A DNA stretch of 64,000 nt from Bacteroidales bacterium UBA3754 (GTDB lineage Bacteria; Bacteroidota; Bacteroidia; Bacteroidales; UBA1715): positions 16,911 to 80,910 of the forward strand of contig DFGI01000068.1 of the NCBI GenBank assembly GCA_002371705.1, read 5' to 3'. The first letter of the stretch is position 1, and each line of letters opens with the position of its first letter. Below, in pieces: positions 1-64,000 of this stretch. The position numbers and the translations under genes are program-made. The notes below the pieces were generated by a model that saw nothing but the letters and a program-made list of their open reading frames with translations, was not told the origin of the DNA and did no database searches.

Positions 1-2085
1 TTTAGAAAATCGCCGAAGAAGCCACTCAACTGCAAACAAGTTGCGGTACAATTGGGTATCAACAACAAAGAGGGTTTGGCACTGACTGAAAAACATCTTG
101 CAACATTGGAACAAAAAGGCGAATTGCAGGAATGCCAAAAAGGGAAATATCGTCTCAAAAATCAAATGGGAACCATCACTGGTCACATTGACATGACACC
201 CTACGGAACGGCATACGTCGTAAGTCCGCAACTCGAAGAGGATGTGTTCATTGCATCGCCTAACTTAAATCATGCGTTGAACAACGATTTGGTAAAAGTT
301 TCGCTCTTTGCCCCTCACGGCAGACGCTCTCGTTTGGAAGGCGAAGTGGTTGAAATTCTTGAAGAAGGACGACGTGAATTTGTAGGCATAATCGAACGGA
401 ACTCAAAATATGCGTTTGTGATTGTTGACAAACGATACATTCCCTACGACATCTTTGTGGCTAACGACGATGCTATGGACGCAAAGAACGGACAAAAAGT
501 TGTAGTTCAAATAGTTGAATGGCCAAAGAAAGCAAAAAATCCTATCGGGAAGGTTGTGAAAGTGCTGGGCGACGTTGGCAACAACGAGACCGAAATGCAC
601 GCCATTCTCGAAGAATTTGATTTGCCATATCATTTTACAAAGGAACTCGAAGACGAGGCAAACGCCCTGCCCGACGAGATTCCAGCCGCAGAAATCAAGA
701 GCCGCCGCGATTTCCGCGACGTGACCACGTTCACCATCGACCCTGCCGACGCAAAGGATTTTGACGATGCGCTGTCGATTGAGTTCTTGGAAGACGAAAC
801 GTACCGAATCGGCGTGCATATTGCCGATGTGACATATTATGTCCGTCCCGGCTCAAAGTTGGAGGAAGAAGCCCAGAAACGTGCCACATCGGTCTATTTG
901 GTTGACCGCGTGGTTCCTATGTTGCCCGAAAAACTGTCAAACAACGTCTGTTCGCTTCGACCAAACGAGGACAAACTGACGTTCTCCGCCGTGTTCATTA
1001 TGGACAAGGAAGCAAACGTGTTGAAAGAATGGTTTGGAAGAACCATAATTCGTTCAAACAGAAGATTTTCGTATGAGCAAGCTCAACAAGTGATTGAAAC
1101 ACACGAAGGCGACTTAGTTCAAGAAATTACCACGATGGACGCTTTAGCAAAAATCCTTCGTGCGAAACGCTACGAAAAAGGAGCCATCTCTTTCGACCGC
1201 AAGGAAGTGAAATTCAAGCTCGACAAGAACGGACGGCCTACAGGCGTGTATTTCAAGGAATCGAAAGACGCAAACAAACTCATTGAGGAATTTATGCTGC
1301 TCGCTAACAGAAAGGTTGCTGAATTTGTTGGAAAACGCAGTTCCGCACCTACATTCGTATATCGTGTACACGACAAGCCAGACGATATGAAGTTGCGTGA
1401 TTTCTCGAACTTTTTGAAGAAATTCGGATATAAAATCAATACTTCAGGTGGCGTTTCTACTTCTAAGTCTATCAATAAGTTACTTACCGACTTAAAAGGC
1501 AAAACGGAATGTGATATTTTTGCAGGTTTGGCTGTACGTTCTATGGCGAAGGCAATCTATACGACTGAAAATATTGGTCACTATGGACTTGCGTTCGACT
1601 ACTATTGTCACTTCACCTCGCCTATCCGCCGTTACCCCGATATGATGGTTCACCGTCTGCTCGACCGGTATTTGAAGAAGAAACCGAGCGTTTCGCAAGA
1701 AGAATTCGAAGAATACTGCAAACATTCGTCTTCGCGCGAACAATTGGCGGCAAATGCCGAGCGAGCTTCAATCAAATACAAGCAAGTTGAATGGATGAAA
1801 GACCACGTAGGCGAAATATTTGAAGGAACAATCACCAGCATCACCGAATGGGGCTTCTACGTGGAATTGGACGGCAATTTATGCGAAGGAATGGTATCGC
1901 TCAGGGATTTGAGCGACGACATGTATTCGTTTGATGAGCGAAATTACTGTCTGCGAGGACGTTACACCGGCAACGAATACACGTTGGGCGACCGCGTGAC
2001 CATTAAAATCGCCCGTGCAGACTTAATCAAACGACAATTGGATTACATTTTAATTACAGACGAAGCAAATGCTGAAAAAGAATAA
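1..2085 (+). CDS. rnr: Ribonuclease R (RNase II/VacB-family 3'-5' exoribonuclease), 5' end truncated by window edge
   Basis: Frame 1 is open from base 1 (FRKSPKKPLNCKQVAVQLG precedes the listed TTG at 52), so the N-terminus lies upstream. RNB-domain motifs FTIDPADAKDFDDALS, HIADVTYYV and HYGLAFDYYCHFTSPIRRYPDMMVHR are present. The C-terminus has an S1-like segment, GTITSITEWGFYVEL. Confidence 0.9.
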   Translation, partial: FRKSPKKPLNCKQVAVQLGINNKEGLALTEKHLATLEQKGELQECQKGKYRLKNQMGTITGHIDMTPYGTAYVVSPQLEEDVFIASPNLNHALNNDLVKVSLFAPHGRRSRLEGEVVEILEEGRREFVGIIERNSKYAFVIVDKRYIPYDIFVANDDAMDAKNGQKVVVQIVEWPKKAKNPIGKVVKVLGDVGNNETEMHAILEEFDLPYHFTKELEDEANALPDEIPAAEIKSRRDFRDVTTFTIDPADAKDFDDALSIEFLEDETYRIGVHIADVTYYVRPGSKLEEEAQKRATSVYLVDRVVPMLPEKLSNNVCSLRPNEDKLTFSAVFIMDKEANVLKEWFGRTIIRSNRRFSYEQAQQVIETHEGDLVQEITTMDALAKILRAKRYEKGAISFDRKEVKFKLDKNGRPTGVYFKESKDANKLIEEFMLLANRKVAEFVGKRSSAPTFVYRVHDKPDDMKLRDFSNFLKKFGYKINTSGGVSTSKSINKLLTDLKGKTECDIFAGLAVRSMAKAIYTTENIGHYGLAFDYYCHFTSPIRRYPDMMVHRLLDRYLKKKPSVSQEEFEEYCKHSSSREQLAANAERASIKYKQVEWMKDHVGEIFEGTITSITEWGFYVELDGNLCEGMVSLRDLSDDMYSFDERNYCLRGRYTGNEYTLGDRVTIKIARADLIKRQLDYILITDEANAEKE

Positions 2086-2102
2086 AAAAATTTGAGCTAC
2101 AT

Positions 2103-3002
2103 TCACTCAAACGGATTTTCTTTTGTGAAATCAGGCTGGTAATAATCGTTGCTTTCCAACAATTGTGTCCAGCCTCTTTCAAATCCTAATTCATCCAACA
2201 CATCCAAAACACGATTATATTCCGTAGTGGTAATAGCACGATTTATTTTTTTGATCCCCATAGCCTTATACACAGGAAAATATTGCGACATAAGCGAAAC
2301 AAAAACATCGGTGGAACATTCTTTCGCTATCATTTTTAACGTAGCCAAGCTATTTTCCACATGATTCGGCAATACTAAATGCCGAATGATGAGAGCAGGA
2401 TTTTCGTCTTTGATTTGTGATTTTTTCTGACGATACATTTCCTTGATAGCTGAAATCGCAATTTTACTATAATTCTGAATACCAGAAAGTTGTTTTCCTA
2501 TTTCATCGTCGGCATATTTGAAATCGGGCAAATAAATATCCACAACAGGTTCTAATTGTTGCAAGGTTTCCACCATTTCATAGGCATTGGTGTTATATAT
2601 TATCTTAGGAAAAAATCCTTGTTCGTGAACCAGTTCTATAATCCTAAGCATGTGCGGAATATGGCTCGTGGGCGACACAAAGCCAAGAAAATCAACATTT
2701 TTCCGTAATATTGAAATAATTTGTCCGACTGCCGTTTCATAATCCGTTACTTCATTCGGTATCACTGTTTGTGGTTGGCTAATCTGATAATTCTGGCAAT
2801 ACACACACCTCAGATTGCAATGCGAGAAAAACACGTTACACACGCCGTTTTCACTTCCATCAATCGGTTCCTCGCCCTTATGCAAACTAATGTTTGCTAT
2901 GTGCAGCCCAGCATTGAGACGGCAAAATCCCAATTCACCCTGTTCACGATTTACGGAACAACGATGCGGACAAAGCGTACAATTTGTAAATGAAATCGCC
3001 AT
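2103..3002 (-). CDS. Radical SAM protein, PflX/COG1313-like (pyruvate formate-lyase activase homologue)
   Basis: CX3CX2C radical-SAM motif CNLRCVYCQN, plus an N-terminal Cys cluster CTLCPHRCSVNREQGELGFC. The ATG start at 3002 was verified. About 300 aa, which fits this family. Confidence 0.7.
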   Translation of the reverse strand: MAISFTNCTLCPHRCSVNREQGELGFCRLNAGLHIANISLHKGEEPIDGSENGVCNVFFSHCNLRCVYCQNYQISQPQTVIPNEVTDYETAVGQIISILRKNVDFLGFVSPTSHIPHMLRIIELVHEQGFFPKIIYNTNAYEMVETLQQLEPVVDIYLPDFKYADDEIGKQLSGIQNYSKIAISAIKEMYRQKKSQIKDENPALIIRHLVLPNHVENSLATLKMIAKECSTDVFVSLMSQYFPVYKAMGIKKINRAITTTEYNRVLDVLDELGFERGWTQLLESNDYYQPDFTKENPFE

Positions 3003-3032
3003 GACATTTTAATCAGCCGCAAATATAGAAAC

Positions 3033-3060
3033 AAAAAAGGGCGAATAAATTATTCGCCCC
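3033..3060 (-). terminator. Intrinsic terminator after the SIMPL-domain gene
   Basis: On the minus strand: GGGCGAATA / loop / TATTCGCCC, followed by TTTTTTG. Confidence 0.55.
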
Positions 3061-3081
3061 TATTAATTTGATTTTTAAATA

Positions 3082-3789
3082 TTAATTCAAATAATAATCA
3101 ATCGTTGTAACCACACGGATTGTTTTGATGAACGGAGTGTTGTCGTCACGGTCGGAAATAGAGAATTGACCTTGATTTGCAAATTTAATACCGCCCAAGT
3201 TTGATTTTGAATCAGATGCGAATTTTTCAGCAACTACACGAGCGTTCTGCGTAGCTTCCTCAATCATTTGTGGTTTCAAATCATTCAAACCAGTAAATTC
3301 AAATTTAGTTGTATTACCTTCCCAAGAATCGCCAACAGCAATGGCAACGCCTTGTTTCAGCAATTCTTCCTGCGAAGAAAGCAACTTACGAACCAATTCA
3401 ACCTTATTCGTAGATACGGTAATTACTTTAGAAACCTGGTAACGAGTATGAACATAGTCAGAAACATAGCGTTCCGCTTGACGGTCATAAACATTTGTGG
3501 CAGAGGTACTTATTTCCGACTCATCAATACCATTTTTCTTCAAAAACGACATCACTTTGTTTGTTTTTGCCGACATTGTTTCGTACAAACCAGGTAAATC
3601 GTTGCCCACATCTTTCAATGTAATTGGCCACGTAACTTTATCCGCCATAACTTCACGTTCGGCAAGACCTTTAACAGAAACATAGTTGTCTTTTTTGGCA
3701 AAATTGTCAATTCCCGTTTTGAGAAGAAAACCCATACCGATTAATCCACACATAATCAGTACCGCTGAAATGATTTTTGATTTATCCAT
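3082..3789 (-). CDS. SIMPL (DUF541) domain periplasmic/membrane-anchored protein
   Basis: N-terminal TM anchor IISAVLIMCGLIGMGFLL. Size (235 aa) and overall pattern resemble SIMPL/YggE-type proteins. The family call is from recollection, not a search. Confidence 0.55.
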   Translation of the reverse strand: MDKSKIISAVLIMCGLIGMGFLLKTGIDNFAKKDNYVSVKGLAEREVMADKVTWPITLKDVGNDLPGLYETMSAKTNKVMSFLKKNGIDESEISTSATNVYDRQAERYVSDYVHTRYQVSKVITVSTNKVELVRKLLSSQEELLKQGVAIAVGDSWEGNTTKFEFTGLNDLKPQMIEEATQNARVVAEKFASDSKSNLGGIKFANQGQFSISDRDDNTPFIKTIRVVTTIDYYLN

Positions 3790-3883
3790 GACTTTTAAAT
3801 TTTAAGGTTACAGCAAATGTAATAAAATCCCCATTAGATTATCCATATCAACAGACTTTTTTATAGAATTCACACTCCTAATT

Positions 3884-5575
3884 CTACCTAAAAAAAGTAT
3901 ATTCATTCTCTAATACATTATGGCACAAATCTTCCAACACGATTTTCAAAGAGTGGTTTTTGCCCAATTCAAGTCGTGCGTCATCAAACCAAAGGAACAC
4001 TGCACCACTTTTGGCATCATAGTCAAGAATTTGCCACTGTCCGTCGATATACGCATTATATTTTCCAACGCCAGAATAATTGTCCGACATTTTAAATAAT
4101 ATGTATGGTTTTGCCGACATATCCGCACTATCAGCCATGGTCATTTTTATAGTTGGTGCAACCGTATCAACAACCACAGCAAATTTTCCGCCACTCTTTA
4201 TAAATGCATGCGCACAACCGTTGTCGTCGAATTTCGTCATAATGGGCGTTTTCCGACTGCAATTTTCTATGATACCTTTCCCCTGCAATGAATCGGGCAA
4301 CGAATATGGTATGATTATTTCTGCAGATTTTTTAAAGATAACTTGATCAGTAACTATTTGATACTGTTTTGAATAATACCGTTTTTTAGGATTGGTTTCG
4401 TCAATTTTCACATCGAATGTGAAATCCGTAAAAAATGTTTTTTCCTTTGCCTTAAACTGAAATTTTCCGTCTGTATAGACCAACGAATCCATGCAACTTT
4501 TCTTTTCAACTGATTTACAAGCTTTTACATCAAGACTATCGTTGTGGACTTGTTTCAAATAAATAGTAACAGCAGCTGTGTTTCCCACAAAGTCGGTGGC
4601 TCGTATTTCGCACTGAGCCAACTCATTACCATCAGTTTTATAAATTCCCTGATTGTCAAGTTTGGTATAAATTTCAAGTTCGTTGTTTTGGGTCTTAAAC
4701 ATCCGTTCGTAGTTACGTTTCGAAGCCAAGCGCTCCTCGTAGTCAATCAAACTATTGATGTCGGCAGTTGTTCCAAAGTCAATCTCATCAATTTTTCTTG
4801 AATAAATTGTTTTTCCGTTACACGTAAGCGTAGTCGTATAAAATCCGTACACATTCGACATTTCTGGCATATAGTCGAATCCTTGCACCGAAAATCCTAT
4901 ATTCCCCCACACGGTAACAGGTTCTTTCAGCACATATACGCCATTCCCTTTTGAAACCGTTTCAAACAACTGTTTTTTCTGTTTGTGGTTTACAAAACTG
5001 TTTGAATCCATTGGATACACACCAACGCGGAAAATTTTTGGAGGCACGTTATCCTTCAAATCGTAGAACAGCATTGGGTTCAATGCGTGCTGATTTTCGG
5101 TTTTCCGTATTTCGAAATGCAAATGCGGTCCGCCAGAGCTGCCCGTATTTCCTGACAATGCAATTTGCTGTCCTTTTGCCACAGGGACTTGGTCGGGTGT
5201 GAGCGTTATATTCACCGTATGCACTTTTTTCTCATATTGATATGCCTTCACAATGGAATCAATCCGAGGGTCAAACGCTTTCAAATGGGCGTAAACCGTG
5301 GTATAGCCGCAAGGATGGTCAACATACAACACATGCCCATACCCCGTTGGTGTGACTTGTATTCTCGACACAAATCCCGAATCAACCGCACGGACAACCT
5401 TACCCTCTACTTTGTCGGTCTTCATATCAAGTCCCGAATGAAAATGGTTTGGACGAAGTTCACCAAAATTCGCCGACAAATATACAGGACGCAAGTCCAT
5501 AGGAAATATAAAATCCTGAGCTGCAATTGTTTGCGCAATCACATAATACGCCATAAACAAAATTAATCTTCGCAT
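3884..5575 (-). CDS. M23-family metallopeptidase with a long C-terminal extension
   Basis: Signal peptide present. HxxxD motif HFHSGLDM and HxH motif GGPHLHFEIR. About 370 aa of C-terminal sequence is unassigned. Confidence 0.85.
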   Translation of the reverse strand: MRRLILFMAYYVIAQTIAAQDFIFPMDLRPVYLSANFGELRPNHFHSGLDMKTDKVEGKVVRAVDSGFVSRIQVTPTGYGHVLYVDHPCGYTTVYAHLKAFDPRIDSIVKAYQYEKKVHTVNITLTPDQVPVAKGQQIALSGNTGSSGGPHLHFEIRKTENQHALNPMLFYDLKDNVPPKIFRVGVYPMDSNSFVNHKQKKQLFETVSKGNGVYVLKEPVTVWGNIGFSVQGFDYMPEMSNVYGFYTTTLTCNGKTIYSRKIDEIDFGTTADINSLIDYEERLASKRNYERMFKTQNNELEIYTKLDNQGIYKTDGNELAQCEIRATDFVGNTAAVTIYLKQVHNDSLDVKACKSVEKKSCMDSLVYTDGKFQFKAKEKTFFTDFTFDVKIDETNPKKRYYSKQYQIVTDQVIFKKSAEIIIPYSLPDSLQGKGIIENCSRKTPIMTKFDDNGCAHAFIKSGGKFAVVVDTVAPTIKMTMADSADMSAKPYILFKMSDNYSGVGKYNAYIDGQWQILDYDAKSGAVFLWFDDARLELGKNHSLKIVLEDLCHNVLENEYTFFR

Positions 5576-5679
5576 CTACGTCTAAAAATATCGGTGCTAA
5601 AATATTTTGAAATTCCCTATCAAGCAAATGAAAATATAAACGAATTACCAACAAAACTTGGCGTATTAGTATAAAATCG

Positions 5680-5687
5680 TATTTTTG
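5680..5687 (+). promoter_or_regulatory. Bacteroidota sigma-A -7 box (TATTTTTG) for the ABC exporter gene
   Basis: Matches TAnnTTTG. CTTG lies at 5657-5660, 19 nt upstream. The ATG at 5701 is 13 nt downstream. Confidence 0.45.
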
Positions 5688-5700
5688 CAAAAAAAGTAAT

Positions 5701-7521
5701 ATGAGCGATTTCAAAAAACTGTGGAGATACCTATCAAATTATAAAAAAAATCTTGTTTTAGTATTTTTTTTCAACCTATTTGGTGCAATTTTTTCATTTG
5801 GTATGGTTGCAGCCATCATTCCATTTCTTAATGTGTTGTTCGACAACACCCAGCAGGTACACGAACTTCCGGAAACGTTTGTAATGAGCAAAGACAACCT
5901 TCTCCTCTATCTCAACTACTATTTAACATTGGTGATTGAGCGTTGGGACAAATCAATGGCTCTTATATTTATATGTGCATTCTTGATTTTTGTAACGTTC
6001 CTAAAAGACACGGCGGAGTATTTCGGAAAATATTTCAACATTCCTATCGTGAACGGCGTGCCGCGCGACATATACAACATTGCGTATTTCAAGATTTTAC
6101 AATTGCCAGTGTTCTTCTTTACCAATGAACGGAAAGGCGATATTATGTCAAGAATGTCATCGGATATTACCGTTGTGCGCAATAGTATGAATTCGTTCAT
6201 TGACTTGATAAAAAACCCTCTCTATATATTAGTGTATTTTATTGGTATTGTGATAATTAGCTACAAAATGACATTGATGGTGTTTGTTTTGTTGCCGTTT
6301 ATGGGAATCGTTACAGGAAAAATCGGAAAGAGTCTGAAAAAATCAACCAACCGCACGCAAGAACTGCAAGGCGACATAATGGTTTACATTGACGAAACGC
6401 TGTCGGGACTGAAAGTCATCAAGATTTTCAATGGTATAGCGCAGATGCACAAACAATTTGAATCGCGGAGCGACGCGCACTACCGTGAGCAGAACCGTGC
6501 GAACCGCAAATACAGTCTTGCCCATCCACTCACCGACTTTTTGATTGTGGTGATTTTGTCCATAGCAATTTATTTTGGTGGAAAACTTGTGCTTATGGAC
6601 GATGGCGGCATGTCTGCCGAAGCGTTCATTGCATTTGTGTTGGCGTTCACACAGATTGCAAGCCCAGCAAAATCGTTCACGTCGGCATTCTACAATATTA
6701 AGCAAGGAGCTGCCGGCATCGACCGTATTGAAAAAATCATCAACGCCGATGCAAAAATCGAAGACAAACCGAATGCCATGCCAATACATTCATTCTCGGA
6801 TTCCATTGAATTTAAGAATGTTACATTTGGCTACACAAAAGAACGGGTTGTCCTAAACGACATAAACCTCACCATTCCGAAAGGAAAATCCATAGCATTG
6901 GTTGGGCAATCGGGTTCGGGAAAAACAACCATCGCTAACCTAATACCACGTTTCTACGAGCCAACCATTGGCGCCATAACAATAGACGGCGTTCCTCTAC
7001 CAGAATACAAACTATCGGATTTGCGTGGACTAATAGGCATTGTGACCCAAGAATCGCTGTTGTTTAACGATTCCGTGTTCAACAACATTGCATTTGGTAT
7101 AGAAAACCCTGATAGAGAGAAAGTTATAGAAGCTGCAAAACTTGCCAATGCCCACGATTTCATTATGGAAATGGAACAAGGCTATGAAACCAACATTGGC
7201 GACCAAGGCGGAAAACTTTCGGGTGGACAGCGCCAACGCCTTTGCATAGCCCGTGCAATTATGAAAAACCCACAAATACTTATTCTCGACGAGGCCACTT
7301 CAGCCCTCGACACCGAATCGGAACGATTGGTACAAGAAGCTTTGTCGAACTTGATGAAAGACAGGACTTCGTTGGTTATCGCCCACCGACTTTCCACCAT
7401 CAAAAATTCCGACAATATTGTTGTTCTCAACGAAGGAAGAATTGTGGAATCGGGCAAGCACGATGAACTTATTGAACTCAACGGCGCATACAAACGTTTA
7501 CACGATTTGCAGTTGATATAA
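5701..7521 (+). CDS. ABC transporter permease/ATPase fusion, MsbA-like lipid/multidrug exporter
   Basis: The N-terminal half has six hydrophobic segments. Walker A GQSGSGKTT, signature LSGGQRQRLCIARA, Walker B ILILDEATSALD. Confidence 0.85.
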   Translation: MSDFKKLWRYLSNYKKNLVLVFFFNLFGAIFSFGMVAAIIPFLNVLFDNTQQVHELPETFVMSKDNLLLYLNYYLTLVIERWDKSMALIFICAFLIFVTFLKDTAEYFGKYFNIPIVNGVPRDIYNIAYFKILQLPVFFFTNERKGDIMSRMSSDITVVRNSMNSFIDLIKNPLYILVYFIGIVIISYKMTLMVFVLLPFMGIVTGKIGKSLKKSTNRTQELQGDIMVYIDETLSGLKVIKIFNGIAQMHKQFESRSDAHYREQNRANRKYSLAHPLTDFLIVVILSIAIYFGGKLVLMDDGGMSAEAFIAFVLAFTQIASPAKSFTSAFYNIKQGAAGIDRIEKIINADAKIEDKPNAMPIHSFSDSIEFKNVTFGYTKERVVLNDINLTIPKGKSIALVGQSGSGKTTIANLIPRFYEPTIGAITIDGVPLPEYKLSDLRGLIGIVTQESLLFNDSVFNNIAFGIENPDREKVIEAAKLANAHDFIMEMEQGYETNIGDQGGKLSGGQRQRLCIARAIMKNPQILILDEATSALDTESERLVQEALSNLMKDRTSLVIAHRLSTIKNSDNIVVLNEGRIVESGKHDELIELNGAYKRLHDLQLI

Positions 7522-7522
7522 T

Positions 7523-8182
7523 TTAATCAGCTTTAAACGACAACGCTATTCCAATAATCGGCATTCCCCCCAACGATTTATTGTATAGTACACTATAATA
7601 CGGTTTTAATGTAGCGGAGAGGGCTGTTTTTGTAAACCAATCAAAGTTACAACCAACTTCCATTAACGGACAATAAATAGATGTATGTGAAGCATGCTGT
7701 TTAGAAATCCAAGACAATCCTACACCGAAATATGGGGTAAACAAAAAGTTTTTATATAAAAAGGTATTATATCCATAATACACTTTCCAAGAAAAAATTT
7801 GAATAGTATCATTCTCATTAATAGTACATCTTCCCTTTTTATACATATCTCTATTTGCCGTACCTCCCGAAAAATCAAAAGAAACGCCTAACAATGATTT
7901 TCTCGAATATAACGAGAAATCTAAACCAGCAGCAAGCCATAATGATAAATAATTATCATTTTTTTGATATGCTAGACCTCCCCCAATACGAGGTTCTTCA
8001 TAACCATAACGATTATACAACCTTTTAGGTACCTCTGCAATTTCACCATTCACGGTTACACATGTAGTTTCAACATTCAAAGCCGTATCATGCATAGTTT
8101 TCAATGTATCCAAACATTTTGTGCTGCTGTCGGATGTCTGCGCCTGCTCCAATGCAACCTCAGAAGAATAAAGCGGTTCCAT
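7523..8182 (-). CDS. Putative outer-membrane beta-barrel module lacking its own signal peptide; probably the distal part of a split gene
   Basis: Alternating aromatic/small-residue strands (FSWKVYYGYNTFLY, FTPYFGVGLSWIS, IIGIALSF) and no N-terminal signal peptide. Its reading frame stays open upstream to the A7 tract of the preceding ORF. Confidence 0.45.
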   Translation of the reverse strand: MEPLYSSEVALEQAQTSDSSTKCLDTLKTMHDTALNVETTCVTVNGEIAEVPKRLYNRYGYEEPRIGGGLAYQKNDNYLSLWLAAGLDFSLYSRKSLLGVSFDFSGGTANRDMYKKGRCTINENDTIQIFSWKVYYGYNTFLYKNFLFTPYFGVGLSWISKQHASHTSIYCPLMEVGCNFDWFTKTALSATLKPYYSVLYNKSLGGMPIIGIALSFKAD

Positions 8183-8217
8183 CCGAATAGTATCGGGAAC
8201 ATTTTTAACTGCGTATC

Positions 8218-8778
8218 TTACAGATTTATAACCAGTTTTTTTATTTCTACAATATCATTTTTCCTACCTTCAAAATCATGACTATATTTCCCCAAAACAT
8301 AAATATATGTTGTTACTCCTCGATTTACTAATATTATAATATCATCCAAGGGATTACCATCTTCATCAACAACATAAACTGAATATGACTTTCCATTGAC
8401 CAAAACATACATTTTTTGATAAAAGTACCCACTAATATGCATCCAACGATGTCGTATGCGTTTTTTATCTGGAATTAAGTGTTTCTTCTCTGGAACTAAC
8501 TGTATATTAAATTCTCGTTGCCCATCAACAAGAACCAACTGCGTTTCAAACCCGACATACGAAAATTCCAATTTACGGAGATCCGTCTTAATATTAGGAG
8601 GCACAGGCAAAATCCACGAACCATCCATTTCAGTAAAAGTTCCTATTGTTGTTCCTTCTATAGCAACAGAAGCAGCAATCAACGCAACGCCATTCGTATC
8701 CATAATCATTCCCCGCAATGTATCCTGCGCCCGTGTAATGTTGCCCAGCGTAACAAAACAAAGCACCAACACATACAT
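8218..8778 (-). CDS. Secreted CarboxypepD_reg-like domain protein; probably the proximal part of a split gene
   Basis: Signal peptide MYVLVLCFVTLGNITRAQ from the ATG at 8778. The segment LRGMIMDTNGVALIAASVAIEGTTIGTFTEMDGSWILPV...FSYVGFETQ resembles a carboxypeptidase regulatory-like domain. Confidence 0.55.
   Translation of the reverse strand: MYVLVLCFVTLGNITRAQDTLRGMIMDTNGVALIAASVAIEGTTIGTFTEMDGSWILPVPPNIKTDLRKLEFSYVGFETQLVLVDGQREFNIQLVPEKKHLIPDKKRIRHRWMHISGYFYQKMYVLVNGKSYSVYVVDEDGNPLDDIIILVNRGVTTYIYVLGKYSHDFEGRKNDIVEIKKLVINL
8236..8242 (-). repeat. A7 homopolymer (T7 on plus strand) at the junction of ORFs 8218-8778 and 7523-8182
   Basis: The coding strand reads GAA ATA AAA AAA CTG. The heptamer A AAA AAA is in X XXY YYZ phase. 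Confidence 0.9.
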
Positions 8779-8929
8779 TTTCAAAAATGTACAGCTACGT
8801 TTTTTCTCACAAAAAGTGTTATTCATATCAGATAGTTTCGAATCGTTGTACAAATGTACAAAAAACGAGCAAAATAAAAGGGAAAACCGCCGAGCAATTT
8901 CCCCTTTCTTTTATTCTAAAAAATCGTTG

Positions 8930-10225
8930 TTATTTCGCCTTTGTGGTAAAGGAAACGACGTCACTATACGATGTGCCAATTTTATTTGTTACGTATGCAC
9001 GAACGTAATATGTTGTGTTTGGTGTTAAGTTCGTTAAATTCCCATAATAAATTGAATTTGAACTCGATACCGTTACACTTTGGTTGTCTTCAACAGTTGG
9101 GAGCGTATTTTCATCAATTGTCCAGCAGAATCCACGAGATTGGATTGGTGCGGAACCATCAGAAACAATCACACCGCCTTCGGTTGCAGAATTGCTTGTG
9201 ATGCTGTAAGCGTTGAAGATGGAAACTATTGGCAACGACCACGTTAGGAATGAGCTTTGTTCGCCATACGCAACGCCGTTTTCAGTAATCACATACGCAC
9301 GAACATAATAAGTGACATTTTCCTCTATTTCTACCCAAACAGTATCTTTAAACGTGCCGATTTCGACCGTATTTGCTATCACTTTGTCTATCTTCTCATT
9401 ATCAACAGTTGGATTTGGATTTTTGCTCCAGCAGAAACCACATTGTGTCACAGGAACATTGCCCAACGTATCGGTGATTGTTCCAGCACAAACCACGAAA
9501 TATTTTCCATTTTCAACTTCAACAGCGCCAAGGTCAGTTTTTTTCACCACAGGATTATCCAAGGTTGTAAACGCTTTTTCCTCGCCGTATGCTGTACCAG
9601 CGGCATTGGTTACAAATGCCTTATAATAATACGTAGTGCTTGGCGTTAGATTCCGCATCCAAAGTACATATTGTGATTCTTTGCTAGAATTGTCCATAAA
9701 CACAATGGAATCGTTAATTGTTGGATTCGGATTTACGCTCCAGCAGAAACCTTTTTGTACAATAGTTGTGTCGCCATCGGCCTCAACCGCCCCGGCAGCT
9801 TCAGCGCAAGTACCCAATTTATCCTTCAATTCCAATGTTTTCACCACCAATTTTTTTGATGTTTTGAACGAGAAGTTTTCACTATACATCACGCCTGAGC
9901 CATTTTTTGCAAATGCACGGACATTGTAGGTTTTATTTTCATCCAAATTATTCAACTGGCATTGGAATACGCCAGCTCCGCCTTCTGCCGCATAAACAAC
10001 CGCATCAGTAATGGACGGATTTTCTCCGTTGCTCCAGCATATACCTCGTTCAGCAATTGTTGCCATTCCTTTTCCGATTTCGGCAGAAACCACTGCTGTG
10101 CTTCCTGTAACAGCCGACACGGATTTAATCGAAATTGATGTAGCATCCACTTTCGGATCCTTTTCACACCCTACCACACCTGCCAGTAAGGTTATCACAC
10201 ATCCCAAATATATAATACGATTCAT
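8930..10225 (-). CDS. Surface lipoprotein built from four ~100-aa tandem beta-sandwich (FN3-like) repeats
   Basis: Lipobox LLAGVVGC followed by the acidic EKD. Each repeat carries [GI/F]CW[ST]xxxNPTxxD and TTYY[VY][RK]A[YF]xxNxxGxxYG. The ATG at 10225 is preferred over the listed GTG at 10234. Confidence 0.7.
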   Translation of the reverse strand: MNRIIYLGCVITLLAGVVGCEKDPKVDATSISIKSVSAVTGSTAVVSAEIGKGMATIAERGICWSNGENPSITDAVVYAAEGGAGVFQCQLNNLDENKTYNVRAFAKNGSGVMYSENFSFKTSKKLVVKTLELKDKLGTCAEAAGAVEADGDTTIVQKGFCWSVNPNPTINDSIVFMDNSSKESQYVLWMRNLTPSTTYYYKAFVTNAAGTAYGEEKAFTTLDNPVVKKTDLGAVEVENGKYFVVCAGTITDTLGNVPVTQCGFCWSKNPNPTVDNEKIDKVIANTVEIGTFKDTVWVEIEENVTYYVRAYVITENGVAYGEQSSFLTWSLPIVSIFNAYSITSNSATEGGVIVSDGSAPIQSRGFCWTIDENTLPTVEDNQSVTVSSSNSIYYGNLTNLTPNTTYYVRAYVTNKIGTSYSDVVSFTTKAK

Positions 10226-10238
10226 AATAGTCACTATT

Positions 10239-10862
10239 TTATAAGAAATAACCGAAACCTAATTTTAATTCAAAGAAATTCGATTGTTTGAAGTTTGTCA
10301 CGCTCGACACACCAATCGAAAATGCCATATCATTGTAATCTGTCATTGCTTGCAATTCCCAATGCAAACCCGAACGCGGTGATGATTTTGATTTCCACGT
10401 TGCCCAGTCTCCATCAGCCATTTCGTAACGAACCGTACGGTTTCCATAGCCAATACCAGCCATCAAAAATATAGGAATTCGGTACGAAGGTATTTCTGTA
10501 CGAACCACGCCACCACCTGTCAATGCAAAATACGAAGTACGTTTTTTTCCAGTATAAAACGGATATTCACCATTAATGGCTCCATTTTCATCGGCTTTCG
10601 CATCTGAAGAGAAACGGAAACCAAAGTCTGTCATAATGTTGGCGTACCAACCATACACATCAACTTGACCATATGTAGCACCAAAACTGAAGTCAGGATA
10701 CAACGCCACGCCTATATGCCCCATAGCAAATTGTTTCTGACGATTCGTCATTTGTTGTTCGTTTGGAGACTGAGGTTTCAATACTATTGATGGTTCCGAA
10801 GCATATATTACACTCGGGACAACGAACAATATCAATAATGTAAGTAAACTCTTTTTCTTCAT
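10239..10862 (-). CDS. Small outer-membrane beta-barrel protein
   Basis: Signal peptide MKKKSLLTLLILFVVPSVIYA. Alternating strands throughout. The C-terminus ELKLGFGYFL is typical of OMP barrels. Confidence 0.55.
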   Translation of the reverse strand: MKKKSLLTLLILFVVPSVIYASEPSIVLKPQSPNEQQMTNRQKQFAMGHIGVALYPDFSFGATYGQVDVYGWYANIMTDFGFRFSSDAKADENGAINGEYPFYTGKKRTSYFALTGGGVVRTEIPSYRIPIFLMAGIGYGNRTVRYEMADGDWATWKSKSSPRSGLHWELQAMTDYNDMAFSIGVSSVTNFKQSNFFELKLGFGYFL

Positions 10863-10982
10863 ACCTATATTGTTTCAATCATGAAAAAATTGCCTTAACT
10901 GTCTGTTTATTGGCGTAAATATATGAAAAAATTATTGTAAGCCTATAGTTTCACACGTAAAATATATATTCTATGTTGTTTT

Positions 10983-13481
10983 TTATTTTGCGACAATCAA
11001 TTTTTTAATAACAATCGTATCGCTATCCATTTGAATCACAACAACATAGCATCCATTTGGCAAACATGCGACAGAAAATTCAGAATCTACGGTTTTCACA
11101 ACCACATTCCCCGTCATATCAGTTACAAGCACTTGTTTTACTCCATTTGAAGATGAAATTTTCACCAGATTTTTCGCAATGCTCGGAAATACACTTACTT
11201 CTTCCGATGCAACCGTTGGCAACGCTGTTTTGGTGTAATTTCCAAAAATCGGACGTAACAGCAATGCGCCTTTCTGCACGGAGTTTTCCCATTCAAAGCC
11301 AAGATTGTAATACAATCGATTATTCAAACTTTGATTCAAATCAATGCCCATATTCAAAAGCACGTCGTTTGGTTGTTCCCAACCGACGAAAAACGATTTC
11401 CCTACTACAAGCGCATCGCCGCCATTCACAATATTTTCAGGATGAATCTCATAATCAACAAATTGGAACATTCCATCGGCATACGCTATCCGTTCGCTCG
11501 GTGCATAATATAACAACTCACCAGGCAAGCCGTTATTGTTTTCCCACACGCATAAATTGAATGTGGTCGCCTGTTCGCGCATTGTAGGATTGAAATACGT
11601 GGAAATCGCCTTCAGCGTGTCGGACTGCAAAATATCGAATTTAAAAGCGACCTTCCCCATTGGCGCATCACGCAAACCATAGCCAGCTTCGGGCGTACCA
11701 TCGTCGTAGGCATAATAGTTTGAAACCGTCAAAACAGAACGACACGTGTCGTTCCAACGATATTGTTCATACAGCGGATTGGCAATGTCGGTGAAAAAAT
11801 ACGAGAATTCATATTCCGCATCGTCATACACATCTATATCTTCAGAAAGAAAACTAAAGAAATCCACATCAAATTCTGTAAGAATATCGCGTTCTGAAGC
11901 CGCTGTGGCAGCTGGAATATCGGTCTCGTAGGTTGGAAAGAACAATGCCTCGCCCGTATGTAATTTTTTCACGGTAAAATTAAATTTCACTTTTCGGAAA
12001 TCAGTGTCAAAATTGATGAATTTCGCCAAAACCGTCATTTTGAAATCACTTTCATCAACTTGTGCGAAATGCGACATAGGCAAAGCCTTGTAACGGGAAT
12101 ATAGCGGTGTGATTTCTGAAGTAAACGCCACATCTGGTACATCAAGATTTGTTACAGAACGGTTCGCATTCAGCCAAATCAAATCAATATGCCAAAAATC
12201 CTCGTTTCGGGCGTGACTCGCATCGTTGCTCAAACTTGTATAATTTTTGAATCGGAACCGAAAGCCTTTCACCAAATTCGAAGCCTGTTCCAACGGAATA
12301 TACACGGGAACAAATTCATCACCGGTTTTCTTGCTTGTTGACCAAATCCATTTCCACGACGGATTACATTCCCCCATCGTTTCCGTTGCGGTATAAGCCC
12401 ATGTAGGATTACCATCAGGCATTCTCGCATAGCCGAAACCAGTACCCAATTTTTCAGATAATGAAATACTATCAACCAACACTGTATCAGGCGAATACAA
12501 ATATGCCAACGGGACAGTCAACGAATCTGTGGAAAAATATGAATATGGTATCACACAATGGCGATATGCAGGAATTTCAAATTCAGGCAATGAAAACCTT
12601 CCTAACGAGTCGTTTTCCATAACATCAACAAGCGGTAACGGCAACAAAAACCAGCCTTTGAGCGAAATTAAAGAATCGGTTGCATTATAAATCTCCACGC
12701 CAGTCGTATTTATTTCGTTAATCAGCACGCCACTGGTATCGTAAGGAATATAAAATTCCAACACCAAACTGTCGGTTGCTTCAGGAACATCAACGTTGCC
12801 ACCAGCCTGATAATAGAAACTCAACGCAAGCGAATCTTCTATATGATAGTCAAACCATTGGTGCTCAGTTTTATACGAGCCTATTATATATTGTTTATCC
12901 TTATCGAATATTGAATCCTGTTGCGCGACAAACAAATCATCCACTTTTTTATAGATAGTATCGCCGGCACAATACGCAAGTCCCTGCGTCACAGATACAT
13001 AATCGGATAGTTTTGCATCATATAGGAAATATGAATCGTCAAGCAAGACAAACGACGAGCCATTTTTCCTATACAATTTATCGCTCACATACATCAACTC
13101 ATAGTTTTTCAAATTGATTGGCAACGATGTGAGATAATCGGAAATTCTCGCTGTTGTTGCAACATTTTCGTGTAATTTGCCATTTGAAGCCATTGCGTCA
13201 AGCGAAACCACGCCAATAGTTTTCACATTTTTGGCAAATCCCCGATTCACATACGCATCATCATCCTGCCACATCAATGCCGATGGACGAGCATCAGGAT
13301 AAGCAAAATCATCGAAAAATGGTAGATTTTTCAACAAAGATTCTGCTTGTGTCTGTGATTTTAATTGCGTTTTTTGCTGGGAAACAAGAGCTTGCAACGT
13401 TTCTTGCGCAAATAAATTCTGCGACAAGCATACATTTCCAATTAATAACAATATTATATATGCACAACGATTATTCCTCAT
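10983..13481 (-). CDS. Secreted protein with a lamin-tail-like domain and a T9SS C-terminal sorting domain
   Basis: Signal peptide present. LTD-like motif VLINEINTTGVEIYNATDSLISLKGWFL. The C-terminal ~70 aa (VSVFPSIAKNLVKI...LPNGCYVVVIQMDSDTIVIKKLIVAK) look like a type-A T9SS tail. Confidence 0.7.
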   Translation of the reverse strand: MRNNRCAYIILLLIGNVCLSQNLFAQETLQALVSQQKTQLKSQTQAESLLKNLPFFDDFAYPDARPSALMWQDDDAYVNRGFAKNVKTIGVVSLDAMASNGKLHENVATTARISDYLTSLPINLKNYELMYVSDKLYRKNGSSFVLLDDSYFLYDAKLSDYVSVTQGLAYCAGDTIYKKVDDLFVAQQDSIFDKDKQYIIGSYKTEHQWFDYHIEDSLALSFYYQAGGNVDVPEATDSLVLEFYIPYDTSGVLINEINTTGVEIYNATDSLISLKGWFLLPLPLVDVMENDSLGRFSLPEFEIPAYRHCVIPYSYFSTDSLTVPLAYLYSPDTVLVDSISLSEKLGTGFGYARMPDGNPTWAYTATETMGECNPSWKWIWSTSKKTGDEFVPVYIPLEQASNLVKGFRFRFKNYTSLSNDASHARNEDFWHIDLIWLNANRSVTNLDVPDVAFTSEITPLYSRYKALPMSHFAQVDESDFKMTVLAKFINFDTDFRKVKFNFTVKKLHTGEALFFPTYETDIPAATAASERDILTEFDVDFFSFLSEDIDVYDDAEYEFSYFFTDIANPLYEQYRWNDTCRSVLTVSNYYAYDDGTPEAGYGLRDAPMGKVAFKFDILQSDTLKAISTYFNPTMREQATTFNLCVWENNNGLPGELLYYAPSERIAYADGMFQFVDYEIHPENIVNGGDALVVGKSFFVGWEQPNDVLLNMGIDLNQSLNNRLYYNLGFEWENSVQKGALLLRPIFGNYTKTALPTVASEEVSVFPSIAKNLVKISSSNGVKQVLVTDMTGNVVVKTVDSEFSVACLPNGCYVVVIQMDSDTIVIKKLIVAK

Positions 13482-14259
13482 CCGTATTGGTATTTATAGC
13501 TGATTCAATACCGAACCACACATCTATTGTTTCACTTGCCGTCATTTTTCCCCCTTCCACATACGCAGGCGATTGGCGAATAACGCGTGCACGCAATGTA
13601 TCATCCTTTGTTCGCACCTCTGCGTTAAATATAGGATTAATGTTTAAGCCACGTGCCATAAGCGAATCGGAGATTGCCGACCACGGAAGCCCCAATAATG
13701 ATGGTATTGCAACAACAACTCCATCACCGCCTTGTCCCACCAACAAATCAACCGCTGAACCTTTAGGAATTTTTGTTCCTGGCTCTATCGTTTTTAAATT
13801 ATACCGTTGTTCAAACACATAATTATTGGCAAAATCAGGTTTGTACTCAATCACACCTATGCGCAAACCATTGTTTTCGAGCATCTGCGTAGCCTGGCGA
13901 AGTGAAACATTCGTGACTTTTGGCATAACGACCATAACTGGTGTTATGGAATTGATAGACAGATAGATTGTCCTTCCCCGTTTTACCTTTGAATTTGCCG
14001 AAGGAAAATGGTCAACAATTGCCCCTGGCGCAACATCGTCAACACTCAACGTGTCGTTTACCTTAACCTGCAAGCCATCTTTTGCCGCTAAAATTTGAGC
14101 AGCATCAAAATCAAGCCCACGAAAATCAGGAACCGTAACATTCTCACCATGATCGGTGTATGAATCCAACCAAATGTCAAATGCTATAAACGCGACTACA
14201 AAAACTGCCACTATGCAGCCAATGTTAATAAAGAGAAATCTGTGTCTTTTTATGTCCAT
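13471..14259 (-). CDS. Membrane-anchored stand-alone PASTA-domain protein (three PASTA repeats)
   Basis: N-terminal TM helix, then three ~65-aa repeats beginning VTVPDFRGLDFDAAQ, VMPKVTNVSLRQATQ and VAIPSLLGLPWSAIS. Its stop overlaps the next gene's start by 11 nt. Confidence 0.8.
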   Translation of the reverse strand: MDIKRHRFLFINIGCIVAVFVVAFIAFDIWLDSYTDHGENVTVPDFRGLDFDAAQILAAKDGLQVKVNDTLSVDDVAPGAIVDHFPSANSKVKRGRTIYLSINSITPVMVVMPKVTNVSLRQATQMLENNGLRIGVIEYKPDFANNYVFEQRYNLKTIEPGTKIPKGSAVDLLVGQGGDGVVVAIPSLLGLPWSAISDSLMARGLNINPIFNAEVRTKDDTLRARVIRQSPAYVEGGKMTASETIDVWFGIESAINTNTDEE

Positions 14260-14281
14260 AACGATATAATAAACGTACGAA

Positions 14282-14289
14282 CAAAAATA
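14282..14289 (-). promoter_or_regulatory. -7 box TATTTTTG upstream of the PASTA gene
   Basis: Minus strand reads TATTTTTG, 22 nt upstream of the ATG at 14259. Confidence 0.4.
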
Positions 14290-14338
14290 AAATTATAAAT
14301 GGAAACTAAAAAATAATTAAGAAAGAAAAAAGGAAATT

Positions 14339-14540
14339 AAAAAAACGGGTAACCAGAGAAGAAGAAACTAACTAAAAACTACCTTACATTAACCTCAAAC
14401 ACCACATAACCAATCATGAAAAAGCCGCAACACCATGAAAAAAAGAGAAGACCTGGCTACCCGTTTATCGTGATTTTTGAATAAATCTCAATGTACTTTA
14501 CCGCAATTTAAGAATCGTTGATTATTCCCTCATTGCTTTT
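14339..14540 (-). ncRNA. Candidate small RNA (unassigned family), bounded by its own promoter and a terminator-like closing helix
   Basis: A -33/-7 promoter sits just upstream at 14571-14542. AAACGGGTAGCCAG (14466-14453) pairs with CTGGTTACCCGTTT (14356-14343) and runs into T7. No ORF longer than 13 codons lies inside. The 5' end is estimated from the promoter only. Confidence 0.3.
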
Positions 14541-14541
14541 A

Positions 14542-14549
14542 CAAAAATA
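14542..14549 (-). promoter_or_regulatory. -7 box TATTTTTG, with TTTG 18 nt upstream (14568-14571), for the candidate sRNA
   Basis: The minus strand reads TTTG-N18-TATTTTTG inside a 373-nt intergenic gap. Confidence 0.4.
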
Positions 14550-14632
14550 CACAATTTTTCACAAACACAAAACTTTTTTTCATAAAAAGTGTAAAAAATA
14601 CAATAAGTACTCTGTAAGTTATTGTAAATCAA

Positions 14633-15505
14633 TTAAATATTTTTATAAAAAATTTCAAAACTTTTTATTGGAGCAGTAATAATTGCATGTATTTTTAGTC
14701 CAAAAGCAGTCAATTCCTCCGCTAAAATTTCTGAAAATACGTTTGCTATGGATCCAACAAAGGAAATTTCCCCTACTCCATATTTATCGGCTATAGGTTT
14801 TGCATAGACTTCGGCGAATTCCCTATAGGATTCGTGCAGAATTGTCTGGATTTCCTGATTTTTCACATTCTCGGCATAAAATGGTGCAAATCCAGCTAAA
14901 TATGCGTTTGGACGTGGTTGCTTATAAACTCTGTCGAGCAATTCAGGCAACGAGACGTGATATGTGTTTTGAAATTTTTCAATGAGAACCTCTGATAGTT
15001 GTTTTTCAAACACAGCCTTAATCAATTTTCTGCCAAGCACTGCACCACTTCCCGCATCACCAAATATATAGCCCAACGATGACATTGGTGTTTGCAACGT
15101 TTTTCCATCCCAAAAGCCAATGTTCATTCCCGTACCTAAAATTGCCACAATACCTTTTCCATTTCCGTAGCAAGCAATTGCCGCACCTTTTAAATCGGAA
15201 TCCACAATGATTTCCGCACGACAAAATAATTTCCGCAACGCATTTTCTATTACTTGTTTGGATTCCGCTCTACCACAACCAGAACCATAAAAATAGATTT
15301 TTGAAACAGCCATATAAGCATTATCCATTGCGAATTGTGCATTGTGCATTGTGCATTGTAAAAAATTTCGAGAAATCTCGTCACATATCTGTTCTTCAGT
15401 AACAAAATATGGATTCAGCCCAATTGTCTGAAAATGAAATGTTTGCTGTGCATCTACACATGCCCAGTCTGTTTTGGTGGAACCACTGTCGGCAAGAAGA
15501 ATCAT
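14633..15505 (-). CDS. BadF/BadG/BcrA/BcrD-type ATPase (N-acetylglucosamine kinase-like)
   Basis: N-terminal phosphate-1 motif MILLADSGSTKTDW. The later GTGMN and GDAGSG motifs are typical of the ASKHA sugar-kinase fold. Confidence 0.8.
   Translation of the reverse strand: MILLADSGSTKTDWACVDAQQTFHFQTIGLNPYFVTEEQICDEISRNFLQCTMHNAQFAMDNAYMAVSKIYFYGSGCGRAESKQVIENALRKLFCRAEIIVDSDLKGAAIACYGNGKGIVAILGTGMNIGFWDGKTLQTPMSSLGYIFGDAGSGAVLGRKLIKAVFEKQLSEVLIEKFQNTYHVSLPELLDRVYKQPRPNAYLAGFAPFYAENVKNQEIQTILHESYREFAEVYAKPIADKYGVGEISFVGSIANVFSEILAEELTAFGLKIHAIITAPIKSFEIFYKNI
15326..15360. repeat. Heptanucleotide tandem repeat (CATTGNG x5, three perfect CATTGTG-register units) inside the kinase CDS
   Basis: The plus strand reads cattgcg aattgtg cattgtg cattgtg cattgta. 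It encodes ...QCTMHNAQFAM... on the minus strand. Confidence 0.9.
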
Positions 15506-15801
15506 AACGATGTAAGTATTGTTTTGAACATACCAAATTGGTTAGTGAATTTGGCAACCAACGCCGCCTCGAAATCTTGTTGATACCGCTGGCAATAAAA
15601 TGAAAAATCGTCTTCGGTATCAAACAATATCTGCAAGGCAAAACAATCATCGGCACCTTGCTGCGCCTCTATCTGGAACACATTTGAGGACGCAACGGCA
15701 GGACACACCCGCAATAGCGGTAAATATTCCTTGGAAAGCCATTCAAGCGCCTCCTGCTGGATGGCATCGGAAAACGACAATGTTATATTTACAATTTTCA
15801 T
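15502..15801 (-). CDS. DUF4286-like small protein
   Basis: 99 aa beginning MKIVNITLSFSDAIQQEALEWLSKEYLPLL. ATGA start/stop overlaps at both ends tie it to its neighbours. The family call is from recollection. Confidence 0.5.
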   Translation of the reverse strand: MKIVNITLSFSDAIQQEALEWLSKEYLPLLRVCPAVASSNVFQIEAQQGADDCFALQILFDTEDDFSFYCQRYQQDFEAALVAKFTNQFGMFKTILTSL

Positions 15802-16526
15802 AATTTCATATTTTGATTTGCAAGACTATAATATAATAGTATGAACGGAATCATAGTTGTTTCGCTCAGCACAGTCACAACCGACGACACAACAACATTC
15901 AAAAACGTATTTTCGGCGGGCAACAAATCGCCAATTACAATTGAAAGCACGAATATTACCACATAGCACAATATCACCACCGCAAAACTCTGCCGCCAAT
16001 TGGTACGACACAAATTCAAACATCGCGACAGACTCAAAAAGCTTCGCTGACGGGCAAATAGCACATCGTACACCACCATTGACAACGCAGGCAACAATAT
16101 AACTCCAGGAACAATAAAACAGCAAAATCCCACAAACAACGCACAAGAAACGTACAAGGACGCCAAAAACGCCTGTACAAAATTGTCCATTATATACGAT
16201 TTTATGCTATCCAAATCAATTCGGGAACCCGACATATATAATTGTACATATGCACACGATACAAACACGCCGAAAAATTTTGCCACAAAAGATAAAGCCA
16301 AGGCTATATACATATTATTATATGATCCAGAAAGAACATCTATCGTTTGTAAATCAAACGTTTGCTGTGTAAGAATGTATGCGGAAGCCAAGGCAAATGG
16401 CAACACAAAAATCGAAAGAATCAATCCATATGATTGTCCCTCCGATTTCATAAACGCAAGATAATCAGCGAAAATTTCCTGCGTTGAACGCACTTTATTA
16501 AAATCAATTCTTTGTGAATTGTACAT
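15798..16526 (-). CDS. Multi-pass membrane protein, function unknown
   Basis: Five to six hydrophobic segments. The ATG at 16526 is preferred over the listed TTG at 16532. Confidence 0.5.
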   Translation of the reverse strand: MYNSQRIDFNKVRSTQEIFADYLAFMKSEGQSYGLILSIFVLPFALASAYILTQQTFDLQTIDVLSGSYNNMYIALALSFVAKFFGVFVSCAYVQLYMSGSRIDLDSIKSYIMDNFVQAFLASLYVSCALFVGFCCFIVPGVILLPALSMVVYDVLFARQRSFLSLSRCLNLCRTNWRQSFAVVILCYVVIFVLSIVIGDLLPAENTFLNVVVSSVVTVLSETTMIPFILLYYSLANQNMKL

Positions 16527-16720
16527 AACCAAAATTTTACATGCAAAGATACGGATACCTTTGTTTTTTTCACATTATTACAAAAAAATTAGTACAGTTT
16601 TGGGTTAATGATTATAATTTGCAAAGTTTGTCGAGCCAACCATGGCAATATTCAAGATTGTCAAAATACGCCCAAACTTGATTTTATGCACAACAAACCA
16701 CGAAGAAAAGAAATTTATAT

Positions 16721-16728
16721 TATTTTTG
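16721..16728 (+). promoter_or_regulatory. -7 box TATTTTTG for the DJ-1/PfpI gene
   Basis: Lies 17 nt upstream of the ATG at 16746 and inside the over-extended listed ORF, which argues for the internal start. Confidence 0.45.
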
Positions 16729-16745
16729 TGCAAATCATTAACAAA

Positions 16746-17309
16746 ATGGATTCAAAGGTTTATATTTTTCTTGCTGACGGATTCGAAGAATTGGAAGCAC
16801 TTGCCCCACTCGACATTTTGCGACGGGCTGGTTTTGAAGTTGAGACAGTTTCAATCACTAACGACATTGAAGTTGTAGGTTCGCATGGATTGCGCGTTTT
16901 ATGCGATTCGACCATAAATCTTATTTCACCAGAAATCGCAGAATTATTAATTCTTCCAGGCGGAATGCCAGGGGCTGAAAATCTCGCCGCAAGCGAAGAA
17001 TTGGCAAAAATACTGACCAAGCAAAACGAAGAAGGTAAATGGCTTGCCGCAATTTGCGCAGCTCCATTTGTATTAGGTAAACTTGGACTATTACAAGGGA
17101 AACAAGCGACCTGCTACCCTGGTTACGAACAATATTTGGAAGGAGCAGAATGTTTGAACCAACCTGTGGTCGTTTCGCAAAATGTGATTACTGGAAACGG
17201 CGCCGGTGCAGCTGTACGATTTGCATTCACAATCGTCGCGAAACTTAAAGGACAACGTGTTGCGGATTTTCTTGCAGAAAAAATGATGAACGAACGATAC
17301 GACTTATAG
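16746..17309 (+). CDS. DJ-1/PfpI (ThiJ/YajL) family protein
   Basis: KVYIFLADGFEELEALAPLDILRRAG, nucleophile-elbow AAICAAP, and 187 aa from the internal ATG. Confidence 0.85.
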   Translation: MDSKVYIFLADGFEELEALAPLDILRRAGFEVETVSITNDIEVVGSHGLRVLCDSTINLISPEIAELLILPGGMPGAENLAASEELAKILTKQNEEGKWLAAICAAPFVLGKLGLLQGKQATCYPGYEQYLEGAECLNQPVVVSQNVITGNGAGAAVRFAFTIVAKLKGQRVADFLAEKMMNERYDL

Positions 17310-17336
17310 TTAGGAGTTTGGAAAATTGAGGTTATA

Positions 17337-17371
17337 ATGCATTATGTGGTACGCATAATGCATTTTTTTTT
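17337..17371 (+). terminator. Intrinsic terminator
   Basis: ATGCATTATG / 7-nt loop / CATAATGCAT, followed by T8. Confidence 0.75.
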
Positions 17372-17466
17372 GCCCTTACTTGTATTTTAATTCCCCAAAA
17401 CTATGGTACGAACAAGATTTTTTGTAACTTTGCAACAATAAAAACAAATTATATATTTTTCAATAT

Positions 17467-18990
17467 ATGGATAATACTGAAAATCAAGTCCCAAACTCAT
17501 CAGAGACAAAGACATCAAAATCTATGTCGTCGGGTGGCGAAAAATTAGCTTGGGCCAGCGGAGGGTTTGCAGAAAACCTTGCGATGAACGTTTTCCCATC
17601 ATTAAGTTTCAATATTTTTCAGATTGGCATGGGTGTCAGCCCGGTTGTCATCAGTATTGCGACAAGTGCATCTAAATTTATCGAAGGTTTTTCCGACACG
17701 TTTTTCGGAAACTTGAGCGACAACACCCGTACCAAATGGGGGCGTCGTCGTCCGTGGATATTCTTCGGTGCGTTTATTCTTGCGCTAACCTTTATCGCGA
17801 TATGGTTTACGCCGCGTACGCCAGGAATAATGCAGACTGTGTACTTTATTACTATTGTGTCACTCTTCTACATTGTGATGGCAATTTGGCAAATGCCGTA
17901 CGGAGCCTTGGGGCTTGAGCTGGAGGAAGATTACACGGAACGAACGAAGCTACAAACGTACAAATCTATATTCTCGTACGTTATCGGTATTCTTATCGGT
18001 TCCGCATATCTTATCTGTCAATTGGACTTTATGAAAGGTTCGGGTAACGAAGTTGACGGTGCAAGAAAACTTGGTGTCATCGTCGGTATTTTAATCATTA
18101 TCTTCGGAGTCATTCCAGCCATTTTCTGTAAAGAAAAGAATATGGAACGTACACAGGCACAAAAGAAAGACCCATTCTGGCCTTCATTGGTTGTGACATT
18201 CAAGTCGAAACCATTCCTTTTGTTGATGGGTTCATTATTCTTTGTGTATGTGGCATTGTTCTTTATGTTGCCCTTGCTTGGCTACATTTCAATGTATCAT
18301 GTATGTTCCGATGGTATGCACAATATTTTCAACTGGACATGGCGTCATCCATTCACATTCTCGTTTGAAGAATCATTTGTGACTCACAAAGAATTGGCAG
18401 GACACATCGGTGTTTATACCGCAATTTTGCAACCTGCCACACAAATTTTAATGGTAATCATCGTGAACCGTATTGCAAAATTCTTCGACAAACGTACGTT
18501 GTTGATTCTCGGTTCATCCGTTGCAATTCTTGGATACGTTTCAAGCTGGTTCTTGTTCACTCCTTCGGCTCCATTCTTGGCAGTGTTCCCGCCGGTAATC
18601 ATCAACATGGGATTGGCAATGTGCTGGCCGTTGATTGGTTCGTTTACTGCCGACATCTGCGACTACGACGAATACGAACACGGAAGCCGTCGTGAAGGTA
18701 TGTTTACCGCCGTTTCTGGTTTCTTGATTAAATTGGCTATTGCATTAGTGTCAATTATAGCAGGTTACGTTCTTGTTCTTGTTGGCATTGATGGCGCAAA
18801 CCCAATTATTTCAGTGAGCGATTTGAACTTGGTTCGCGAAATGTACGTATGGATTCCAACCGTTTCGATGTTGCTTACCATCGTTTTGATTTGGAAATAC
18901 CCACTTTCTAAGGAAAAAGTTCAAGAAATTCAAGAAAAGTTACGTGAAAGAGCTGCTGCAAAGGCTGCTTCAGGTGAAACAAACAATTAA
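17467..18990 (+). CDS. MFS transporter of the glycoside-pentoside-hexuronide:cation symporter (GPH/MelB-like) type
   Basis: About 12 TM segments. GPH-type loop motif GNLSDNTRTKWGRRRPW. Confidence 0.8.
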   Translation: MDNTENQVPNSSETKTSKSMSSGGEKLAWASGGFAENLAMNVFPSLSFNIFQIGMGVSPVVISIATSASKFIEGFSDTFFGNLSDNTRTKWGRRRPWIFFGAFILALTFIAIWFTPRTPGIMQTVYFITIVSLFYIVMAIWQMPYGALGLELEEDYTERTKLQTYKSIFSYVIGILIGSAYLICQLDFMKGSGNEVDGARKLGVIVGILIIIFGVIPAIFCKEKNMERTQAQKKDPFWPSLVVTFKSKPFLLLMGSLFFVYVALFFMLPLLGYISMYHVCSDGMHNIFNWTWRHPFTFSFEESFVTHKELAGHIGVYTAILQPATQILMVIIVNRIAKFFDKRTLLILGSSVAILGYVSSWFLFTPSAPFLAVFPPVIINMGLAMCWPLIGSFTADICDYDEYEHGSRREGMFTAVSGFLIKLAIALVSIIAGYVLVLVGIDGANPIISVSDLNLVREMYVWIPTVSMLLTIVLIWKYPLSKEKVQEIQEKLRERAAAKAASGETNN

Positions 18991-19000
18991 TTAGTGCATT

Positions 19001-19795
19001 ATGAAAAAAGTAATTTTAATAGCATCGTCACTCGCATTCTTCTTCGCTTGTAGCGAGGAAAAGACCGAGGCTAACTATAATCGTTGTCCGCAGGCTTCTG
19101 CCGATGATGTTGTAAACACGGTTGCAGATGTTGACGGAAATACATACAAAGTTGTAAAAATCGGTGATTATGAGTGGTTTGCATCAAATCTTAAAACAAC
19201 AAAACTTGCTGACGGTACAGAAATTAAGAATGTAGCCGCCGAAGAAGATTGGGCAAATGCAACAGCCCCCGCCTACTCTACATTCAATAACGAAGACGGC
19301 GCTGAAGTCGTATATAACTACGCTGCCGTACAATCAGGCAATCTTTGTCCAGAAGGTTGGACTGTTCCATCCGACACTGTTGAATGGCTTCAATTGGCAG
19401 CAACATACGCAGGTGTTGAAAATGCTACAGGTTGGGACAAAGTTCCTACCACACTTGGTTGGGACAGCACAAGTTTTGCTGCAAAAGCTGCAGGTTTCCG
19501 TGAAAAGAATGGTAAATTCTACGAAGAAGGAAATATGGGCTTATGGTGGACAAGCACCCCACACAACGAAGCAAATGCGATGTACGTGTTTATGAAAAAC
19601 ATAGGCAATGATTCTAAGAAATATGTGGGATTAAACAAAAGCCACATTGGTAGGACAAAAGGGTTGAGCGTTCGTTGCGTACGCAAATACGAAGCTACAA
19701 ACACCTACTCTACTCCTGAACCAAAAGCAGTTGAATGCACGGCAGACACCATTGCTAATGCAATTGCTGACTCTTTGCAAGCACAACTTCAATAA
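19001..19795 (+). CDS. Lipoprotein with a Fibrobacter succinogenes major paralogous (FISUMP) domain
   Basis: Lipobox FFFAC followed by SEEK. VADVDGNTYKVVKIGDYEWFASNLK, WWTSTP and GLSVRCVRK match the TIGR02145-type domain as I remember it. Confidence 0.7.
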   Translation: MKKVILIASSLAFFFACSEEKTEANYNRCPQASADDVVNTVADVDGNTYKVVKIGDYEWFASNLKTTKLADGTEIKNVAAEEDWANATAPAYSTFNNEDGAEVVYNYAAVQSGNLCPEGWTVPSDTVEWLQLAATYAGVENATGWDKVPTTLGWDSTSFAAKAAGFREKNGKFYEEGNMGLWWTSTPHNEANAMYVFMKNIGNDSKKYVGLNKSHIGRTKGLSVRCVRKYEATNTYSTPEPKAVECTADTIANAIADSLQAQLQ

Positions 19796-19817
19796 CAAAT
19801 TTATTGACGGAACAAAA

Positions 19818-19848
19818 ATCCCGATTGGAAAACCAGTCGGGATTTTTT
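19818..19848 (+). terminator. Intrinsic terminator
   Basis: ATCCCGATTGG / AAAA / CCAGTCGGGAT (11 bp including one G-U pair), followed by TTTTT. Confidence 0.7.
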
Positions 19849-19865
19849 GATTCCAGCCGAATTAT

Positions 19866-19873
19866 TATCTTTG
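19866..19873 (+). promoter_or_regulatory. -7 box TATCTTTG only 4 nt upstream of the rnhA ATG
   Basis: Matches TAnnTTTG. The spacing implies a leaderless or near-leaderless mRNA. Confidence 0.4.
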
Positions 19874-19877
19874 TACT

Positions 19878-20399
19878 ATGGAAACGTGGAAAACAACTGT
19901 ACCGCATATTGAATTATACTCCGATGGTTCTGCCGATCCAAATCCAGGGAAAGGCGGCTATGGCATTATTCTCCGCTACAAGAACATTTCCAAGGAATTT
20001 TCCGAAGGTTTTGAGCTAACGACCAACAATCGTATGGAAATGTTGGGCGTTATTTCTGGTTTGGAAAAACTTAAAACAAAATCAAACGTTACCGTCTATA
20101 CCGATTCCGCCTACGTGGTTGATTCCATAACCAAACGGTGGGTATATAGTTGGAAATCAAAAGGATGGAGAAAATCCGACAGAAAACCAGTGATAAATGT
20201 TGATTTGTGGACACGCCTACTTCCTTTATTGGATTTCCACAATGTAACCTTTGTTTGGATAAAAGGCCACGCTGGACATCCCGAAAACGAACGATGCGAC
20301 GAACTGGCAAAAATGGCTCGTGGCAACGGTCAAATATTAAAAAAGGATGAAGGCTACACCTCCACCCTTGAATCAAATCAAAATCTTTCCTTATTGTAA
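19878..20399 (+). CDS. rnhA: Ribonuclease HI
   Basis: Motifs YSDGSADPNPGKGGYGIIL, TNNRMEMLG, VYTDSAYV and WIKGHAGHPENERCDELA give the DEDD catalytic pattern. Confidence 0.85.
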   Translation: METWKTTVPHIELYSDGSADPNPGKGGYGIILRYKNISKEFSEGFELTTNNRMEMLGVISGLEKLKTKSNVTVYTDSAYVVDSITKRWVYSWKSKGWRKSDRKPVINVDLWTRLLPLLDFHNVTFVWIKGHAGHPENERCDELAKMARGNGQILKKDEGYTSTLESNQNLSLL

Positions 20400-21992
20400 T
20401 TATTTTTTTGCTGTAAGTTTGCTTACCACAAATATGGTAATAGCCGACAACGGGAATGCATAGCATATAGGATCAACCAGCGCAAAATCGCCAGCAAGCA
20501 ACACATCGCTGTCGAACAATGCACGACATAAGCCCACCAGCTTCGCTTCTTTCATATGGAAAAACAACATTCCTATGATTGTTGCCAACGTACCTACCCA
20601 CATACTTGCGTATGCACCCTGTTTTGTTGCTTTTTTCCAATACAATGCACAGAAATACGACGGCAAAAATGCCGATGCGCAGATACCCATAAAAATTGAT
20701 GTCGAGAGTGCAATAATCTGACTTGCATTTCCCTGAAAATAATAACAAATCACAAAGCTCAGGAAAATAGAAATTAAAACAGCCAAACGAATCACAACAG
20801 TTGTTTTTTCTTTCCGTTCTCTTTTTCTACCACCCAACCACGTGCCATAAATATCGTATCCAGCCGCAGCAGCCATTGTATGGAACTGAGCACTTAACGT
20901 TGACATACTTGCCGATAAAATACAGAGCATAAAAATCACCGAGAACCACATTGGCATTGCGCTTCCAATAAAATTCGGAATGATTTCGTCGGATTTAATT
21001 GTACGAAGCACACCACCATCGTTGACTTGCACATCTGAAGCAATGCAACCCTGCGACTGCATATAAAAGATATTAGACAACGAACCAACGTGATAAATAA
21101 CCCCTACTGTGATAAAAATAAATAAACAACCGACAAAAACGCCACGATTCAACTGTTTGGTGCTGTCAACAGTCATAAACCGTATAACCAACTGCGGTTG
21201 TGCCAAACAGCCAATTCCAACTCCAAAAATCAACGAAGTGACCAACGTGTACCATCGTGCCGAGCCAAATACCGGCATTGCTGTCCAACCTTGGTGTCCC
21301 TGTGCTTTCAAATCATTGGGTATTTGGTCGGATAAATCAGTAAGTGCTTGATTTGCATCAGAAAATCCCATTCCTATTTCCTTGTAAAACCAAATCAACA
21401 GGAATATCATACAAATAAACATAATAACCGCCTGCAACGCATCGGTGTACATTACACCTTTCATACCGCCCGCAATCACATACGAAGCTATAATAACCGT
21501 AAACACAAGCAGAGCCAAGTCGAAACTGATACCAAAAATTTCCTGCATAAAGAACACGCCACCACGCATAACAGCTGCGGCATACAACGGCATCCAAATA
21601 AAAATCATAGCCGCAACAAACAAGCGAATTCTATCAGATTTATAACACGAGCCCAAAAATTCAGCAAATGTTGACGATTTAAATTTCGCACCAATTTGGC
21701 GTGTTTTTCTGCCAAAGAAAATAAATGCAATAACCACGCCCACCAACATATTCAAGAAACACAGCCATTGGATGCCCATACCAAACGTGGCGGCAACCCC
21801 ACCAAAACCGACGATTGCCGACGCAGAAATAAACGTAGCGCCATACGACAAAGCCATCACTATCGGATTCATTTTTCCACCTCCGATAAGGAAGTCGCTG
21901 GAATCCTTTGTTTTCTTATAGCCTAAGTAACCCAAAAAAGCGACTGTCAAAAAATAAATAACGACAACCGCATACATTGCAAATCCATCCAT
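20400..21992 (-). CDS. Sodium:solute symporter (SSS) family transporter
   Basis: About 13 TM segments. The SSS-like N-terminal pattern FLIGGGKMNPIVMALSYGATFISASAIVGFGG is present. Substrate is not assignable. Confidence 0.8.
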   Translation of the reverse strand: MDGFAMYAVVVIYFLTVAFLGYLGYKKTKDSSDFLIGGGKMNPIVMALSYGATFISASAIVGFGGVAATFGMGIQWLCFLNMLVGVVIAFIFFGRKTRQIGAKFKSSTFAEFLGSCYKSDRIRLFVAAMIFIWMPLYAAAVMRGGVFFMQEIFGISFDLALLVFTVIIASYVIAGGMKGVMYTDALQAVIMFICMIFLLIWFYKEIGMGFSDANQALTDLSDQIPNDLKAQGHQGWTAMPVFGSARWYTLVTSLIFGVGIGCLAQPQLVIRFMTVDSTKQLNRGVFVGCLFIFITVGVIYHVGSLSNIFYMQSQGCIASDVQVNDGGVLRTIKSDEIIPNFIGSAMPMWFSVIFMLCILSASMSTLSAQFHTMAAAAGYDIYGTWLGGRKRERKEKTTVVIRLAVLISIFLSFVICYYFQGNASQIIALSTSIFMGICASAFLPSYFCALYWKKATKQGAYASMWVGTLATIIGMLFFHMKEAKLVGLCRALFDSDVLLAGDFALVDPICYAFPLSAITIFVVSKLTAKK

Positions 21993-22150
21993 TATTTCTT
22001 CTTATTTTTTTTTCTACGAGGCAAACTTGATATTTCACCTTCCTCATCTTCTTCATTCCAAAATTTGATGCCGAACCATGCGGCAAAAGCAACACAAATG
22101 ACTGATAGTATGTAAACTAACCAAATTTGTGGATCGGGTATTCCAAACAT
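21992..22150 (-). CDS. Small single-TM symporter accessory protein (52 aa; not in the supplied ORF track)
   Basis: My own translation is MFGIPDPQIWLVYILSVICVAFAAWFGIKFWNEEDEEGEISSLPRRKKNKKK. Its stop overlaps the symporter start as TAATG. It has one TM helix plus a charged tail. Confidence 0.55.
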   Translation of the reverse strand: MFGIPDPQIWLVYILSVICVAFAAWFGIKFWNEEDEEGEISSLPRRKKNKKK

Positions 22151-22154
22151 ACGA

Positions 22155-22580
22155 CTAAAAATTTATAAGTTCCGCTTCGGAAAGCGTGTTCAAATTATTC
22201 TTTTGAGCCACCTCGTTCGCCTGCGCCATATTGCTGGAACGAATCACAAGAATTGATTTCTGGTTAAAGGAGAAACAATACATATATTCTATTGTAATAC
22301 CAGCTTGCGTAAATTTATCAATTGTTTCCGACAATTGTCCAATGCACGAATCAACAGAAATCGCAACCACTTCGTTCATATTTGCGGAAACTTTATGTTC
22401 AATCAACTTTTGAAACGCCTTTTGCTGGTCGGTCGTTATGATTCTCAATATGCCATAATCCGAGGTGTCGGCAACAGTTGCCGCAATCACACGAATATTT
22501 TCGTGACGAAGAATCGAAAGAATTTCGCTCAAGCGTCCGAACTTATTCTCCAAAAAAATTGATATTTGATTGATAGTCAT
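22155..22580 (-). CDS. ACT-domain (amino-acid-binding) protein
   Basis: Two ACT-like halves: ISIFLENKFGRLSEILSILRHENIRVIAATVADTSDYGILRII and VVAISVDSCIGQLSETIDKFTQAGITIEYMY. Confidence 0.7.
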   Translation of the reverse strand: MTINQISIFLENKFGRLSEILSILRHENIRVIAATVADTSDYGILRIITTDQQKAFQKLIEHKVSANMNEVVAISVDSCIGQLSETIDKFTQAGITIEYMYCFSFNQKSILVIRSSNMAQANEVAQKNNLNTLSEAELINF

Positions 22581-22609
22581 AAAATTATAATTTACAAGTT
22601 ATTTGCACA

Positions 22610-23923
22610 TTAATGATTTTTCCTGAAATCCTTTACACGGACAGCCTTGCCTTCCGATTGTGGAATAGAGCCTTTCTCAACCAATTTCACGCGTGGAGTC
22701 AAAAGAATTTCGTCCTTCAACTGACGGGTAATTTCTTTCGTAAGATTTTGCAATTTCGTGTAATCGCTAATTGTAATATCTTCGCCCACTTCAACTTCCA
22801 CGGTCATTTCATCATTGTTGGAAACAGTGTCGATTGTTATCAGGTAATTCATACCCAACTCTTTGAACCCCATTAAAATACGTTCAATTTGAATTGGGAA
22901 AATATTAACACCTTTTACAATAATCATATCGTCGCTACGACCTTTGAAACGGTCAAGACGGCGGTGGGTTCTACCACATGGACAATCGCCTGGAATAAAA
23001 CGTGTTAAATCGCGCGTTCTGTAACGGAACAGCGGCATAGCCTCACGGTTTATTGTTGTCAACACCAATTCGCCCACTTCACCTTCAGGAACAGGCTGCA
23101 ATGTAACGGGGTCAAGTATTTCAGGAATTACAAAGTCCTCCCAAATATGCAGACCATTCTGTTCTTTGCATTCAAAAGCGACACCCGGTCCGTTCATTTC
23201 CGACATACCAAAACAGTTATACGCCTTAATGCCAAACAATTGCTCAATACGTTGACGTTGTTCTTCGGAATGTGGTTCTGCCCCCAAGCAGAAAATCCGC
23301 AATTTTGTGTCTTTTCTTGGGTCGATGCCCATTTCGTAGAACACTTCGGCCAAGCGGGTTGCATAACTTGGAATGGCGTGGATTATAGTCGTTCCAAAAT
23401 CCATAATAAATTTAATCTGACGCTTGCTGTTACCCGCAGCCGCAGGAACTGTCACCGCTCCTAATTTTTCTGCTCCGTACTGGTATCCCAAACCGCCAGT
23501 GAACATTCCGTAACCAGATGTGTTTTGGAACACATCAGTATTTCGGCAGCCAACCATATACATACAACGTGCTACTTGGTCAGCCCATTGGTCAAGGTCA
23601 CGCTGCGAATGAGCAACAACCGTCGGATTTCCCGTAGTTCCGCTCGAAGAATGCACACGCACAACTTTTTCCATTGGCACAGACACCAATCCAAATGGAT
23701 AATGGCTACGCAAATCCTCTTTCGTAGTAAAAGGGAAACGTTGCAAATCCTCCAACGACTTAATGCTTTCGGGAGTAATGTTGTATTTCTTAAAAACTTC
23801 GCTGTAATATGGAGAATTTTGAGCTATCTCCACTGTTTTGCGCAACCGTTCAATTTGTAATTTTTCCAAATTTGGACGACTCATCGTCTCCAATTCTTCA
23901 TTCCAATATTCTGTAGAAGCCAT
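22610..23923 (-). CDS. paaK: Phenylacetate-CoA ligase family (PaaK-like adenylate-forming enzyme)
   Basis: YWNEELETMSRPNLEKLQIERLRKTV, AMP-binding motif SSSGTTGNPTV, and a C-terminal KGRSDDMIIVKGVNIFP. Confidence 0.85.
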   Translation of the reverse strand: MASTEYWNEELETMSRPNLEKLQIERLRKTVEIAQNSPYYSEVFKKYNITPESIKSLEDLQRFPFTTKEDLRSHYPFGLVSVPMEKVVRVHSSSGTTGNPTVVAHSQRDLDQWADQVARCMYMVGCRNTDVFQNTSGYGMFTGGLGYQYGAEKLGAVTVPAAAGNSKRQIKFIMDFGTTIIHAIPSYATRLAEVFYEMGIDPRKDTKLRIFCLGAEPHSEEQRQRIEQLFGIKAYNCFGMSEMNGPGVAFECKEQNGLHIWEDFVIPEILDPVTLQPVPEGEVGELVLTTINREAMPLFRYRTRDLTRFIPGDCPCGRTHRRLDRFKGRSDDMIIVKGVNIFPIQIERILMGFKELGMNYLITIDTVSNNDEMTVEVEVGEDITISDYTKLQNLTKEITRQLKDEILLTPRVKLVEKGSIPQSEGKAVRVKDFRKNH

Positions 23924-24034
23924 TCTATTTAAAACTTTTTCGAGTCAAATAATTAAACATACAAAAGTACAGATTTTACTTGAATTTCGGCATAGATTTT
24001 CGTTTATTTATAAAATAATGATGAAAACGGCAAT

Positions 24035-24061
24035 AAAAAAGGCTACCACTATGGCAGCCTT
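24035..24061 (-). terminator. Probable intrinsic terminator after the ABC-F gene
   Basis: The minus strand reads AAGGCTGCC ATAGT GGTAGCCTT (one mismatch), followed by TTTTTT. Confidence 0.45.
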
Positions 24062-24084
24062 ATAAATCAAAACCATATTTTAGT

Positions 24085-26897
<2,813 letters not shown>

Positions 26898-27022
26898 TCC
26901 ATAATTATTAATAAACAAAGATATAATCTTTTTTCTTTGAACTCTTTTACAACAGACTTGTTTTTGAATCAAAAAACGTATATTTGTAAGGATAAATGTA
27001 TTACAAACTAAAATTTTGAAGT

Positions 27023-27268
27023 ATGGTATTAGGTCTTTTGTTATCACTTGCAATTGGCGCATTAGCGGGATTTATAGGAAGCAAAATCTTCAGTGGCGCT
27101 GGTAAAGGTTTATTGATCAACCTTTTAATTGGTATTGTCGGCGGATTTTTAGGCGGCTGGTTGTTTGGTTTGATTGGTATTGGAGGCGGCGGTCTTCTTT
27201 GGCAATTAATTAGCGCAACGGTTGGCGCAATCGCTTTGCTATGGATAATTTCCCTTATTAAGAAATAA
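27023..27268 (+). CDS. GlsB/YeaQ/YmgE (transglycosylase-associated) small membrane stress protein
   Basis: 81 aa. Gly-rich TM repeats LAIGALAGFIGSKIF and LLIGIVGGFLGGWLFG. Confidence 0.85.
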   Translation: MVLGLLLSLAIGALAGFIGSKIFSGAGKGLLINLLIGIVGGFLGGWLFGLIGIGGGGLLWQLISATVGAIALLWIISLIKK

Positions 27269-27279
27269 TTTTGCAAGAG

Positions 27280-27306
27280 GAAAGCGCGGAAAGCGCTTTC
27301 TTTTGT
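27280..27306 (+). terminator. Intrinsic terminator
   Basis: GAAAGCGC / GGAAA / GCGCTTTC, followed by TTTTGT. It ends directly at the next ATG (27307). Confidence 0.65.
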
Positions 27307-27780
27307 ATGAAGCGATTATACATATATATAATTGTACTACTTGCCTTGGCAAGTTGTCACAATACTTATCCGGAATACGACAATGTTCCGCGCGTGGAAT
27401 TTTTGTATGCGCCCGTGGCGAGCGATTCCGCCGACAATAAAATCCTATTTTCATTTATGTTGTACGACGGCGACGGAAATTTCGGGTTGGAGGCAAAAGA
27501 CACCATAGCACCATATATTGACACCTTCCAACAGAATTTTTATGCGACCGCCTACTCCATACATGACGGAAACTCTTCGCAATTACCCTACAATTTCAGT
27601 TATAGAATCCCCCGTTTGCGTGCCGAAAACCAGCACAAATTCATTAAAGCGAAGGTATGTATCGACATCACACTCGCAAAATCAGCATTTCCATACGACA
27701 GTGTATTTTTCACTTACTTTGTGTACGACAGGGATTTACAGAAAAGCAACGTTGACACAAGTTCAATCATAACCTTCTAA
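27307..27780 (+). CDS. Hypothetical lipoprotein
   Basis: MKRLYIYIIVLLALASC lipobox from the internal ATG. No acidic export signal follows the Cys. No family recognised. Confidence 0.5.
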   Translation: MKRLYIYIIVLLALASCHNTYPEYDNVPRVEFLYAPVASDSADNKILFSFMLYDGDGNFGLEAKDTIAPYIDTFQQNFYATAYSIHDGNSSQLPYNFSYRIPRLRAENQHKFIKAKVCIDITLAKSAFPYDSVFFTYFVYDRDLQKSNVDTSSIITF

Positions 27781-27787
27781 AAAAAAT

Positions 27788-27815
27788 GGAGGGACAACGG
27801 AAACGCTGTCCCTCC
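27788..27815 (+). terminator. GC-rich hairpin after the lipoprotein gene (no U-tract)
   Basis: GGAGGGACA ... TGTCCCTCC. It lacks a following T-run, so its terminator function is uncertain. Confidence 0.35.
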
Positions 27816-27978
27816 GAGAGGTGTGTAAGATACAGTAATTTCTCCGCAACAAATATACACTTTTTTATAGATATAAAAATCTTTTTTACGTTTTTAATGC
27901 CAAAGCCCTCAAAAAACACGTTATTTTAATGTTAATAACTTATTCCATCACTTTTCCGTTTAATTCAATAAAATAAAT

Positions 27979-27986
27979 TACTTTTG
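27979..27986 (+). promoter_or_regulatory. -7 box TACTTTTG for the DUF3276 gene (and possibly pyrBI by read-through)
   Basis: Matches TAnnTTTG, 29 nt upstream of the ATG at 28016. Confidence 0.4.
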
Positions 27987-28015
27987 AAAAAGTAGTAAGA
28001 TTTAAGTAGAACGAT

Positions 28016-28324
28016 ATGGAGAATTCAAATCAAATGGACAGAGAGGAAGTGTTTTCCAAGCCTGTCAAAGCTGGGAAACGGACATATTTTTTTGATGTGA
28101 AGAAAACAAAAAACAACGATTATTTTCTAACCATCACCGAAAGTAAACGAATTTCGGACGGAGAGGACGGCGTTTCGTATGAGAAACACAAAATTTTCCT
28201 CTATCAGGAAGATTTCGAGAAGTTTTTGAGCGGAATGAACGAAGCTGTGGATTTCGTCACTGCGGAAAATCCGAATTTCGTGCCAAGAAGCGCATCGAAA
28301 GATGATTCAGATTTTAGTTTTTAA
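28016..28324 (+). CDS. PUR-alpha-like DNA/RNA-binding protein (DUF3276)
   Basis: VFSKPVKAGKRTYFFDVKKTKNNDYFLTITESKR and EKHKIFLYQEDFEKFLSGMNEAV match my recollection of DUF3276/PUR repeats. Confidence 0.65.
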   Translation: MENSNQMDREEVFSKPVKAGKRTYFFDVKKTKNNDYFLTITESKRISDGEDGVSYEKHKIFLYQEDFEKFLSGMNEAVDFVTAENPNFVPRSASKDDSDFSF

Positions 28325-28334
28325 GTAACAAATT

Positions 28335-28362
28335 GAGCTGGTTTTTCGCCAGCTCTTTTTTT
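28335..28362 (+). terminator. Intrinsic terminator / possible pyrBI attenuator
   Basis: GAGCTGG / TTTTTCG / CCAGCTC, followed by T7. It ends 10 nt before the pyrB ATG. Confidence 0.7.
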
Positions 28363-28372
28363 ATATTGTAGT

Positions 28373-29287
28373 ATGAATAAAGCAAAAAGTTTAGTATCAA
28401 TCACCGATTTCGATGTTGAAGAATATCTAAAAATTCTTGAACTTGCGGCAAAATTCGAAGCAAACAGCTATCGTAATGTATTGAACGGCAGAGTAATAGC
28501 ATCACTGTTTTTTGAGCCATCAACTCGGACAAGACTCAGTTTCGAAAGTGCCATCAATCGGTTAGGCGGTCGTGTCATCGGTTTTTCCGACATTGAAACA
28601 ACAAGTTCCACCAAAGGAGAAACGCTCCACGACACCATCAAAATCATTTCGAACTACTGCGACCTGATTGTGATGCGCCATCCTCTTGAGGGCGCGGCAA
28701 AATTCGCAAGCGAAGTCGCAAACGTGCCAATCATCAATGCGGGCGACGGCGCAAACCAGCACCCCACGCAAACATTGCTCGACATGTATTCCATCACAAA
28801 AACGCAGGGAACGCTGAGCAACCTGTCGATTGCACTCATCGGAGATTTAAAATATGGCAGGACCGTCCACTCGCTCATTATGGCAATGAAACATTTCAAC
28901 CCAACATTCCATTTGGTGGCACCACCCGAACTTGCTCTTCCAAACGAATACAAAACAATTTTGAAGGAAAACAACATCCCGTTCTACGAGCATACCGACA
29001 TGAGTTCTGTGTTGAACGAAGTTGACATTGTTTATATGACGCGTGTGCAAAAAGAACGTTTTTCGGACCTGATGGAATACGAAAAAACAAAAAACACCTA
29101 CATTCTCCGAAACGAAATGCTCGCCCACACCAAGGCGAATATGAAGATTCTCCACCCGCTTCCACGAGTGAACGAAATTCAACAGGATGTTGACGAGAAT
29201 CCAAAGGCATATTATTTTGAACAAGCGCGAAACGGCGTGTTCACCCGTCAGGCAATCATCAGTTATCTATTACAATTAAACGTATAA
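28373..29287 (+). CDS. pyrB: Aspartate carbamoyltransferase catalytic subunit
   Basis: Motifs [23 protein letters not shown] and HPLPRVNEI. Confidence 0.92.
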
Positions 29288-29290
29288 AAA

Positions 29291-29758
29291 ATGGGAAATA
29301 TTCAAGGAAAACAAATGGTTGTCAGTGCGATTCAAAACGGAACCGTAATTGACCACATACCAAGTAAAAATCTGTTTAAGGTTATTTCCATTCTGAAACT
29401 TGAGAACATCGACACACAAATAACCTTCGGGCTCAATCTTGAAAGCAAAAAATTGGGCAGCAAAGCGATTATAAAAATTGCGGACAAATTCTTTATGCAG
29501 GACGAAATAAACAAAATCGCAATCCTTGCCCCCGAAGCTAAACTGAGCATTATAAAAGATTACCAAATAGTTGAGAAAAAGGTACTTACCTGTCCTGACC
29601 AAGTACAAGGAATCACAAGATGCTTTAATCCAAAATGTGTGACGAACCATCAAAATATCACTCCAAAATTCACCGTGATAGAAAAAAGTCCGAACGTAAG
29701 TCTTCGTTGTGAATATTGCGAAAAAATCACCGATTTTGAGCATTTTAAATTCATATAG
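29291..29758 (+). CDS. pyrI: Aspartate carbamoyltransferase regulatory subunit
   Basis: VSAIQNGTVIDHIP plus the C-terminal zinc motif CFNPKC...CEYCEK. It lies immediately downstream of pyrB. Confidence 0.9.
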   Translation: MGNIQGKQMVVSAIQNGTVIDHIPSKNLFKVISILKLENIDTQITFGLNLESKKLGSKAIIKIADKFFMQDEINKIAILAPEAKLSIIKDYQIVEKKVLTCPDQVQGITRCFNPKCVTNHQNITPKFTVIEKSPNVSLRCEYCEKITDFEHFKFI

Positions 29759-29759
29759 C

Positions 29760-30452
29760 ATGAAACAAACCGCCAGTATTGTCATACTCTTTTTTTCGCT
29801 CGTGCTTTCCACGCAAAGCTACGCGCAAATCCGGGTGGCGTGTATTGGCAACAGCATCACCGCTGGCTTTGGACTTGAGCACCCCGAACAAGACGCCTAT
29901 CCCGCCGTACTCGGTAAACTCCTTGACTCTGAATTTCCGAACACATTTGAAGTCAGAAATTTTGGAGTCAGCGCACGTACCTTGCTTTTTAAAGGCGATA
30001 TGCCCTGGGTAAATGAACCGGCTTTCAAAGACGTTCTAAACTATATGCCTCACTACATTTTTATAAAACTGGGGACAAACGATACGAAACCGCACAACTG
30101 GCAATATAAAGACGAATTTCGAATGGATTTGCAAACGCTGATAGCTATGATACAAGACTCTGACACATTACGTCCGCAAATCATTCTGTGCGCCCCTATT
30201 CCCGTGTACCCAAACAATTGGGGAATCCGCGATGAAATTTTGGTTAATGAAATCATTCCCATCATACAATCTGTTGCAAAAGACAATAACCTTCGTTTTA
30301 TCGACTTGCATACAAATATGGCAAACAATTTGTACTTAGATGATAATGTGCATCCAAATATTGAAGGTTCCAAAGTCATTGCTCAAAAAATCTTCAATTC
30401 GGTTTTTTACAATAGTGAAATAGTTAAATCGTTAAAGAATAACGAAAAATGA
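29760..30452 (+). CDS. SGNH/GDSL-type hydrolase (secreted)
   Basis: Signal peptide from the ATG at 29760. Block I VACIGNSITAG, and block V DDNVHPN. Confidence 0.8.
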   Translation: MKQTASIVILFFSLVLSTQSYAQIRVACIGNSITAGFGLEHPEQDAYPAVLGKLLDSEFPNTFEVRNFGVSARTLLFKGDMPWVNEPAFKDVLNYMPHYIFIKLGTNDTKPHNWQYKDEFRMDLQTLIAMIQDSDTLRPQIILCAPIPVYPNNWGIRDEILVNEIIPIIQSVAKDNNLRFIDLHTNMANNLYLDDNVHPNIEGSKVIAQKIFNSVFYNSEIVKSLKNNEK

Positions 30453-32380
30453 AAAAAATAATATACATATTCTTATTGACACTTTTTTCTTTCGGACTGC
30501 AGGCGCAAGACTATTCTTCGAAAAATAAAAAAGCAATTGCGGCATACGAATCAGCACTTCAAAACTATCAATTGCTTTACTATGACAAAGCCGAGGAAAA
30601 TCTGAAAACCGCCCTCAAACAAGACGAATTTTTCGTGGAAGCATATTACCTTTTAGCAGGCGTTTACACTCAAAAAAAGGACACAACTAATATGCTCAAC
30701 ACATTACAAACCTGTGTTGACAAATGTGGCGGCACACATTTATGGACACGCTACAAATTAGCATACGAAGAATACAATTTAGGAAAGTACAAAGAAGCAT
30801 TCGCAAACTTACAACACTTTAAACGAGCAGAAGAAATGCATTCATCCTCAACACTTTCCAAAGTTGAGCAAATGAATCTTGATGATTTGTTTGAAAAGAC
30901 CACCAAAGCATTAGAACTACAATCGAAGCCAATCAATTTCACCCCGATAAATTTAGGGGCAAACATCAATACACCTTACGACGACTACCATCCGTCAATC
31001 ACGGTGGACGACAACACACTTATTTTTACGACCAATCTTCCCACTCAAAATCCACGGGTAAAACAAGAGGATTTGTTTTCTGCGCAAAAGATTGACAACA
31101 AATGGCAGAAAAGCGTACCATTATCTTCCATCAACACTCGCACAAACGAAGGTGCGCAGTCAATCACCGCCGATGGGAAAACAATGTTTTTCACAGTTTG
31201 CGGAGCTCCCAATGGTCATGGTTCCTGCGATATTTATATGACAAAAAAAGTTGGAGACAAATGGATTCAGCCACAAAATCTGGGCGAACCAATCAACAGT
31301 AAATATTGGGAATCACAACCATCGTGCAGTGCCGACGGACGCACGCTATACTTTGCATCTACCCGTCCCGACGGATTTGGGAAAAAAGACATATATGTAT
31401 CATATCTGCAAGCAAACGGACAATGGTCGAAACCAGCAAATTTGGGTTCGGAAATCAACACGAAATATGATGACGAATCGCCGTACATCCACGCCGACGG
31501 CATCACATTATATTATGCGTCAGACGGTCGCCCTGGTATGGGCAAAAAAGATATTTTCGGCACGAAAAAACTTGACAAAACCGCATGGGCAACGCCCGAA
31601 AATTTAGGATATCCCATCAACACAAACGAAGACGAATCGCACCTGATTATCAATGCAGAAGGGACAAAAGGATATTTCGCCTCAAACAGATTTGGCGGCG
31701 TTGGCGGTTTTGATATGTATGAGTTCACCATAGACGAAACATTCAAAATCAAACCAAATCCTGTAACCTACGTGCAGTGTATAGTTTTCGACAATAAAAC
31801 CAAAGCTAAATTGGCAGCAAAAGTCATTCTTTCGGATGTGACCACCAACGAAAAAGTGTTCATAAACATCTCCGACCCCGTTTCGGGCGAGTGCATCGTA
31901 CCATTTATCGAAGGACACGAATACGCCCTATCGGTGGAACGCTCAGGTTATTTGTTCTATTCAGAAAATGTTTCGCTTGCCACATTCAAAGGACAAGAAA
32001 AAGTGGATATCCCATTGCAGCAAATCATTGTCGGCAACTATGTTGTGCTGAAAAACATATTCTTCGACACCGACCAAGTTTCGTATAAAAAAGAATCTGA
32101 GCCAGAATTGGAGGCAATCGGTCGTTTTATGAAACAAAATCCGACAGTACATATTGAAATTGGCGGTCACACCGACAACGTAGGAAATGCGGCGTACAAC
32201 CAAAAACTTTCAGAAAACCGTGCGACATATATTGCCAGCGAATTGATAAAAGTTTATGGCGTTGAAAAAGAACGACTTACTTGGAAAGGATATGGAAGTT
32301 CAAAACCATGTGCGCCAAACGACACGCCAGCAAACCGTGCGAAAAACCGTCGGACAGAAATGATTATCACAGCAAAATAA
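30449..32380 (+). CDS. OmpA-family protein with N-terminal TPR and PD40/TolB-like beta-propeller repeats
   Basis: Signal peptide. Repeats of the type DDYHPSITVDDNTLIFT, ESQPSCSADGRTLYFAS and DESPYIHADGITLYYAS. OmpA C-terminal motif GHTDNVGNAAYNQKLSENRA...NRRTEMII. An ATGA overlap joins it to the upstream gene. Confidence 0.8.
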   Translation: MKKIIYIFLLTLFSFGLQAQDYSSKNKKAIAAYESALQNYQLLYYDKAEENLKTALKQDEFFVEAYYLLAGVYTQKKDTTNMLNTLQTCVDKCGGTHLWTRYKLAYEEYNLGKYKEAFANLQHFKRAEEMHSSSTLSKVEQMNLDDLFEKTTKALELQSKPINFTPINLGANINTPYDDYHPSITVDDNTLIFTTNLPTQNPRVKQEDLFSAQKIDNKWQKSVPLSSINTRTNEGAQSITADGKTMFFTVCGAPNGHGSCDIYMTKKVGDKWIQPQNLGEPINSKYWESQPSCSADGRTLYFASTRPDGFGKKDIYVSYLQANGQWSKPANLGSEINTKYDDESPYIHADGITLYYASDGRPGMGKKDIFGTKKLDKTAWATPENLGYPINTNEDESHLIINAEGTKGYFASNRFGGVGGFDMYEFTIDETFKIKPNPVTYVQCIVFDNKTKAKLAAKVILSDVTTNEKVFINISDPVSGECIVPFIEGHEYALSVERSGYLFYSENVSLATFKGQEKVDIPLQQIIVGNYVVLKNIFFDTDQVSYKKESEPELEAIGRFMKQNPTVHIEIGGHTDNVGNAAYNQKLSENRATYIASELIKVYGVEKERLTWKGYGSSKPCAPNDTPANRAKNRRTEMIITAK

Positions 32381-32626
32381 TACGTAATTTGGGGAGTCGT
32401 CCACACAAACGAACAAATTGACGAAAAAATTTACCAAATACCATAATTTTTTTCGACAAAAGTGTTTGTAATTCCCCAAAACTCCGTATTATTGCAACGG
32501 TTTTGAAAGACTTGCTGAACCAAAATCCTAAGACTTTGAAAATATTCAGAAATACACAAATCGTCAATTGATTATAATGTTTTGTTCATTATAATATATA
32601 TCAATCATTAATTTAAATTTAACTAA

Positions 32627-34024
32627 ATGGACTCGGAAAACCTAAACGAAACCGAACAAGCGCCTAAAGGCGAACAACAAGAAGCAACTGGCGAGAAAAA
32701 GCCAAAAAGAAAAAGAAAAATCGTTGTTAAACCAGAGAACGTTCAATTAGACATTGAACCAACCACTGTGACTGTTTCTGCAGAACCACAAGCAGAACAA
32801 CCAACGGAACAAGCTCAAACAGAACAACCAACAGAACAAAAATCCGAAGTTGCTCCACAAGCGCAAAACGAGATTCAGGTTCAACAACCACAAAAAATCC
32901 ATGAATTCGATGGTATTATCACAGGTAGTGGCGTACTTGAGATTATGCAAGACGGACACGGATATTTGAAATCAAGCGATTACAACTATCTCAATTCGCC
33001 TGATGATATATATGTAAGCCAATCGCAAATTAAATTATTTGGACTGAAAACTGGCGACACAGTTGAAGGACCTATCCGTCCTCCAAAAGAAGGTGAAAAA
33101 TACTTCCCTTTGGTTAAGGTTGAAAAAATCAACGGAAGATTGCCTGAAGAAGTTCGCGACCGCGTACACTTCGACCACCTTACGCCATTGTTTCCTGATG
33201 AGAAATTCAACCTAACAGGAAAAGGACACAACGATCTGTCAACCAGAGTAATAGACCTTTTCACCCCTATTGGCAAAGGTCAACGTGGTTTGATTGTGGC
33301 ACAGCCAAAAACTGGTAAAACAACATTGTTGAAAAACATTGCAAACGCCATCGCCGACAACCATCCAGAAGTATATTTGTTGATTCTGTTGATTGACGAA
33401 CGTCCAGAGGAAGTAACCGATATGAAACGGAGTGTTCGCGCCGAGGTAATTTCATCAACATTCGACGAACCATCGGACCGTCACGTAAAAATCGCCAACA
33501 TAGTGCTTGAAAAAGCAAAACGCTTGGTAGAATGTGGGCACGACGTTTGTATCCTTTTGGACTCAATCACCCGTTTGGCCCGTGCATTCAATATGGCGCA
33601 ACCAGCATCGGGAAAAATCCTTTCAGGTGGTGTTGATGCAAACGCATTGCATAAACCAAAACGTTTCTTCGGAGCTGCCCGTAACATTGAGAACGGCGGT
33701 TCGTTAACAATCATTGCAACAGCGTTGACGGAAACAGGTTCAAAGATGGACGACGTGATTTTCGAAGAATTCAAGGGAACGGGAAATATGGAATTGCAAT
33801 TAGACAGAAAGATTTCGAACAAACGAATCTACCCTGCTGTGGATGTGAACCTATCCAGCACCCGTCGCGACGACTTGTTGGTTGACAAGCTGCGTTTGAA
33901 CAAATGTTGGGTTTTGCGTAAATTCCTATCGGATATGACACCAGTGGAAGCTATGGAATTCCTCAGCCAGCAAATGCCGTTGACCAAGGATAACGACGAA
34001 TTTTTGCTGTCGATGGGAAAATAA
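32627..34024 (+). CDS. rho: Transcription termination factor Rho with an N-terminal Q/E/P-rich low-complexity segment
   Basis: From residue ~91 it is collinear with E. coli Rho: [28 protein letters not shown], Walker [25 protein letters not shown] and [16 protein letters not shown]. Confidence 0.92.
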
Positions 34025-34043
34025 TCTCACCAACGTATAGCAC

Positions 34044-34078
34044 AAAAGCCTCGTGATACAATTCTCGGGGCTTTTTTT
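34044..34078 (+). terminator. Intrinsic terminator after rho
   Basis: AAAAGCCTCG / 12-nt loop / CGGGGCTTTT, with a T-run. Confidence 0.6.
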
Positions 34079-34133
34079 ATATCCCGTTCGTCTATTCTCA
34101 TTCAACTATTCTTTTCCTAACCTTCATATTTCG

Positions 34134-34141
34134 TATATTTG
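34134..34141 (+). promoter_or_regulatory. -7 box TATATTTG for the TonB-dependent receptor gene
   Basis: Matches TAnnTTTG, 27 nt upstream of the ATG at 34168. Confidence 0.4.
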
Positions 34142-34167
34142 TTTCACTTAAATACAAACGAGTTTTT

Positions 34168-36255
34168 ATGTTCTATAAATACCTTAATATCACCATAATT
34201 GTAGGTCTTTTTTCCCTTACAACCACAACAGTTTTTCCTCAAGAACAAAGCGATTCAACAATATTACATGATTCAACCGAAAACACTAAAATTACCAAAG
34301 ATACAATTTGTATTGACGGCGAATGTTATAAAATCTTGGAACACGGACCTTGGGAACACTATTACGCACTTCCCGATATTACCGTCTATGGCAACAGATT
34401 GACATCTTTGCTAACGGCGTCAACCGAATATATTCCATCGTACAAAATCACGCAAAAGGCGGAATCGTCGATTTTGCCGGTGCTGAAAGAACAAGTTCCC
34501 GGACTATTCATCAACTCGCAGGGCGTTGCTGGCTACGGTGTTTCGTCGGGAGCGTCGGGAAACATTACCATGCGTGGCTTTTCGGGCAGTGCTGGACGAC
34601 TTCTCATTCTTATCGACGGACATCCGCAGTATGCTCCTATCTACGGTCACCCGATGGCCGACACCTACACGACCGACAATATCGAAAGCGTGGAAGTAAT
34701 TCGCGGAGCTGCTTCGGTGCTGTATGGTTCCAACGCAATGGGCGGGGCAATCAATTTTAGCACAAAACAGCAAACGATTGACGGCAACCAATTCCGCATG
34801 CGTGCAAAATACGGTTCGTATGCCACAACGAACTGTATGATAAGCGACGGATTCAAGCATAACAACCTGACGCTTTTTGCAAGCGGAAACTACGAACACT
34901 CCGACGGCTACCGCGAAAATTCGGAATTCAATTCATTGAACGGATTTGCAAAAGTCGGCTATAGACTCAACAAAAATTGGAACATTGCCACGACTGCCAA
35001 CATCAGCCATTTTGACATTGAAATGCCGGGACCCGTTTCCGCACCGCTCAACGACTGCGAGGCAAACATCACCCGTGGCATCTATTCATTGCTTATTGAC
35101 AATAATTATAGACAGGAAACAATTCACACGTGGGGCGATGTCGATATTTACTACAACTGGGGCAACCACCAGATAAACGACGGCTACAAGGAAGGTGGCA
35201 AGCCGCAGGAATATCTGTTCCACTCCACCGACTATATGGGCGGAATCAATGTAAATCAGTCTTTACAGATTACCAACACAGTACTTCAGGCAGGTTTCAA
35301 TTTCAAGCGATACGGCGGCAACGCATACCGAAATCCTGTCACGGAAAAATATGCCGACCATCTCTCGTTTGACGAAGTTGCGGAATTTGTTCTGTTAAAA
35401 CAATATTTTGTTAAGAAAGAATACCCCATGTCCCCCAAATTCTTTTTTGTTGAAACGGGAATACGAATGGAACACCACAGTCTTTACGGCTCCATCCCGA
35501 TTCCTATGGCGGGATTAGCATATAAACGGCAATTTAGCCCATCAAAAGGCGGAACAAAATATTGGGATAAAAAGAGCGTGTTGTCATACTCCAAAGGATT
35601 CCGCACGCCCAATATGCGTGAATTGTATATGTATGCCGCCGCAAACGAGAACCTTTTGCCCGAACATTGCCATAATTTTGAGTATTCCTTCACTAACTAC
35701 ATAACGGAAGCGCTTAACGGAAATCGAAGAATGACAGAACTCAACATCTATCACAACAGGGGCGCAAATATTGTACAGACGGTGATGGTTGACGGGAAAC
35801 CACAGAATCAGAACGTGGGGAAATTCAAAAACACAGGTGTTGAATTTGTCGAAGAATTTACCTTGAAACATTACGACGACATGCAAAACATACGGTTCGA
35901 TTATAGCTACATTCATATGGAACAGCCCATTATGGCTTCTCCACGACAGAAAATGGGATTTCAGTATAAATACACCTTGCATAAGGAACAGAATTTTGAG
36001 TTTTCGCTTGGCATACAGTACATCGAAAAACTATACTTAGCCGTTGACAACGAGGCGACCAAGGAAGAAAACGAAGAAAAGACAAAATCGTTTGCCCTTG
36101 TTGACGGAAAAGTTTCAATATGGGGACCGAAGAGCTATTTCAAATGGTTCATACAATGCGAAGCCGCACCGTGCAAGGGCGATTACGAGACAATGTTGGG
36201 TTATCCGTTGCCAAAAGTCACCTGCTCCGCAGGAGTTTCGGTTAACTTTCCATAG
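34168..36255 (+). CDS. TonB-dependent receptor (about 690 aa; no STN or CarboxypepD_reg extension)
   Basis: Signal peptide. Plug-domain motifs ITVYGNR and IESVEVIRGAASVLYGSNAMGGAINFSTK. Long beta-strand-rich C-terminal region. Confidence 0.8.
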   Translation: MFYKYLNITIIVGLFSLTTTTVFPQEQSDSTILHDSTENTKITKDTICIDGECYKILEHGPWEHYYALPDITVYGNRLTSLLTASTEYIPSYKITQKAESSILPVLKEQVPGLFINSQGVAGYGVSSGASGNITMRGFSGSAGRLLILIDGHPQYAPIYGHPMADTYTTDNIESVEVIRGAASVLYGSNAMGGAINFSTKQQTIDGNQFRMRAKYGSYATTNCMISDGFKHNNLTLFASGNYEHSDGYRENSEFNSLNGFAKVGYRLNKNWNIATTANISHFDIEMPGPVSAPLNDCEANITRGIYSLLIDNNYRQETIHTWGDVDIYYNWGNHQINDGYKEGGKPQEYLFHSTDYMGGINVNQSLQITNTVLQAGFNFKRYGGNAYRNPVTEKYADHLSFDEVAEFVLLKQYFVKKEYPMSPKFFFVETGIRMEHHSLYGSIPIPMAGLAYKRQFSPSKGGTKYWDKKSVLSYSKGFRTPNMRELYMYAAANENLLPEHCHNFEYSFTNYITEALNGNRRMTELNIYHNRGANIVQTVMVDGKPQNQNVGKFKNTGVEFVEEFTLKHYDDMQNIRFDYSYIHMEQPIMASPRQKMGFQYKYTLHKEQNFEFSLGIQYIEKLYLAVDNEATKEENEEKTKSFALVDGKVSIWGPKSYFKWFIQCEAAPCKGDYETMLGYPLPKVTCSAGVSVNFP

Positions 36256-36306
36256 GAAATTCGGTTGATTTATAGCTTGGATAAGTTGGAGAGTATGAGT
36301 TATGCG

Positions 36307-36340
36307 AAAAAAAAGACTTGCAATTGCTTGCAAGTCTTTA
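36307..36340 (-). terminator. Intrinsic terminator between convergent genes; the U-tract is on the minus-strand side
   Basis: AGACTTGCAA / TTGC / TTGCAAGTCT. It is followed by T8 on the minus strand (A8 precedes it on the plus strand). Confidence 0.65.
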
Positions 36341-36370
36341 AACAAAATGCTGGCAAATGCCAACATATAA

Positions 36371-37567
36371 TTATTTCAGTTTTTCCAAAGCAACTTTGAT
36401 GCGTTCTGCCGCTTTCTTCAACAATTCATCGGAAGTAGCGAACGAGAAACGAATGCATTCTGGGTTACCAAATCCTTCGCCCGAAACCGAAGCGACCAAA
36501 CCTTCGGTCAACAAATACATAGCCAAGTCGCCAGATTTTTTGATTACCGTTCCATCGGGAGCTGTTTTTCCAAGGAAAGCCGTTACTTCTGCAAATACAT
36601 AGAATGCGCCGTCAGGAATGTGGATGTTCAAGCCTTCTATTTTCGAAAGTTCCGCAATAAACATATCACGACGGCGAAGATATGCGGCTGTCATTTGTTT
36701 TGGATATTCCAAACCGCCGTTCAGAGCAGCTACAGCAGCTTTTTGAGCTATTGAGCATACTCCAGAGGTGACTTGTCCCTGCAATTTTGTACAAGCCTTT
36801 GCCACCCATTCTGGTGCAGCGATATAGCCAATTCTCCAACCTGTCATCGCATAGGCTTTCGAAACACCGTTCACAATCACAACTTGATTTTTAATTTCCT
36901 CGAATTGTGCTATTGATTGATGTTCACCCACATAATTAATATGTTCATAAATTTCGTCTGCGACAACAAATATTTGTGGATTTTTAGCGAATAAATTCGC
37001 CAAGTCAGCCAATTCCTGTTTTGTATAAACTGCACCGCAAGGATTTGATGGTGAGCTGAACACAAACATTCTCGTTTTTGAAGTGATAGTTTTTTCAACT
37101 TGAGCAGCTGTTACCTTGAAGCCAGATTTAATATTTGTAGGAATGAAAACAGGCTTAGCCTCCGCCAATTTCACCATTTCTGGATAGCTAACCCAATATG
37201 GAGTTGGTATCAACACTTCGTCGCCAGGATTCAAAAGACTCAGGAACACATTTGACAAAGCATGTTTAGCACCAGCCGAAACCACAATCTGCGATGTGCT
37301 GTAGGTCAGATTATTTTCGCGTTTCAATTTTGCGCAGACAGCTTCCAACAAATCCTTGTAGCCCCCTACTGGAGAGTAAAACGAGAAATTGTCGTCGATT
37401 GCTTTCTTTGCAGCATCCTTCACATAATCGGGAGTGTTGAAATCTGGTTCGCCGATACTTAAATTAATAACATCTTTTCCTGCTGCCTTTAATTCGTTGC
37501 TTTTTTGCGACATCGCAAGCGTCTGCGAGGCGGCAAGAGCGGACAATCGTTTTGAAATTTGTTCCAT
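36371..37567 (-). CDS. Pyridoxal-phosphate-dependent class-I aminotransferase (aspartate aminotransferase-like)
   Basis: PLP-lysine motif VSKAYAMTGWRIGY, and SSPSNPCGAVY. The ATG at 37567 is preferred because the listed TTG start falls inside the -7 box. Confidence 0.85.
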   Translation of the reverse strand: MEQISKRLSALAASQTLAMSQKSNELKAAGKDVINLSIGEPDFNTPDYVKDAAKKAIDDNFSFYSPVGGYKDLLEAVCAKLKRENNLTYSTSQIVVSAGAKHALSNVFLSLLNPGDEVLIPTPYWVSYPEMVKLAEAKPVFIPTNIKSGFKVTAAQVEKTITSKTRMFVFSSPSNPCGAVYTKQELADLANLFAKNPQIFVVADEIYEHINYVGEHQSIAQFEEIKNQVVIVNGVSKAYAMTGWRIGYIAAPEWVAKACTKLQGQVTSGVCSIAQKAAVAALNGGLEYPKQMTAAYLRRRDMFIAELSKIEGLNIHIPDGAFYVFAEVTAFLGKTAPDGTVIKKSGDLAMYLLTEGLVASVSGEGFGNPECIRFSFATSDELLKKAAERIKVALEKLK

Positions 37568-37591
37568 TCTGTTACTTCTTTTAAAACCGCA

Positions 37592-37599
37592 CAAAAGTA
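37592..37599 (-). promoter_or_regulatory. -7 box TACTTTTG for the aminotransferase gene
   Basis: The minus strand reads TACTTTTG, 24 nt upstream of the ATG at 37567. Confidence 0.4.
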
Positions 37600-37771
37600 G
37601 AAGATTTTTTGAAAATGCCTAAACCGAAAAGTATATTTTTTTTACAAACTTTAATCGTAATGGACAAAACACGCACCACATAGAAAGAAATCTAAAAAAA
37701 CAATGAAAAATTGAATCTTTACAACAATTTAAAGTACATGCGCGAGGGAATTATTCCTTCACTCCCCAACA

Positions 37772-38500
37772 TTAGCGTACTTCTCCGCCTCCCATAAACG
37801 CTTTCACAACCAAAACCAATTTTTTGTTTGCTTCAGCCGTAACAATACCAGTTCGTTTGTCGGCAAAACCGCCCAAGCCCGTAGTCTGTATTTCCACATT
37901 CCAATTATTCGGAGCGAGCAACGACACCCCACCAAGACGAACGTTGATATTCAAAACGGTTTCTCCTTCGGGCAAGCTTGTATTGCGTAAATCAAGTTCC
38001 AAACCGCCCATATTCACGTCAATGTTTCCCCCTTTCAAAACAGGATCGTTGAACACTTGTCGCTCGCCGTTGCACGATACACGGCATCGTATTTTTCCCT
38101 CCTCATCAAATGTCACGTCGGTCGTTTGCATATTATCAATATGTCGATTTTCTTTTGATTCGGGCACGGAAACCTTTCTGAACAAAAGCATCATGGCACC
38201 ATAATAAATTAACAAAACTGGCCACCATTTACCACAAAAACCCACTGGAACAACGTCGTACGGCAATAATGGCAAGATCAAAAACATGCCCAAACCAAAA
38301 ATCGTCAAACCAGCAAACCAACGTTTCCTGACAAGAAAAATCAATCCGAACAACACACACAACATTGGAAAGGAAATCACCGCATCACGCCATACTCCAA
38401 GCAAATCAATATCTAAATTTGCAAAAAGGAAAAATAATCCTATAACAACAAATGTCGCTCCAAAGACGACACGACCCTGCATTGTTTTTTTCTGTTCCAT
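37772..38500 (-). CDS. LiaF/DUF2154-like membrane protein (N-terminal TM bundle plus a C-terminal beta-rich 'toast-rack'-type domain)
   Basis: Four hydrophobic segments, followed by GGNIDVNMGGLELDLRNTSLPEGETVLNINVRLGGVSLLAPNNWNVEIQ. The ATG at 38500 is preferred over the listed TTG. The family call is tentative. Confidence 0.5.
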   Translation of the reverse strand: MEQKKTMQGRVVFGATFVVIGLFFLFANLDIDLLGVWRDAVISFPMLCVLFGLIFLVRKRWFAGLTIFGLGMFLILPLLPYDVVPVGFCGKWWPVLLIYYGAMMLLFRKVSVPESKENRHIDNMQTTDVTFDEEGKIRCRVSCNGERQVFNDPVLKGGNIDVNMGGLELDLRNTSLPEGETVLNINVRLGGVSLLAPNNWNVEIQTTGLGGFADKRTGIVTAEANKKLVLVVKAFMGGGEVR

Positions 38501-38816
38501 CTTTCTTATTTTTATTGGCAAAGAAACGAAAAAACTATGGAAACAGCATTAATATTTTCGGAATTATCTACTTTAATATTTTTCTGTTCCATTTCTTTCG
38601 GCGGCGAAAGAAACGGAACCCAAAGAAAGGCCGCCGACGTACCTGCTTGGCTAAAAATCAACTGCGTTCCGCTAAAGGCGTTGAAGTGCCAGTTTTTCGT
38701 AAGATGAAGTTTTTCGTACAAGGCACCAACGCCTTTTTCACGCTGCACTACGTTGATTTTTTTAACGCCAACCAGCTAAGTCGGAAAGTCTTGGATGACA
38801 AAGCTTTTCGTTTTAT

Positions 38817-39287
38817 TTAATCGTGATGATACGGCAAATCGTTGATGATAGTGAAGGCACGATAGAACTGTTCCACCACAAAAACGCGAATCATCTGGTG
38901 CGAAAACGTCATTTTCGAGAATGAAATCTTATTGGGAACTGCCGCATACACATCTTGCGAGAATCCGTAGGGACCGCCAATAATAAAACACAAATCACGG
39001 GAATTGTCCTTTGCCGTCTCTATTATTTTGGCAAATTGGCGCGAAGTGTATTCCTTGCCGTTTTCGTCCAACAAATAACATTGGGCGTTTTGTGGCAATT
39101 TTGCAAGAATGGCAACGCCCTCCTTCTTCTTTATCTCGTCGAAACTTGTCTTGCTCGACGATTTATATTCGGGAATTTCTACTATGGAAAACTGGCAATA
39201 ATGTTTCAATCGGTCGGTATATTCTTTTATTCCCTCCGACAAATACGAAGCATTCGTTTTCGCAACCCAAATAAGCGTGATTTTCAT
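38817..39287 (-). CDS. rlmH: 23S rRNA (pseudouridine1915-N3)-methyltransferase
   Basis: 156 aa. MKITLIWVAKT..., IIGGPYGFS and SFSKMTFSHQMIRVFVVEQFYRAFTI are typical SPOUT RlmH motifs. Confidence 0.9.
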   Translation of the reverse strand: MKITLIWVAKTNASYLSEGIKEYTDRLKHYCQFSIVEIPEYKSSSKTSFDEIKKKEGVAILAKLPQNAQCYLLDENGKEYTSRQFAKIIETAKDNSRDLCFIIGGPYGFSQDVYAAVPNKISFSKMTFSHQMIRVFVVEQFYRAFTIINDLPYHHD

Positions 39288-41020
39288 TATTCCTTATGTC
39301 CGCCAAATGAGAATGATGCACCTATCAAGAAATTAAAATCTTGTAAAGGATAATCCACATATTTATCCGTGTTCATCCCCAAAATGTTATTCACATCAAG
39401 GAAAATCTGGAAAATGCTGTTATAGAAATACGTTGCTTCGAATCCTAAATCAACATTGAAAATCGTTCCATAGTCGCCATGGCTTTCTGGGGTGAATAAT
39501 CTATAATACAATCGTGGTTCTACAGATAGTTTATTTTTATTAGAATTCGGATTAACAATATAAAAACGTGACGCAAGCGTAAAGTCAATAATCGGCTTAT
39601 ACCACGCTTCTTTTATAGTTTGCAGTTGCCACAAATAATAATCAAAATTTGCCGCAAAATTCACCTTGCGGAACAGCAGACCAAAATCGCCATGGAAATC
39701 CATTACAGTTGCATCATCGTACTCTACGTTGAACGTTGTCATTGTGTATGGTTTACGCAAATATTGTGCATCCCAAAAATACATATCTTCATATGCTTTA
39801 ACCGAGAACGATGTATTATACGTAATTAATTTTTTAACACGACCATTCAATCCTATTTCAAAACCAAGTTTGTTGATTGTAGGACGAATCATAACCGAAT
39901 CGGCAGCATACGGATTTTCCTCAAACATTTCGTTCATCGACACCAGATCCACATTGCCACCGAACTTGAAATATGGAATCATCTTTAATTTTGGCAACGC
40001 ATAGGTAAATGCCACGTCAGGAAGGACTTTGAATGTAGAAACGCCGCCAATCACGGGCGAAGCTTTAATTCCTGCTTGTAAATTCCAACTATTCGCACCC
40101 ACTTGAATGTATGGCATAGCTTGCAAAACACCTTGAACTTTCGTCAATGAAGAATCAATATCCTTCGGTTCGAAATTCAGTGCACTTACCTGAAAATCAG
40201 CGTCCAAGCCAAGTTTTATCTTGCCTACTTTTCTGTTTACCCCACCCGTAACGCCAATCAAATTTTCAACATTAGTCGGATTTCCGGCATACGTCAGACC
40301 ATAATCAAATTCCGCCTTGTAGCGAAGCGCGTCTTCATCGGCATCGATGGAACAAATTCCTGCATTTGCCGACAAACCGAAACGATAGCGACGTTGTTCC
40401 TTTTTCGTTGCACGAACAACAGTTGTACCCGAAGGATCAGTATCGGGAATACCATACCCATATCGAAGCACGCTGTTGAATTGCGGCTTTATGGAAGCAT
40501 ACGCCATGCAATCTTCGTAAAACCGTTTCCAATACGCTGACACATAATCAGTTGTGTAACCAGCAGGAACTTTATTTCCATTTACCTTAATTTTCCCTGC
40601 CGAACCAAAATGATACAATTCAATTCCCGATTGTTTCAAACGAGAACGTTCGGTCATATAGCGGACGGCAAGCAAACCAGTCCAATAATTTCCCAATCCT
40701 ACAACAGCATCTCCCCGATACAATTCCGAAAGTTTGTCGCCCGTTACGCTTACCGCTTTCAATGGAATTATATGATAATCAGTGTTTAACGGCGTAGTCG
40801 TTACGGAATATTTTAGATTCATCTGAATATCCAACGTATCATATACTTTGGGATTCACCGAAATTCGGCTTGCATCGGAAATCTGCGGTTTATATTCCGA
40901 ATACACCTGTATGGTTTTCTGAAGTTCAGGATTTTCTTCCGTCTGCGCGCTGAGGCTCATCGGGAAAACGAGCGCCATTACAGCCACATTAGCAATTATC
41001 TTGACCAATCTATATTTCAT
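39287..41020 (-). CDS. Large putative outer-membrane beta-barrel protein ('putative porin'-like), function unknown
   Basis: Signal peptide MKYRLVKIIANVAVMALVFPMSLSAQ from the ATG at 41020. Strand-like alternation throughout. A TAATG overlap joins it to rlmH. The family assignment is only a guess. Confidence 0.45.
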   Translation of the reverse strand: MKYRLVKIIANVAVMALVFPMSLSAQTEENPELQKTIQVYSEYKPQISDASRISVNPKVYDTLDIQMNLKYSVTTTPLNTDYHIIPLKAVSVTGDKLSELYRGDAVVGLGNYWTGLLAVRYMTERSRLKQSGIELYHFGSAGKIKVNGNKVPAGYTTDYVSAYWKRFYEDCMAYASIKPQFNSVLRYGYGIPDTDPSGTTVVRATKKEQRRYRFGLSANAGICSIDADEDALRYKAEFDYGLTYAGNPTNVENLIGVTGGVNRKVGKIKLGLDADFQVSALNFEPKDIDSSLTKVQGVLQAMPYIQVGANSWNLQAGIKASPVIGGVSTFKVLPDVAFTYALPKLKMIPYFKFGGNVDLVSMNEMFEENPYAADSVMIRPTINKLGFEIGLNGRVKKLITYNTSFSVKAYEDMYFWDAQYLRKPYTMTTFNVEYDDATVMDFHGDFGLLFRKVNFAANFDYYLWQLQTIKEAWYKPIIDFTLASRFYIVNPNSNKNKLSVEPRLYYRLFTPESHGDYGTIFNVDLGFEATYFYNSIFQIFLDVNNILGMNTDKYVDYPLQDFNFLIGASFSFGGHKE

Positions 41021-41053
41021 ATTTCTATATCTTAATCGAACCAACATTCAAAT

Positions 41054-44000
41054 TTATTCTTCCATATTGATTTCAACCGACTGCGATTCCTGCGCCTTTT
41101 GAGCCATTTCTATGTCGGTAATTTCATCAAGCGTGTCATTTACTTCGCTAATAATTCCGTCATCTTGGATTTTGTAATGCTGCAACACATTCTGCAACGT
41201 GTAGCGTGCTTGGAACAATTCGTTTCGTTCCATAAAAATTCGTGCCCACAAAATGTAGGATTTACCCAACCAATATTGGTGCGGAGAACTCATTTCCAAG
41301 AAGTTAAGTATTTCTCGTTCAGCATCTTCGTACCGTTTTTGAGCAAACAATATCGATGCTACCCTATATTTTGCCTCGGAGCCTTCCAAAGTTGAAAAAT
41401 CCAATGCCACCGTGCGGTATTTTACCAATGCGTTGGTTGTATCGCCCAATGAGTCGTATGCCATAGCCGCCTTCATATTCGCCATACGTTTGTCATTTTC
41501 TGTAACTTTTTCCGTCACAATGAAATTTTCAACAACGGCAACCAATTTCGAATATTCCTGTAATTTATCGTATGCAATAACCTGTAACTTACGCGACAAC
41601 AGCACGTTAGGTTTCAATTCGGCGGTAGTTTCCAATTGCGTCAAGTACGGAACAGCTTCCTTATACAAGAAATAATCCATCAAAATCTGTGAGGTATATA
41701 CCAGCGATTGTTCCGTAAATCCACTCTTGGGCTGCGAAAGAACATATTCAAAATGTGGCAACGCATCTTTCTGATAGCCACGTTTATACATACATTCGCC
41801 TAAATAATAATGCACGTTTATTTTGAAAAATCCATCGCCATATTTTTGCAAATAGCTCTTCAGCAACGGCATAGCCTTATCGCATTCGCCGTCGAGGTAT
41901 AATTCCTGAGCGACCTCAAAACTTAGGGAATCAAGCTGCGCTTCGGTTATATTGTCGTAACCACCAATTTGTTTCAGATAATTCGAGAACGAATCTATGT
42001 CGTTTTTCTTTCGATAAATATTCTGAATCATATTCAACGCAGTCATTGCTTCCTGTGAGCCAGGATATTGCTCCACAATGCCTTTGTACATTGCCAACGC
42101 CTCGTCGATATTGGAACTATTGTATTCGATGAGTGCATACTGCAACAAGGCACGTTTTACGTATGAACTTGATTTATAATTATTTATAATATTCTTATAA
42201 TTTTGAATTGCCTTATCGTTCTGCCCCGTTTTCATATACGCTTCAGCTTGTTCGTACAGCGCATCATCGTAATATGCAGAATTTTCGTAGGTTTTGAGGA
42301 ACGAAGCAAGAGATTCGATTTTTCCCGTGTGGTTTCCATCAAGCCCTTGACAAAAAGCCTTTTGGAACAATGCATATTCCACATCGAAGCGACCAATTTT
42401 TTCCGCTTGATTGTAATATTTTACCGCTTGCGAAAAATCCTTCATCATATAATAACTGTCGCCCGTGCGAATCAACGCATCGGTGAACATATCGGATTTA
42501 TTGTCCTTTGCAATGTCAATATATTTACGGAACCACATTGCCGCCGATGGATACTGGTCGTTTTCAAAATATGTGTATGCTATATTATAATGTGCACGTT
42601 CATATTCATTTGTGCCAAAAGCGCCCTGCATTACAATAAAATCCTTGTAGAATTTCTGCGCATCATCGTATTGGTTCAATTTATAATACGATTCAGCCTT
42701 CCAATACGTGCAGTATGCATTCACCGTACGGTCATAAATACCGTAAGTCATTGATTTATCAAGCATTTGGATTGCCGCTGTGTAATCAAGGTTATTGAAC
42801 AATTCCAAACCTCTGTAATAAGCAATTTGTTGATACGCCATTTTTAAATCGCTGGTAAGCGTGCCAATTCCCTCAAGCGAAGCAAGTGCGTCGCCATAAT
42901 TTTTCGACGACATATATATTTTTGCCATCAACCCATTCGCTTCGTCTTTATATTTCGATTTCGGATAGGTTTTCATAAAATTCTGCATCGCAGTAATTGC
43001 CTCATTAAAAGGCGCGAACGAAAGTTCGTAGGTCAGTTTTGCATAACAAAACATAGCATCTTCCTTGATTGTCGGGAACACGTCGTAGTGCATACAAGCA
43101 TAGAACACGTTGCGTGCTTTTTCCTTCTGCCCCATTTTCAAATAGCAGTCAGCCATGTGGTAATAGGCGTTCTGTGCAATTGTGTCGTTTTCCGAAGTGA
43201 CTTTTTGAAATTTTTCCACCGCATTTTGGTATTCGCCCAAACGGTAATACAACTGCCCGATTTCGTAGTATTCAATCTTGGTTGGAGCTGGCGACGAAGC
43301 AAAATATTTTTCGTAATACGGCAATGCCTGCTGATATTGCATTGTTTTATAGTATGCGCCAGCCATCACACGATATACATCGCCCAAATATTTCGGATTG
43401 ATTGACGTTTCAACCTTTTTTCCATATTGAATCAGTTTGTCATATTCCTTATTTTGATAGTAAATCTGGCAAATATATGGAGCCACAACAGGCGAAAACA
43501 TTGACGAATCCGACAATTTTTCAAATCCTTTCATAGCCTCATCATAGTGACCATCAACATATTCCAAGTACGAATAATAGAACAACGCATTTTCGGCGTA
43601 TGGCGAATTTGTGGCATCTTTCACTTCGCGGAACAGCGGTTTCGCCAACTCATAATACGATGATGTTTCCGCATAAATAGAAGTTGTTTCACTGCCAGCG
43701 GATTGTTGTTCCAAATCGTTGATTTTATAGTAGCAATACCCTTTTTTGTAGAACAACTCCATACACTCTATATTTGTAAATCGTTGCATATCAGTATTTT
43801 GATATGCATCAAGAGCGGCTTTGTATTGTTGTTCGTGGAACAAATAATTTCCCAATTCAAAATACGCCTTAAAGATGCGTGGATATTCTGGATTGTCGGC
43901 AATGAAGCGCGTTACCACAAACTGACCGTCTGGGTTGAACAACCGCAGGGCGCACAACGCTGAATAAAATTCCGCGTCAATTTTCTGTTCGCGGGTCGCG

Positions 44001-44176
44001 GAAGCATTCGATTGCAAAAATGCGAGAAAATGTTGTTGCGCCGCGCTATATTTTTGATTTTCAAACAAATTCAGTCCCAATTGAAATTCATTGGACGACA
44101 TTGTATATTTTTGAGCCGTGGAGCCCATGCACCAGCCCATCAACACGACGAATACCGTAAGTTTCAACTTGTTCAT
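41054..44176 (-). CDS. Very large secreted tetratricopeptide-repeat protein (~1040 aa)
   Basis: Signal peptide MNKLKLTVFVVLMGWCMGSTAQ from the ATG at 44176. Dozens of 34-aa A/Y/L-patterned repeats, e.g. YYRLGEYQNAVEKFQKV and YLKMGQKEKARNVF. Confidence 0.8.
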   Translation of the reverse strand: MNKLKLTVFVVLMGWCMGSTAQKYTMSSNEFQLGLNLFENQKYSAAQQHFLAFLQSNASATREQKIDAEFYSALCALRLFNPDGQFVVTRFIADNPEYPRIFKAYFELGNYLFHEQQYKAALDAYQNTDMQRFTNIECMELFYKKGYCYYKINDLEQQSAGSETTSIYAETSSYYELAKPLFREVKDATNSPYAENALFYYSYLEYVDGHYDEAMKGFEKLSDSSMFSPVVAPYICQIYYQNKEYDKLIQYGKKVETSINPKYLGDVYRVMAGAYYKTMQYQQALPYYEKYFASSPAPTKIEYYEIGQLYYRLGEYQNAVEKFQKVTSENDTIAQNAYYHMADCYLKMGQKEKARNVFYACMHYDVFPTIKEDAMFCYAKLTYELSFAPFNEAITAMQNFMKTYPKSKYKDEANGLMAKIYMSSKNYGDALASLEGIGTLTSDLKMAYQQIAYYRGLELFNNLDYTAAIQMLDKSMTYGIYDRTVNAYCTYWKAESYYKLNQYDDAQKFYKDFIVMQGAFGTNEYERAHYNIAYTYFENDQYPSAAMWFRKYIDIAKDNKSDMFTDALIRTGDSYYMMKDFSQAVKYYNQAEKIGRFDVEYALFQKAFCQGLDGNHTGKIESLASFLKTYENSAYYDDALYEQAEAYMKTGQNDKAIQNYKNIINNYKSSSYVKRALLQYALIEYNSSNIDEALAMYKGIVEQYPGSQEAMTALNMIQNIYRKKNDIDSFSNYLKQIGGYDNITEAQLDSLSFEVAQELYLDGECDKAMPLLKSYLQKYGDGFFKINVHYYLGECMYKRGYQKDALPHFEYVLSQPKSGFTEQSLVYTSQILMDYFLYKEAVPYLTQLETTAELKPNVLLSRKLQVIAYDKLQEYSKLVAVVENFIVTEKVTENDKRMANMKAAMAYDSLGDTTNALVKYRTVALDFSTLEGSEAKYRVASILFAQKRYEDAEREILNFLEMSSPHQYWLGKSYILWARIFMERNELFQARYTLQNVLQHYKIQDDGIISEVNDTLDEITDIEMAQKAQESQSVEINMEE

Positions 44177-44343
44177 ATTACTATACACTATAACGCACAA
44201 ATTTGAATAAAAAAAACTGTCGTTCTTCATTGTTGTACGGTAAGTTTTCAAAAACTTATAAACTTCACATTTTATGGAATATTTTTTTGACAAAAGCCAG
44301 ATATTTTACTACATTGCGGCATATTTATCAAACTGTGGCAAGT

Positions 44344-45711
44344 ATGAAGAAAACTAAATTCGCGAATATTTCCGAATATCTCAAAAGTCTTATCAACATA
44401 AGCAACGACTGCGATGCGGAATCAACAATCCAAAACATTTCGCAAAACATTGAATTTAAAGGTGTTAACGTATGGATTCTTGTCTTTGCGATATTCCTTG
44501 CTTCAATTGGATTAAACGTGAACTCCACTGCGGTTATCATTGGCGCAATGTTGGTTTCGCCGCTGATGGGACCAATTATGGGCTGTGGTTTGGCAATTGG
44601 CATCAGCGACTTGAAAATGCTGAAAAAATCATTGAAGAATTTATTAGTAATGACTATCATAAGTCTTTTGGTATCGACACTGTATTTCACACTTACCCCG
44701 CTCAGCGACGCACAGTCGGAATTGTTGGCACGAACCCGCCCCACAATTTTCGATGTGATGATAGCTTCATTTGGTGGATTTGCTGGAATTGTGGCATCAT
44801 CACGCAAAAAAGAAATGACCACCGTGGTTTCGGGCGTTGCCATCGCCACAGCCTTGATGCCGCCGCTCTGCACAGCAGGATTCGGACTTGGCACGGGACA
44901 AATCAATTACTTCTTCGGTGCTTTTTATCTGTTTTTCATAAATTCATTCTTCATTGCACTCGCCACATTCTTGATTGTGAAATATTTACATTTTCCAGAA
45001 TTGGTGTATGTTGATGAAAAACGCCGTAAAAATGTACGCCGCACCATCGCAATATTTTCCATTATTGTGATTACGCCAAGTATTTTTATGGCTATCAATG
45101 TGGTTCAAGAAGCTGCAGTAAATTCATATTCAAGAAAATACATCTCCGACATTGAACAAAATGAATTATTTCCCGAAGTTCAAATCATTAAACATTCCGT
45201 TGATGTCAAGGCGAAAAAAATAGAACTCGCCTTTGTGGGAAAAGATTTGACCGACGAGCAAACGCAATATCTACATAAACACCTGATAGACTGCGGTTTG
45301 GATGCGTTCACACTCAGCATAAAACAAGCTGGTTCCCAGACCATGGATCTTAACAAACAATCGCAGTTCATACAAGATTTGCTCGACAAAAAAGACGGAG
45401 AATTAATGAAAAGCGATTCTATCATCAACGAGTTAAAGTTGCAAATATCTGATTTACAAGTGAATTCAAAAACAAATATGTCAAAGTTCGCCAAAGAACT
45501 GACCGCATTGCGACCGAGTATCAAAAAATTCACATTCGGCAAAAACGACCAATACAATATGAGCAACGATTCGGTGGTAAACACTCCTATCATCACAATG
45601 TACTGGGAAACGCTGCCCGACCATGCAAACCAGGAATTGCTTGAGTCGTGGATTCGCGTCCGTTTGGAAAATCCGGCAATCATTATTGAAAACAAACTCA
45701 TAAATCATTAG
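44344..45711 (+). CDS. DUF389-family membrane protein with a C-terminal soluble extension
   Basis: From the ATG at 44344: GVNVWILVFAIFLASIGLNVNSTAVIIGAMLVSPLMGPIMGCGLAIG and SGVAIATALMPPLCTAGFGLG. Confidence 0.7.
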   Translation: MKKTKFANISEYLKSLINISNDCDAESTIQNISQNIEFKGVNVWILVFAIFLASIGLNVNSTAVIIGAMLVSPLMGPIMGCGLAIGISDLKMLKKSLKNLLVMTIISLLVSTLYFTLTPLSDAQSELLARTRPTIFDVMIASFGGFAGIVASSRKKEMTTVVSGVAIATALMPPLCTAGFGLGTGQINYFFGAFYLFFINSFFIALATFLIVKYLHFPELVYVDEKRRKNVRRTIAIFSIIVITPSIFMAINVVQEAAVNSYSRKYISDIEQNELFPEVQIIKHSVDVKAKKIELAFVGKDLTDEQTQYLHKHLIDCGLDAFTLSIKQAGSQTMDLNKQSQFIQDLLDKKDGELMKSDSIINELKLQISDLQVNSKTNMSKFAKELTALRPSIKKFTFGKNDQYNMSNDSVVNTPIITMYWETLPDHANQELLESWIRVRLENPAIIIENKLINH

Positions 45712-45826
45712 TAATACACTATAAATCAAACAATTAATCGGTTGAAAACTCTGTTATAAAAGAATAGCGACACGCACTATATCTGATGAAAAACAAATAA
45801 TTTTGCAAATATAAATTTTGAACGAG

Positions 45827-47233
45827 ATGAAAAAATTTTTGTTTGCACTAATCGGTGTCGCCCTCTCCTGCGGGCTTTTCGCACAGAATCAAAACGAATT
45901 TAAGATATATGGCAAAATCAAGGCGGCAAATGGTCCCGCCGAAGGCGTTGCCATAAAAGTGACGCAACGTGGCTATAAATTTTCAGAAACGACCACCGAC
46001 GCAAAAGGTGCGTATGAAATATATCTGCCGTATGGAAAAAATTACGTCATCACCTACACTATCGACGGGTTCCAGACTATGACCTTCGAAGCATTGATGG
46101 AATTGCCTTCGAACGCGCCACAATGTTGCTACCGTCCGTTGGAAATTTCGTACCACCTGTTCAATCCCGATGCAAAATACAAGAAATTGTTCGACAAAAC
46201 CTTCCACGTGATTGCCTACGAAAAGCAATACAAAGGTTTCAACTACGACCTTGACATTGATTATATGATTCAGCAACGGATTGTGAACACCGAACTATTT
46301 GAACAACAATTGCAATTGGCGAAAAACGGGGCTGAAAGCAACAAAGATTCAATTAAGGCGGAAAAACGCTATATGGCGCTCATAAACCAAGGAACCGTTT
46401 ATTACGAGAAATCGCAATTTTATGCGGCAAAGAAATTTTTTACCGAGGCCACCAAACTGAAGCCCAACAGATTATATTCATATTATAAATTAGAGGATAT
46501 TAAAACCGAACTCGACCGTTTTGAAACCAAAGCGGAATTATTGGGCATCAACATTGATTCGCTCATAGCGCAGGAATTGGCGCAAGCTGAGGAAGACGAC
46601 GACGGGCCAAAGACATATCCAGCCTATGTTCCCCTCACCGACCAACAAGTTGAAGAGATTTTCCGCACCGAACTGCAAAAACAAGTATATGCGTCAAGTT
46701 CAAACGTGGCGGAAGGCAACCGCACAATGCGCCTGATGGACGAATTTTTCAGCGAGGAAACTCGTAGAAACACAGCCATTGCCCAGAAAGAGCCGAAAAA
46801 GAAAGAAAAGAAAAAGAAGCCTGAACCAGAACAAATTGTTGCAAAGGAAGAACCGAAACAGGAACAAAAACAAACACCTATCGATTTGTCGCAAAAGCCA
46901 ACAACCAAACCAGTTGTGGCAAAAACCGAACAACCAGTGAAAAAAGTCGTGGATTTTGTGACATATCAGGATTCTTTGATGCATAAATATCCAAACGAAC
47001 GTACAATTGAAGTGACGCAAGATGCGCACAAGAAAACTACCCGCGTATTTATGAACGACGGAAAACGAGTTGACATCTATACAATGGTGGAACACACGTG
47101 GGGAGCAACCTACTACTTCCTTGAGGAATATCCAACGGGAACCACAAGCATTGGTTACGCAGCGTTCGTCAACAAAACAAAATTGACGGATTTAAATAAT
47201 ATACAACCAACACAACCAGCTGACAATCAATAG
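45827..47233 (+). CDS. Secreted hypothetical protein (CarboxypepD_reg-like N-domain, TPR-like segment, K/E/P-rich linker)
   Basis: Signal peptide MKKFLFALIGVALSCGLFAQ. YGKIKAANGPAEGVAIKVTQ...DAKGAYEIYLPYGKNYVITYTIDGF. Low-complexity stretch KEPKKKEKKKKPEPEQ. Confidence 0.5.
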   Translation: MKKFLFALIGVALSCGLFAQNQNEFKIYGKIKAANGPAEGVAIKVTQRGYKFSETTTDAKGAYEIYLPYGKNYVITYTIDGFQTMTFEALMELPSNAPQCCYRPLEISYHLFNPDAKYKKLFDKTFHVIAYEKQYKGFNYDLDIDYMIQQRIVNTELFEQQLQLAKNGAESNKDSIKAEKRYMALINQGTVYYEKSQFYAAKKFFTEATKLKPNRLYSYYKLEDIKTELDRFETKAELLGINIDSLIAQELAQAEEDDDGPKTYPAYVPLTDQQVEEIFRTELQKQVYASSSNVAEGNRTMRLMDEFFSEETRRNTAIAQKEPKKKEKKKKPEPEQIVAKEEPKQEQKQTPIDLSQKPTTKPVVAKTEQPVKKVVDFVTYQDSLMHKYPNERTIEVTQDAHKKTTRVFMNDGKRVDIYTMVEHTWGATYYFLEEYPTGTTSIGYAAFVNKTKLTDLNNIQPTQPADNQ

Positions 47234-47256
47234 GTTGTTTATTTCACCACACAAAA

Positions 47257-47290
47257 TACGGCATAGATTTTCTTTCTTTGCCGTTTTTTT
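47257..47290 (+). terminator. Probable intrinsic terminator
   Basis: AACGGCA / 15-nt loop / TGCCGTT, with T7. Confidence 0.45.
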
Positions 47291-47297
47291 GTGTCAA

Positions 47298-47305
47298 TAA
47301 TTTTG
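47298..47305 (+). promoter_or_regulatory. -7 box TAATTTTG for the ECF sigma gene
   Basis: Matches TAnnTTTG, 28 nt upstream of the ATG at 47334. Confidence 0.4.
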
Positions 47306-47333
47306 TATTTTCACCCGATTTTTAATTGCGAAA

Positions 47334-47882
47334 ATGGACTCTTCAAAAACAAAAGAACTTTCAGATGCAGAATGGAACGAGAGATTCCAGTCCATTTATC
47401 AGCAATATTACGCTAAATTGTGCATCTATGCGACCTCTATCCTCGCCAACGACGAAGAATCAGAGGAAATCGTGCAAAATGTTATATACAAATTATGGGA
47501 ACAACGCGAAAAGTTTAATGAAATAGAAAATCTTCAGTCTTATTTGTACCGTTCAGTTAAAAACCTCTGTATCAACATAATAAATCGTCAAAAAATTGAA
47601 GACAAATACAAATCTGAAGCATGGTTTGAATTGAAAAACATTGAACTACACGCCATTGAGCCGCTCGAAAACAACAATCAAGAACAAGAAAAAAAACTCT
47701 ACGAAGCCATTGAGCAACTCCCCGAACGATGCAAAGAAGTGCTTTTGTTGAGTAAATTTCAAGGAATGAAAAATAAAGAAATCGCAGAGCATCTCGATGT
47801 GTCGGTAAAAGCCATAGAAGCCAGTATTACACGGGCATTCACGTTGCTGCGAAAAATGATGAACAACCCAAAAAACACTTAA
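47334..47882 (+). CDS. ECF-type RNA polymerase sigma-70 factor
   Basis: 182 aa. Region 2 FQSIYQQYYAKLCIYATSILANDEESEEIVQNVIYKLWEQREKF. Region 4 LPERCKEVLLLSKFQGMKNKEIAEHLDVSVKAIEASITRA. Confidence 0.85.
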   Translation: MDSSKTKELSDAEWNERFQSIYQQYYAKLCIYATSILANDEESEEIVQNVIYKLWEQREKFNEIENLQSYLYRSVKNLCINIINRQKIEDKYKSEAWFELKNIELHAIEPLENNNQEQEKKLYEAIEQLPERCKEVLLLSKFQGMKNKEIAEHLDVSVKAIEASITRAFTLLRKMMNNPKNT

Positions 47883-47990
47883 AGTTTTACTTGAGGCAAA
47901 CTACATAATGTGATTTTTTGTTAATAATTTGAAAAGACACATAGGGATTTTAGAAAGTTATTTGTCTTTTATTTGTAAATCGAATTTGAA

Positions 47991-48932
47991 ATGATACCTA
48001 ACGACAACATAGAAAAGTATTTGGCTGGGCAAACCACAGTTGCAGAGACTGAGGAGCTTCTTCGTTGGGTCAACGAAAGTGAAGACCACAAAAAAGAATT
48101 TACCGAAGCCTGCAAACTTTGGTATGCGCTGCAAGCCAATAAATACAACAGCGACAAGGCATTTGCCTCGTTTGTCGCATCGCATACGCCCAAACCAGCA
48201 AAAGCTAAAATATTCCCTATTTGGAAGAAAATCAGCGCAGTGGCTGCCGTGGCGATTCTTACCATTGGCTGTTTTACGCTCTTCAACAAACAGCCAGAAT
48301 CAATTACCGTGGCAAACAACAATGCGACTGTGGAAACCGTCACACTACCCGACGGTTCAACAATTTACCTACAAAATGGCGCATCAGTAACGTATCCCGA
48401 AGAATTTGCGGCTACAAGCAGAACAATTTCCGCAACGGGTAACATTTTCTGTGAAATTACACGAAACGAAAAAGCTCCTTTTACTGTCACAAGTAATAAA
48501 TTGACAATCAAAGTATTAGGAACATCATTTCAAGTAAATTCCACCAATAACGCATATGTTGTGGTTGAAACAGGAAAAGTACAGGTTTCAACTGATACAC
48601 AATCGGTTATCATAGAAAAAGGCGAACGTGCCGATTTGACGAACAACACACTTGTAACGACCACAAACACCGACCTCAATTTCCTTTCATGGAAAACTGG
48701 TTTGTTGCAATTCCGCAATACAAATTTGAGTCAAGTGTTTTCAGATTTGGCACGGCATTACAATTGTGAATTTGCATATACAAAATCGTGCGCCGATGTT
48801 GCAAAAATGAATTTAACCGGCACCTACCAAGATTTGCCTCTTGCCCAAGTGCTTCAAATGATTGAAGCGGCGATTCCAGAATTTCATTACGAAATCAATG
48901 CAAATGTAGTTCTTGTTAGCAACAGTAAATAA
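47991..48932 (+). CDS. FecR-family anti-sigma factor (single TM, periplasmic FecR domain plus a DUF4974-like C-terminus)
   Basis: N-terminal IEKYLAGQTTVAETEELLRWV. TM helix ISAVAAVAILTIGCFTLF. LPDGSTIYLQNGASVTYPEEF. C-terminal LTGTYQDLPLAQVLQMIEAAIPEFHYEINANVVLVS. Confidence 0.85.
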   Translation: MIPNDNIEKYLAGQTTVAETEELLRWVNESEDHKKEFTEACKLWYALQANKYNSDKAFASFVASHTPKPAKAKIFPIWKKISAVAAVAILTIGCFTLFNKQPESITVANNNATVETVTLPDGSTIYLQNGASVTYPEEFAATSRTISATGNIFCEITRNEKAPFTVTSNKLTIKVLGTSFQVNSTNNAYVVVETGKVQVSTDTQSVIIEKGERADLTNNTLVTTTNTDLNFLSWKTGLLQFRNTNLSQVFSDLARHYNCEFAYTKSCADVAKMNLTGTYQDLPLAQVLQMIEAAIPEFHYEINANVVLVSNSK

Positions 48933-49049
48933 TTCAGCATCAACACAGTAGCCCTCTTCGAGTTTTTTTTTGTATGCGTATAAATCTTTATCAATACCAC
49001 TTATTACAAATAAATTCGTATCTTGTCACAGTTTTGATGACAAGAGGTT

Positions 49050-50315
49050 ATGAATATAAAAAAATGCATACTATGCGTTAGTGCCTTGATTTCGTTCATG
49101 GCATCGTATGCACAAACCATAACCTACTCAGCATCAAACAAATCGCTCACCGACGTTTTGCACGACATAGAACAAATCAGTCCCTACCGATTTTCATACA
49201 ACAGCGATATAATCCAAGCCGACAAAACAATTTCTATCACCATTACAAACGCCTCAATTAACGCGTTTCTGGCAAAGATATTACCTAGTAAGTATAATTA
49301 CTCTATTGTCGGCACACAAGTGATTATAACCGAAAAAAAACAACAAAACATAGTACAAAACAAACGTCCTCCAACACAATCACAACAAAAAGAAAAAACA
49401 ATACTTGTATATGACACCATTCAAGTTATAGACCATGTTACCGTGGTTGACACAATTTTTGAGAGGAAACAAGTGATTGATACCCTGCAACATGTGGAAG
49501 TTGTGACGCAACAACTTTACGAAACGAGTAATTTACACTCTCGACAAAACAGTTTAACACTATCGTTGCATTCTGGTCCACTATCAAACAGCATCAAATT
49601 TTACAATAGTGAATCAAAAAAACTTTTACAAGAAAATCATTCATCCACATTGAGTTACAACATTCAATTCAACATAAGCTACAAGAAAAAAGACTTCGTT
49701 TCTTTTATCGGAATTGACTATTATAACAACAGATTGCGCAGTTTCTACACAACAACAACATACCAAAACGATTCGAAAGAGACATACACCGACACATTGT
49801 GGTTTTGGAAATACAGAGAAATATTCACTTATTACAAATTCTCAGAATCCGGTGATTCTGTGCGAGTTACCGCACTCGACTCAATCTATACATACAAACT
49901 TGCGACACATCAGAAAAAGATTGAAGAAAACAATTACACCAACACAACCCTTTCGTGGCACTATATTTCCATTCCAATTGGCATCGGATTGCACTTTACA
50001 CCTACCAAAACATTTGTAGTTCAGCCATTTATATCGCTCAACACAATGTTGATGGTTGCCGCAAAAGGCGAAATATTCATAAATTCCGATGAAATATATC
50101 CACTTTCTAAAATTTTGAAACCCGTAACGTGCTCAAGTACAATTGCTTGCAACCTAACCTATGCCATTGAAAAGAAATTTGCAGTTTCTGTACAGCCATA
50201 TTGCCTAATAACTCCGTCGATTTTCAAACAAAACGACTGTGATTTTCAAGGATTTATGGCACATTTCGGACTTAATTGGGGATTCCATTACACAATTCCG
50301 TATGACATCTACTAA
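49050..50315 (+). CDS. STN-domain protein with a small putative C-terminal beta-barrel; no TonB-dependent plug or 22-strand barrel
   Basis: Signal peptide. STN-like ITYSASNKSLTDVLHDIEQISPYRFSYNSDIIQADKTISITITNASINAFLAKILPSKYNYSIVGTQVIITEK. A Q/K-rich linker is followed by ~280 aa of alternating strands ending HFGLNWGFHYTIPYDIY. Confidence 0.6.
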   Translation: MNIKKCILCVSALISFMASYAQTITYSASNKSLTDVLHDIEQISPYRFSYNSDIIQADKTISITITNASINAFLAKILPSKYNYSIVGTQVIITEKKQQNIVQNKRPPTQSQQKEKTILVYDTIQVIDHVTVVDTIFERKQVIDTLQHVEVVTQQLYETSNLHSRQNSLTLSLHSGPLSNSIKFYNSESKKLLQENHSSTLSYNIQFNISYKKKDFVSFIGIDYYNNRLRSFYTTTTYQNDSKETYTDTLWFWKYREIFTYYKFSESGDSVRVTALDSIYTYKLATHQKKIEENNYTNTTLSWHYISIPIGIGLHFTPTKTFVVQPFISLNTMLMVAAKGEIFINSDEIYPLSKILKPVTCSSTIACNLTYAIEKKFAVSVQPYCLITPSIFKQNDCDFQGFMAHFGLNWGFHYTIPYDIY

Positions 50316-52806
50316 CAAAATATGTACGGCAATTCTTGCTTCAATCTTTGCTTTAAATTGCATCGCCCAAAGAACGTATTTTTCGGGTGGTTACGGATAT
50401 TCTGTTTACATTTGTAACACCAAAACAGTACAATCGTGGGGCGACAATTACTACGGGCAATTAGGTCGCACCACTGAAGCAGAAAACGAGCGTACACCAG
50501 GGGCTATTCCATCACTTGAAAACATTGTGAGCATAGACGCTGGTTTCGGTGCAATTAGCTGCGCTCTAACGGCAAATGGGACAATTCTCACATGGGGTCA
50601 AAATCTGTATGGTGAATTAGGTCAGGGCGTTACGTGCCCAAATATTTGCAATACTGCAACAGCAGGACCAGTTTTAGGAGGAGAAACAGGCACAGAAATT
50701 CTCGAAAATGTAGTCGCCATTTCCGTGGGACAAATGCATGTGTACGCCCTACTCACAAGCGGCGAAGTAGTTGCGTGGGGCAACAACGACTATGGTCAAC
50801 TTGGCGATGGAACAACAACATCACACAATACGCCAGTGTATGTTAAACTGAACGAAACAACCCGTTTGTCGAATATTACTATGATAGCCGCAGGCGGAAG
50901 CCATGGTTATGCGCTCACTGCCGATGGAACCGTGTACGCATGGGGCGACAATCAAGCCAATCAATTGGGGTGTGGAGATTCAGAAAACCATAACTATCCA
51001 CAATTAGTTGTAGATAAAAATAAAAATCCATTAAAAAACATTAAAGAAATTGATGGTGGTCGGCAGTTCGGACTTATGCTCCATTCAAACAAAATGGTAT
51101 ATGGCGTTGGCGCATACAAAGGAACCCATATTGATAAAGATGGAATTCACTATCGTACAATGAATTACGCAGAATACGTAACTGGCGGAGAAACCCCAAC
51201 ATACTATTTGGAAAATGTGGAGGCAATTTCCGCTGGTTTTTCGCACGCCATGGCTATTATTGACGACAATGGTCTCAATCAAGTAGTTGCATGGGGCGAC
51301 AATCGTTTCGATGATTTGTTTCAAACAACAGGTGGACAAATTGGAAATGGAAATACCTTCCTCGCTCAATTTTATGCACCTGTGTATATGAAAACATCAG
51401 CAACGAAAAATATTTCGGGGGTTGTACGAATTTCGGCGGGTTGCGGTGTGTCGTACATTGAAACATACAACGAAAGCGTCAACGAAAACAAATTCTACGT
51501 GTGTGGCTGCAATTCCGTTGGACAGCTTGGACTTGGCGATAATATTGACCGATACTACCTAACAACCATCAAAAACATTTGTGAGCCTTATTGCGGCGCA
51601 TATTCGTTAGGAAAAGACAAAACACTTTGTACGCCAATATTTTACGACATAGAGACACCATTTTCAACTACACAATTCAATATTAAATGGTACAAAGATG
51701 ATATTCTCACTGACAACACCACCAACACATACAACGTGACAGAACCAGGAACGTACCGCATTCAAATAACCGATATTTCCGGCGATTGTCCCGATATTGA
51801 AAGCGACATCACAATAACCTCGCAAGCGCCTGATTTTAGCCCATTATACACATCGTTTTGCGGATCTGAAATAGAATTTAAAGTTGCCGGCGACAGCGCA
51901 ATCAATTGGTACAACGCACAAAATGGCTACAAAATAGGTTCCGGAAACACGATTACCACATCAAAATATTTCTGCGAAGAAATCATTGCCGACAGCGTAT
52001 ATCAAATTTGGGTGGAACACGAAAATGTCTGTCAGCCAATCCCAATGCGGAGCATAAAGAAATGCGCATGCTCGGTACCCGCCCCTCCAAGTATTGACAC
52101 TGCATTTTGCTACAATCGCGAAAACACCATTACAATTGATGGCGACAGCATCGTGTGGTATGCCGATGAAAATCTCCAGAAACCGATTTATTTAGGAAAC
52201 ACTATTTCATTGTACGACAAAACAATAGATACGGTTACTTTATATACTACTTCAATACAAAACAATTGTGAAAGTAACGCATCCCCAACAACAATTTTTA
52301 AATATTATTGCACACCGTGGTACAGCATTTCGGGCACAGTTGTTGACGATTCCAACACTCCAATCAAGAATGCAAAAGTATTACTGTATTGCAACGAAGA
52401 AAAAGCAACTGATTCGTGCCGAACCAACGAAAAAGGTGAATTTTCGCTAATTACGCACTACTGCATTGGGCAAATCCTTGTGGAATCACCATTACCAAGC
52501 TACCACGACACGTGGGCGGGAAACACAATTTTGAAGGACTACGCCTATGATTTTGAAATTGACGCCACAATCAAACACTTGACTATTACAATGTGCCCTA
52601 CTTCAACTAATATTGAAAATATTTCCCCTAACACAATATGGGAGAACGGATTACGTGCTACAATCCACACTATTGAAGGACAAAAAATCGCATCATTCCC
52701 AATAGAATCAAAACCATTTTCGATTTTACGACAATACCCCAAACCAATATACGTGATAGTGTCTGATGCTGACGGAAATAAACATAACTTCCTTTTAATT
52801 AACTAA
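50302..52806 (+). CDS. Secreted RCC1-repeat (seven-blade beta-propeller) protein with Ig-like repeats, a CarboxypepD_reg-like domain and a T9SS-like C-terminal tail
   Basis: Signal peptide from the ATG at 50302. Blades: WGDNYYGQLG, WGQNLYGELG, WGNNDYGQLGDG, WGDNQANQLGCG, WGDNRFDD, CGCNSVGQLGLGD. 'WY' Ig-like repeats are present. YSISGTVVDDSNTPIKNAKVLLY. The tail is ATIHTIEGQKIASFPIES...IYVIVSDADGNKHNFLLIN. Confidence 0.75.
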   Translation: MTSTNKICTAILASIFALNCIAQRTYFSGGYGYSVYICNTKTVQSWGDNYYGQLGRTTEAENERTPGAIPSLENIVSIDAGFGAISCALTANGTILTWGQNLYGELGQGVTCPNICNTATAGPVLGGETGTEILENVVAISVGQMHVYALLTSGEVVAWGNNDYGQLGDGTTTSHNTPVYVKLNETTRLSNITMIAAGGSHGYALTADGTVYAWGDNQANQLGCGDSENHNYPQLVVDKNKNPLKNIKEIDGGRQFGLMLHSNKMVYGVGAYKGTHIDKDGIHYRTMNYAEYVTGGETPTYYLENVEAISAGFSHAMAIIDDNGLNQVVAWGDNRFDDLFQTTGGQIGNGNTFLAQFYAPVYMKTSATKNISGVVRISAGCGVSYIETYNESVNENKFYVCGCNSVGQLGLGDNIDRYYLTTIKNICEPYCGAYSLGKDKTLCTPIFYDIETPFSTTQFNIKWYKDDILTDNTTNTYNVTEPGTYRIQITDISGDCPDIESDITITSQAPDFSPLYTSFCGSEIEFKVAGDSAINWYNAQNGYKIGSGNTITTSKYFCEEIIADSVYQIWVEHENVCQPIPMRSIKKCACSVPAPPSIDTAFCYNRENTITIDGDSIVWYADENLQKPIYLGNTISLYDKTIDTVTLYTTSIQNNCESNASPTTIFKYYCTPWYSISGTVVDDSNTPIKNAKVLLYCNEEKATDSCRTNEKGEFSLITHYCIGQILVESPLPSYHDTWAGNTILKDYAYDFEIDATIKHLTITMCPTSTNIENISPNTIWENGLRATIHTIEGQKIASFPIESKPFSILRQYPKPIYVIVSDADGNKHNFLLIN

Positions 52807-52811
52807 TTACG

Positions 52812-52839
52812 CATTGAGCATTACACATTGAGCATTATA
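52812..52839. repeat. Heptad-periodic tandem repeat (cattgag cattaca cattgag cattata) in a convergent intergenic spacer
   Basis: Read directly from the sequence. It is also describable as a 14-nt tandem duplication with one mismatch. Confidence 0.85.
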
Positions 52840-55555
52840 AAAACCGCATTTCCACCCGTCGGTTTTTCGCCCTGCCTTCTTCTGTATCGTTGGTCGTTGC
52901 TGGTTTTGTTTCGCCATAGCCTACAACCGTAAACAGAGATTCATCGCAACCTTCCTTTACCAAGAATGCTTTTACCGCCTCGGCACGACGGAGCGAAAGC
53001 GCCATATTGTAGTCATCTTCCCCATTGCTGTCGGTGTGACCAGCAATTTCGATACGTAAATTATTGGATATGATGATTTTAGCAACACGTTGCAGTTCGG
53101 GAATGGAATAAGCCAACAAATCACTTTTGTTATTGTCGAAAAACAAATTATTCAAGCGAACCGCAGCCTTTTGTTCCTTCATTTCTTTGAAGGATGTCAC
53201 CACAATATTTTTAGAGACTGTCTGCGCCGTTTTTTCATTCGTCAAATCAATATTTTCCGACTGAGGATAATAACGTTCATCTTCAACATAATAGCCATAC
53301 ATTTTACCATTTGGCAACACCGTAAAATATTGACCATCAACAGGATTCGATTTAGATTTTTCAATAATATCTCCTGACGACAAATCTTCCCAAACTATCT
53401 GGGTTTCAACAGCTTTACCTTGTGTATCGGTAATTTTTCCCGTGATGTTCACCACTGCTTCGGGGCGGAATTTTTCAGGAATGGTGATTTCAAACAAGTC
53501 ATTTTGTTTTGCGCCAGTTTCACGCGCTGCATAATAGAAATCCTTGCCGTTCGGCGCAATTCGATACCCCCAGTTTTCCTCTGATGTATTGATTTCCTTG
53601 CCCAAATTGATTGGTTCGCTCCAGCAATCCCAGCACGTATCAGCAAGACGTGTGGACACAAACACATCAAGGTTTCCCAAACCACCATGCCCATCGGAAC
53701 TAAAATACAACGTTTTCATATCGTGATGAAGAAAAGGACTTCGTTCCACGTACATTGTATTGATAGTTGGTCCCAAATTGATAGGTTTACTCCAGCCTTT
53801 GTCGGTTTTCAGCGATACGTAAATATCTGATTGATGGTGAATTGCGCCATGATACACGCCCAAATTCGCATTTTGTCGGGTAAATAAATTATAGCCTTCG
53901 TCACGAACGGAAGCAAAAATGATCGCATTTCCATCGCTTGTAATCATTGCATCGGCGGACCATTTCGCATTGTTAATTTCCTCGGAAACGTTCACGCCAG
54001 CTTCCCATCCGTAAGTACCTTTCTGTGAGGAATAAATAACACCTTCCTTAAAATACAGCATCTGTGTACCATCAGTGCTGACACTTATAACCGCCTCGTT
54101 GGTCATTGGATTCGAAAGTTCACGGACAAGCTGTGGTGTGCCCCATTCACCATTCGTCCATTCCGAGACAAAAATATCTTCGGATTTTCCAACATTATCA
54201 GGACGATTTTTTCCACAGAAATACAAGTAATTATTGTCCGCCGTGATGATTGGCGAATATTCCCCGCCCGATTTTGTATTGATGTTTCCTGAAAATTCAC
54301 GCACGGTAATCGTTTTATCCTCTGCAGCCGATAAAATTTGCAGTAAATCACTGATTCTCTTATCGTTTGCTCCAAAATACGATTGTAGCGACGAAACAGT
54401 TTTTATAGCTTTTTTCCAATTTTTCGCAGCAATATCATTGGAAATCAACTTTTGAAGCACCACAAATGCCCGTTCTTTGGGAGCAGCCATTTTTATGTAT
54501 TCAACAAATAAGCGGTACGATTTCACCGAATCAAATGGTTCCATCAAGTCCAGCGCATCGCCTTTGCCCGCAACCTTGAAATCCTTCGCTATCAACGTAT
54601 CGAGAAATGTTCGTGGATACATATCCACAAACGTATAGAGCGTGTAAGCCTCGCCATCCTGCGTAAACTCCTTGTAAAATTCATACAGCGCATACTCAAA
54701 ATCCAATTCGCGGCTATACTCCACCGTTTTTTGCATCAACGGAATATCCTTATGTTGCTTTGCGATTGCCATCATTTTTCGAAGAGCAGGCACAGCCAGC
54801 GAACTACCAGGATTTGCCTTCACAAACATTTCATAATCGCGATAACTGCCACCTTTCGATGATGCGGAAAAGATTTTGTTCACATATTTCTGCTGAATAT
54901 CAGCAACATACTCACTATTCGGATAATTCTTCAAAAATTCCATAAACGCATCCGCACTATTCTTCCGCACCGCATCATCATAGGCAAGTTTATCGCGACG
55001 TTTCATAGCCAAAGGCGCTTCACTGGCATCGGGATACAAAGAAATAAAATCCTGATATGCCGCTACAGTATTCAATTGCTGAGCTTCGAGATACGCCAAT
55101 GAATTTCTGTATGTCACAATCGTATTCTGTAACTCTGGCGATGCTTTCTTATACTTTTTCAAAAAACTATTGCACAGAGTTACCGATTTCGATTGAATAA
55201 CCATATCGAACAACCGTTGGCAAACCGTGTCCAAGTCCTTCTGCACCTTTTTTGCAGTCACAAACTTAGCATAACGTTCCCGTTCAGCAGGCGTAACCTT
55301 GCTCAACTCATTTTTTGCCGTCAACAAATACGTATATGCCTTGTCGTAATCATATTTTGCATAATCAGTATTGGAATACATTAAGCCTGCTACGTGGTTA
55401 TACACAATGTCTTTAGGCTGTTTTTGCAACCCTGGGACAACTTTTTTCTCCAACTTATCCCATTCGCCAGCCTTATATTGTTTATACAGAGCATCTTGCG
55501 AGAATGTTACGCCCGCATACAACAACAATACGATTACAAAAGCAAGTTTTTTCAT
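52835..55555 (-). CDS. OmpA-family protein with a long TPR-like N-region and PD40/TolB-like repeats
   Basis: Signal peptide MKKLAFVIVLLLYAGVTFSQ. PD40-type repeats (EYSPIITADNNYLYF, ERSPFLHHDMKTLYFSS). OmpA C-terminus GHTDSNGEDDYNMALSLRRA...NRRVEMRFL. Confidence 0.8.
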   Translation of the reverse strand: MKKLAFVIVLLLYAGVTFSQDALYKQYKAGEWDKLEKKVVPGLQKQPKDIVYNHVAGLMYSNTDYAKYDYDKAYTYLLTAKNELSKVTPAERERYAKFVTAKKVQKDLDTVCQRLFDMVIQSKSVTLCNSFLKKYKKASPELQNTIVTYRNSLAYLEAQQLNTVAAYQDFISLYPDASEAPLAMKRRDKLAYDDAVRKNSADAFMEFLKNYPNSEYVADIQQKYVNKIFSASSKGGSYRDYEMFVKANPGSSLAVPALRKMMAIAKQHKDIPLMQKTVEYSRELDFEYALYEFYKEFTQDGEAYTLYTFVDMYPRTFLDTLIAKDFKVAGKGDALDLMEPFDSVKSYRLFVEYIKMAAPKERAFVVLQKLISNDIAAKNWKKAIKTVSSLQSYFGANDKRISDLLQILSAAEDKTITVREFSGNINTKSGGEYSPIITADNNYLYFCGKNRPDNVGKSEDIFVSEWTNGEWGTPQLVRELSNPMTNEAVISVSTDGTQMLYFKEGVIYSSQKGTYGWEAGVNVSEEINNAKWSADAMITSDGNAIIFASVRDEGYNLFTRQNANLGVYHGAIHHQSDIYVSLKTDKGWSKPINLGPTINTMYVERSPFLHHDMKTLYFSSDGHGGLGNLDVFVSTRLADTCWDCWSEPINLGKEINTSEENWGYRIAPNGKDFYYAARETGAKQNDLFEITIPEKFRPEAVVNITGKITDTQGKAVETQIVWEDLSSGDIIEKSKSNPVDGQYFTVLPNGKMYGYYVEDERYYPQSENIDLTNEKTAQTVSKNIVVTSFKEMKEQKAAVRLNNLFFDNNKSDLLAYSIPELQRVAKIIISNNLRIEIAGHTDSNGEDDYNMALSLRRAEAVKAFLVKEGCDESLFTVVGYGETKPATTNDTEEGRAKNRRVEMRFL

Positions 55556-55559
55556 GCGT

Positions 55560-57923
55560 CTAATTTTTTAATGGGGGAACCTCCTCATCAACGCCGTCGG
55601 TATTACCGCCCAACGAATCCACACTTGTTGAATCGTTTTTCGGGACATAGACAGTATAGCAAGAATACGGACGATTCTTCAAACCTTTCAGGTGGCGAGG
55701 GAAACGGCCTCTATATTGAGCAAATGCGCTATCGTTTATGACCTTTTCCATAAACAATCCATACATTGGCAACGCGGTTCTTCCGCCCTCGCCCAACGAC
55801 GATGTACGAAAATGTACGCACCGTTCCTCCGCTCCAACCCACGAACCAACAACCAAATGCGGCGTAACTCCAACAAACCAACCATCAGAGTAATTCGACG
55901 ATGTGCCTGTTTTTCCACCGAAATCAGTATCGTGGGCGAACAATTTATAACTAAACAAATTCTGCGTTGTTCCGTATGGTTCTCGCAACGACGCAATAAA
56001 CATTTGTTGCATAAGGAACACTGTCACCGAATCCAATACTTTTTCCCGCATTGGTTCAAAGGTTTTCAACACATTGCCGTCCTTATCCTCTATTCTCGTA
56101 ACAAACATTGGTTCAACACGATAGCCAGAATTCAAAATCGGGCAATACGCATCGGTCAATTCCAACAATGTTACATCGCTCGACCCCAAACATATTGACG
56201 GAACGGTGTCGAGTGGCGATTTTATACCCATTTGATGAGCTTGGTTGATAACTGTTTCAACACCAATCTTTTGCGTCAATTGCACACTAATGGTATTCAA
56301 CGAGTGCGCAAAGGCATATTTAAGACCTACATTGCCATTCACATACGTGCGGTCAGCATTTCGTGGCACCCACGATTTCTTCTCGCCTTTTTCCACATAA
56401 TTGATGGTGATTGGCATATCGGACAAACTATCGCAAGGCGACCAACCATTAGCCATAGCCGCTGTGTAAACAAATGTTTTGAACGACGAACCCGGCTGGC
56501 GCATAGAACGGACATTATCGTATTTAAAATGATTATAATCCAACCCACCCACATAGGCTTTTATCGCACCCGTTTCCGGTTCAATGGCAACCAACCCGGT
56601 ATGCAGCAACCGTTTCAAATAATTTGTGGCTTCCACGAAACTACACACCGTGTCGATGTCACCTTTCCACGAAAACAGCTTTTGCGCACGTCTTTCGTTA
56701 ATGTAATAATCTATAGAATCCTGATTACCTTTATATTTCGCGCTCAATCGGCTGTAATACCACGATTTGCGAATCACATTTTCAAGAAAATTCGGAATCT
56801 CCTTTTTATTGCCGTCAATCCACGGATTTTGGTTTTTCCAGTGTGCGTCGAATTGTTTTTGTACCCGTTTCATATTTTGCGTCATAGCCTCCTCGGCATA
56901 CACTTGCATATCGTAATTCAATGTGGTATAGATTTTTAGGCCATCGGCAAAAATATCCAATTCATTTTCTTTGAGCCACGGTTTCAAATATGCATACACC
57001 GCTTGACGAAAATAATTTCCAATGCCTTCTATGGGCGATTCCACTTTGTAATGCAACGTAATTGGCTGAACAACAACACTATCGTACAATGCGTGTGAAA
57101 TTACCCCCTCGCGTTTCATAATGCCAAGCACCACATTCCGTCGTCCGAGTGAACGATCGGGATTCAGCACGGGACTATACGCCGTAGGCGCTTTCAACAT
57201 ACCAATCAGCACGGAGCACTCGTTTGCGTCCAAATCTTTCGGTTCCTTGTTGTAGAACGTTTTTGCAGCCGCTTTGATGCCGTAGGAATTGCTGCCAAAG
57301 TCAACCGTATTGAAATACAAAGTCAATAGTTCTTCTTTGGTGAAGTGCATTTCAATCCGCACCGCTGAAATCCATTCCTTCGATTTAATCACAAACATTT
57401 TCACACCAGGAATTTTTCCCAACAGGCCGTGGTCCTGTTTACGTGTTTTGAAAAGATTTTTCACCAACTGCTGACTAATTGTACTTCCTCCCCGTGGATT
57501 GCCCTTCAGCATATCTTTTATTACAGGCAGCAATGCTTTGAAATCAATGCCATGATGTTCGTAGAAACGAGTATCTTCGGTCGCTATCAACGTATTTATG
57601 AGCAATGGAGACAAGTCTTCGTAGGTTACCGGCGTGCGGTTTTCGTAGAAAAACTTGCCTATAAGCCGTCCATCATCAGCATACACCTCCGACGCCACAC
57701 ACTGCTGCGGATTTTTCAGTTCACGGATCGACGGTGAATAGCCGAACAAATTGAACAAATTCACTTCAACAGCCGCCACATAGCAAAACGCCACAAGCAA
57801 GCAGAATAAAAACCATCGGAAACACCTCACATACAAAGGTTTACCTTTGGCAAGAAACCAACGGAAAAATGCACAGACCACTGTCCACGCTTTTTTGCCA
57901 TATTTTTTACATAGTTCCCACAT
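55560..57923 (-). CDS. mrcA: Penicillin-binding protein 1A (bifunctional glycosyltransferase/transpeptidase)
   Basis: GT51 motifs ATEDTRFYEHHGID and RGGSTISQQLVKN. Transpeptidase motifs GSSFKTF and GGKTGTS. The ATG at 57923 is preferred over the listed TTG at 57938. Confidence 0.9.
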   Translation of the reverse strand: MWELCKKYGKKAWTVVCAFFRWFLAKGKPLYVRCFRWFLFCLLVAFCYVAAVEVNLFNLFGYSPSIRELKNPQQCVASEVYADDGRLIGKFFYENRTPVTYEDLSPLLINTLIATEDTRFYEHHGIDFKALLPVIKDMLKGNPRGGSTISQQLVKNLFKTRKQDHGLLGKIPGVKMFVIKSKEWISAVRIEMHFTKEELLTLYFNTVDFGSNSYGIKAAAKTFYNKEPKDLDANECSVLIGMLKAPTAYSPVLNPDRSLGRRNVVLGIMKREGVISHALYDSVVVQPITLHYKVESPIEGIGNYFRQAVYAYLKPWLKENELDIFADGLKIYTTLNYDMQVYAEEAMTQNMKRVQKQFDAHWKNQNPWIDGNKKEIPNFLENVIRKSWYYSRLSAKYKGNQDSIDYYINERRAQKLFSWKGDIDTVCSFVEATNYLKRLLHTGLVAIEPETGAIKAYVGGLDYNHFKYDNVRSMRQPGSSFKTFVYTAAMANGWSPCDSLSDMPITINYVEKGEKKSWVPRNADRTYVNGNVGLKYAFAHSLNTISVQLTQKIGVETVINQAHQMGIKSPLDTVPSICLGSSDVTLLELTDAYCPILNSGYRVEPMFVTRIEDKDGNVLKTFEPMREKVLDSVTVFLMQQMFIASLREPYGTTQNLFSYKLFAHDTDFGGKTGTSSNYSDGWFVGVTPHLVVGSWVGAEERCVHFRTSSLGEGGRTALPMYGLFMEKVINDSAFAQYRGRFPRHLKGLKNRPYSCYTVYVPKNDSTSVDSLGGNTDGVDEEVPPLKN

Positions 57924-57927
57924 ATTC

Positions 57928-60540
57928 TTATTTTTCAAGGAATTTCTTAATATCGTTTAATTTATTCAAAGCCTCTATCGGCGTTAAATTATTAATTTCT
58001 ATGCCAAGCAGTTCATCGCGGATTTGCGACAGCACTGGGTCATCCAATTGGAAAATGCTCATTTGATAGCCTTCGCGCGTCTGCTCTATTTCTTTCAACG
58101 GTTTTGTCAACGCTTTTGCGTTTTCGCTGGAACCCTCAAGTTCCTTCAGAATCTCGTTGGCTCGTTTCACCACCGATTTCGGCATACCAGCCATTTTCGC
58201 CACGTGGATACCAAAACTATGTTCGCTTCCGCCGCGCACGAGTTTCCGCAGGAATATAACCTTTTGATTTTGTTCACGCACCGAAACATTATAATTCCGT
58301 ACACGAGGAAACGCCTTTTCTAGTTCATTAAGTTCATGATAATGAGTGGCAAACAATGTTTTTGGCCGTGCTGTCGGACATTCGTGCAAATACTCCACAA
58401 TCGACCATGCAATGGATATTCCATCGTAGGTGCTGGTGCCCCGTCCAAGTTCATCGAACAAAACAAGGCTGTGGCTCGTCATATTGTTCAAAATATTTGC
58501 CGCCTCGTTCATTTCGACCATGAATGTGGATTCACCCTGCGAAATATTGTCGGATGCGCCCACACGGGTAAACACCTTGTCAACCACGCCCATAGTAACC
58601 GCACTTGCAGGCACAAAACACCCCATTTGCGCCATAAGCACAATCAACGCCGTCTGCCGCAGCAAAGCTGACTTACCAGCCATATTCGGACCAGTGATGA
58701 TGATAATCTGCTGTTTCTCATCATCTAAATACACATCATTGTCAATATACTGCTCGCCTGGAGGCATTTCCGTTTCTATCACAGGATGACGGCCATTCTT
58801 AATGTCGAGCACCATAGAATCGTTGATTTCCGGACGACAGTAATTATTTGACAGCGAAATACTTGCAAACGAGAACAAACAATCAATCTGGGCAACAATA
58901 CTTGCATCAAGTTGAATTGTTTCAATGTATTGCGAAATACTTTGCACCAAATTTGTGTAAAGCTGTTGTTCAATTTCAAGAATGCGCGACTCCGCGCCGA
59001 GAATTTTTTCCTCGTATTCTTTTAATTCCTCCGTAATATAGCGTTCAGCCCCCACAAGCGTTTGTTTGCGGATCCAGTCGGATGGCACTTTATCCTTATG
59101 CGTGTTTCGGACCTCAATGTAATAGCCAAACACATTGTTAAAAGCGACCTTTATTTTGGGAATGCCCGTGCGTTGTTCCTCGCGTTCCTGCATTTTCAGC
59201 AGATAATCCTTACCATTGTAGGCAATGTCGCGCAGTTCATCAAGTTCCTTGTTGACGCCAGAATTAATTATATTTCCTTTGTTTATGGCGTTTCCCGCTT
59301 CGGGATTGATTTCCCGCACAATTCGTTCACGCAAAGCGTCGCAGGAATTCAACTGATTGGCAAAAGCCTGTAATGTTTCATTTGCTGATTCGCCGCACAA
59401 TTTTTTCAATGGCTCGATGCCAGCCAATGTCCGTTCCAACTGAAGAATTTCGCGTGGTGTGATTCGATTAGTCGCCACACGGGCGATGATACGTTCCAAG
59501 TCACACATAGCCGAAAGTTGGCAAGAAAGCTCATCAACCACATCAGGTTGTTCCACAAATGATTGCACAACGTCCAAACGAGCGTTGATGTCGCTTATTT
59601 TTCGCAACGGCAACGCAATCCAACGACGGAGCAAACGCGCTCCCATTGATGTTTTCGTTTGGTCAAGAACCGAAAGCAATGTTTTTGCACCTTGGTTTTC
59701 CGAACCAAACAATTCCAAATTGCGAATGGTGAATTTATCAAGCCAAACATAGGTTTCCATATCAATACGTGCAATGTTGCGTATGTGTCCCACGCATTTA
59801 TGCTCCGTAATGTCGAGATAATGCAGGATTGCGCCTGCGGAAATTATCGCTTGCGGCATTTCATCAATACCAAAACCTTTCAACGATGTGGTTTCAAAAT
59901 GCGATAAAAGCTTGTCGGTAGCCGCCTCCGTGGTAAAAATCCAATCATCGAGTTTGGAAACGCATACATTTTCCCGATAGAGATTTTCTTTATATAAATG
60001 TTCCTGTTCCCTATTGAACAATAATTCTTTCGGCTGAAAACTGTTCAATAATTTTTCCACATAATCAACCGAACCCTGCCCAACCAAAAATTCACCTGTG
60101 GAAATGTCAAGAAACGCGACCCCAACCATGGAATGTGAAAAATACAAAGCTGCGAGAAAATTATTTTCTCGGTTTTCCAGAATACTATCGCTCAACGAAA
60201 CACCGGGCGTTACGAGTTCAATAATGCCTCGTTTCACCAATGTTTTGGTCTTCGAAGGGTCTTCAAGCTGCTCGCAAATGGCAACCCGTTGCCCCGCACG
60301 TACCAATTTGGGCAAATACGTATTGAGCGCGTGAAACGGGAATCCAGCCATTTCTGTTTCGTTGGGAGTTCCTGCCGCACGGCGCGTGAGTGTTATACCC
60401 AGAATCTGCGACGTGAGCACCGCATCGGAAGAATACGTTTCGTAAAAATCGCCCACTCTGTACAGCAATATCGCATCGGGATGCTTTTCCTTCATTTGGA
60501 AATATTGCCGCATCATAGGTGTATCAATAGATTTCGCCAC
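57928..60540 (-). CDS. mutS: DNA mismatch repair protein MutS
   Basis: [30 protein letters not shown]. Walker [26 protein letters not shown]. The start codon appears to be GTG. Confidence 0.95.
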
Positions 60541-60684
60541 TACTCTACATTTTTTAGAAATCCAAAAATACTACTTTATACCAAGTTACTTATCGTGGGC
60601 GACAACCTTTGTTTCAACAATTTTTCAAACAATGGGATATAAAACAAAAAATCCCTACATTATTATGTGTAAGGATTCAAATGT

Positions 60685-60757
60685 CGGGGTTACCCGACTT
60701 GAACGGGCGACCTCTACGTCCCGAACGTAGCGCGCTACCAACTGCGCTAAACCCCGA
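60685..60757 (-). tRNA. tRNA-Pro (anticodon CGG)
   Basis: The reverse complement folds as a cloverleaf. Acceptor stem CGGGGTT/AACCCCG plus discriminator A. D arm GCGC-AGTTGGTA-GCGC. Anticodon arm CTACG-TTCGGGA-CGTAG. T arm GCCCG-TTCAAGT-CGGGT. 73 nt, with CCA not encoded. Confidence 0.9.
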
Positions 60758-60767
60758 AAACCGTGGC

Positions 60768-60775
60768 AAAAATAA
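60768..60775 (-). promoter_or_regulatory. -7 box TATTTTTG upstream of tRNA-Pro
   Basis: The minus strand reads TATTTTTG, 10 nt upstream of the mature tRNA 5' end. Confidence 0.4.
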
Positions 60776-60963
60776 TAAATTTCGGTTGTAACGCACAATC
60801 GTCTATCTCCTTTTTTTCAAAATTAACGGTTGTTCTATCATTGAACTTAGATAACAATCTGATTATCAATCAAATATAATAAATAACACATTACACAAAT
60901 ATTTTTTACAAAAAAATTATACTATTACAACTTTTTCCTATATTTGTTTTAAAAACAGATTTT

Positions 60964-62736
60964 ATGAAAAAATTCAAATCTTTACTTTCGCAAATGGCGA
61001 ATGTTGCATTAGTGACATCAGTTGTAGTTATTACCAGTTTGGCAATATATATATTCTGGCAAATTCATCAACACAAAGAACTTGTGGAAATCACCAAAAA
61101 CGAACTCCGCTCAATGTCGGAAAACGTATGGCACGCAAAATCGGGAAATTTCATCAACGCTGTCCGCGACAATTCCGCTTGGGACGAAGTTGTGAATTTT
61201 ATCAACCACGACTACCAACAAAGCGATTCGGCTTGGCTCGAAGACAATTTTGGGTATATGACCAATATGTATTCCGCAGCAATGATTGCAATGTACGACT
61301 CGGTTGGCATCCGCAAATACAAAAAAATCGAAGATTCCTATAAAAACTTCAATTTCTTTCCGTTTACGTTCAAAAATTTCACAGAATGTTTCAAAGACAC
61401 GGGGTTGGTCAATTTTTACATATATAATAATGACCAGCTGATGGAATACTTTTGCGCAACCATCACCCCATCGGCTGACAATGCGCACAAACGAAAGCCC
61501 AAAGGCTATATGCTTGTGGCACGCGAAATCAACCACGATTTGCTCGAAGATTTCAGGACTTCGCTCGGTGCAATTTACACAGGCATTTCCACAAATGGAA
61601 CTGATTCAATCACGCAAGAATACGAAAACAATCGTTACAATATTATAATATCGAAGGAACTTGATAATATCACACAAATCCGCCAAGCAAACATGAACAC
61701 TGTGTTCGAAAACAGCGTGGAAGAAAATTTTGCGAAAATAATACCTGTTTTCATCGGACTTATCAGTATGTGTTTGCTCGCAATGGGAGGACTACTCCTA
61801 TTTATGCGCAACAAAGTGATGCGTCCACTGAAAAAGATTTCCCGCTCGTTGGCATCGTCAAACACCGACGAAATTGTTTCGATAAAAGAATCTCCCGACG
61901 AAATGGGACAAGTTGCCGAACTGCTTGAAGAATTCTACATTCAAAAAGAAGAATTGGCAATCGCCAACAAAGAAATCACGGAATCAATCAACTATGCAAG
62001 CAGAATCCAACGTGCTGCCGTCAGCTCAATCGACAATGTAGCTGATGTATTCCCCGACAGCATGGTATATTACAAACCACGAAACATAATTTCGGGCGAC
62101 TGGTATATTGTTGAGCAAATGAAAAACCTCAAAATAATAATTGAGGCAGACTGCACCGGGCACGGCGTTCCGGGTTCCATGCTCAGTATGATGGGTATCA
62201 GCTCTATAAAAGATATTATCAACTCAATGGAGATTTTGGGTGAAGAATTGCAACCGGCAACGATTCTGAATCGTATGCGAACGGTTGTGAAAAATATGTT
62301 GGCGCAAAATTCAAAAGACGGATTTTCCATCAGCGACGGTATGGATATGACCATTGGTATTATCAATCCTGAGACAAAAATAATGAAATTCGCATCGGCA
62401 AATCAATCAGCCATACTTGTCAGAAACGGCGAAGCAACTAAAATAAAAGGCGACCGTATGCCAATTGGAAACTATATGCACGAAGAAGATTTCCAAAATA
62501 TTGAAATTCAACTACAAAGCGGTGATTCCTTATATTTTATGAGCGATGGTATTCAAGACCAAACAAATCCAGACAGGGAAAAATTCAAGAGCCGCCGATT
62601 AATGGAATTCTTAGTTACACACAACAACCTTTCCATGGCTGAAATTGGATCTAAGCTTGAAACCACAATCAACGACTGGCAAGCTGGTTCCGAACAAGTG
62701 GATGATATGACAATGGTTGGCGTGAGAATCCAATAA
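60964..62736 (+). CDS. Membrane-bound PP2C/SpoIIE-family serine phosphatase with an extracytoplasmic sensor domain (CHASE4-like)
   Basis: A TM helix is followed by a ~230-aa periplasmic region (NSAWDEVVNFINHDY...) and a second TM helix. The linker is followed by the phosphatase motifs ASRIQRAAVS, ISGDWYIV, DCTGHGVPGSMLSMMG and DGMDMTIG. The C-terminus ends DDMTMVGVRI. Confidence 0.8.
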   Translation: MKKFKSLLSQMANVALVTSVVVITSLAIYIFWQIHQHKELVEITKNELRSMSENVWHAKSGNFINAVRDNSAWDEVVNFINHDYQQSDSAWLEDNFGYMTNMYSAAMIAMYDSVGIRKYKKIEDSYKNFNFFPFTFKNFTECFKDTGLVNFYIYNNDQLMEYFCATITPSADNAHKRKPKGYMLVAREINHDLLEDFRTSLGAIYTGISTNGTDSITQEYENNRYNIIISKELDNITQIRQANMNTVFENSVEENFAKIIPVFIGLISMCLLAMGGLLLFMRNKVMRPLKKISRSLASSNTDEIVSIKESPDEMGQVAELLEEFYIQKEELAIANKEITESINYASRIQRAAVSSIDNVADVFPDSMVYYKPRNIISGDWYIVEQMKNLKIIIEADCTGHGVPGSMLSMMGISSIKDIINSMEILGEELQPATILNRMRTVVKNMLAQNSKDGFSISDGMDMTIGIINPETKIMKFASANQSAILVRNGEATKIKGDRMPIGNYMHEEDFQNIEIQLQSGDSLYFMSDGIQDQTNPDREKFKSRRLMEFLVTHNNLSMAEIGSKLETTINDWQAGSEQVDDMTMVGVRIQ

Positions 62737-62738
62737 CT

Positions 62739-62776
62739 GTTTGCAACCAAATAAATAGATTATTTCGGTTGCAAAC
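62739..62776. terminator. 10-bp hairpin between convergent genes, overlapping the last AraC codons
   Basis: GTTTGCAACC / 18-nt loop / GGTTGCAAAC. Confidence 0.45.
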
Positions 62777-63575
62777 TCTTTCTGTATTCCTGCGGCGACA
62801 TTCCCAACTGCTTCTTACAGTAGCGGCTGAAGTACGATAGAGTCTTAAAATTCATCATTTCAGCAACTTGCGTGATTGAGAGACGTTCGTCGTTGAGCAG
62901 ATTTTTGAGAATGGGCACGGCGTGGCGGTCGATATACGAAGTGACGCTGTGGCCTGTCATTCGGCGGACGGTGGCCGACAGGTATTTGGGCGAGACATTC
63001 AGCCGCTCGGCATAATATCTCATCTCGCGCTCGGTGCGGCAGATTCCCGTCGAAAGCAAATCCATCAGACTGCGGACAATATAGCCCGCGCGTTCGGTGT
63101 GCTCGATGGCACCGTAATATTTGGCGTGAAATTCAAAAATGTCGTAAATCATTGTCAGGCAAAGACTTCCCATTATTCCATCGTAGAAGCGCGAGTCGGT
63201 TTTGTCCATACGCTCACGGATATGGTGTATGTCGGATAAAAATTGCTCGGCATCGGCATCGGAAAGTGGGATTATGGGGTTGGCATTCAGACTGATACTG
63301 CCACCAATGCTGTAGTTGTTGGCAGGCAGCAGTCCGCCCAAGAAACTGTTTGGTGCGGCAAACCATTCAAACACAGCACTTTCGGGCGCGGCAAGGTTTT
63401 TGATTTTACACGGCGTTGACGTCACCAAAATGTCGTTTTTGAACATTCGGAACGCCTTGCCGTTGAACACGAAACTGCCTTCGCCTTCCAAACAAATCAG
63501 GTGCACGCAGCAGTCTGTCAGTGCTTGGCTGTTGATTCCGTAAAAATCGGTGGAATATGTGAAATTTGATTTCAT
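62760..63575 (-). CDS. AraC-family transcriptional regulator
   Basis: C-terminal double HTH: YYAERLNVSPKYLSATVRRMTGHSVTSYIDRHAV and LSITQVAEMMNFKTLSYFSRYCKKQLGMSPQEYR. Confidence 0.85.
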   Translation of the reverse strand: MKSNFTYSTDFYGINSQALTDCCVHLICLEGEGSFVFNGKAFRMFKNDILVTSTPCKIKNLAAPESAVFEWFAAPNSFLGGLLPANNYSIGGSISLNANPIIPLSDADAEQFLSDIHHIRERMDKTDSRFYDGIMGSLCLTMIYDIFEFHAKYYGAIEHTERAGYIVRSLMDLLSTGICRTEREMRYYAERLNVSPKYLSATVRRMTGHSVTSYIDRHAVPILKNLLNDERLSITQVAEMMNFKTLSYFSRYCKKQLGMSPQEYRKSLQPK

Positions 63576-63694
63576 AGAGGCAAAGATAGTACGTTTTCTT
63601 CAAAAAGTGAAAACTTCGGCTCTTTTTGTGAAACAGATATTCGGTCAGCCACCGCTATTTTTGCATCATAATAAATCATTAAAAAACAAACGAT

Positions 63695-64000
63695 ATGGAA
63701 ACATTTGTAGTGGACCCACGACAGACAACGCCTGAAGAACTCGCAGAAGGTATGCGTCAGGCACAAACGCTTTTCAAACTTGGTCAGACAATGCCTTATA
63801 CACCTGAATATGACGCACTTGTAAAGGATTTGTTCGGTAAAAACCTGGGCAGCGGCGTGCGTGTAATGCCTGGACTCACAGGCGTTTGCTTCGACCGTGT
63901 GAAAATTGGCGACAACGCACTTATTATGAATAACTGTCTGCTAATGTCGCGTGGAGGAATAACCATCGAAGAGAATGTAATGATTGCCGCTAATGTGCAG
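63695..64000 (+). CDS. Hexapeptide-repeat sugar O-acetyltransferase (maltose/galactoside acetyltransferase-like), 3' end cut by window edge
   Basis: My own translation is METFVVDPRQTTPEELAEGMRQAQTLFKLGQTMPYTPEYDALVKDLFGKNLGSGVRVMPGLTGVCFDRVKIGDNALIMNNCLLMSRGGITIEENVMIAANVQ. It has the Mac-type N-terminus followed by left-handed beta-helix repeats. It is absent from the ORF track because no stop codon lies within the window. Confidence 0.7.
   Translation, partial: METFVVDPRQTTPEELAEGMRQAQTLFKLGQTMPYTPEYDALVKDLFGKNLGSGVRVMPGLTGVCFDRVKIGDNALIMNNCLLMSRGGITIEENVMIAANVQ

What the first reader, a model, noticed from the sequence alone, without database searches (positions are those of the whole stretch)
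47334..52806. ECF sigma / FecR anti-sigma module wired to an STN-domain mini-barrel and an RCC1-propeller surface protein instead of a TonB-dependent transducer
Four same-strand genes form this cluster. They are an ECF sigma factor (47334-47882), a FecR-type anti-sigma factor (47991-48932) and a 421-aa protein whose only recognisable module is an N-terminal STN signalling domain (49050-50315). The fourth, an 834-aa RCC1-repeat protein with a T9SS-like tail (50302-52806), overlaps the stop of the STN gene by 14 nt. In characterised cell-surface-signalling units (FecIRA-type systems and Bacteroidota SusC-like transducers), the STN domain is the N-terminal extension of a ~1000-aa TonB-dependent transporter. 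Ligand occupancy of that transporter is what gets relayed to FecR. Here there is no plug, no 22-strand barrel and no SusD-like partner. I infer a TonB-independent trans-envelope signalling unit. In it a small STN-bearing outer-membrane protein would report on the presence, secretion or ligand state of the RCC1 surface protein to FecR and the ECF sigma factor. Alternatively, the RCC1 protein could be the regulated output. I do not know of a characterised example of this arrangement.
Basis: partly seen in the sequence, partly recalled or inferred. Interest (0 to 1): 0.72.

Follow-up and report, generated by a model that had tools for sequence, protein, structure and literature searches.

The report
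Plug-less STN barrel signalling gene cluster
An uncultured gut Bacteroidales bacterium carries a conserved gene cluster in which an ECF sigma factor and its FecR anti-sigma factor are paired with a small outer-membrane barrel bearing the usual signalling (STN) domain and with a secreted RCC1 propeller protein, rather than with a large TonB-dependent transporter; this looks like an uncharacterised but widespread variant of cell-surface signalling.

Summary
The four genes are real and sit at the stated coordinates. They encode an ECF sigma factor, a FecR anti-sigma factor (with FecR_C), a 421-aa protein and an 834-aa RCC1 propeller protein.

The 421-aa protein has a signal peptide, an STN domain, a roughly 60-aa low-confidence repeat linker and a small closed beta-barrel. 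It has no plug and no 22-strand barrel. It is not a decayed susC: full-length relatives down to 34% identity keep the same length.

FecR, STN-barrel and RCC1 keep this order in every related locus with enough flanking sequence, in different genomic contexts. The barrel and RCC1 genes overlap by 8-14 nt.

- The STN-linker-barrel architecture is a large family (420 representatives at E<=1e-10). Four distant members also have sigma and FecR directly upstream, two of them without any propeller gene.
- One distant member is followed by an FG-GAP propeller with a canonical T9SS sorting domain. A distant RCC1 orthologue also carries that domain. The window's own tail matches no T9SS profile.
- Partial precedents exist: VreA (an STN receptor without a barrel) and Dma1 (an anti-sigma factor fused to a small barrel).

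The mechanism is inferred, not shown. I rate it a new variant of a known kind, interest about 0.63.

The parts
47334..47882 (+). ECF sigma factor, 182 aa (Bacteroides expansion family 1, FecI-like context)
   Evidence: TIGR02985 at 156.7 bits against a cut-off of 126.4; Sigma70_r2 and Sigma70_r4_2. Orthologues are 49-59% identical and lie directly upstream of fecR in most loci.
47942..47966 (+). Conserved DNA motif TAGGG-N15-TTGTC, 25 nt upstream of the fecR start codon; a candidate promoter or operator
   Evidence: The exact motif with fixed spacing occurs upstream of fecR in 15 related loci and in the window, including loci with no adjacent sigma gene. It is the only exact copy in the 64-kb window. 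Which sigma factor uses it was not tested.
47991..48932 (+). FecR-type anti-sigma factor, 313 aa: N-terminal anti-sigma region, a hydrophobic stretch at about aa 82-98 that I read as the transmembrane segment, a FecR domain (aa 115-198) and FecR_C (aa 239-308)
   Evidence: PF04773 at 48.3 bits and PF16344 at 42.2 bits; weak DUF4880 match at aa 12-43. The hydrophobic stretch is read from the translation; no transmembrane predictor was run.
48705..48914 (+). FecR_C (DUF4974) domain of FecR, the predicted docking partner of the STN domain
   Evidence: PF16344, aa 239-308. The role is taken from characterised systems (PMC7186176, PMC11637429) and is inferred here.
49015..49027 (+). Conserved motif TT(C/T)GTA(T/C)(C/A)TTGT(C/G) in the short FecR-STN spacer, 23 nt upstream of the STN-barrel start codon in the window; a candidate promoter element for the barrel-RCC1 pair
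   Evidence: Seen in the aligned spacers of 10 non-redundant loci. There is one copy in the window. By my recollection it resembles the Bacteroidetes -7 box TAnnTTTG; this was not tested.
49050..50315 (+). STN-linker-barrel outer-membrane protein, 421 aa, with a signal peptide (aa 1-21, read as cleaved at ...SYA|QT)
   Evidence: The C-terminus ends in ...YTIPYDIY, an aromatic beta-signal-like ending that is conserved in orthologues.
49119..49334 (+). STN (signalling) domain, aa 24-95
   Evidence: PF07660 at 24.0 bits, below the cut-off of 28.4. It matches in 12 of 15 orthologues and 10 of 13 distant relatives. The AlphaFold2 secondary structure is b-a-b-b-a-b-b with block-mean pLDDT 65-84.
49398..49499 (+). 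Linker with three xVYDT[IVL] repeats (Y121-D-T-I, D134-T-I, D144-T-L), inside the low-confidence segment aa 98-157
   Evidence: pLDDT is below 50. D122, T123 and T135 are invariant. Of 114 full-length family representatives, 109 have 3-6 copies, spaced 6 or 8 aa apart.
49530..50312 (+). Small closed beta-barrel, aa ~161-421. I count about 10 long strands in the DSSP string; the best-superposing PDB barrels are 8-stranded
   Evidence: Block-mean pLDDT 78-95. Foldseek hits are OmpA-TM, NspA, Ail, OmpX, Pla and OpcA. PF13568 OMP_b-brl_2 matches in 4 of 13 distant family members.
50302..52806 (+). RCC1-repeat beta-propeller protein, 834 aa, with a signal peptide; its start codon lies inside the last codons of the barrel gene (14-nt overlap)
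   Evidence: WD40_RLD at 217.7 bits, with RCC1 and RCC1_2. An overlap of 8-14 nt is conserved in the close clade.
50380..51591 (+). RCC1 propeller, aa 27 to about 430
   Evidence: The best PF25390 stretch covers aa 27-384; there are five RCC1 repeats. The end near aa 430 comes from the tblastn break in the short orthologues.
51592..52290 (+). Cysteine-rich Ig-like middle region, aa 431-663
   Evidence: Weak Ig_7 (CHU_C-associated) match, PF19081. The region is absent from the 594-597-aa orthologues in L009, L012 and L013.
52324..52581 (+). Transthyretin / CarboxypepD_reg-like domain
   Evidence: PF13620 at 33.2 bits on the C-terminal fragment. The AlphaFold2 model has mean pLDDT 94.8 and gives Foldseek hits to CnaB, carboxypeptidase D and the SusC NTE domain.
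52618..52803 (+). C-terminal tail, aa 773-834: a divergent remnant of a T9SS type-A sorting domain, or a tail re-purposed for another role
   Evidence: No curated profile hit. hhalign against my own CTD alignment gives P=3e-4 and 40% probability. Orthologues form a gradient up to a canonical PF18962 domain in P0273/L145. The model has four strands and two short helices, and no CTD appears among the fold hits.

Best explanation
This is a plug-less cell-surface-signalling unit.

Proposed arrangement. The 421-aa protein sits in the outer membrane through its small beta-barrel. Its STN domain hangs into the periplasm on a repeat-containing tether of about 60 aa. There the STN domain docks on the FecR_C domain of the inner-membrane anti-sigma factor FecR, which holds the ECF sigma factor inactive.

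Proposed partner. The RCC1 propeller protein is translated from the overlapping downstream gene. It is exported, ancestrally through the type IX secretion system, and works with the barrel at the cell surface as the ligand- or contact-sensing part.

Proposed signal path. A change at the surface, such as ligand binding to the propeller, loss of the propeller, or disturbance of the barrel, breaks or alters the STN-FecR contact. FecR then becomes open to regulated proteolysis and the sigma factor is released. The sigma factor then drives the promoter-like elements in front of fecR and/or the barrel-RCC1 pair.

Shown: the domain make-up, the predicted fold, the absence of a plug and large barrel, the conserved gene order and coupling, the conserved upstream motifs, and the existence of the same module with other partners.

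Inferred: the STN-FecR_C contact, the barrel-propeller contact, surface exposure of the propeller, the nature of the signal, the proteolysis step and the regulon.
For: - Domains and fold are established.
- FecR keeps the FecR_C domain. In characterised systems the C-terminal part of the anti-sigma factor binds the transducer's STN signalling domain, and that contact protects the anti-sigma factor from proteolysis (PMC7186176, PMC11637429).
- FecR, STN-barrel and RCC1 keep their order in every related locus with enough flank, with different neighbouring genes. Identity falls as low as 34% for the barrel and 46% for FecR.
- A more distant cluster, L145, has sigma, FecR, a 431-aa barrel protein and an RCC1 protein 33% identical to the window's.
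- The barrel and RCC1 genes overlap by 8-14 nt in the close clade. The pair also persists without an adjacent FecR or sigma gene in L146.
- In L147 a distant member of the barrel family is followed, 8 nt downstream, by a different propeller. It is an FG-GAP protein with a canonical Por_Secre_tail at 46.5 bits.
- The distant RCC1 orthologue P0273 also has a canonical Por_Secre_tail.
- Another protein in the window (10983-13481, minus strand) has a clear CTD-like C-terminus by my own HMM, so the organism probably has a T9SS.
- Conserved promoter-like motifs lie upstream of fecR and of the barrel gene.
- Two precedents make small-barrel or barrel-less receptors plausible: Dma1 (anti-sigma domain, disordered region, 8-strand OMP_b-brl_2 barrel; PMC10927553) and VreA (STN without a barrel; PMC2729926).
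Against: - No interaction was tested. No multimer modelling tool was available.
- The STN score of the window protein itself is below Pfam's cut-off.
- The module exists with no propeller gene beside it in L023 and L024. The propeller therefore cannot be a universal part of the sensor.
- The window's RCC1 tail matches no T9SS profile or fold. Surface exposure in this organism is therefore unproven, and the protein could be periplasmic.
- The sigma gene is absent within about 6-7 kb upstream in one sub-clade and lies 5.5 kb upstream in another.
- It is unclear how a closed 8-10-strand barrel would pass a signal across the membrane.
- Which sigma factor uses the conserved motifs is unknown.
Confidence: 0.45

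Rival explanations
1. Generic envelope sensor, with the propeller as output only. The sigma, FecR and STN-barrel proteins act as a non-covalent ('split') counterpart of the Dma anti-sigma factors. The barrel reports outer-membrane state, such as damage, vesiculation or periplasm width. The RCC1 protein is simply the gene the sigma factor switches on in this clade.
For: - The three-gene module stands alone in L023 and L024, and the downstream partner differs between lineages (RCC1 or FG-GAP).
- Part of the family's barrels match PF13568 OMP_b-brl_2, the annotation given for Dma1's barrel (PMC10927553).
- The long low-confidence tether parallels Dma1's disordered region.
- A conserved promoter-like element lies directly upstream of the barrel-RCC1 pair, as in fecIR/fecA logic.
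Against: - The barrel-RCC1 overlap of 8-14 nt is conserved, and the pair persists without FecR or sigma in L146. Both point to a stoichiometric partnership rather than simple co-regulation.
- Two unrelated propellers carrying secretion tails occupy the same position, which suggests a specific functional slot.
Confidence: 0.3
2. Secretion or anchoring accessory. The barrel is a dedicated outer-membrane partner that anchors or helps export the propeller cargo, much as PorP/SprF-like proteins anchor type-B CTD cargo. Its STN domain tells FecR whether cargo is loaded, giving feedback control of cargo synthesis.
For: - The partners carry T9SS sorting domains in L145 and L147.
- PorP-like barrels encoded next to their cargo anchor type-B CTD proteins (PMC9143113).
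- A T9SS cargo protein, PorA, signals to the PorXY-SigP cascade in Porphyromonas gingivalis (PMC7712824, PMC12152298).
- The window clade's tail has diverged from the general CTD, which might reflect adaptation to a private partner.
Against: - There is no sequence match to PorP/SprF (TIGR03519) or to any NCBIfam model.
- The recognisable partner tails are type A, not type B.
- The barrel family also occurs with no adjacent cargo gene.
Confidence: 0.15
3. TonB-energised signalling without transport. The tandem VYDT[IV]xV motifs in the tether are TonB boxes. TonB binding or pulling on the tether displaces the STN domain and triggers FecR cleavage.
For: - By my recollection the motif resembles E. 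coli TonB boxes (DTIVV, DTITV, DTLVV).
- It lies where a transducer's TonB box lies, between the STN domain and the barrel.
- It is the most conserved feature of the linker.
Against: - The same repeat forms long arrays between the functional domain and the sorting domain of exported T9SS cargo (L058 has more than 20 copies; also L144 and L053). TonB cannot reach those proteins.
- There is no plug for TonB to act on.
Confidence: 0.07
4. Decayed fragment of a susC-like transducer gene, or a mis-called ORF.
For: Only the sub-threshold STN score of the window protein.
Against: - There are 17 clusters of 411-432 aa down to 34% identity, conserved along the full length, with a conserved C-terminal aromatic ending.
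- A confident closed small barrel is predicted.
- There are no Plug or TonB_dep_Rec remnants.
- 420 related representatives exist, mostly 380-480 aa.
Confidence: 0.01

Closest known systems
FecIRA-type cell-surface signalling, and Bacteroides ECF sigma / anti-sigma / SusC-like transducer units in polysaccharide utilisation loci
   Same: - An ECF sigma factor, a FecR anti-sigma factor with FecR_C, and an outer-membrane protein with an N-terminal STN domain.
- The receptor gene lies directly downstream of fecR, behind its own promoter-like element.
   Different: - The outer-membrane partner has no plug, no 22-strand barrel and no SusD partner.
- It is a small barrel of about 260 aa on a repeat tether.
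- It has a co-encoded secreted propeller protein.
[quoted passage not shown]
   Same: - A small outer-membrane barrel (OMP_b-brl_2 type in part of the family) is linked to an ECF anti-sigma factor by a long flexible periplasm-spanning segment.
- Both belong to Bacteroidota.
- Both are proposed to sense the surface or the outer-membrane state.
   Different: - Dma1 is a single polypeptide. Here the barrel and the anti-sigma factor are separate proteins, presumably joined non-covalently through STN and FecR_C.
- The anti-sigma factor is FecR-type and the sigma factor matches TIGR02985, whereas Dma1's partner Das1 is described as ECF21.
VreA-VreI-VreR (PUMA3) of Pseudomonas aeruginosa (PMC2729926)
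   Same: - A cell-surface-signalling system whose receptor component is a short STN protein that lacks the TonB-dependent barrel and plug.
- It regulates secreted or surface proteins rather than iron uptake.
   Different: - VreA has a TolA/TonB-like C-terminal domain and is mostly soluble in the periplasm. Here the C-terminal part is an outer-membrane barrel.
- The phylum and gene order differ.
[quoted passage not shown]
   Same: A T9SS cargo protein takes part in signalling that ends at an ECF sigma factor in Bacteroidota.
   Different: - That pathway runs through a two-component system (PorY/PorX), not FecR and STN.
- It has no STN-barrel protein, and PorA is not a propeller.
PorP/SprF-like barrels that anchor type-B CTD cargo (PMC9143113)
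   Same: A small outer-membrane barrel is encoded next to a T9SS cargo gene.
   Different: - There is no sequence similarity to TIGR03519.
- The recognisable partner tails are type A.
- PorP-like proteins are not described with an STN domain or a FecR link (my knowledge).

Membership tests
TonB-dependent transducer (FecA / SusC-like with signalling domain) | N-terminal STN signalling domain | tested here: met
   PF07660 at 24.0 bits in the window protein, which is below the cut-off. It matches in 12 of 15 orthologues (best E 3e-9) and 10 of 13 distant relatives, and the AlphaFold2 model supports the fold.
TonB-dependent transducer (FecA / SusC-like with signalling domain) | Plug domain (PF07715) | tested here: not met
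   No hit at E<=1 in Pfam or NCBIfam, and none at E<=10 on the barrel fragment (aa 158-421). No plug-like fold appears in the model.
TonB-dependent transducer (FecA / SusC-like with signalling domain) | 22-strand barrel (PF00593) | tested here: not met
   The barrel is about 260 aa with roughly 10 strands. The Foldseek hits listed are small barrels and FadL only. A genuine TonB-dependent receptor in the same window (34168-36255) is readily detected.
TonB-dependent transducer (FecA / SusC-like with signalling domain) | TonB box between the STN domain and the barrel or plug | tested here: inconclusive
   Tandem VYDT[IV]xV motifs resemble TonB boxes. The same repeat occurs in exported T9SS cargo linkers. 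Binding cannot be tested here.
ECF sigma / FecR anti-sigma pair | ECF sigma factor (regions 2 and 4) next to a FecR protein with FecR and FecR_C domains | tested here: met
   TIGR02985 at 156.7 bits, PF04773 at 48.3 bits and PF16344 at 42.2 bits, all above cut-off.
[quoted passage not shown] | Anti-sigma domain and outer-membrane barrel in one polypeptide | tested here: not met
   They are separate ORFs, 47991-48932 and 49050-50315, with a 117-nt spacer. The barrel protein has its own signal peptide.
[quoted passage not shown] | Small OMP_b-brl_2-type barrel on a long disordered periplasmic segment | tested here: inconclusive
   The linker at aa 98-157 has pLDDT below 50. PF13568 matches 4 of 13 distant members and 1 of 15 orthologues, but not the window protein itself.
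VreA-type barrel-less receptor | STN domain followed by a TolA/TonB-like C-terminal domain, in a soluble periplasmic protein | tested here: not met
   The C-terminal part is predicted to be a beta-barrel with an aromatic C-terminal ending.
PorP/SprF family (T9SS membrane protein) | Match to TIGR03519 | tested here: not met
   NCBIfam returns 0 families for the full protein (E<=1) and for the barrel alone (E<=10).
T9SS type-A cargo (for the RCC1 protein) | C-terminal sorting domain (PF18962 / TIGR04183) | tested here: not met
   There is no profile hit for the window protein. My own CTD HMM gives domain i-E 0.16 and about 2 in two searches. No CTD appears among the fold hits. Distant orthologues P0273 and P0280 do carry PF18962, and intermediate orthologues score i-E 1e-5 to 1e-2. 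The tail is therefore probably a diverged derivative.
RCC1-like propeller proteins | RCC1 repeats forming a propeller | tested here: met
   PF25390 at 217.7 bits and PF00415 at 149.5 bits with 5 stretches.

The most novel reading that the evidence does not exclude
A widespread, undescribed class of Bacteroidota cell-surface signalling. In it a small STN-bearing outer-membrane barrel pairs with a T9SS-secreted beta-propeller (RCC1 in one clade, FG-GAP in another). Together they form a two-protein surface receptor that controls a FecR/ECF sigma switch without a TonB-dependent transporter. This would directly link type IX secretion cargo to trans-envelope gene regulation, and would be a split counterpart of the Dma anti-sigma factors.
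Probability: 0.3. Interest if true: 0.8.

Novelty: new variant of a known kind. Interest (0 to 1): 0.63.

Why it matters
- Bacteroidota encode on average 22.5 ECF sigma factors per genome (PMC7826278). The function usually discussed for the Bacteroidetes FecR-regulated group ECF240 is carbohydrate scavenging, which that paper notes had not been tested experimentally.
- A FecR partner that is only a small barrel on a tether would show that the STN/FecR_C connection is a portable module. It could couple other surface structures, here apparently secreted propeller proteins, to transcription.
- It would also bridge two recently separated concepts: classical cell-surface signalling and the Dma dual-membrane anti-sigma factors.
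- It offers a concrete system for asking how a signal crosses the outer membrane without TonB-driven plug movement.
- The family is large (420 representatives at E<=1e-10). The members whose source I could see come from metagenomes or metagenome-assembled genomes, so it has probably escaped experimental attention.

Tried and rejected
1. Decayed susC fragment: rejected. The protein is conserved at full length, a closed small barrel is confidently predicted, and there are no Plug or TonB_dep_Rec remnants.
2. TonB-box reading of the VYDT[IV] repeats: largely rejected after the same repeat turned up in exported T9SS cargo linkers.
3. Curated T9SS CTD profiles on the RCC1 tail, both full-length and isolated: no hit.
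4. My own CTD HMM and hhalign on the tail: weak.
5. AlphaFold2 model of the C-terminal 171 aa plus Foldseek: confident, but the hits are transthyretin/CnaB-like domains only, with no CTD.
6. Profile of the family against PDB sequences: nothing at E<=1.
7. The sigma-70-type promoter scan and the intrinsic-terminator scan: no more sites than in shuffled sequence.
8. Looking for further copies of the TAGGG-N15-TTGTC motif in the window to find regulon members: only chance-level one-mismatch hits.
10. The replacement DNA-pattern scan for YDTxxVYDT: it mostly recovered other repeat-bearing proteins, not family members.
11. Word-indexed search with A2: few hits.
12. Cluster look-up of ten distant members: no organism names.
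13. Literature searches for a described short STN-barrel protein: none found.

Full report
**1. What is in the sequence**

The last one starts 14 nt before the stop codon of the third. Base composition is unremarkable, about 38-42% G+C as in the rest of the window.

The neighbouring genes are ordinary chromosomal genes. They include Rho, an aminotransferase, MutS (recognised from its translation), a TonB-dependent receptor and two PorE/CHU_0125-like OmpA-family proteins.

The 421-aa protein is identical to one that NCBI lists as 'STN domain-containing protein' from a Bacteroidales metagenome-assembled genome. All close relatives come from uncultured Bacteroidales of rumen, yak, sheep, horse and digester samples.

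**2. Domain check**

- The sigma factor passes TIGR02985 (156.7 bits, cut-off 126.4).
- The anti-sigma factor passes FecR and FecR_C.
- The RCC1 protein passes WD40_RLD and RCC1. It also has a weak Ig_7 region and a CarboxypepD_reg-like domain.

The 421-aa protein has STN as its only hit, and that hit is below Pfam's cut-off (24.0 against 28.4 bits). No Plug, TonB_dep_Rec, PorP/SprF or other model matches.

Relatives and a structure model make the STN assignment safe:
- 12 of 15 orthologues and 10 of 13 distant relatives match STN.
- An AlphaFold2 model built on 15 orthologues shows a beta-alpha-beta-beta-alpha-beta-beta unit at residues 24-95. This is the layout described for signalling domains (PMC2729926).

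The same model shows a low-confidence linker at residues 98-157 and a beta-barrel at roughly 160-418 with block-mean pLDDT 78-95. Foldseek against the PDB finds only small outer-membrane barrels and FadL. OmpA's transmembrane domain and NspA superpose best, with target-normalised TM-scores of 0.65-0.66. No TonB-dependent transporter appears in the 50 matches listed.

The family ends in a conserved aromatic motif, YTIPY..F/Y. The 'STN-domain mini-barrel' is therefore real.

**3. Not a relic**

The word-indexed search found 17 clusters of 411-432 aa, from 100% down to 34% identity. They are conserved from the signal peptide to the last residue.

The exhaustive profile search found 9,261 representatives at E<=1e-3, 420 at E<=1e-10 and 19 at E<=1e-30. 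Of the best 150, 114 are 380-480 aa long, and most of these match along nearly their whole length.

Distant members share the same plan:
- a signal peptide;
- an STN domain;
- a linker with tandem xVYDT[IV]xV motifs;
- a barrel.

Of the 114 full-length representatives, 109 carry 3-6 of these motifs, spaced 6 or 8 residues apart. Four of 13 distant members match PF13568 OMP_b-brl_2.

**4. Gene order**

In the 20 related loci recovered first, FecR, STN-barrel and RCC1 are adjacent in that order wherever the contig allows. That is 19 of 20; L017 ends at the barrel gene, and L010 begins there and so shows only the barrel-RCC1 pair. The flanking genes differ between lineages. A further metagenome locus, L070, shows the same four-gene order up to its contig end.

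The barrel/RCC1 overlap is 14, 11 or 8 nt in the ten non-redundant loci examined.

The sigma gene is directly upstream in most lineages. In L009 and L012 it lies 5.5 kb upstream, separated by inserted genes. In one sub-clade (L001, L007, L017, L018, L019) it is absent from the 6-7 kb available upstream.

The RCC1 orthologue group is wider than the barrel hits suggested, at about 40 clusters. Two distant contexts are informative:
- L145 has sigma, FecR, a 431-aa STN-barrel protein and an RCC1 protein 33% identical to the window's over residues 22-774. Here the RCC1 protein has a canonical Por_Secre_tail.
- L146 has only the barrel and RCC1 genes, with no FecR or sigma gene beside them.

**5. 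The wider family**

Distant family members (21-24% identical in alignment A2) also have sigma and FecR directly upstream. This holds in L021, L023, L024 and L147.

- In L023 and L024 nothing co-oriented follows the barrel gene.
- In L147 the next gene starts 8 nt downstream. It encodes a 648-aa FG-GAP propeller with a Por_Secre_tail at 46.5 bits.

So sigma-FecR-STN-barrel is the general module. A secreted propeller is a frequent partner but not an obligatory one, and the propeller family can differ.

**6. The RCC1 tail**

Curated T9SS profiles do not match the window protein.

I built a CTD model from clear sorting domains among the fetched loci, leaving out all RCC1 orthologues. Its results were as follows:
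- It matches the tail of the most divergent close orthologue (L004) at domain i-E 1e-5.
- It matches several intermediate orthologues at 1e-5 to 1e-2.
- It matches the distant P0273 and P0280 at 8e-10 and 2e-5.
- It scores the window tail only at 0.16 in the ten-sequence search and about 2 in the 121-sequence search.

hhalign of the tail alignment against the CTD alignment gives P=3e-4 and 40% probability, in the correct register. A confident model of the last 171 residues (mean pLDDT 94.8) shows a transthyretin-like domain followed by a short tail of four strands and two helices. Fold hits are to transthyretin/CnaB-like domains only.

I conclude that the tail descends from a type-A sorting domain but has diverged. 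Whether it still directs secretion is open. Another window protein (10983-13481, minus strand) has a clear CTD-like end by my HMM, so the organism probably has a T9SS.

**7. Regulatory DNA**

Two short elements are conserved against a variable background.

- TAGGG-N15-TTGTC lies upstream of fecR (about 20-40 nt in the loci aligned), at 47942-47966 in the window. The exact motif is present in 15 related loci, including those with no adjacent sigma gene. It is the only exact copy in the window.
- TT(C/T)GTA(T/C)(C/A)TTGT(C/G) lies in the 49-147-nt FecR-STN spacer, at 49015-49027 in the window.

No terminator-like site separates the four genes. These elements fit a layout in which fecR and the barrel-RCC1 pair each have a promoter. 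Which sigma factor reads them was not tested.

**8. Mechanism**

[quoted passage not shown] In the Fox system this contact exists before induction and protects the anti-sigma factor from proteolysis (PMC11637429).

By analogy, I propose the following:
- The barrel anchors an STN domain that reaches FecR_C across the periplasm on its repeat tether.
- Disturbing this contact frees the sigma factor.
- The conserved coupling with a secreted propeller, including the pair without FecR in L146 and a second propeller type in L147, makes a barrel-propeller surface complex the most economical reading for this clade.

I put about 0.45 on this. The main rival, at about 0.3, is a Dma-like generic envelope sensor with the propeller as mere output. 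A PorP-like anchoring role with feedback to FecR gets about 0.15.

The TonB-box reading of the repeats is weak. The same repeat forms long spacers in exported T9SS cargo (L058, L144, L053). It also occurs at the junction of ORFs that fuse a sigma factor to a hydrophobic segment and the adjacent barrel genes (L034, L083, L140).

**9. Comparison with known systems**

The cluster works like cell-surface signalling. It fails two defining features of a TonB-dependent transducer, the plug and the 22-strand barrel.

It is not a Dma protein, because the barrel and the anti-sigma factor are separate polypeptides and the anti-sigma factor is FecR-type. It is not VreA-like, because the C-terminal part is a barrel rather than a TolA/TonB-like domain. 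It is not PorP/SprF by sequence.

I found no paper describing short STN-barrel proteins. The ECF classification paper discusses FecR-regulated groups only in connection with TonB-dependent receptors and carbohydrate scavenging.

**10. Verdict**

The unit is a member of a large, uncharacterised family of plug-less STN-barrel partners of FecR/ECF sigma pairs. In several lineages these are coupled to T9SS-type propeller proteins.

I classify it as a new variant of a known kind, with interest about 0.63.

Noticed in passing
window 49398-49499; also L058:1135-2544(-), L144:2932-4359(+), L053:5272-7464(+): A tandem 6/8-residue repeat, xVYDT[IVT]xV, recurs in cell-envelope proteins, apparently of Bacteroidota. 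It forms the tether of STN-barrel proteins. It also forms spacers, sometimes more than 20 copies long, between the functional domain and the T9SS sorting domain of secreted proteins. No Pfam match covered it in the STN-barrel proteins scanned.
   Followed up: partly
L034:579-1628 and 1621-3372; L083:3592-4629(-) and 1920-3809(-); L140:1460-2506 and 2178-4265: ORFs of about 345-350 aa fuse an ECF sigma factor to a hydrophobic segment and end in DT[IV] repeats. They overlap a downstream gene that has a signal peptide, more DT[IV] repeats and a large beta-rich, possibly barrel-like region. This resembles the Dma3-type arrangement described for Bacteroides (PMC10927553).
   Followed up: no
window 10983-13481 (-): An 832-aa protein has no NCBIfam match, but its C-terminus matches my own T9SS type-A sorting-domain HMM (E 4e-15 after iteration). 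This suggests the organism has a type IX secretion system.
   Followed up: partly
window 30449-32380 (+) and 52835-55555 (-): Two OmpA-family proteins resemble PorE and CHU_0125 but score far below the curated cut-offs (263 and 161 bits against 600). For the second, Pfam shows PD40 repeats and an OmpA domain. That second gene converges on the RCC1 gene with a 28-nt gap and keeps this position in L010 and L011.
   Followed up: no
window 45818-47233 (+): The upstream 471-aa protein has a CarboxypepD_reg-like domain, one TPR and a lysine/glutamate-rich stretch. It is syntenic with the cluster in L002, L003, L013, L014 and L016 at about 80% identity. That is far more conserved than the cluster's own genes (34-69%).
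   Followed up: no
window 49021-49045 (+): A perfect 8-bp inverted repeat, TCTTGTCA...TGACAAGA, overlaps the conserved motif upstream of the STN-barrel gene and ends 5 nt before its start codon. A similar repeat is present in L015 but not in most other loci.
   Followed up: no
L010:221-1483: The STN-barrel orthologue in this water-buffalo rumen MAG (63% identical) appears to contain an in-frame stop near locus position 508. This could be a pseudogene or an assembly error.
   Followed up: no
L009, L012, L013 (RCC1 genes of 594-597 aa): A short form of the RCC1 partner lacks the cysteine-rich Ig-like middle region (window aa ~431-663). It keeps the propeller, the transthyretin-like domain and the tail.
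   Followed up: partly
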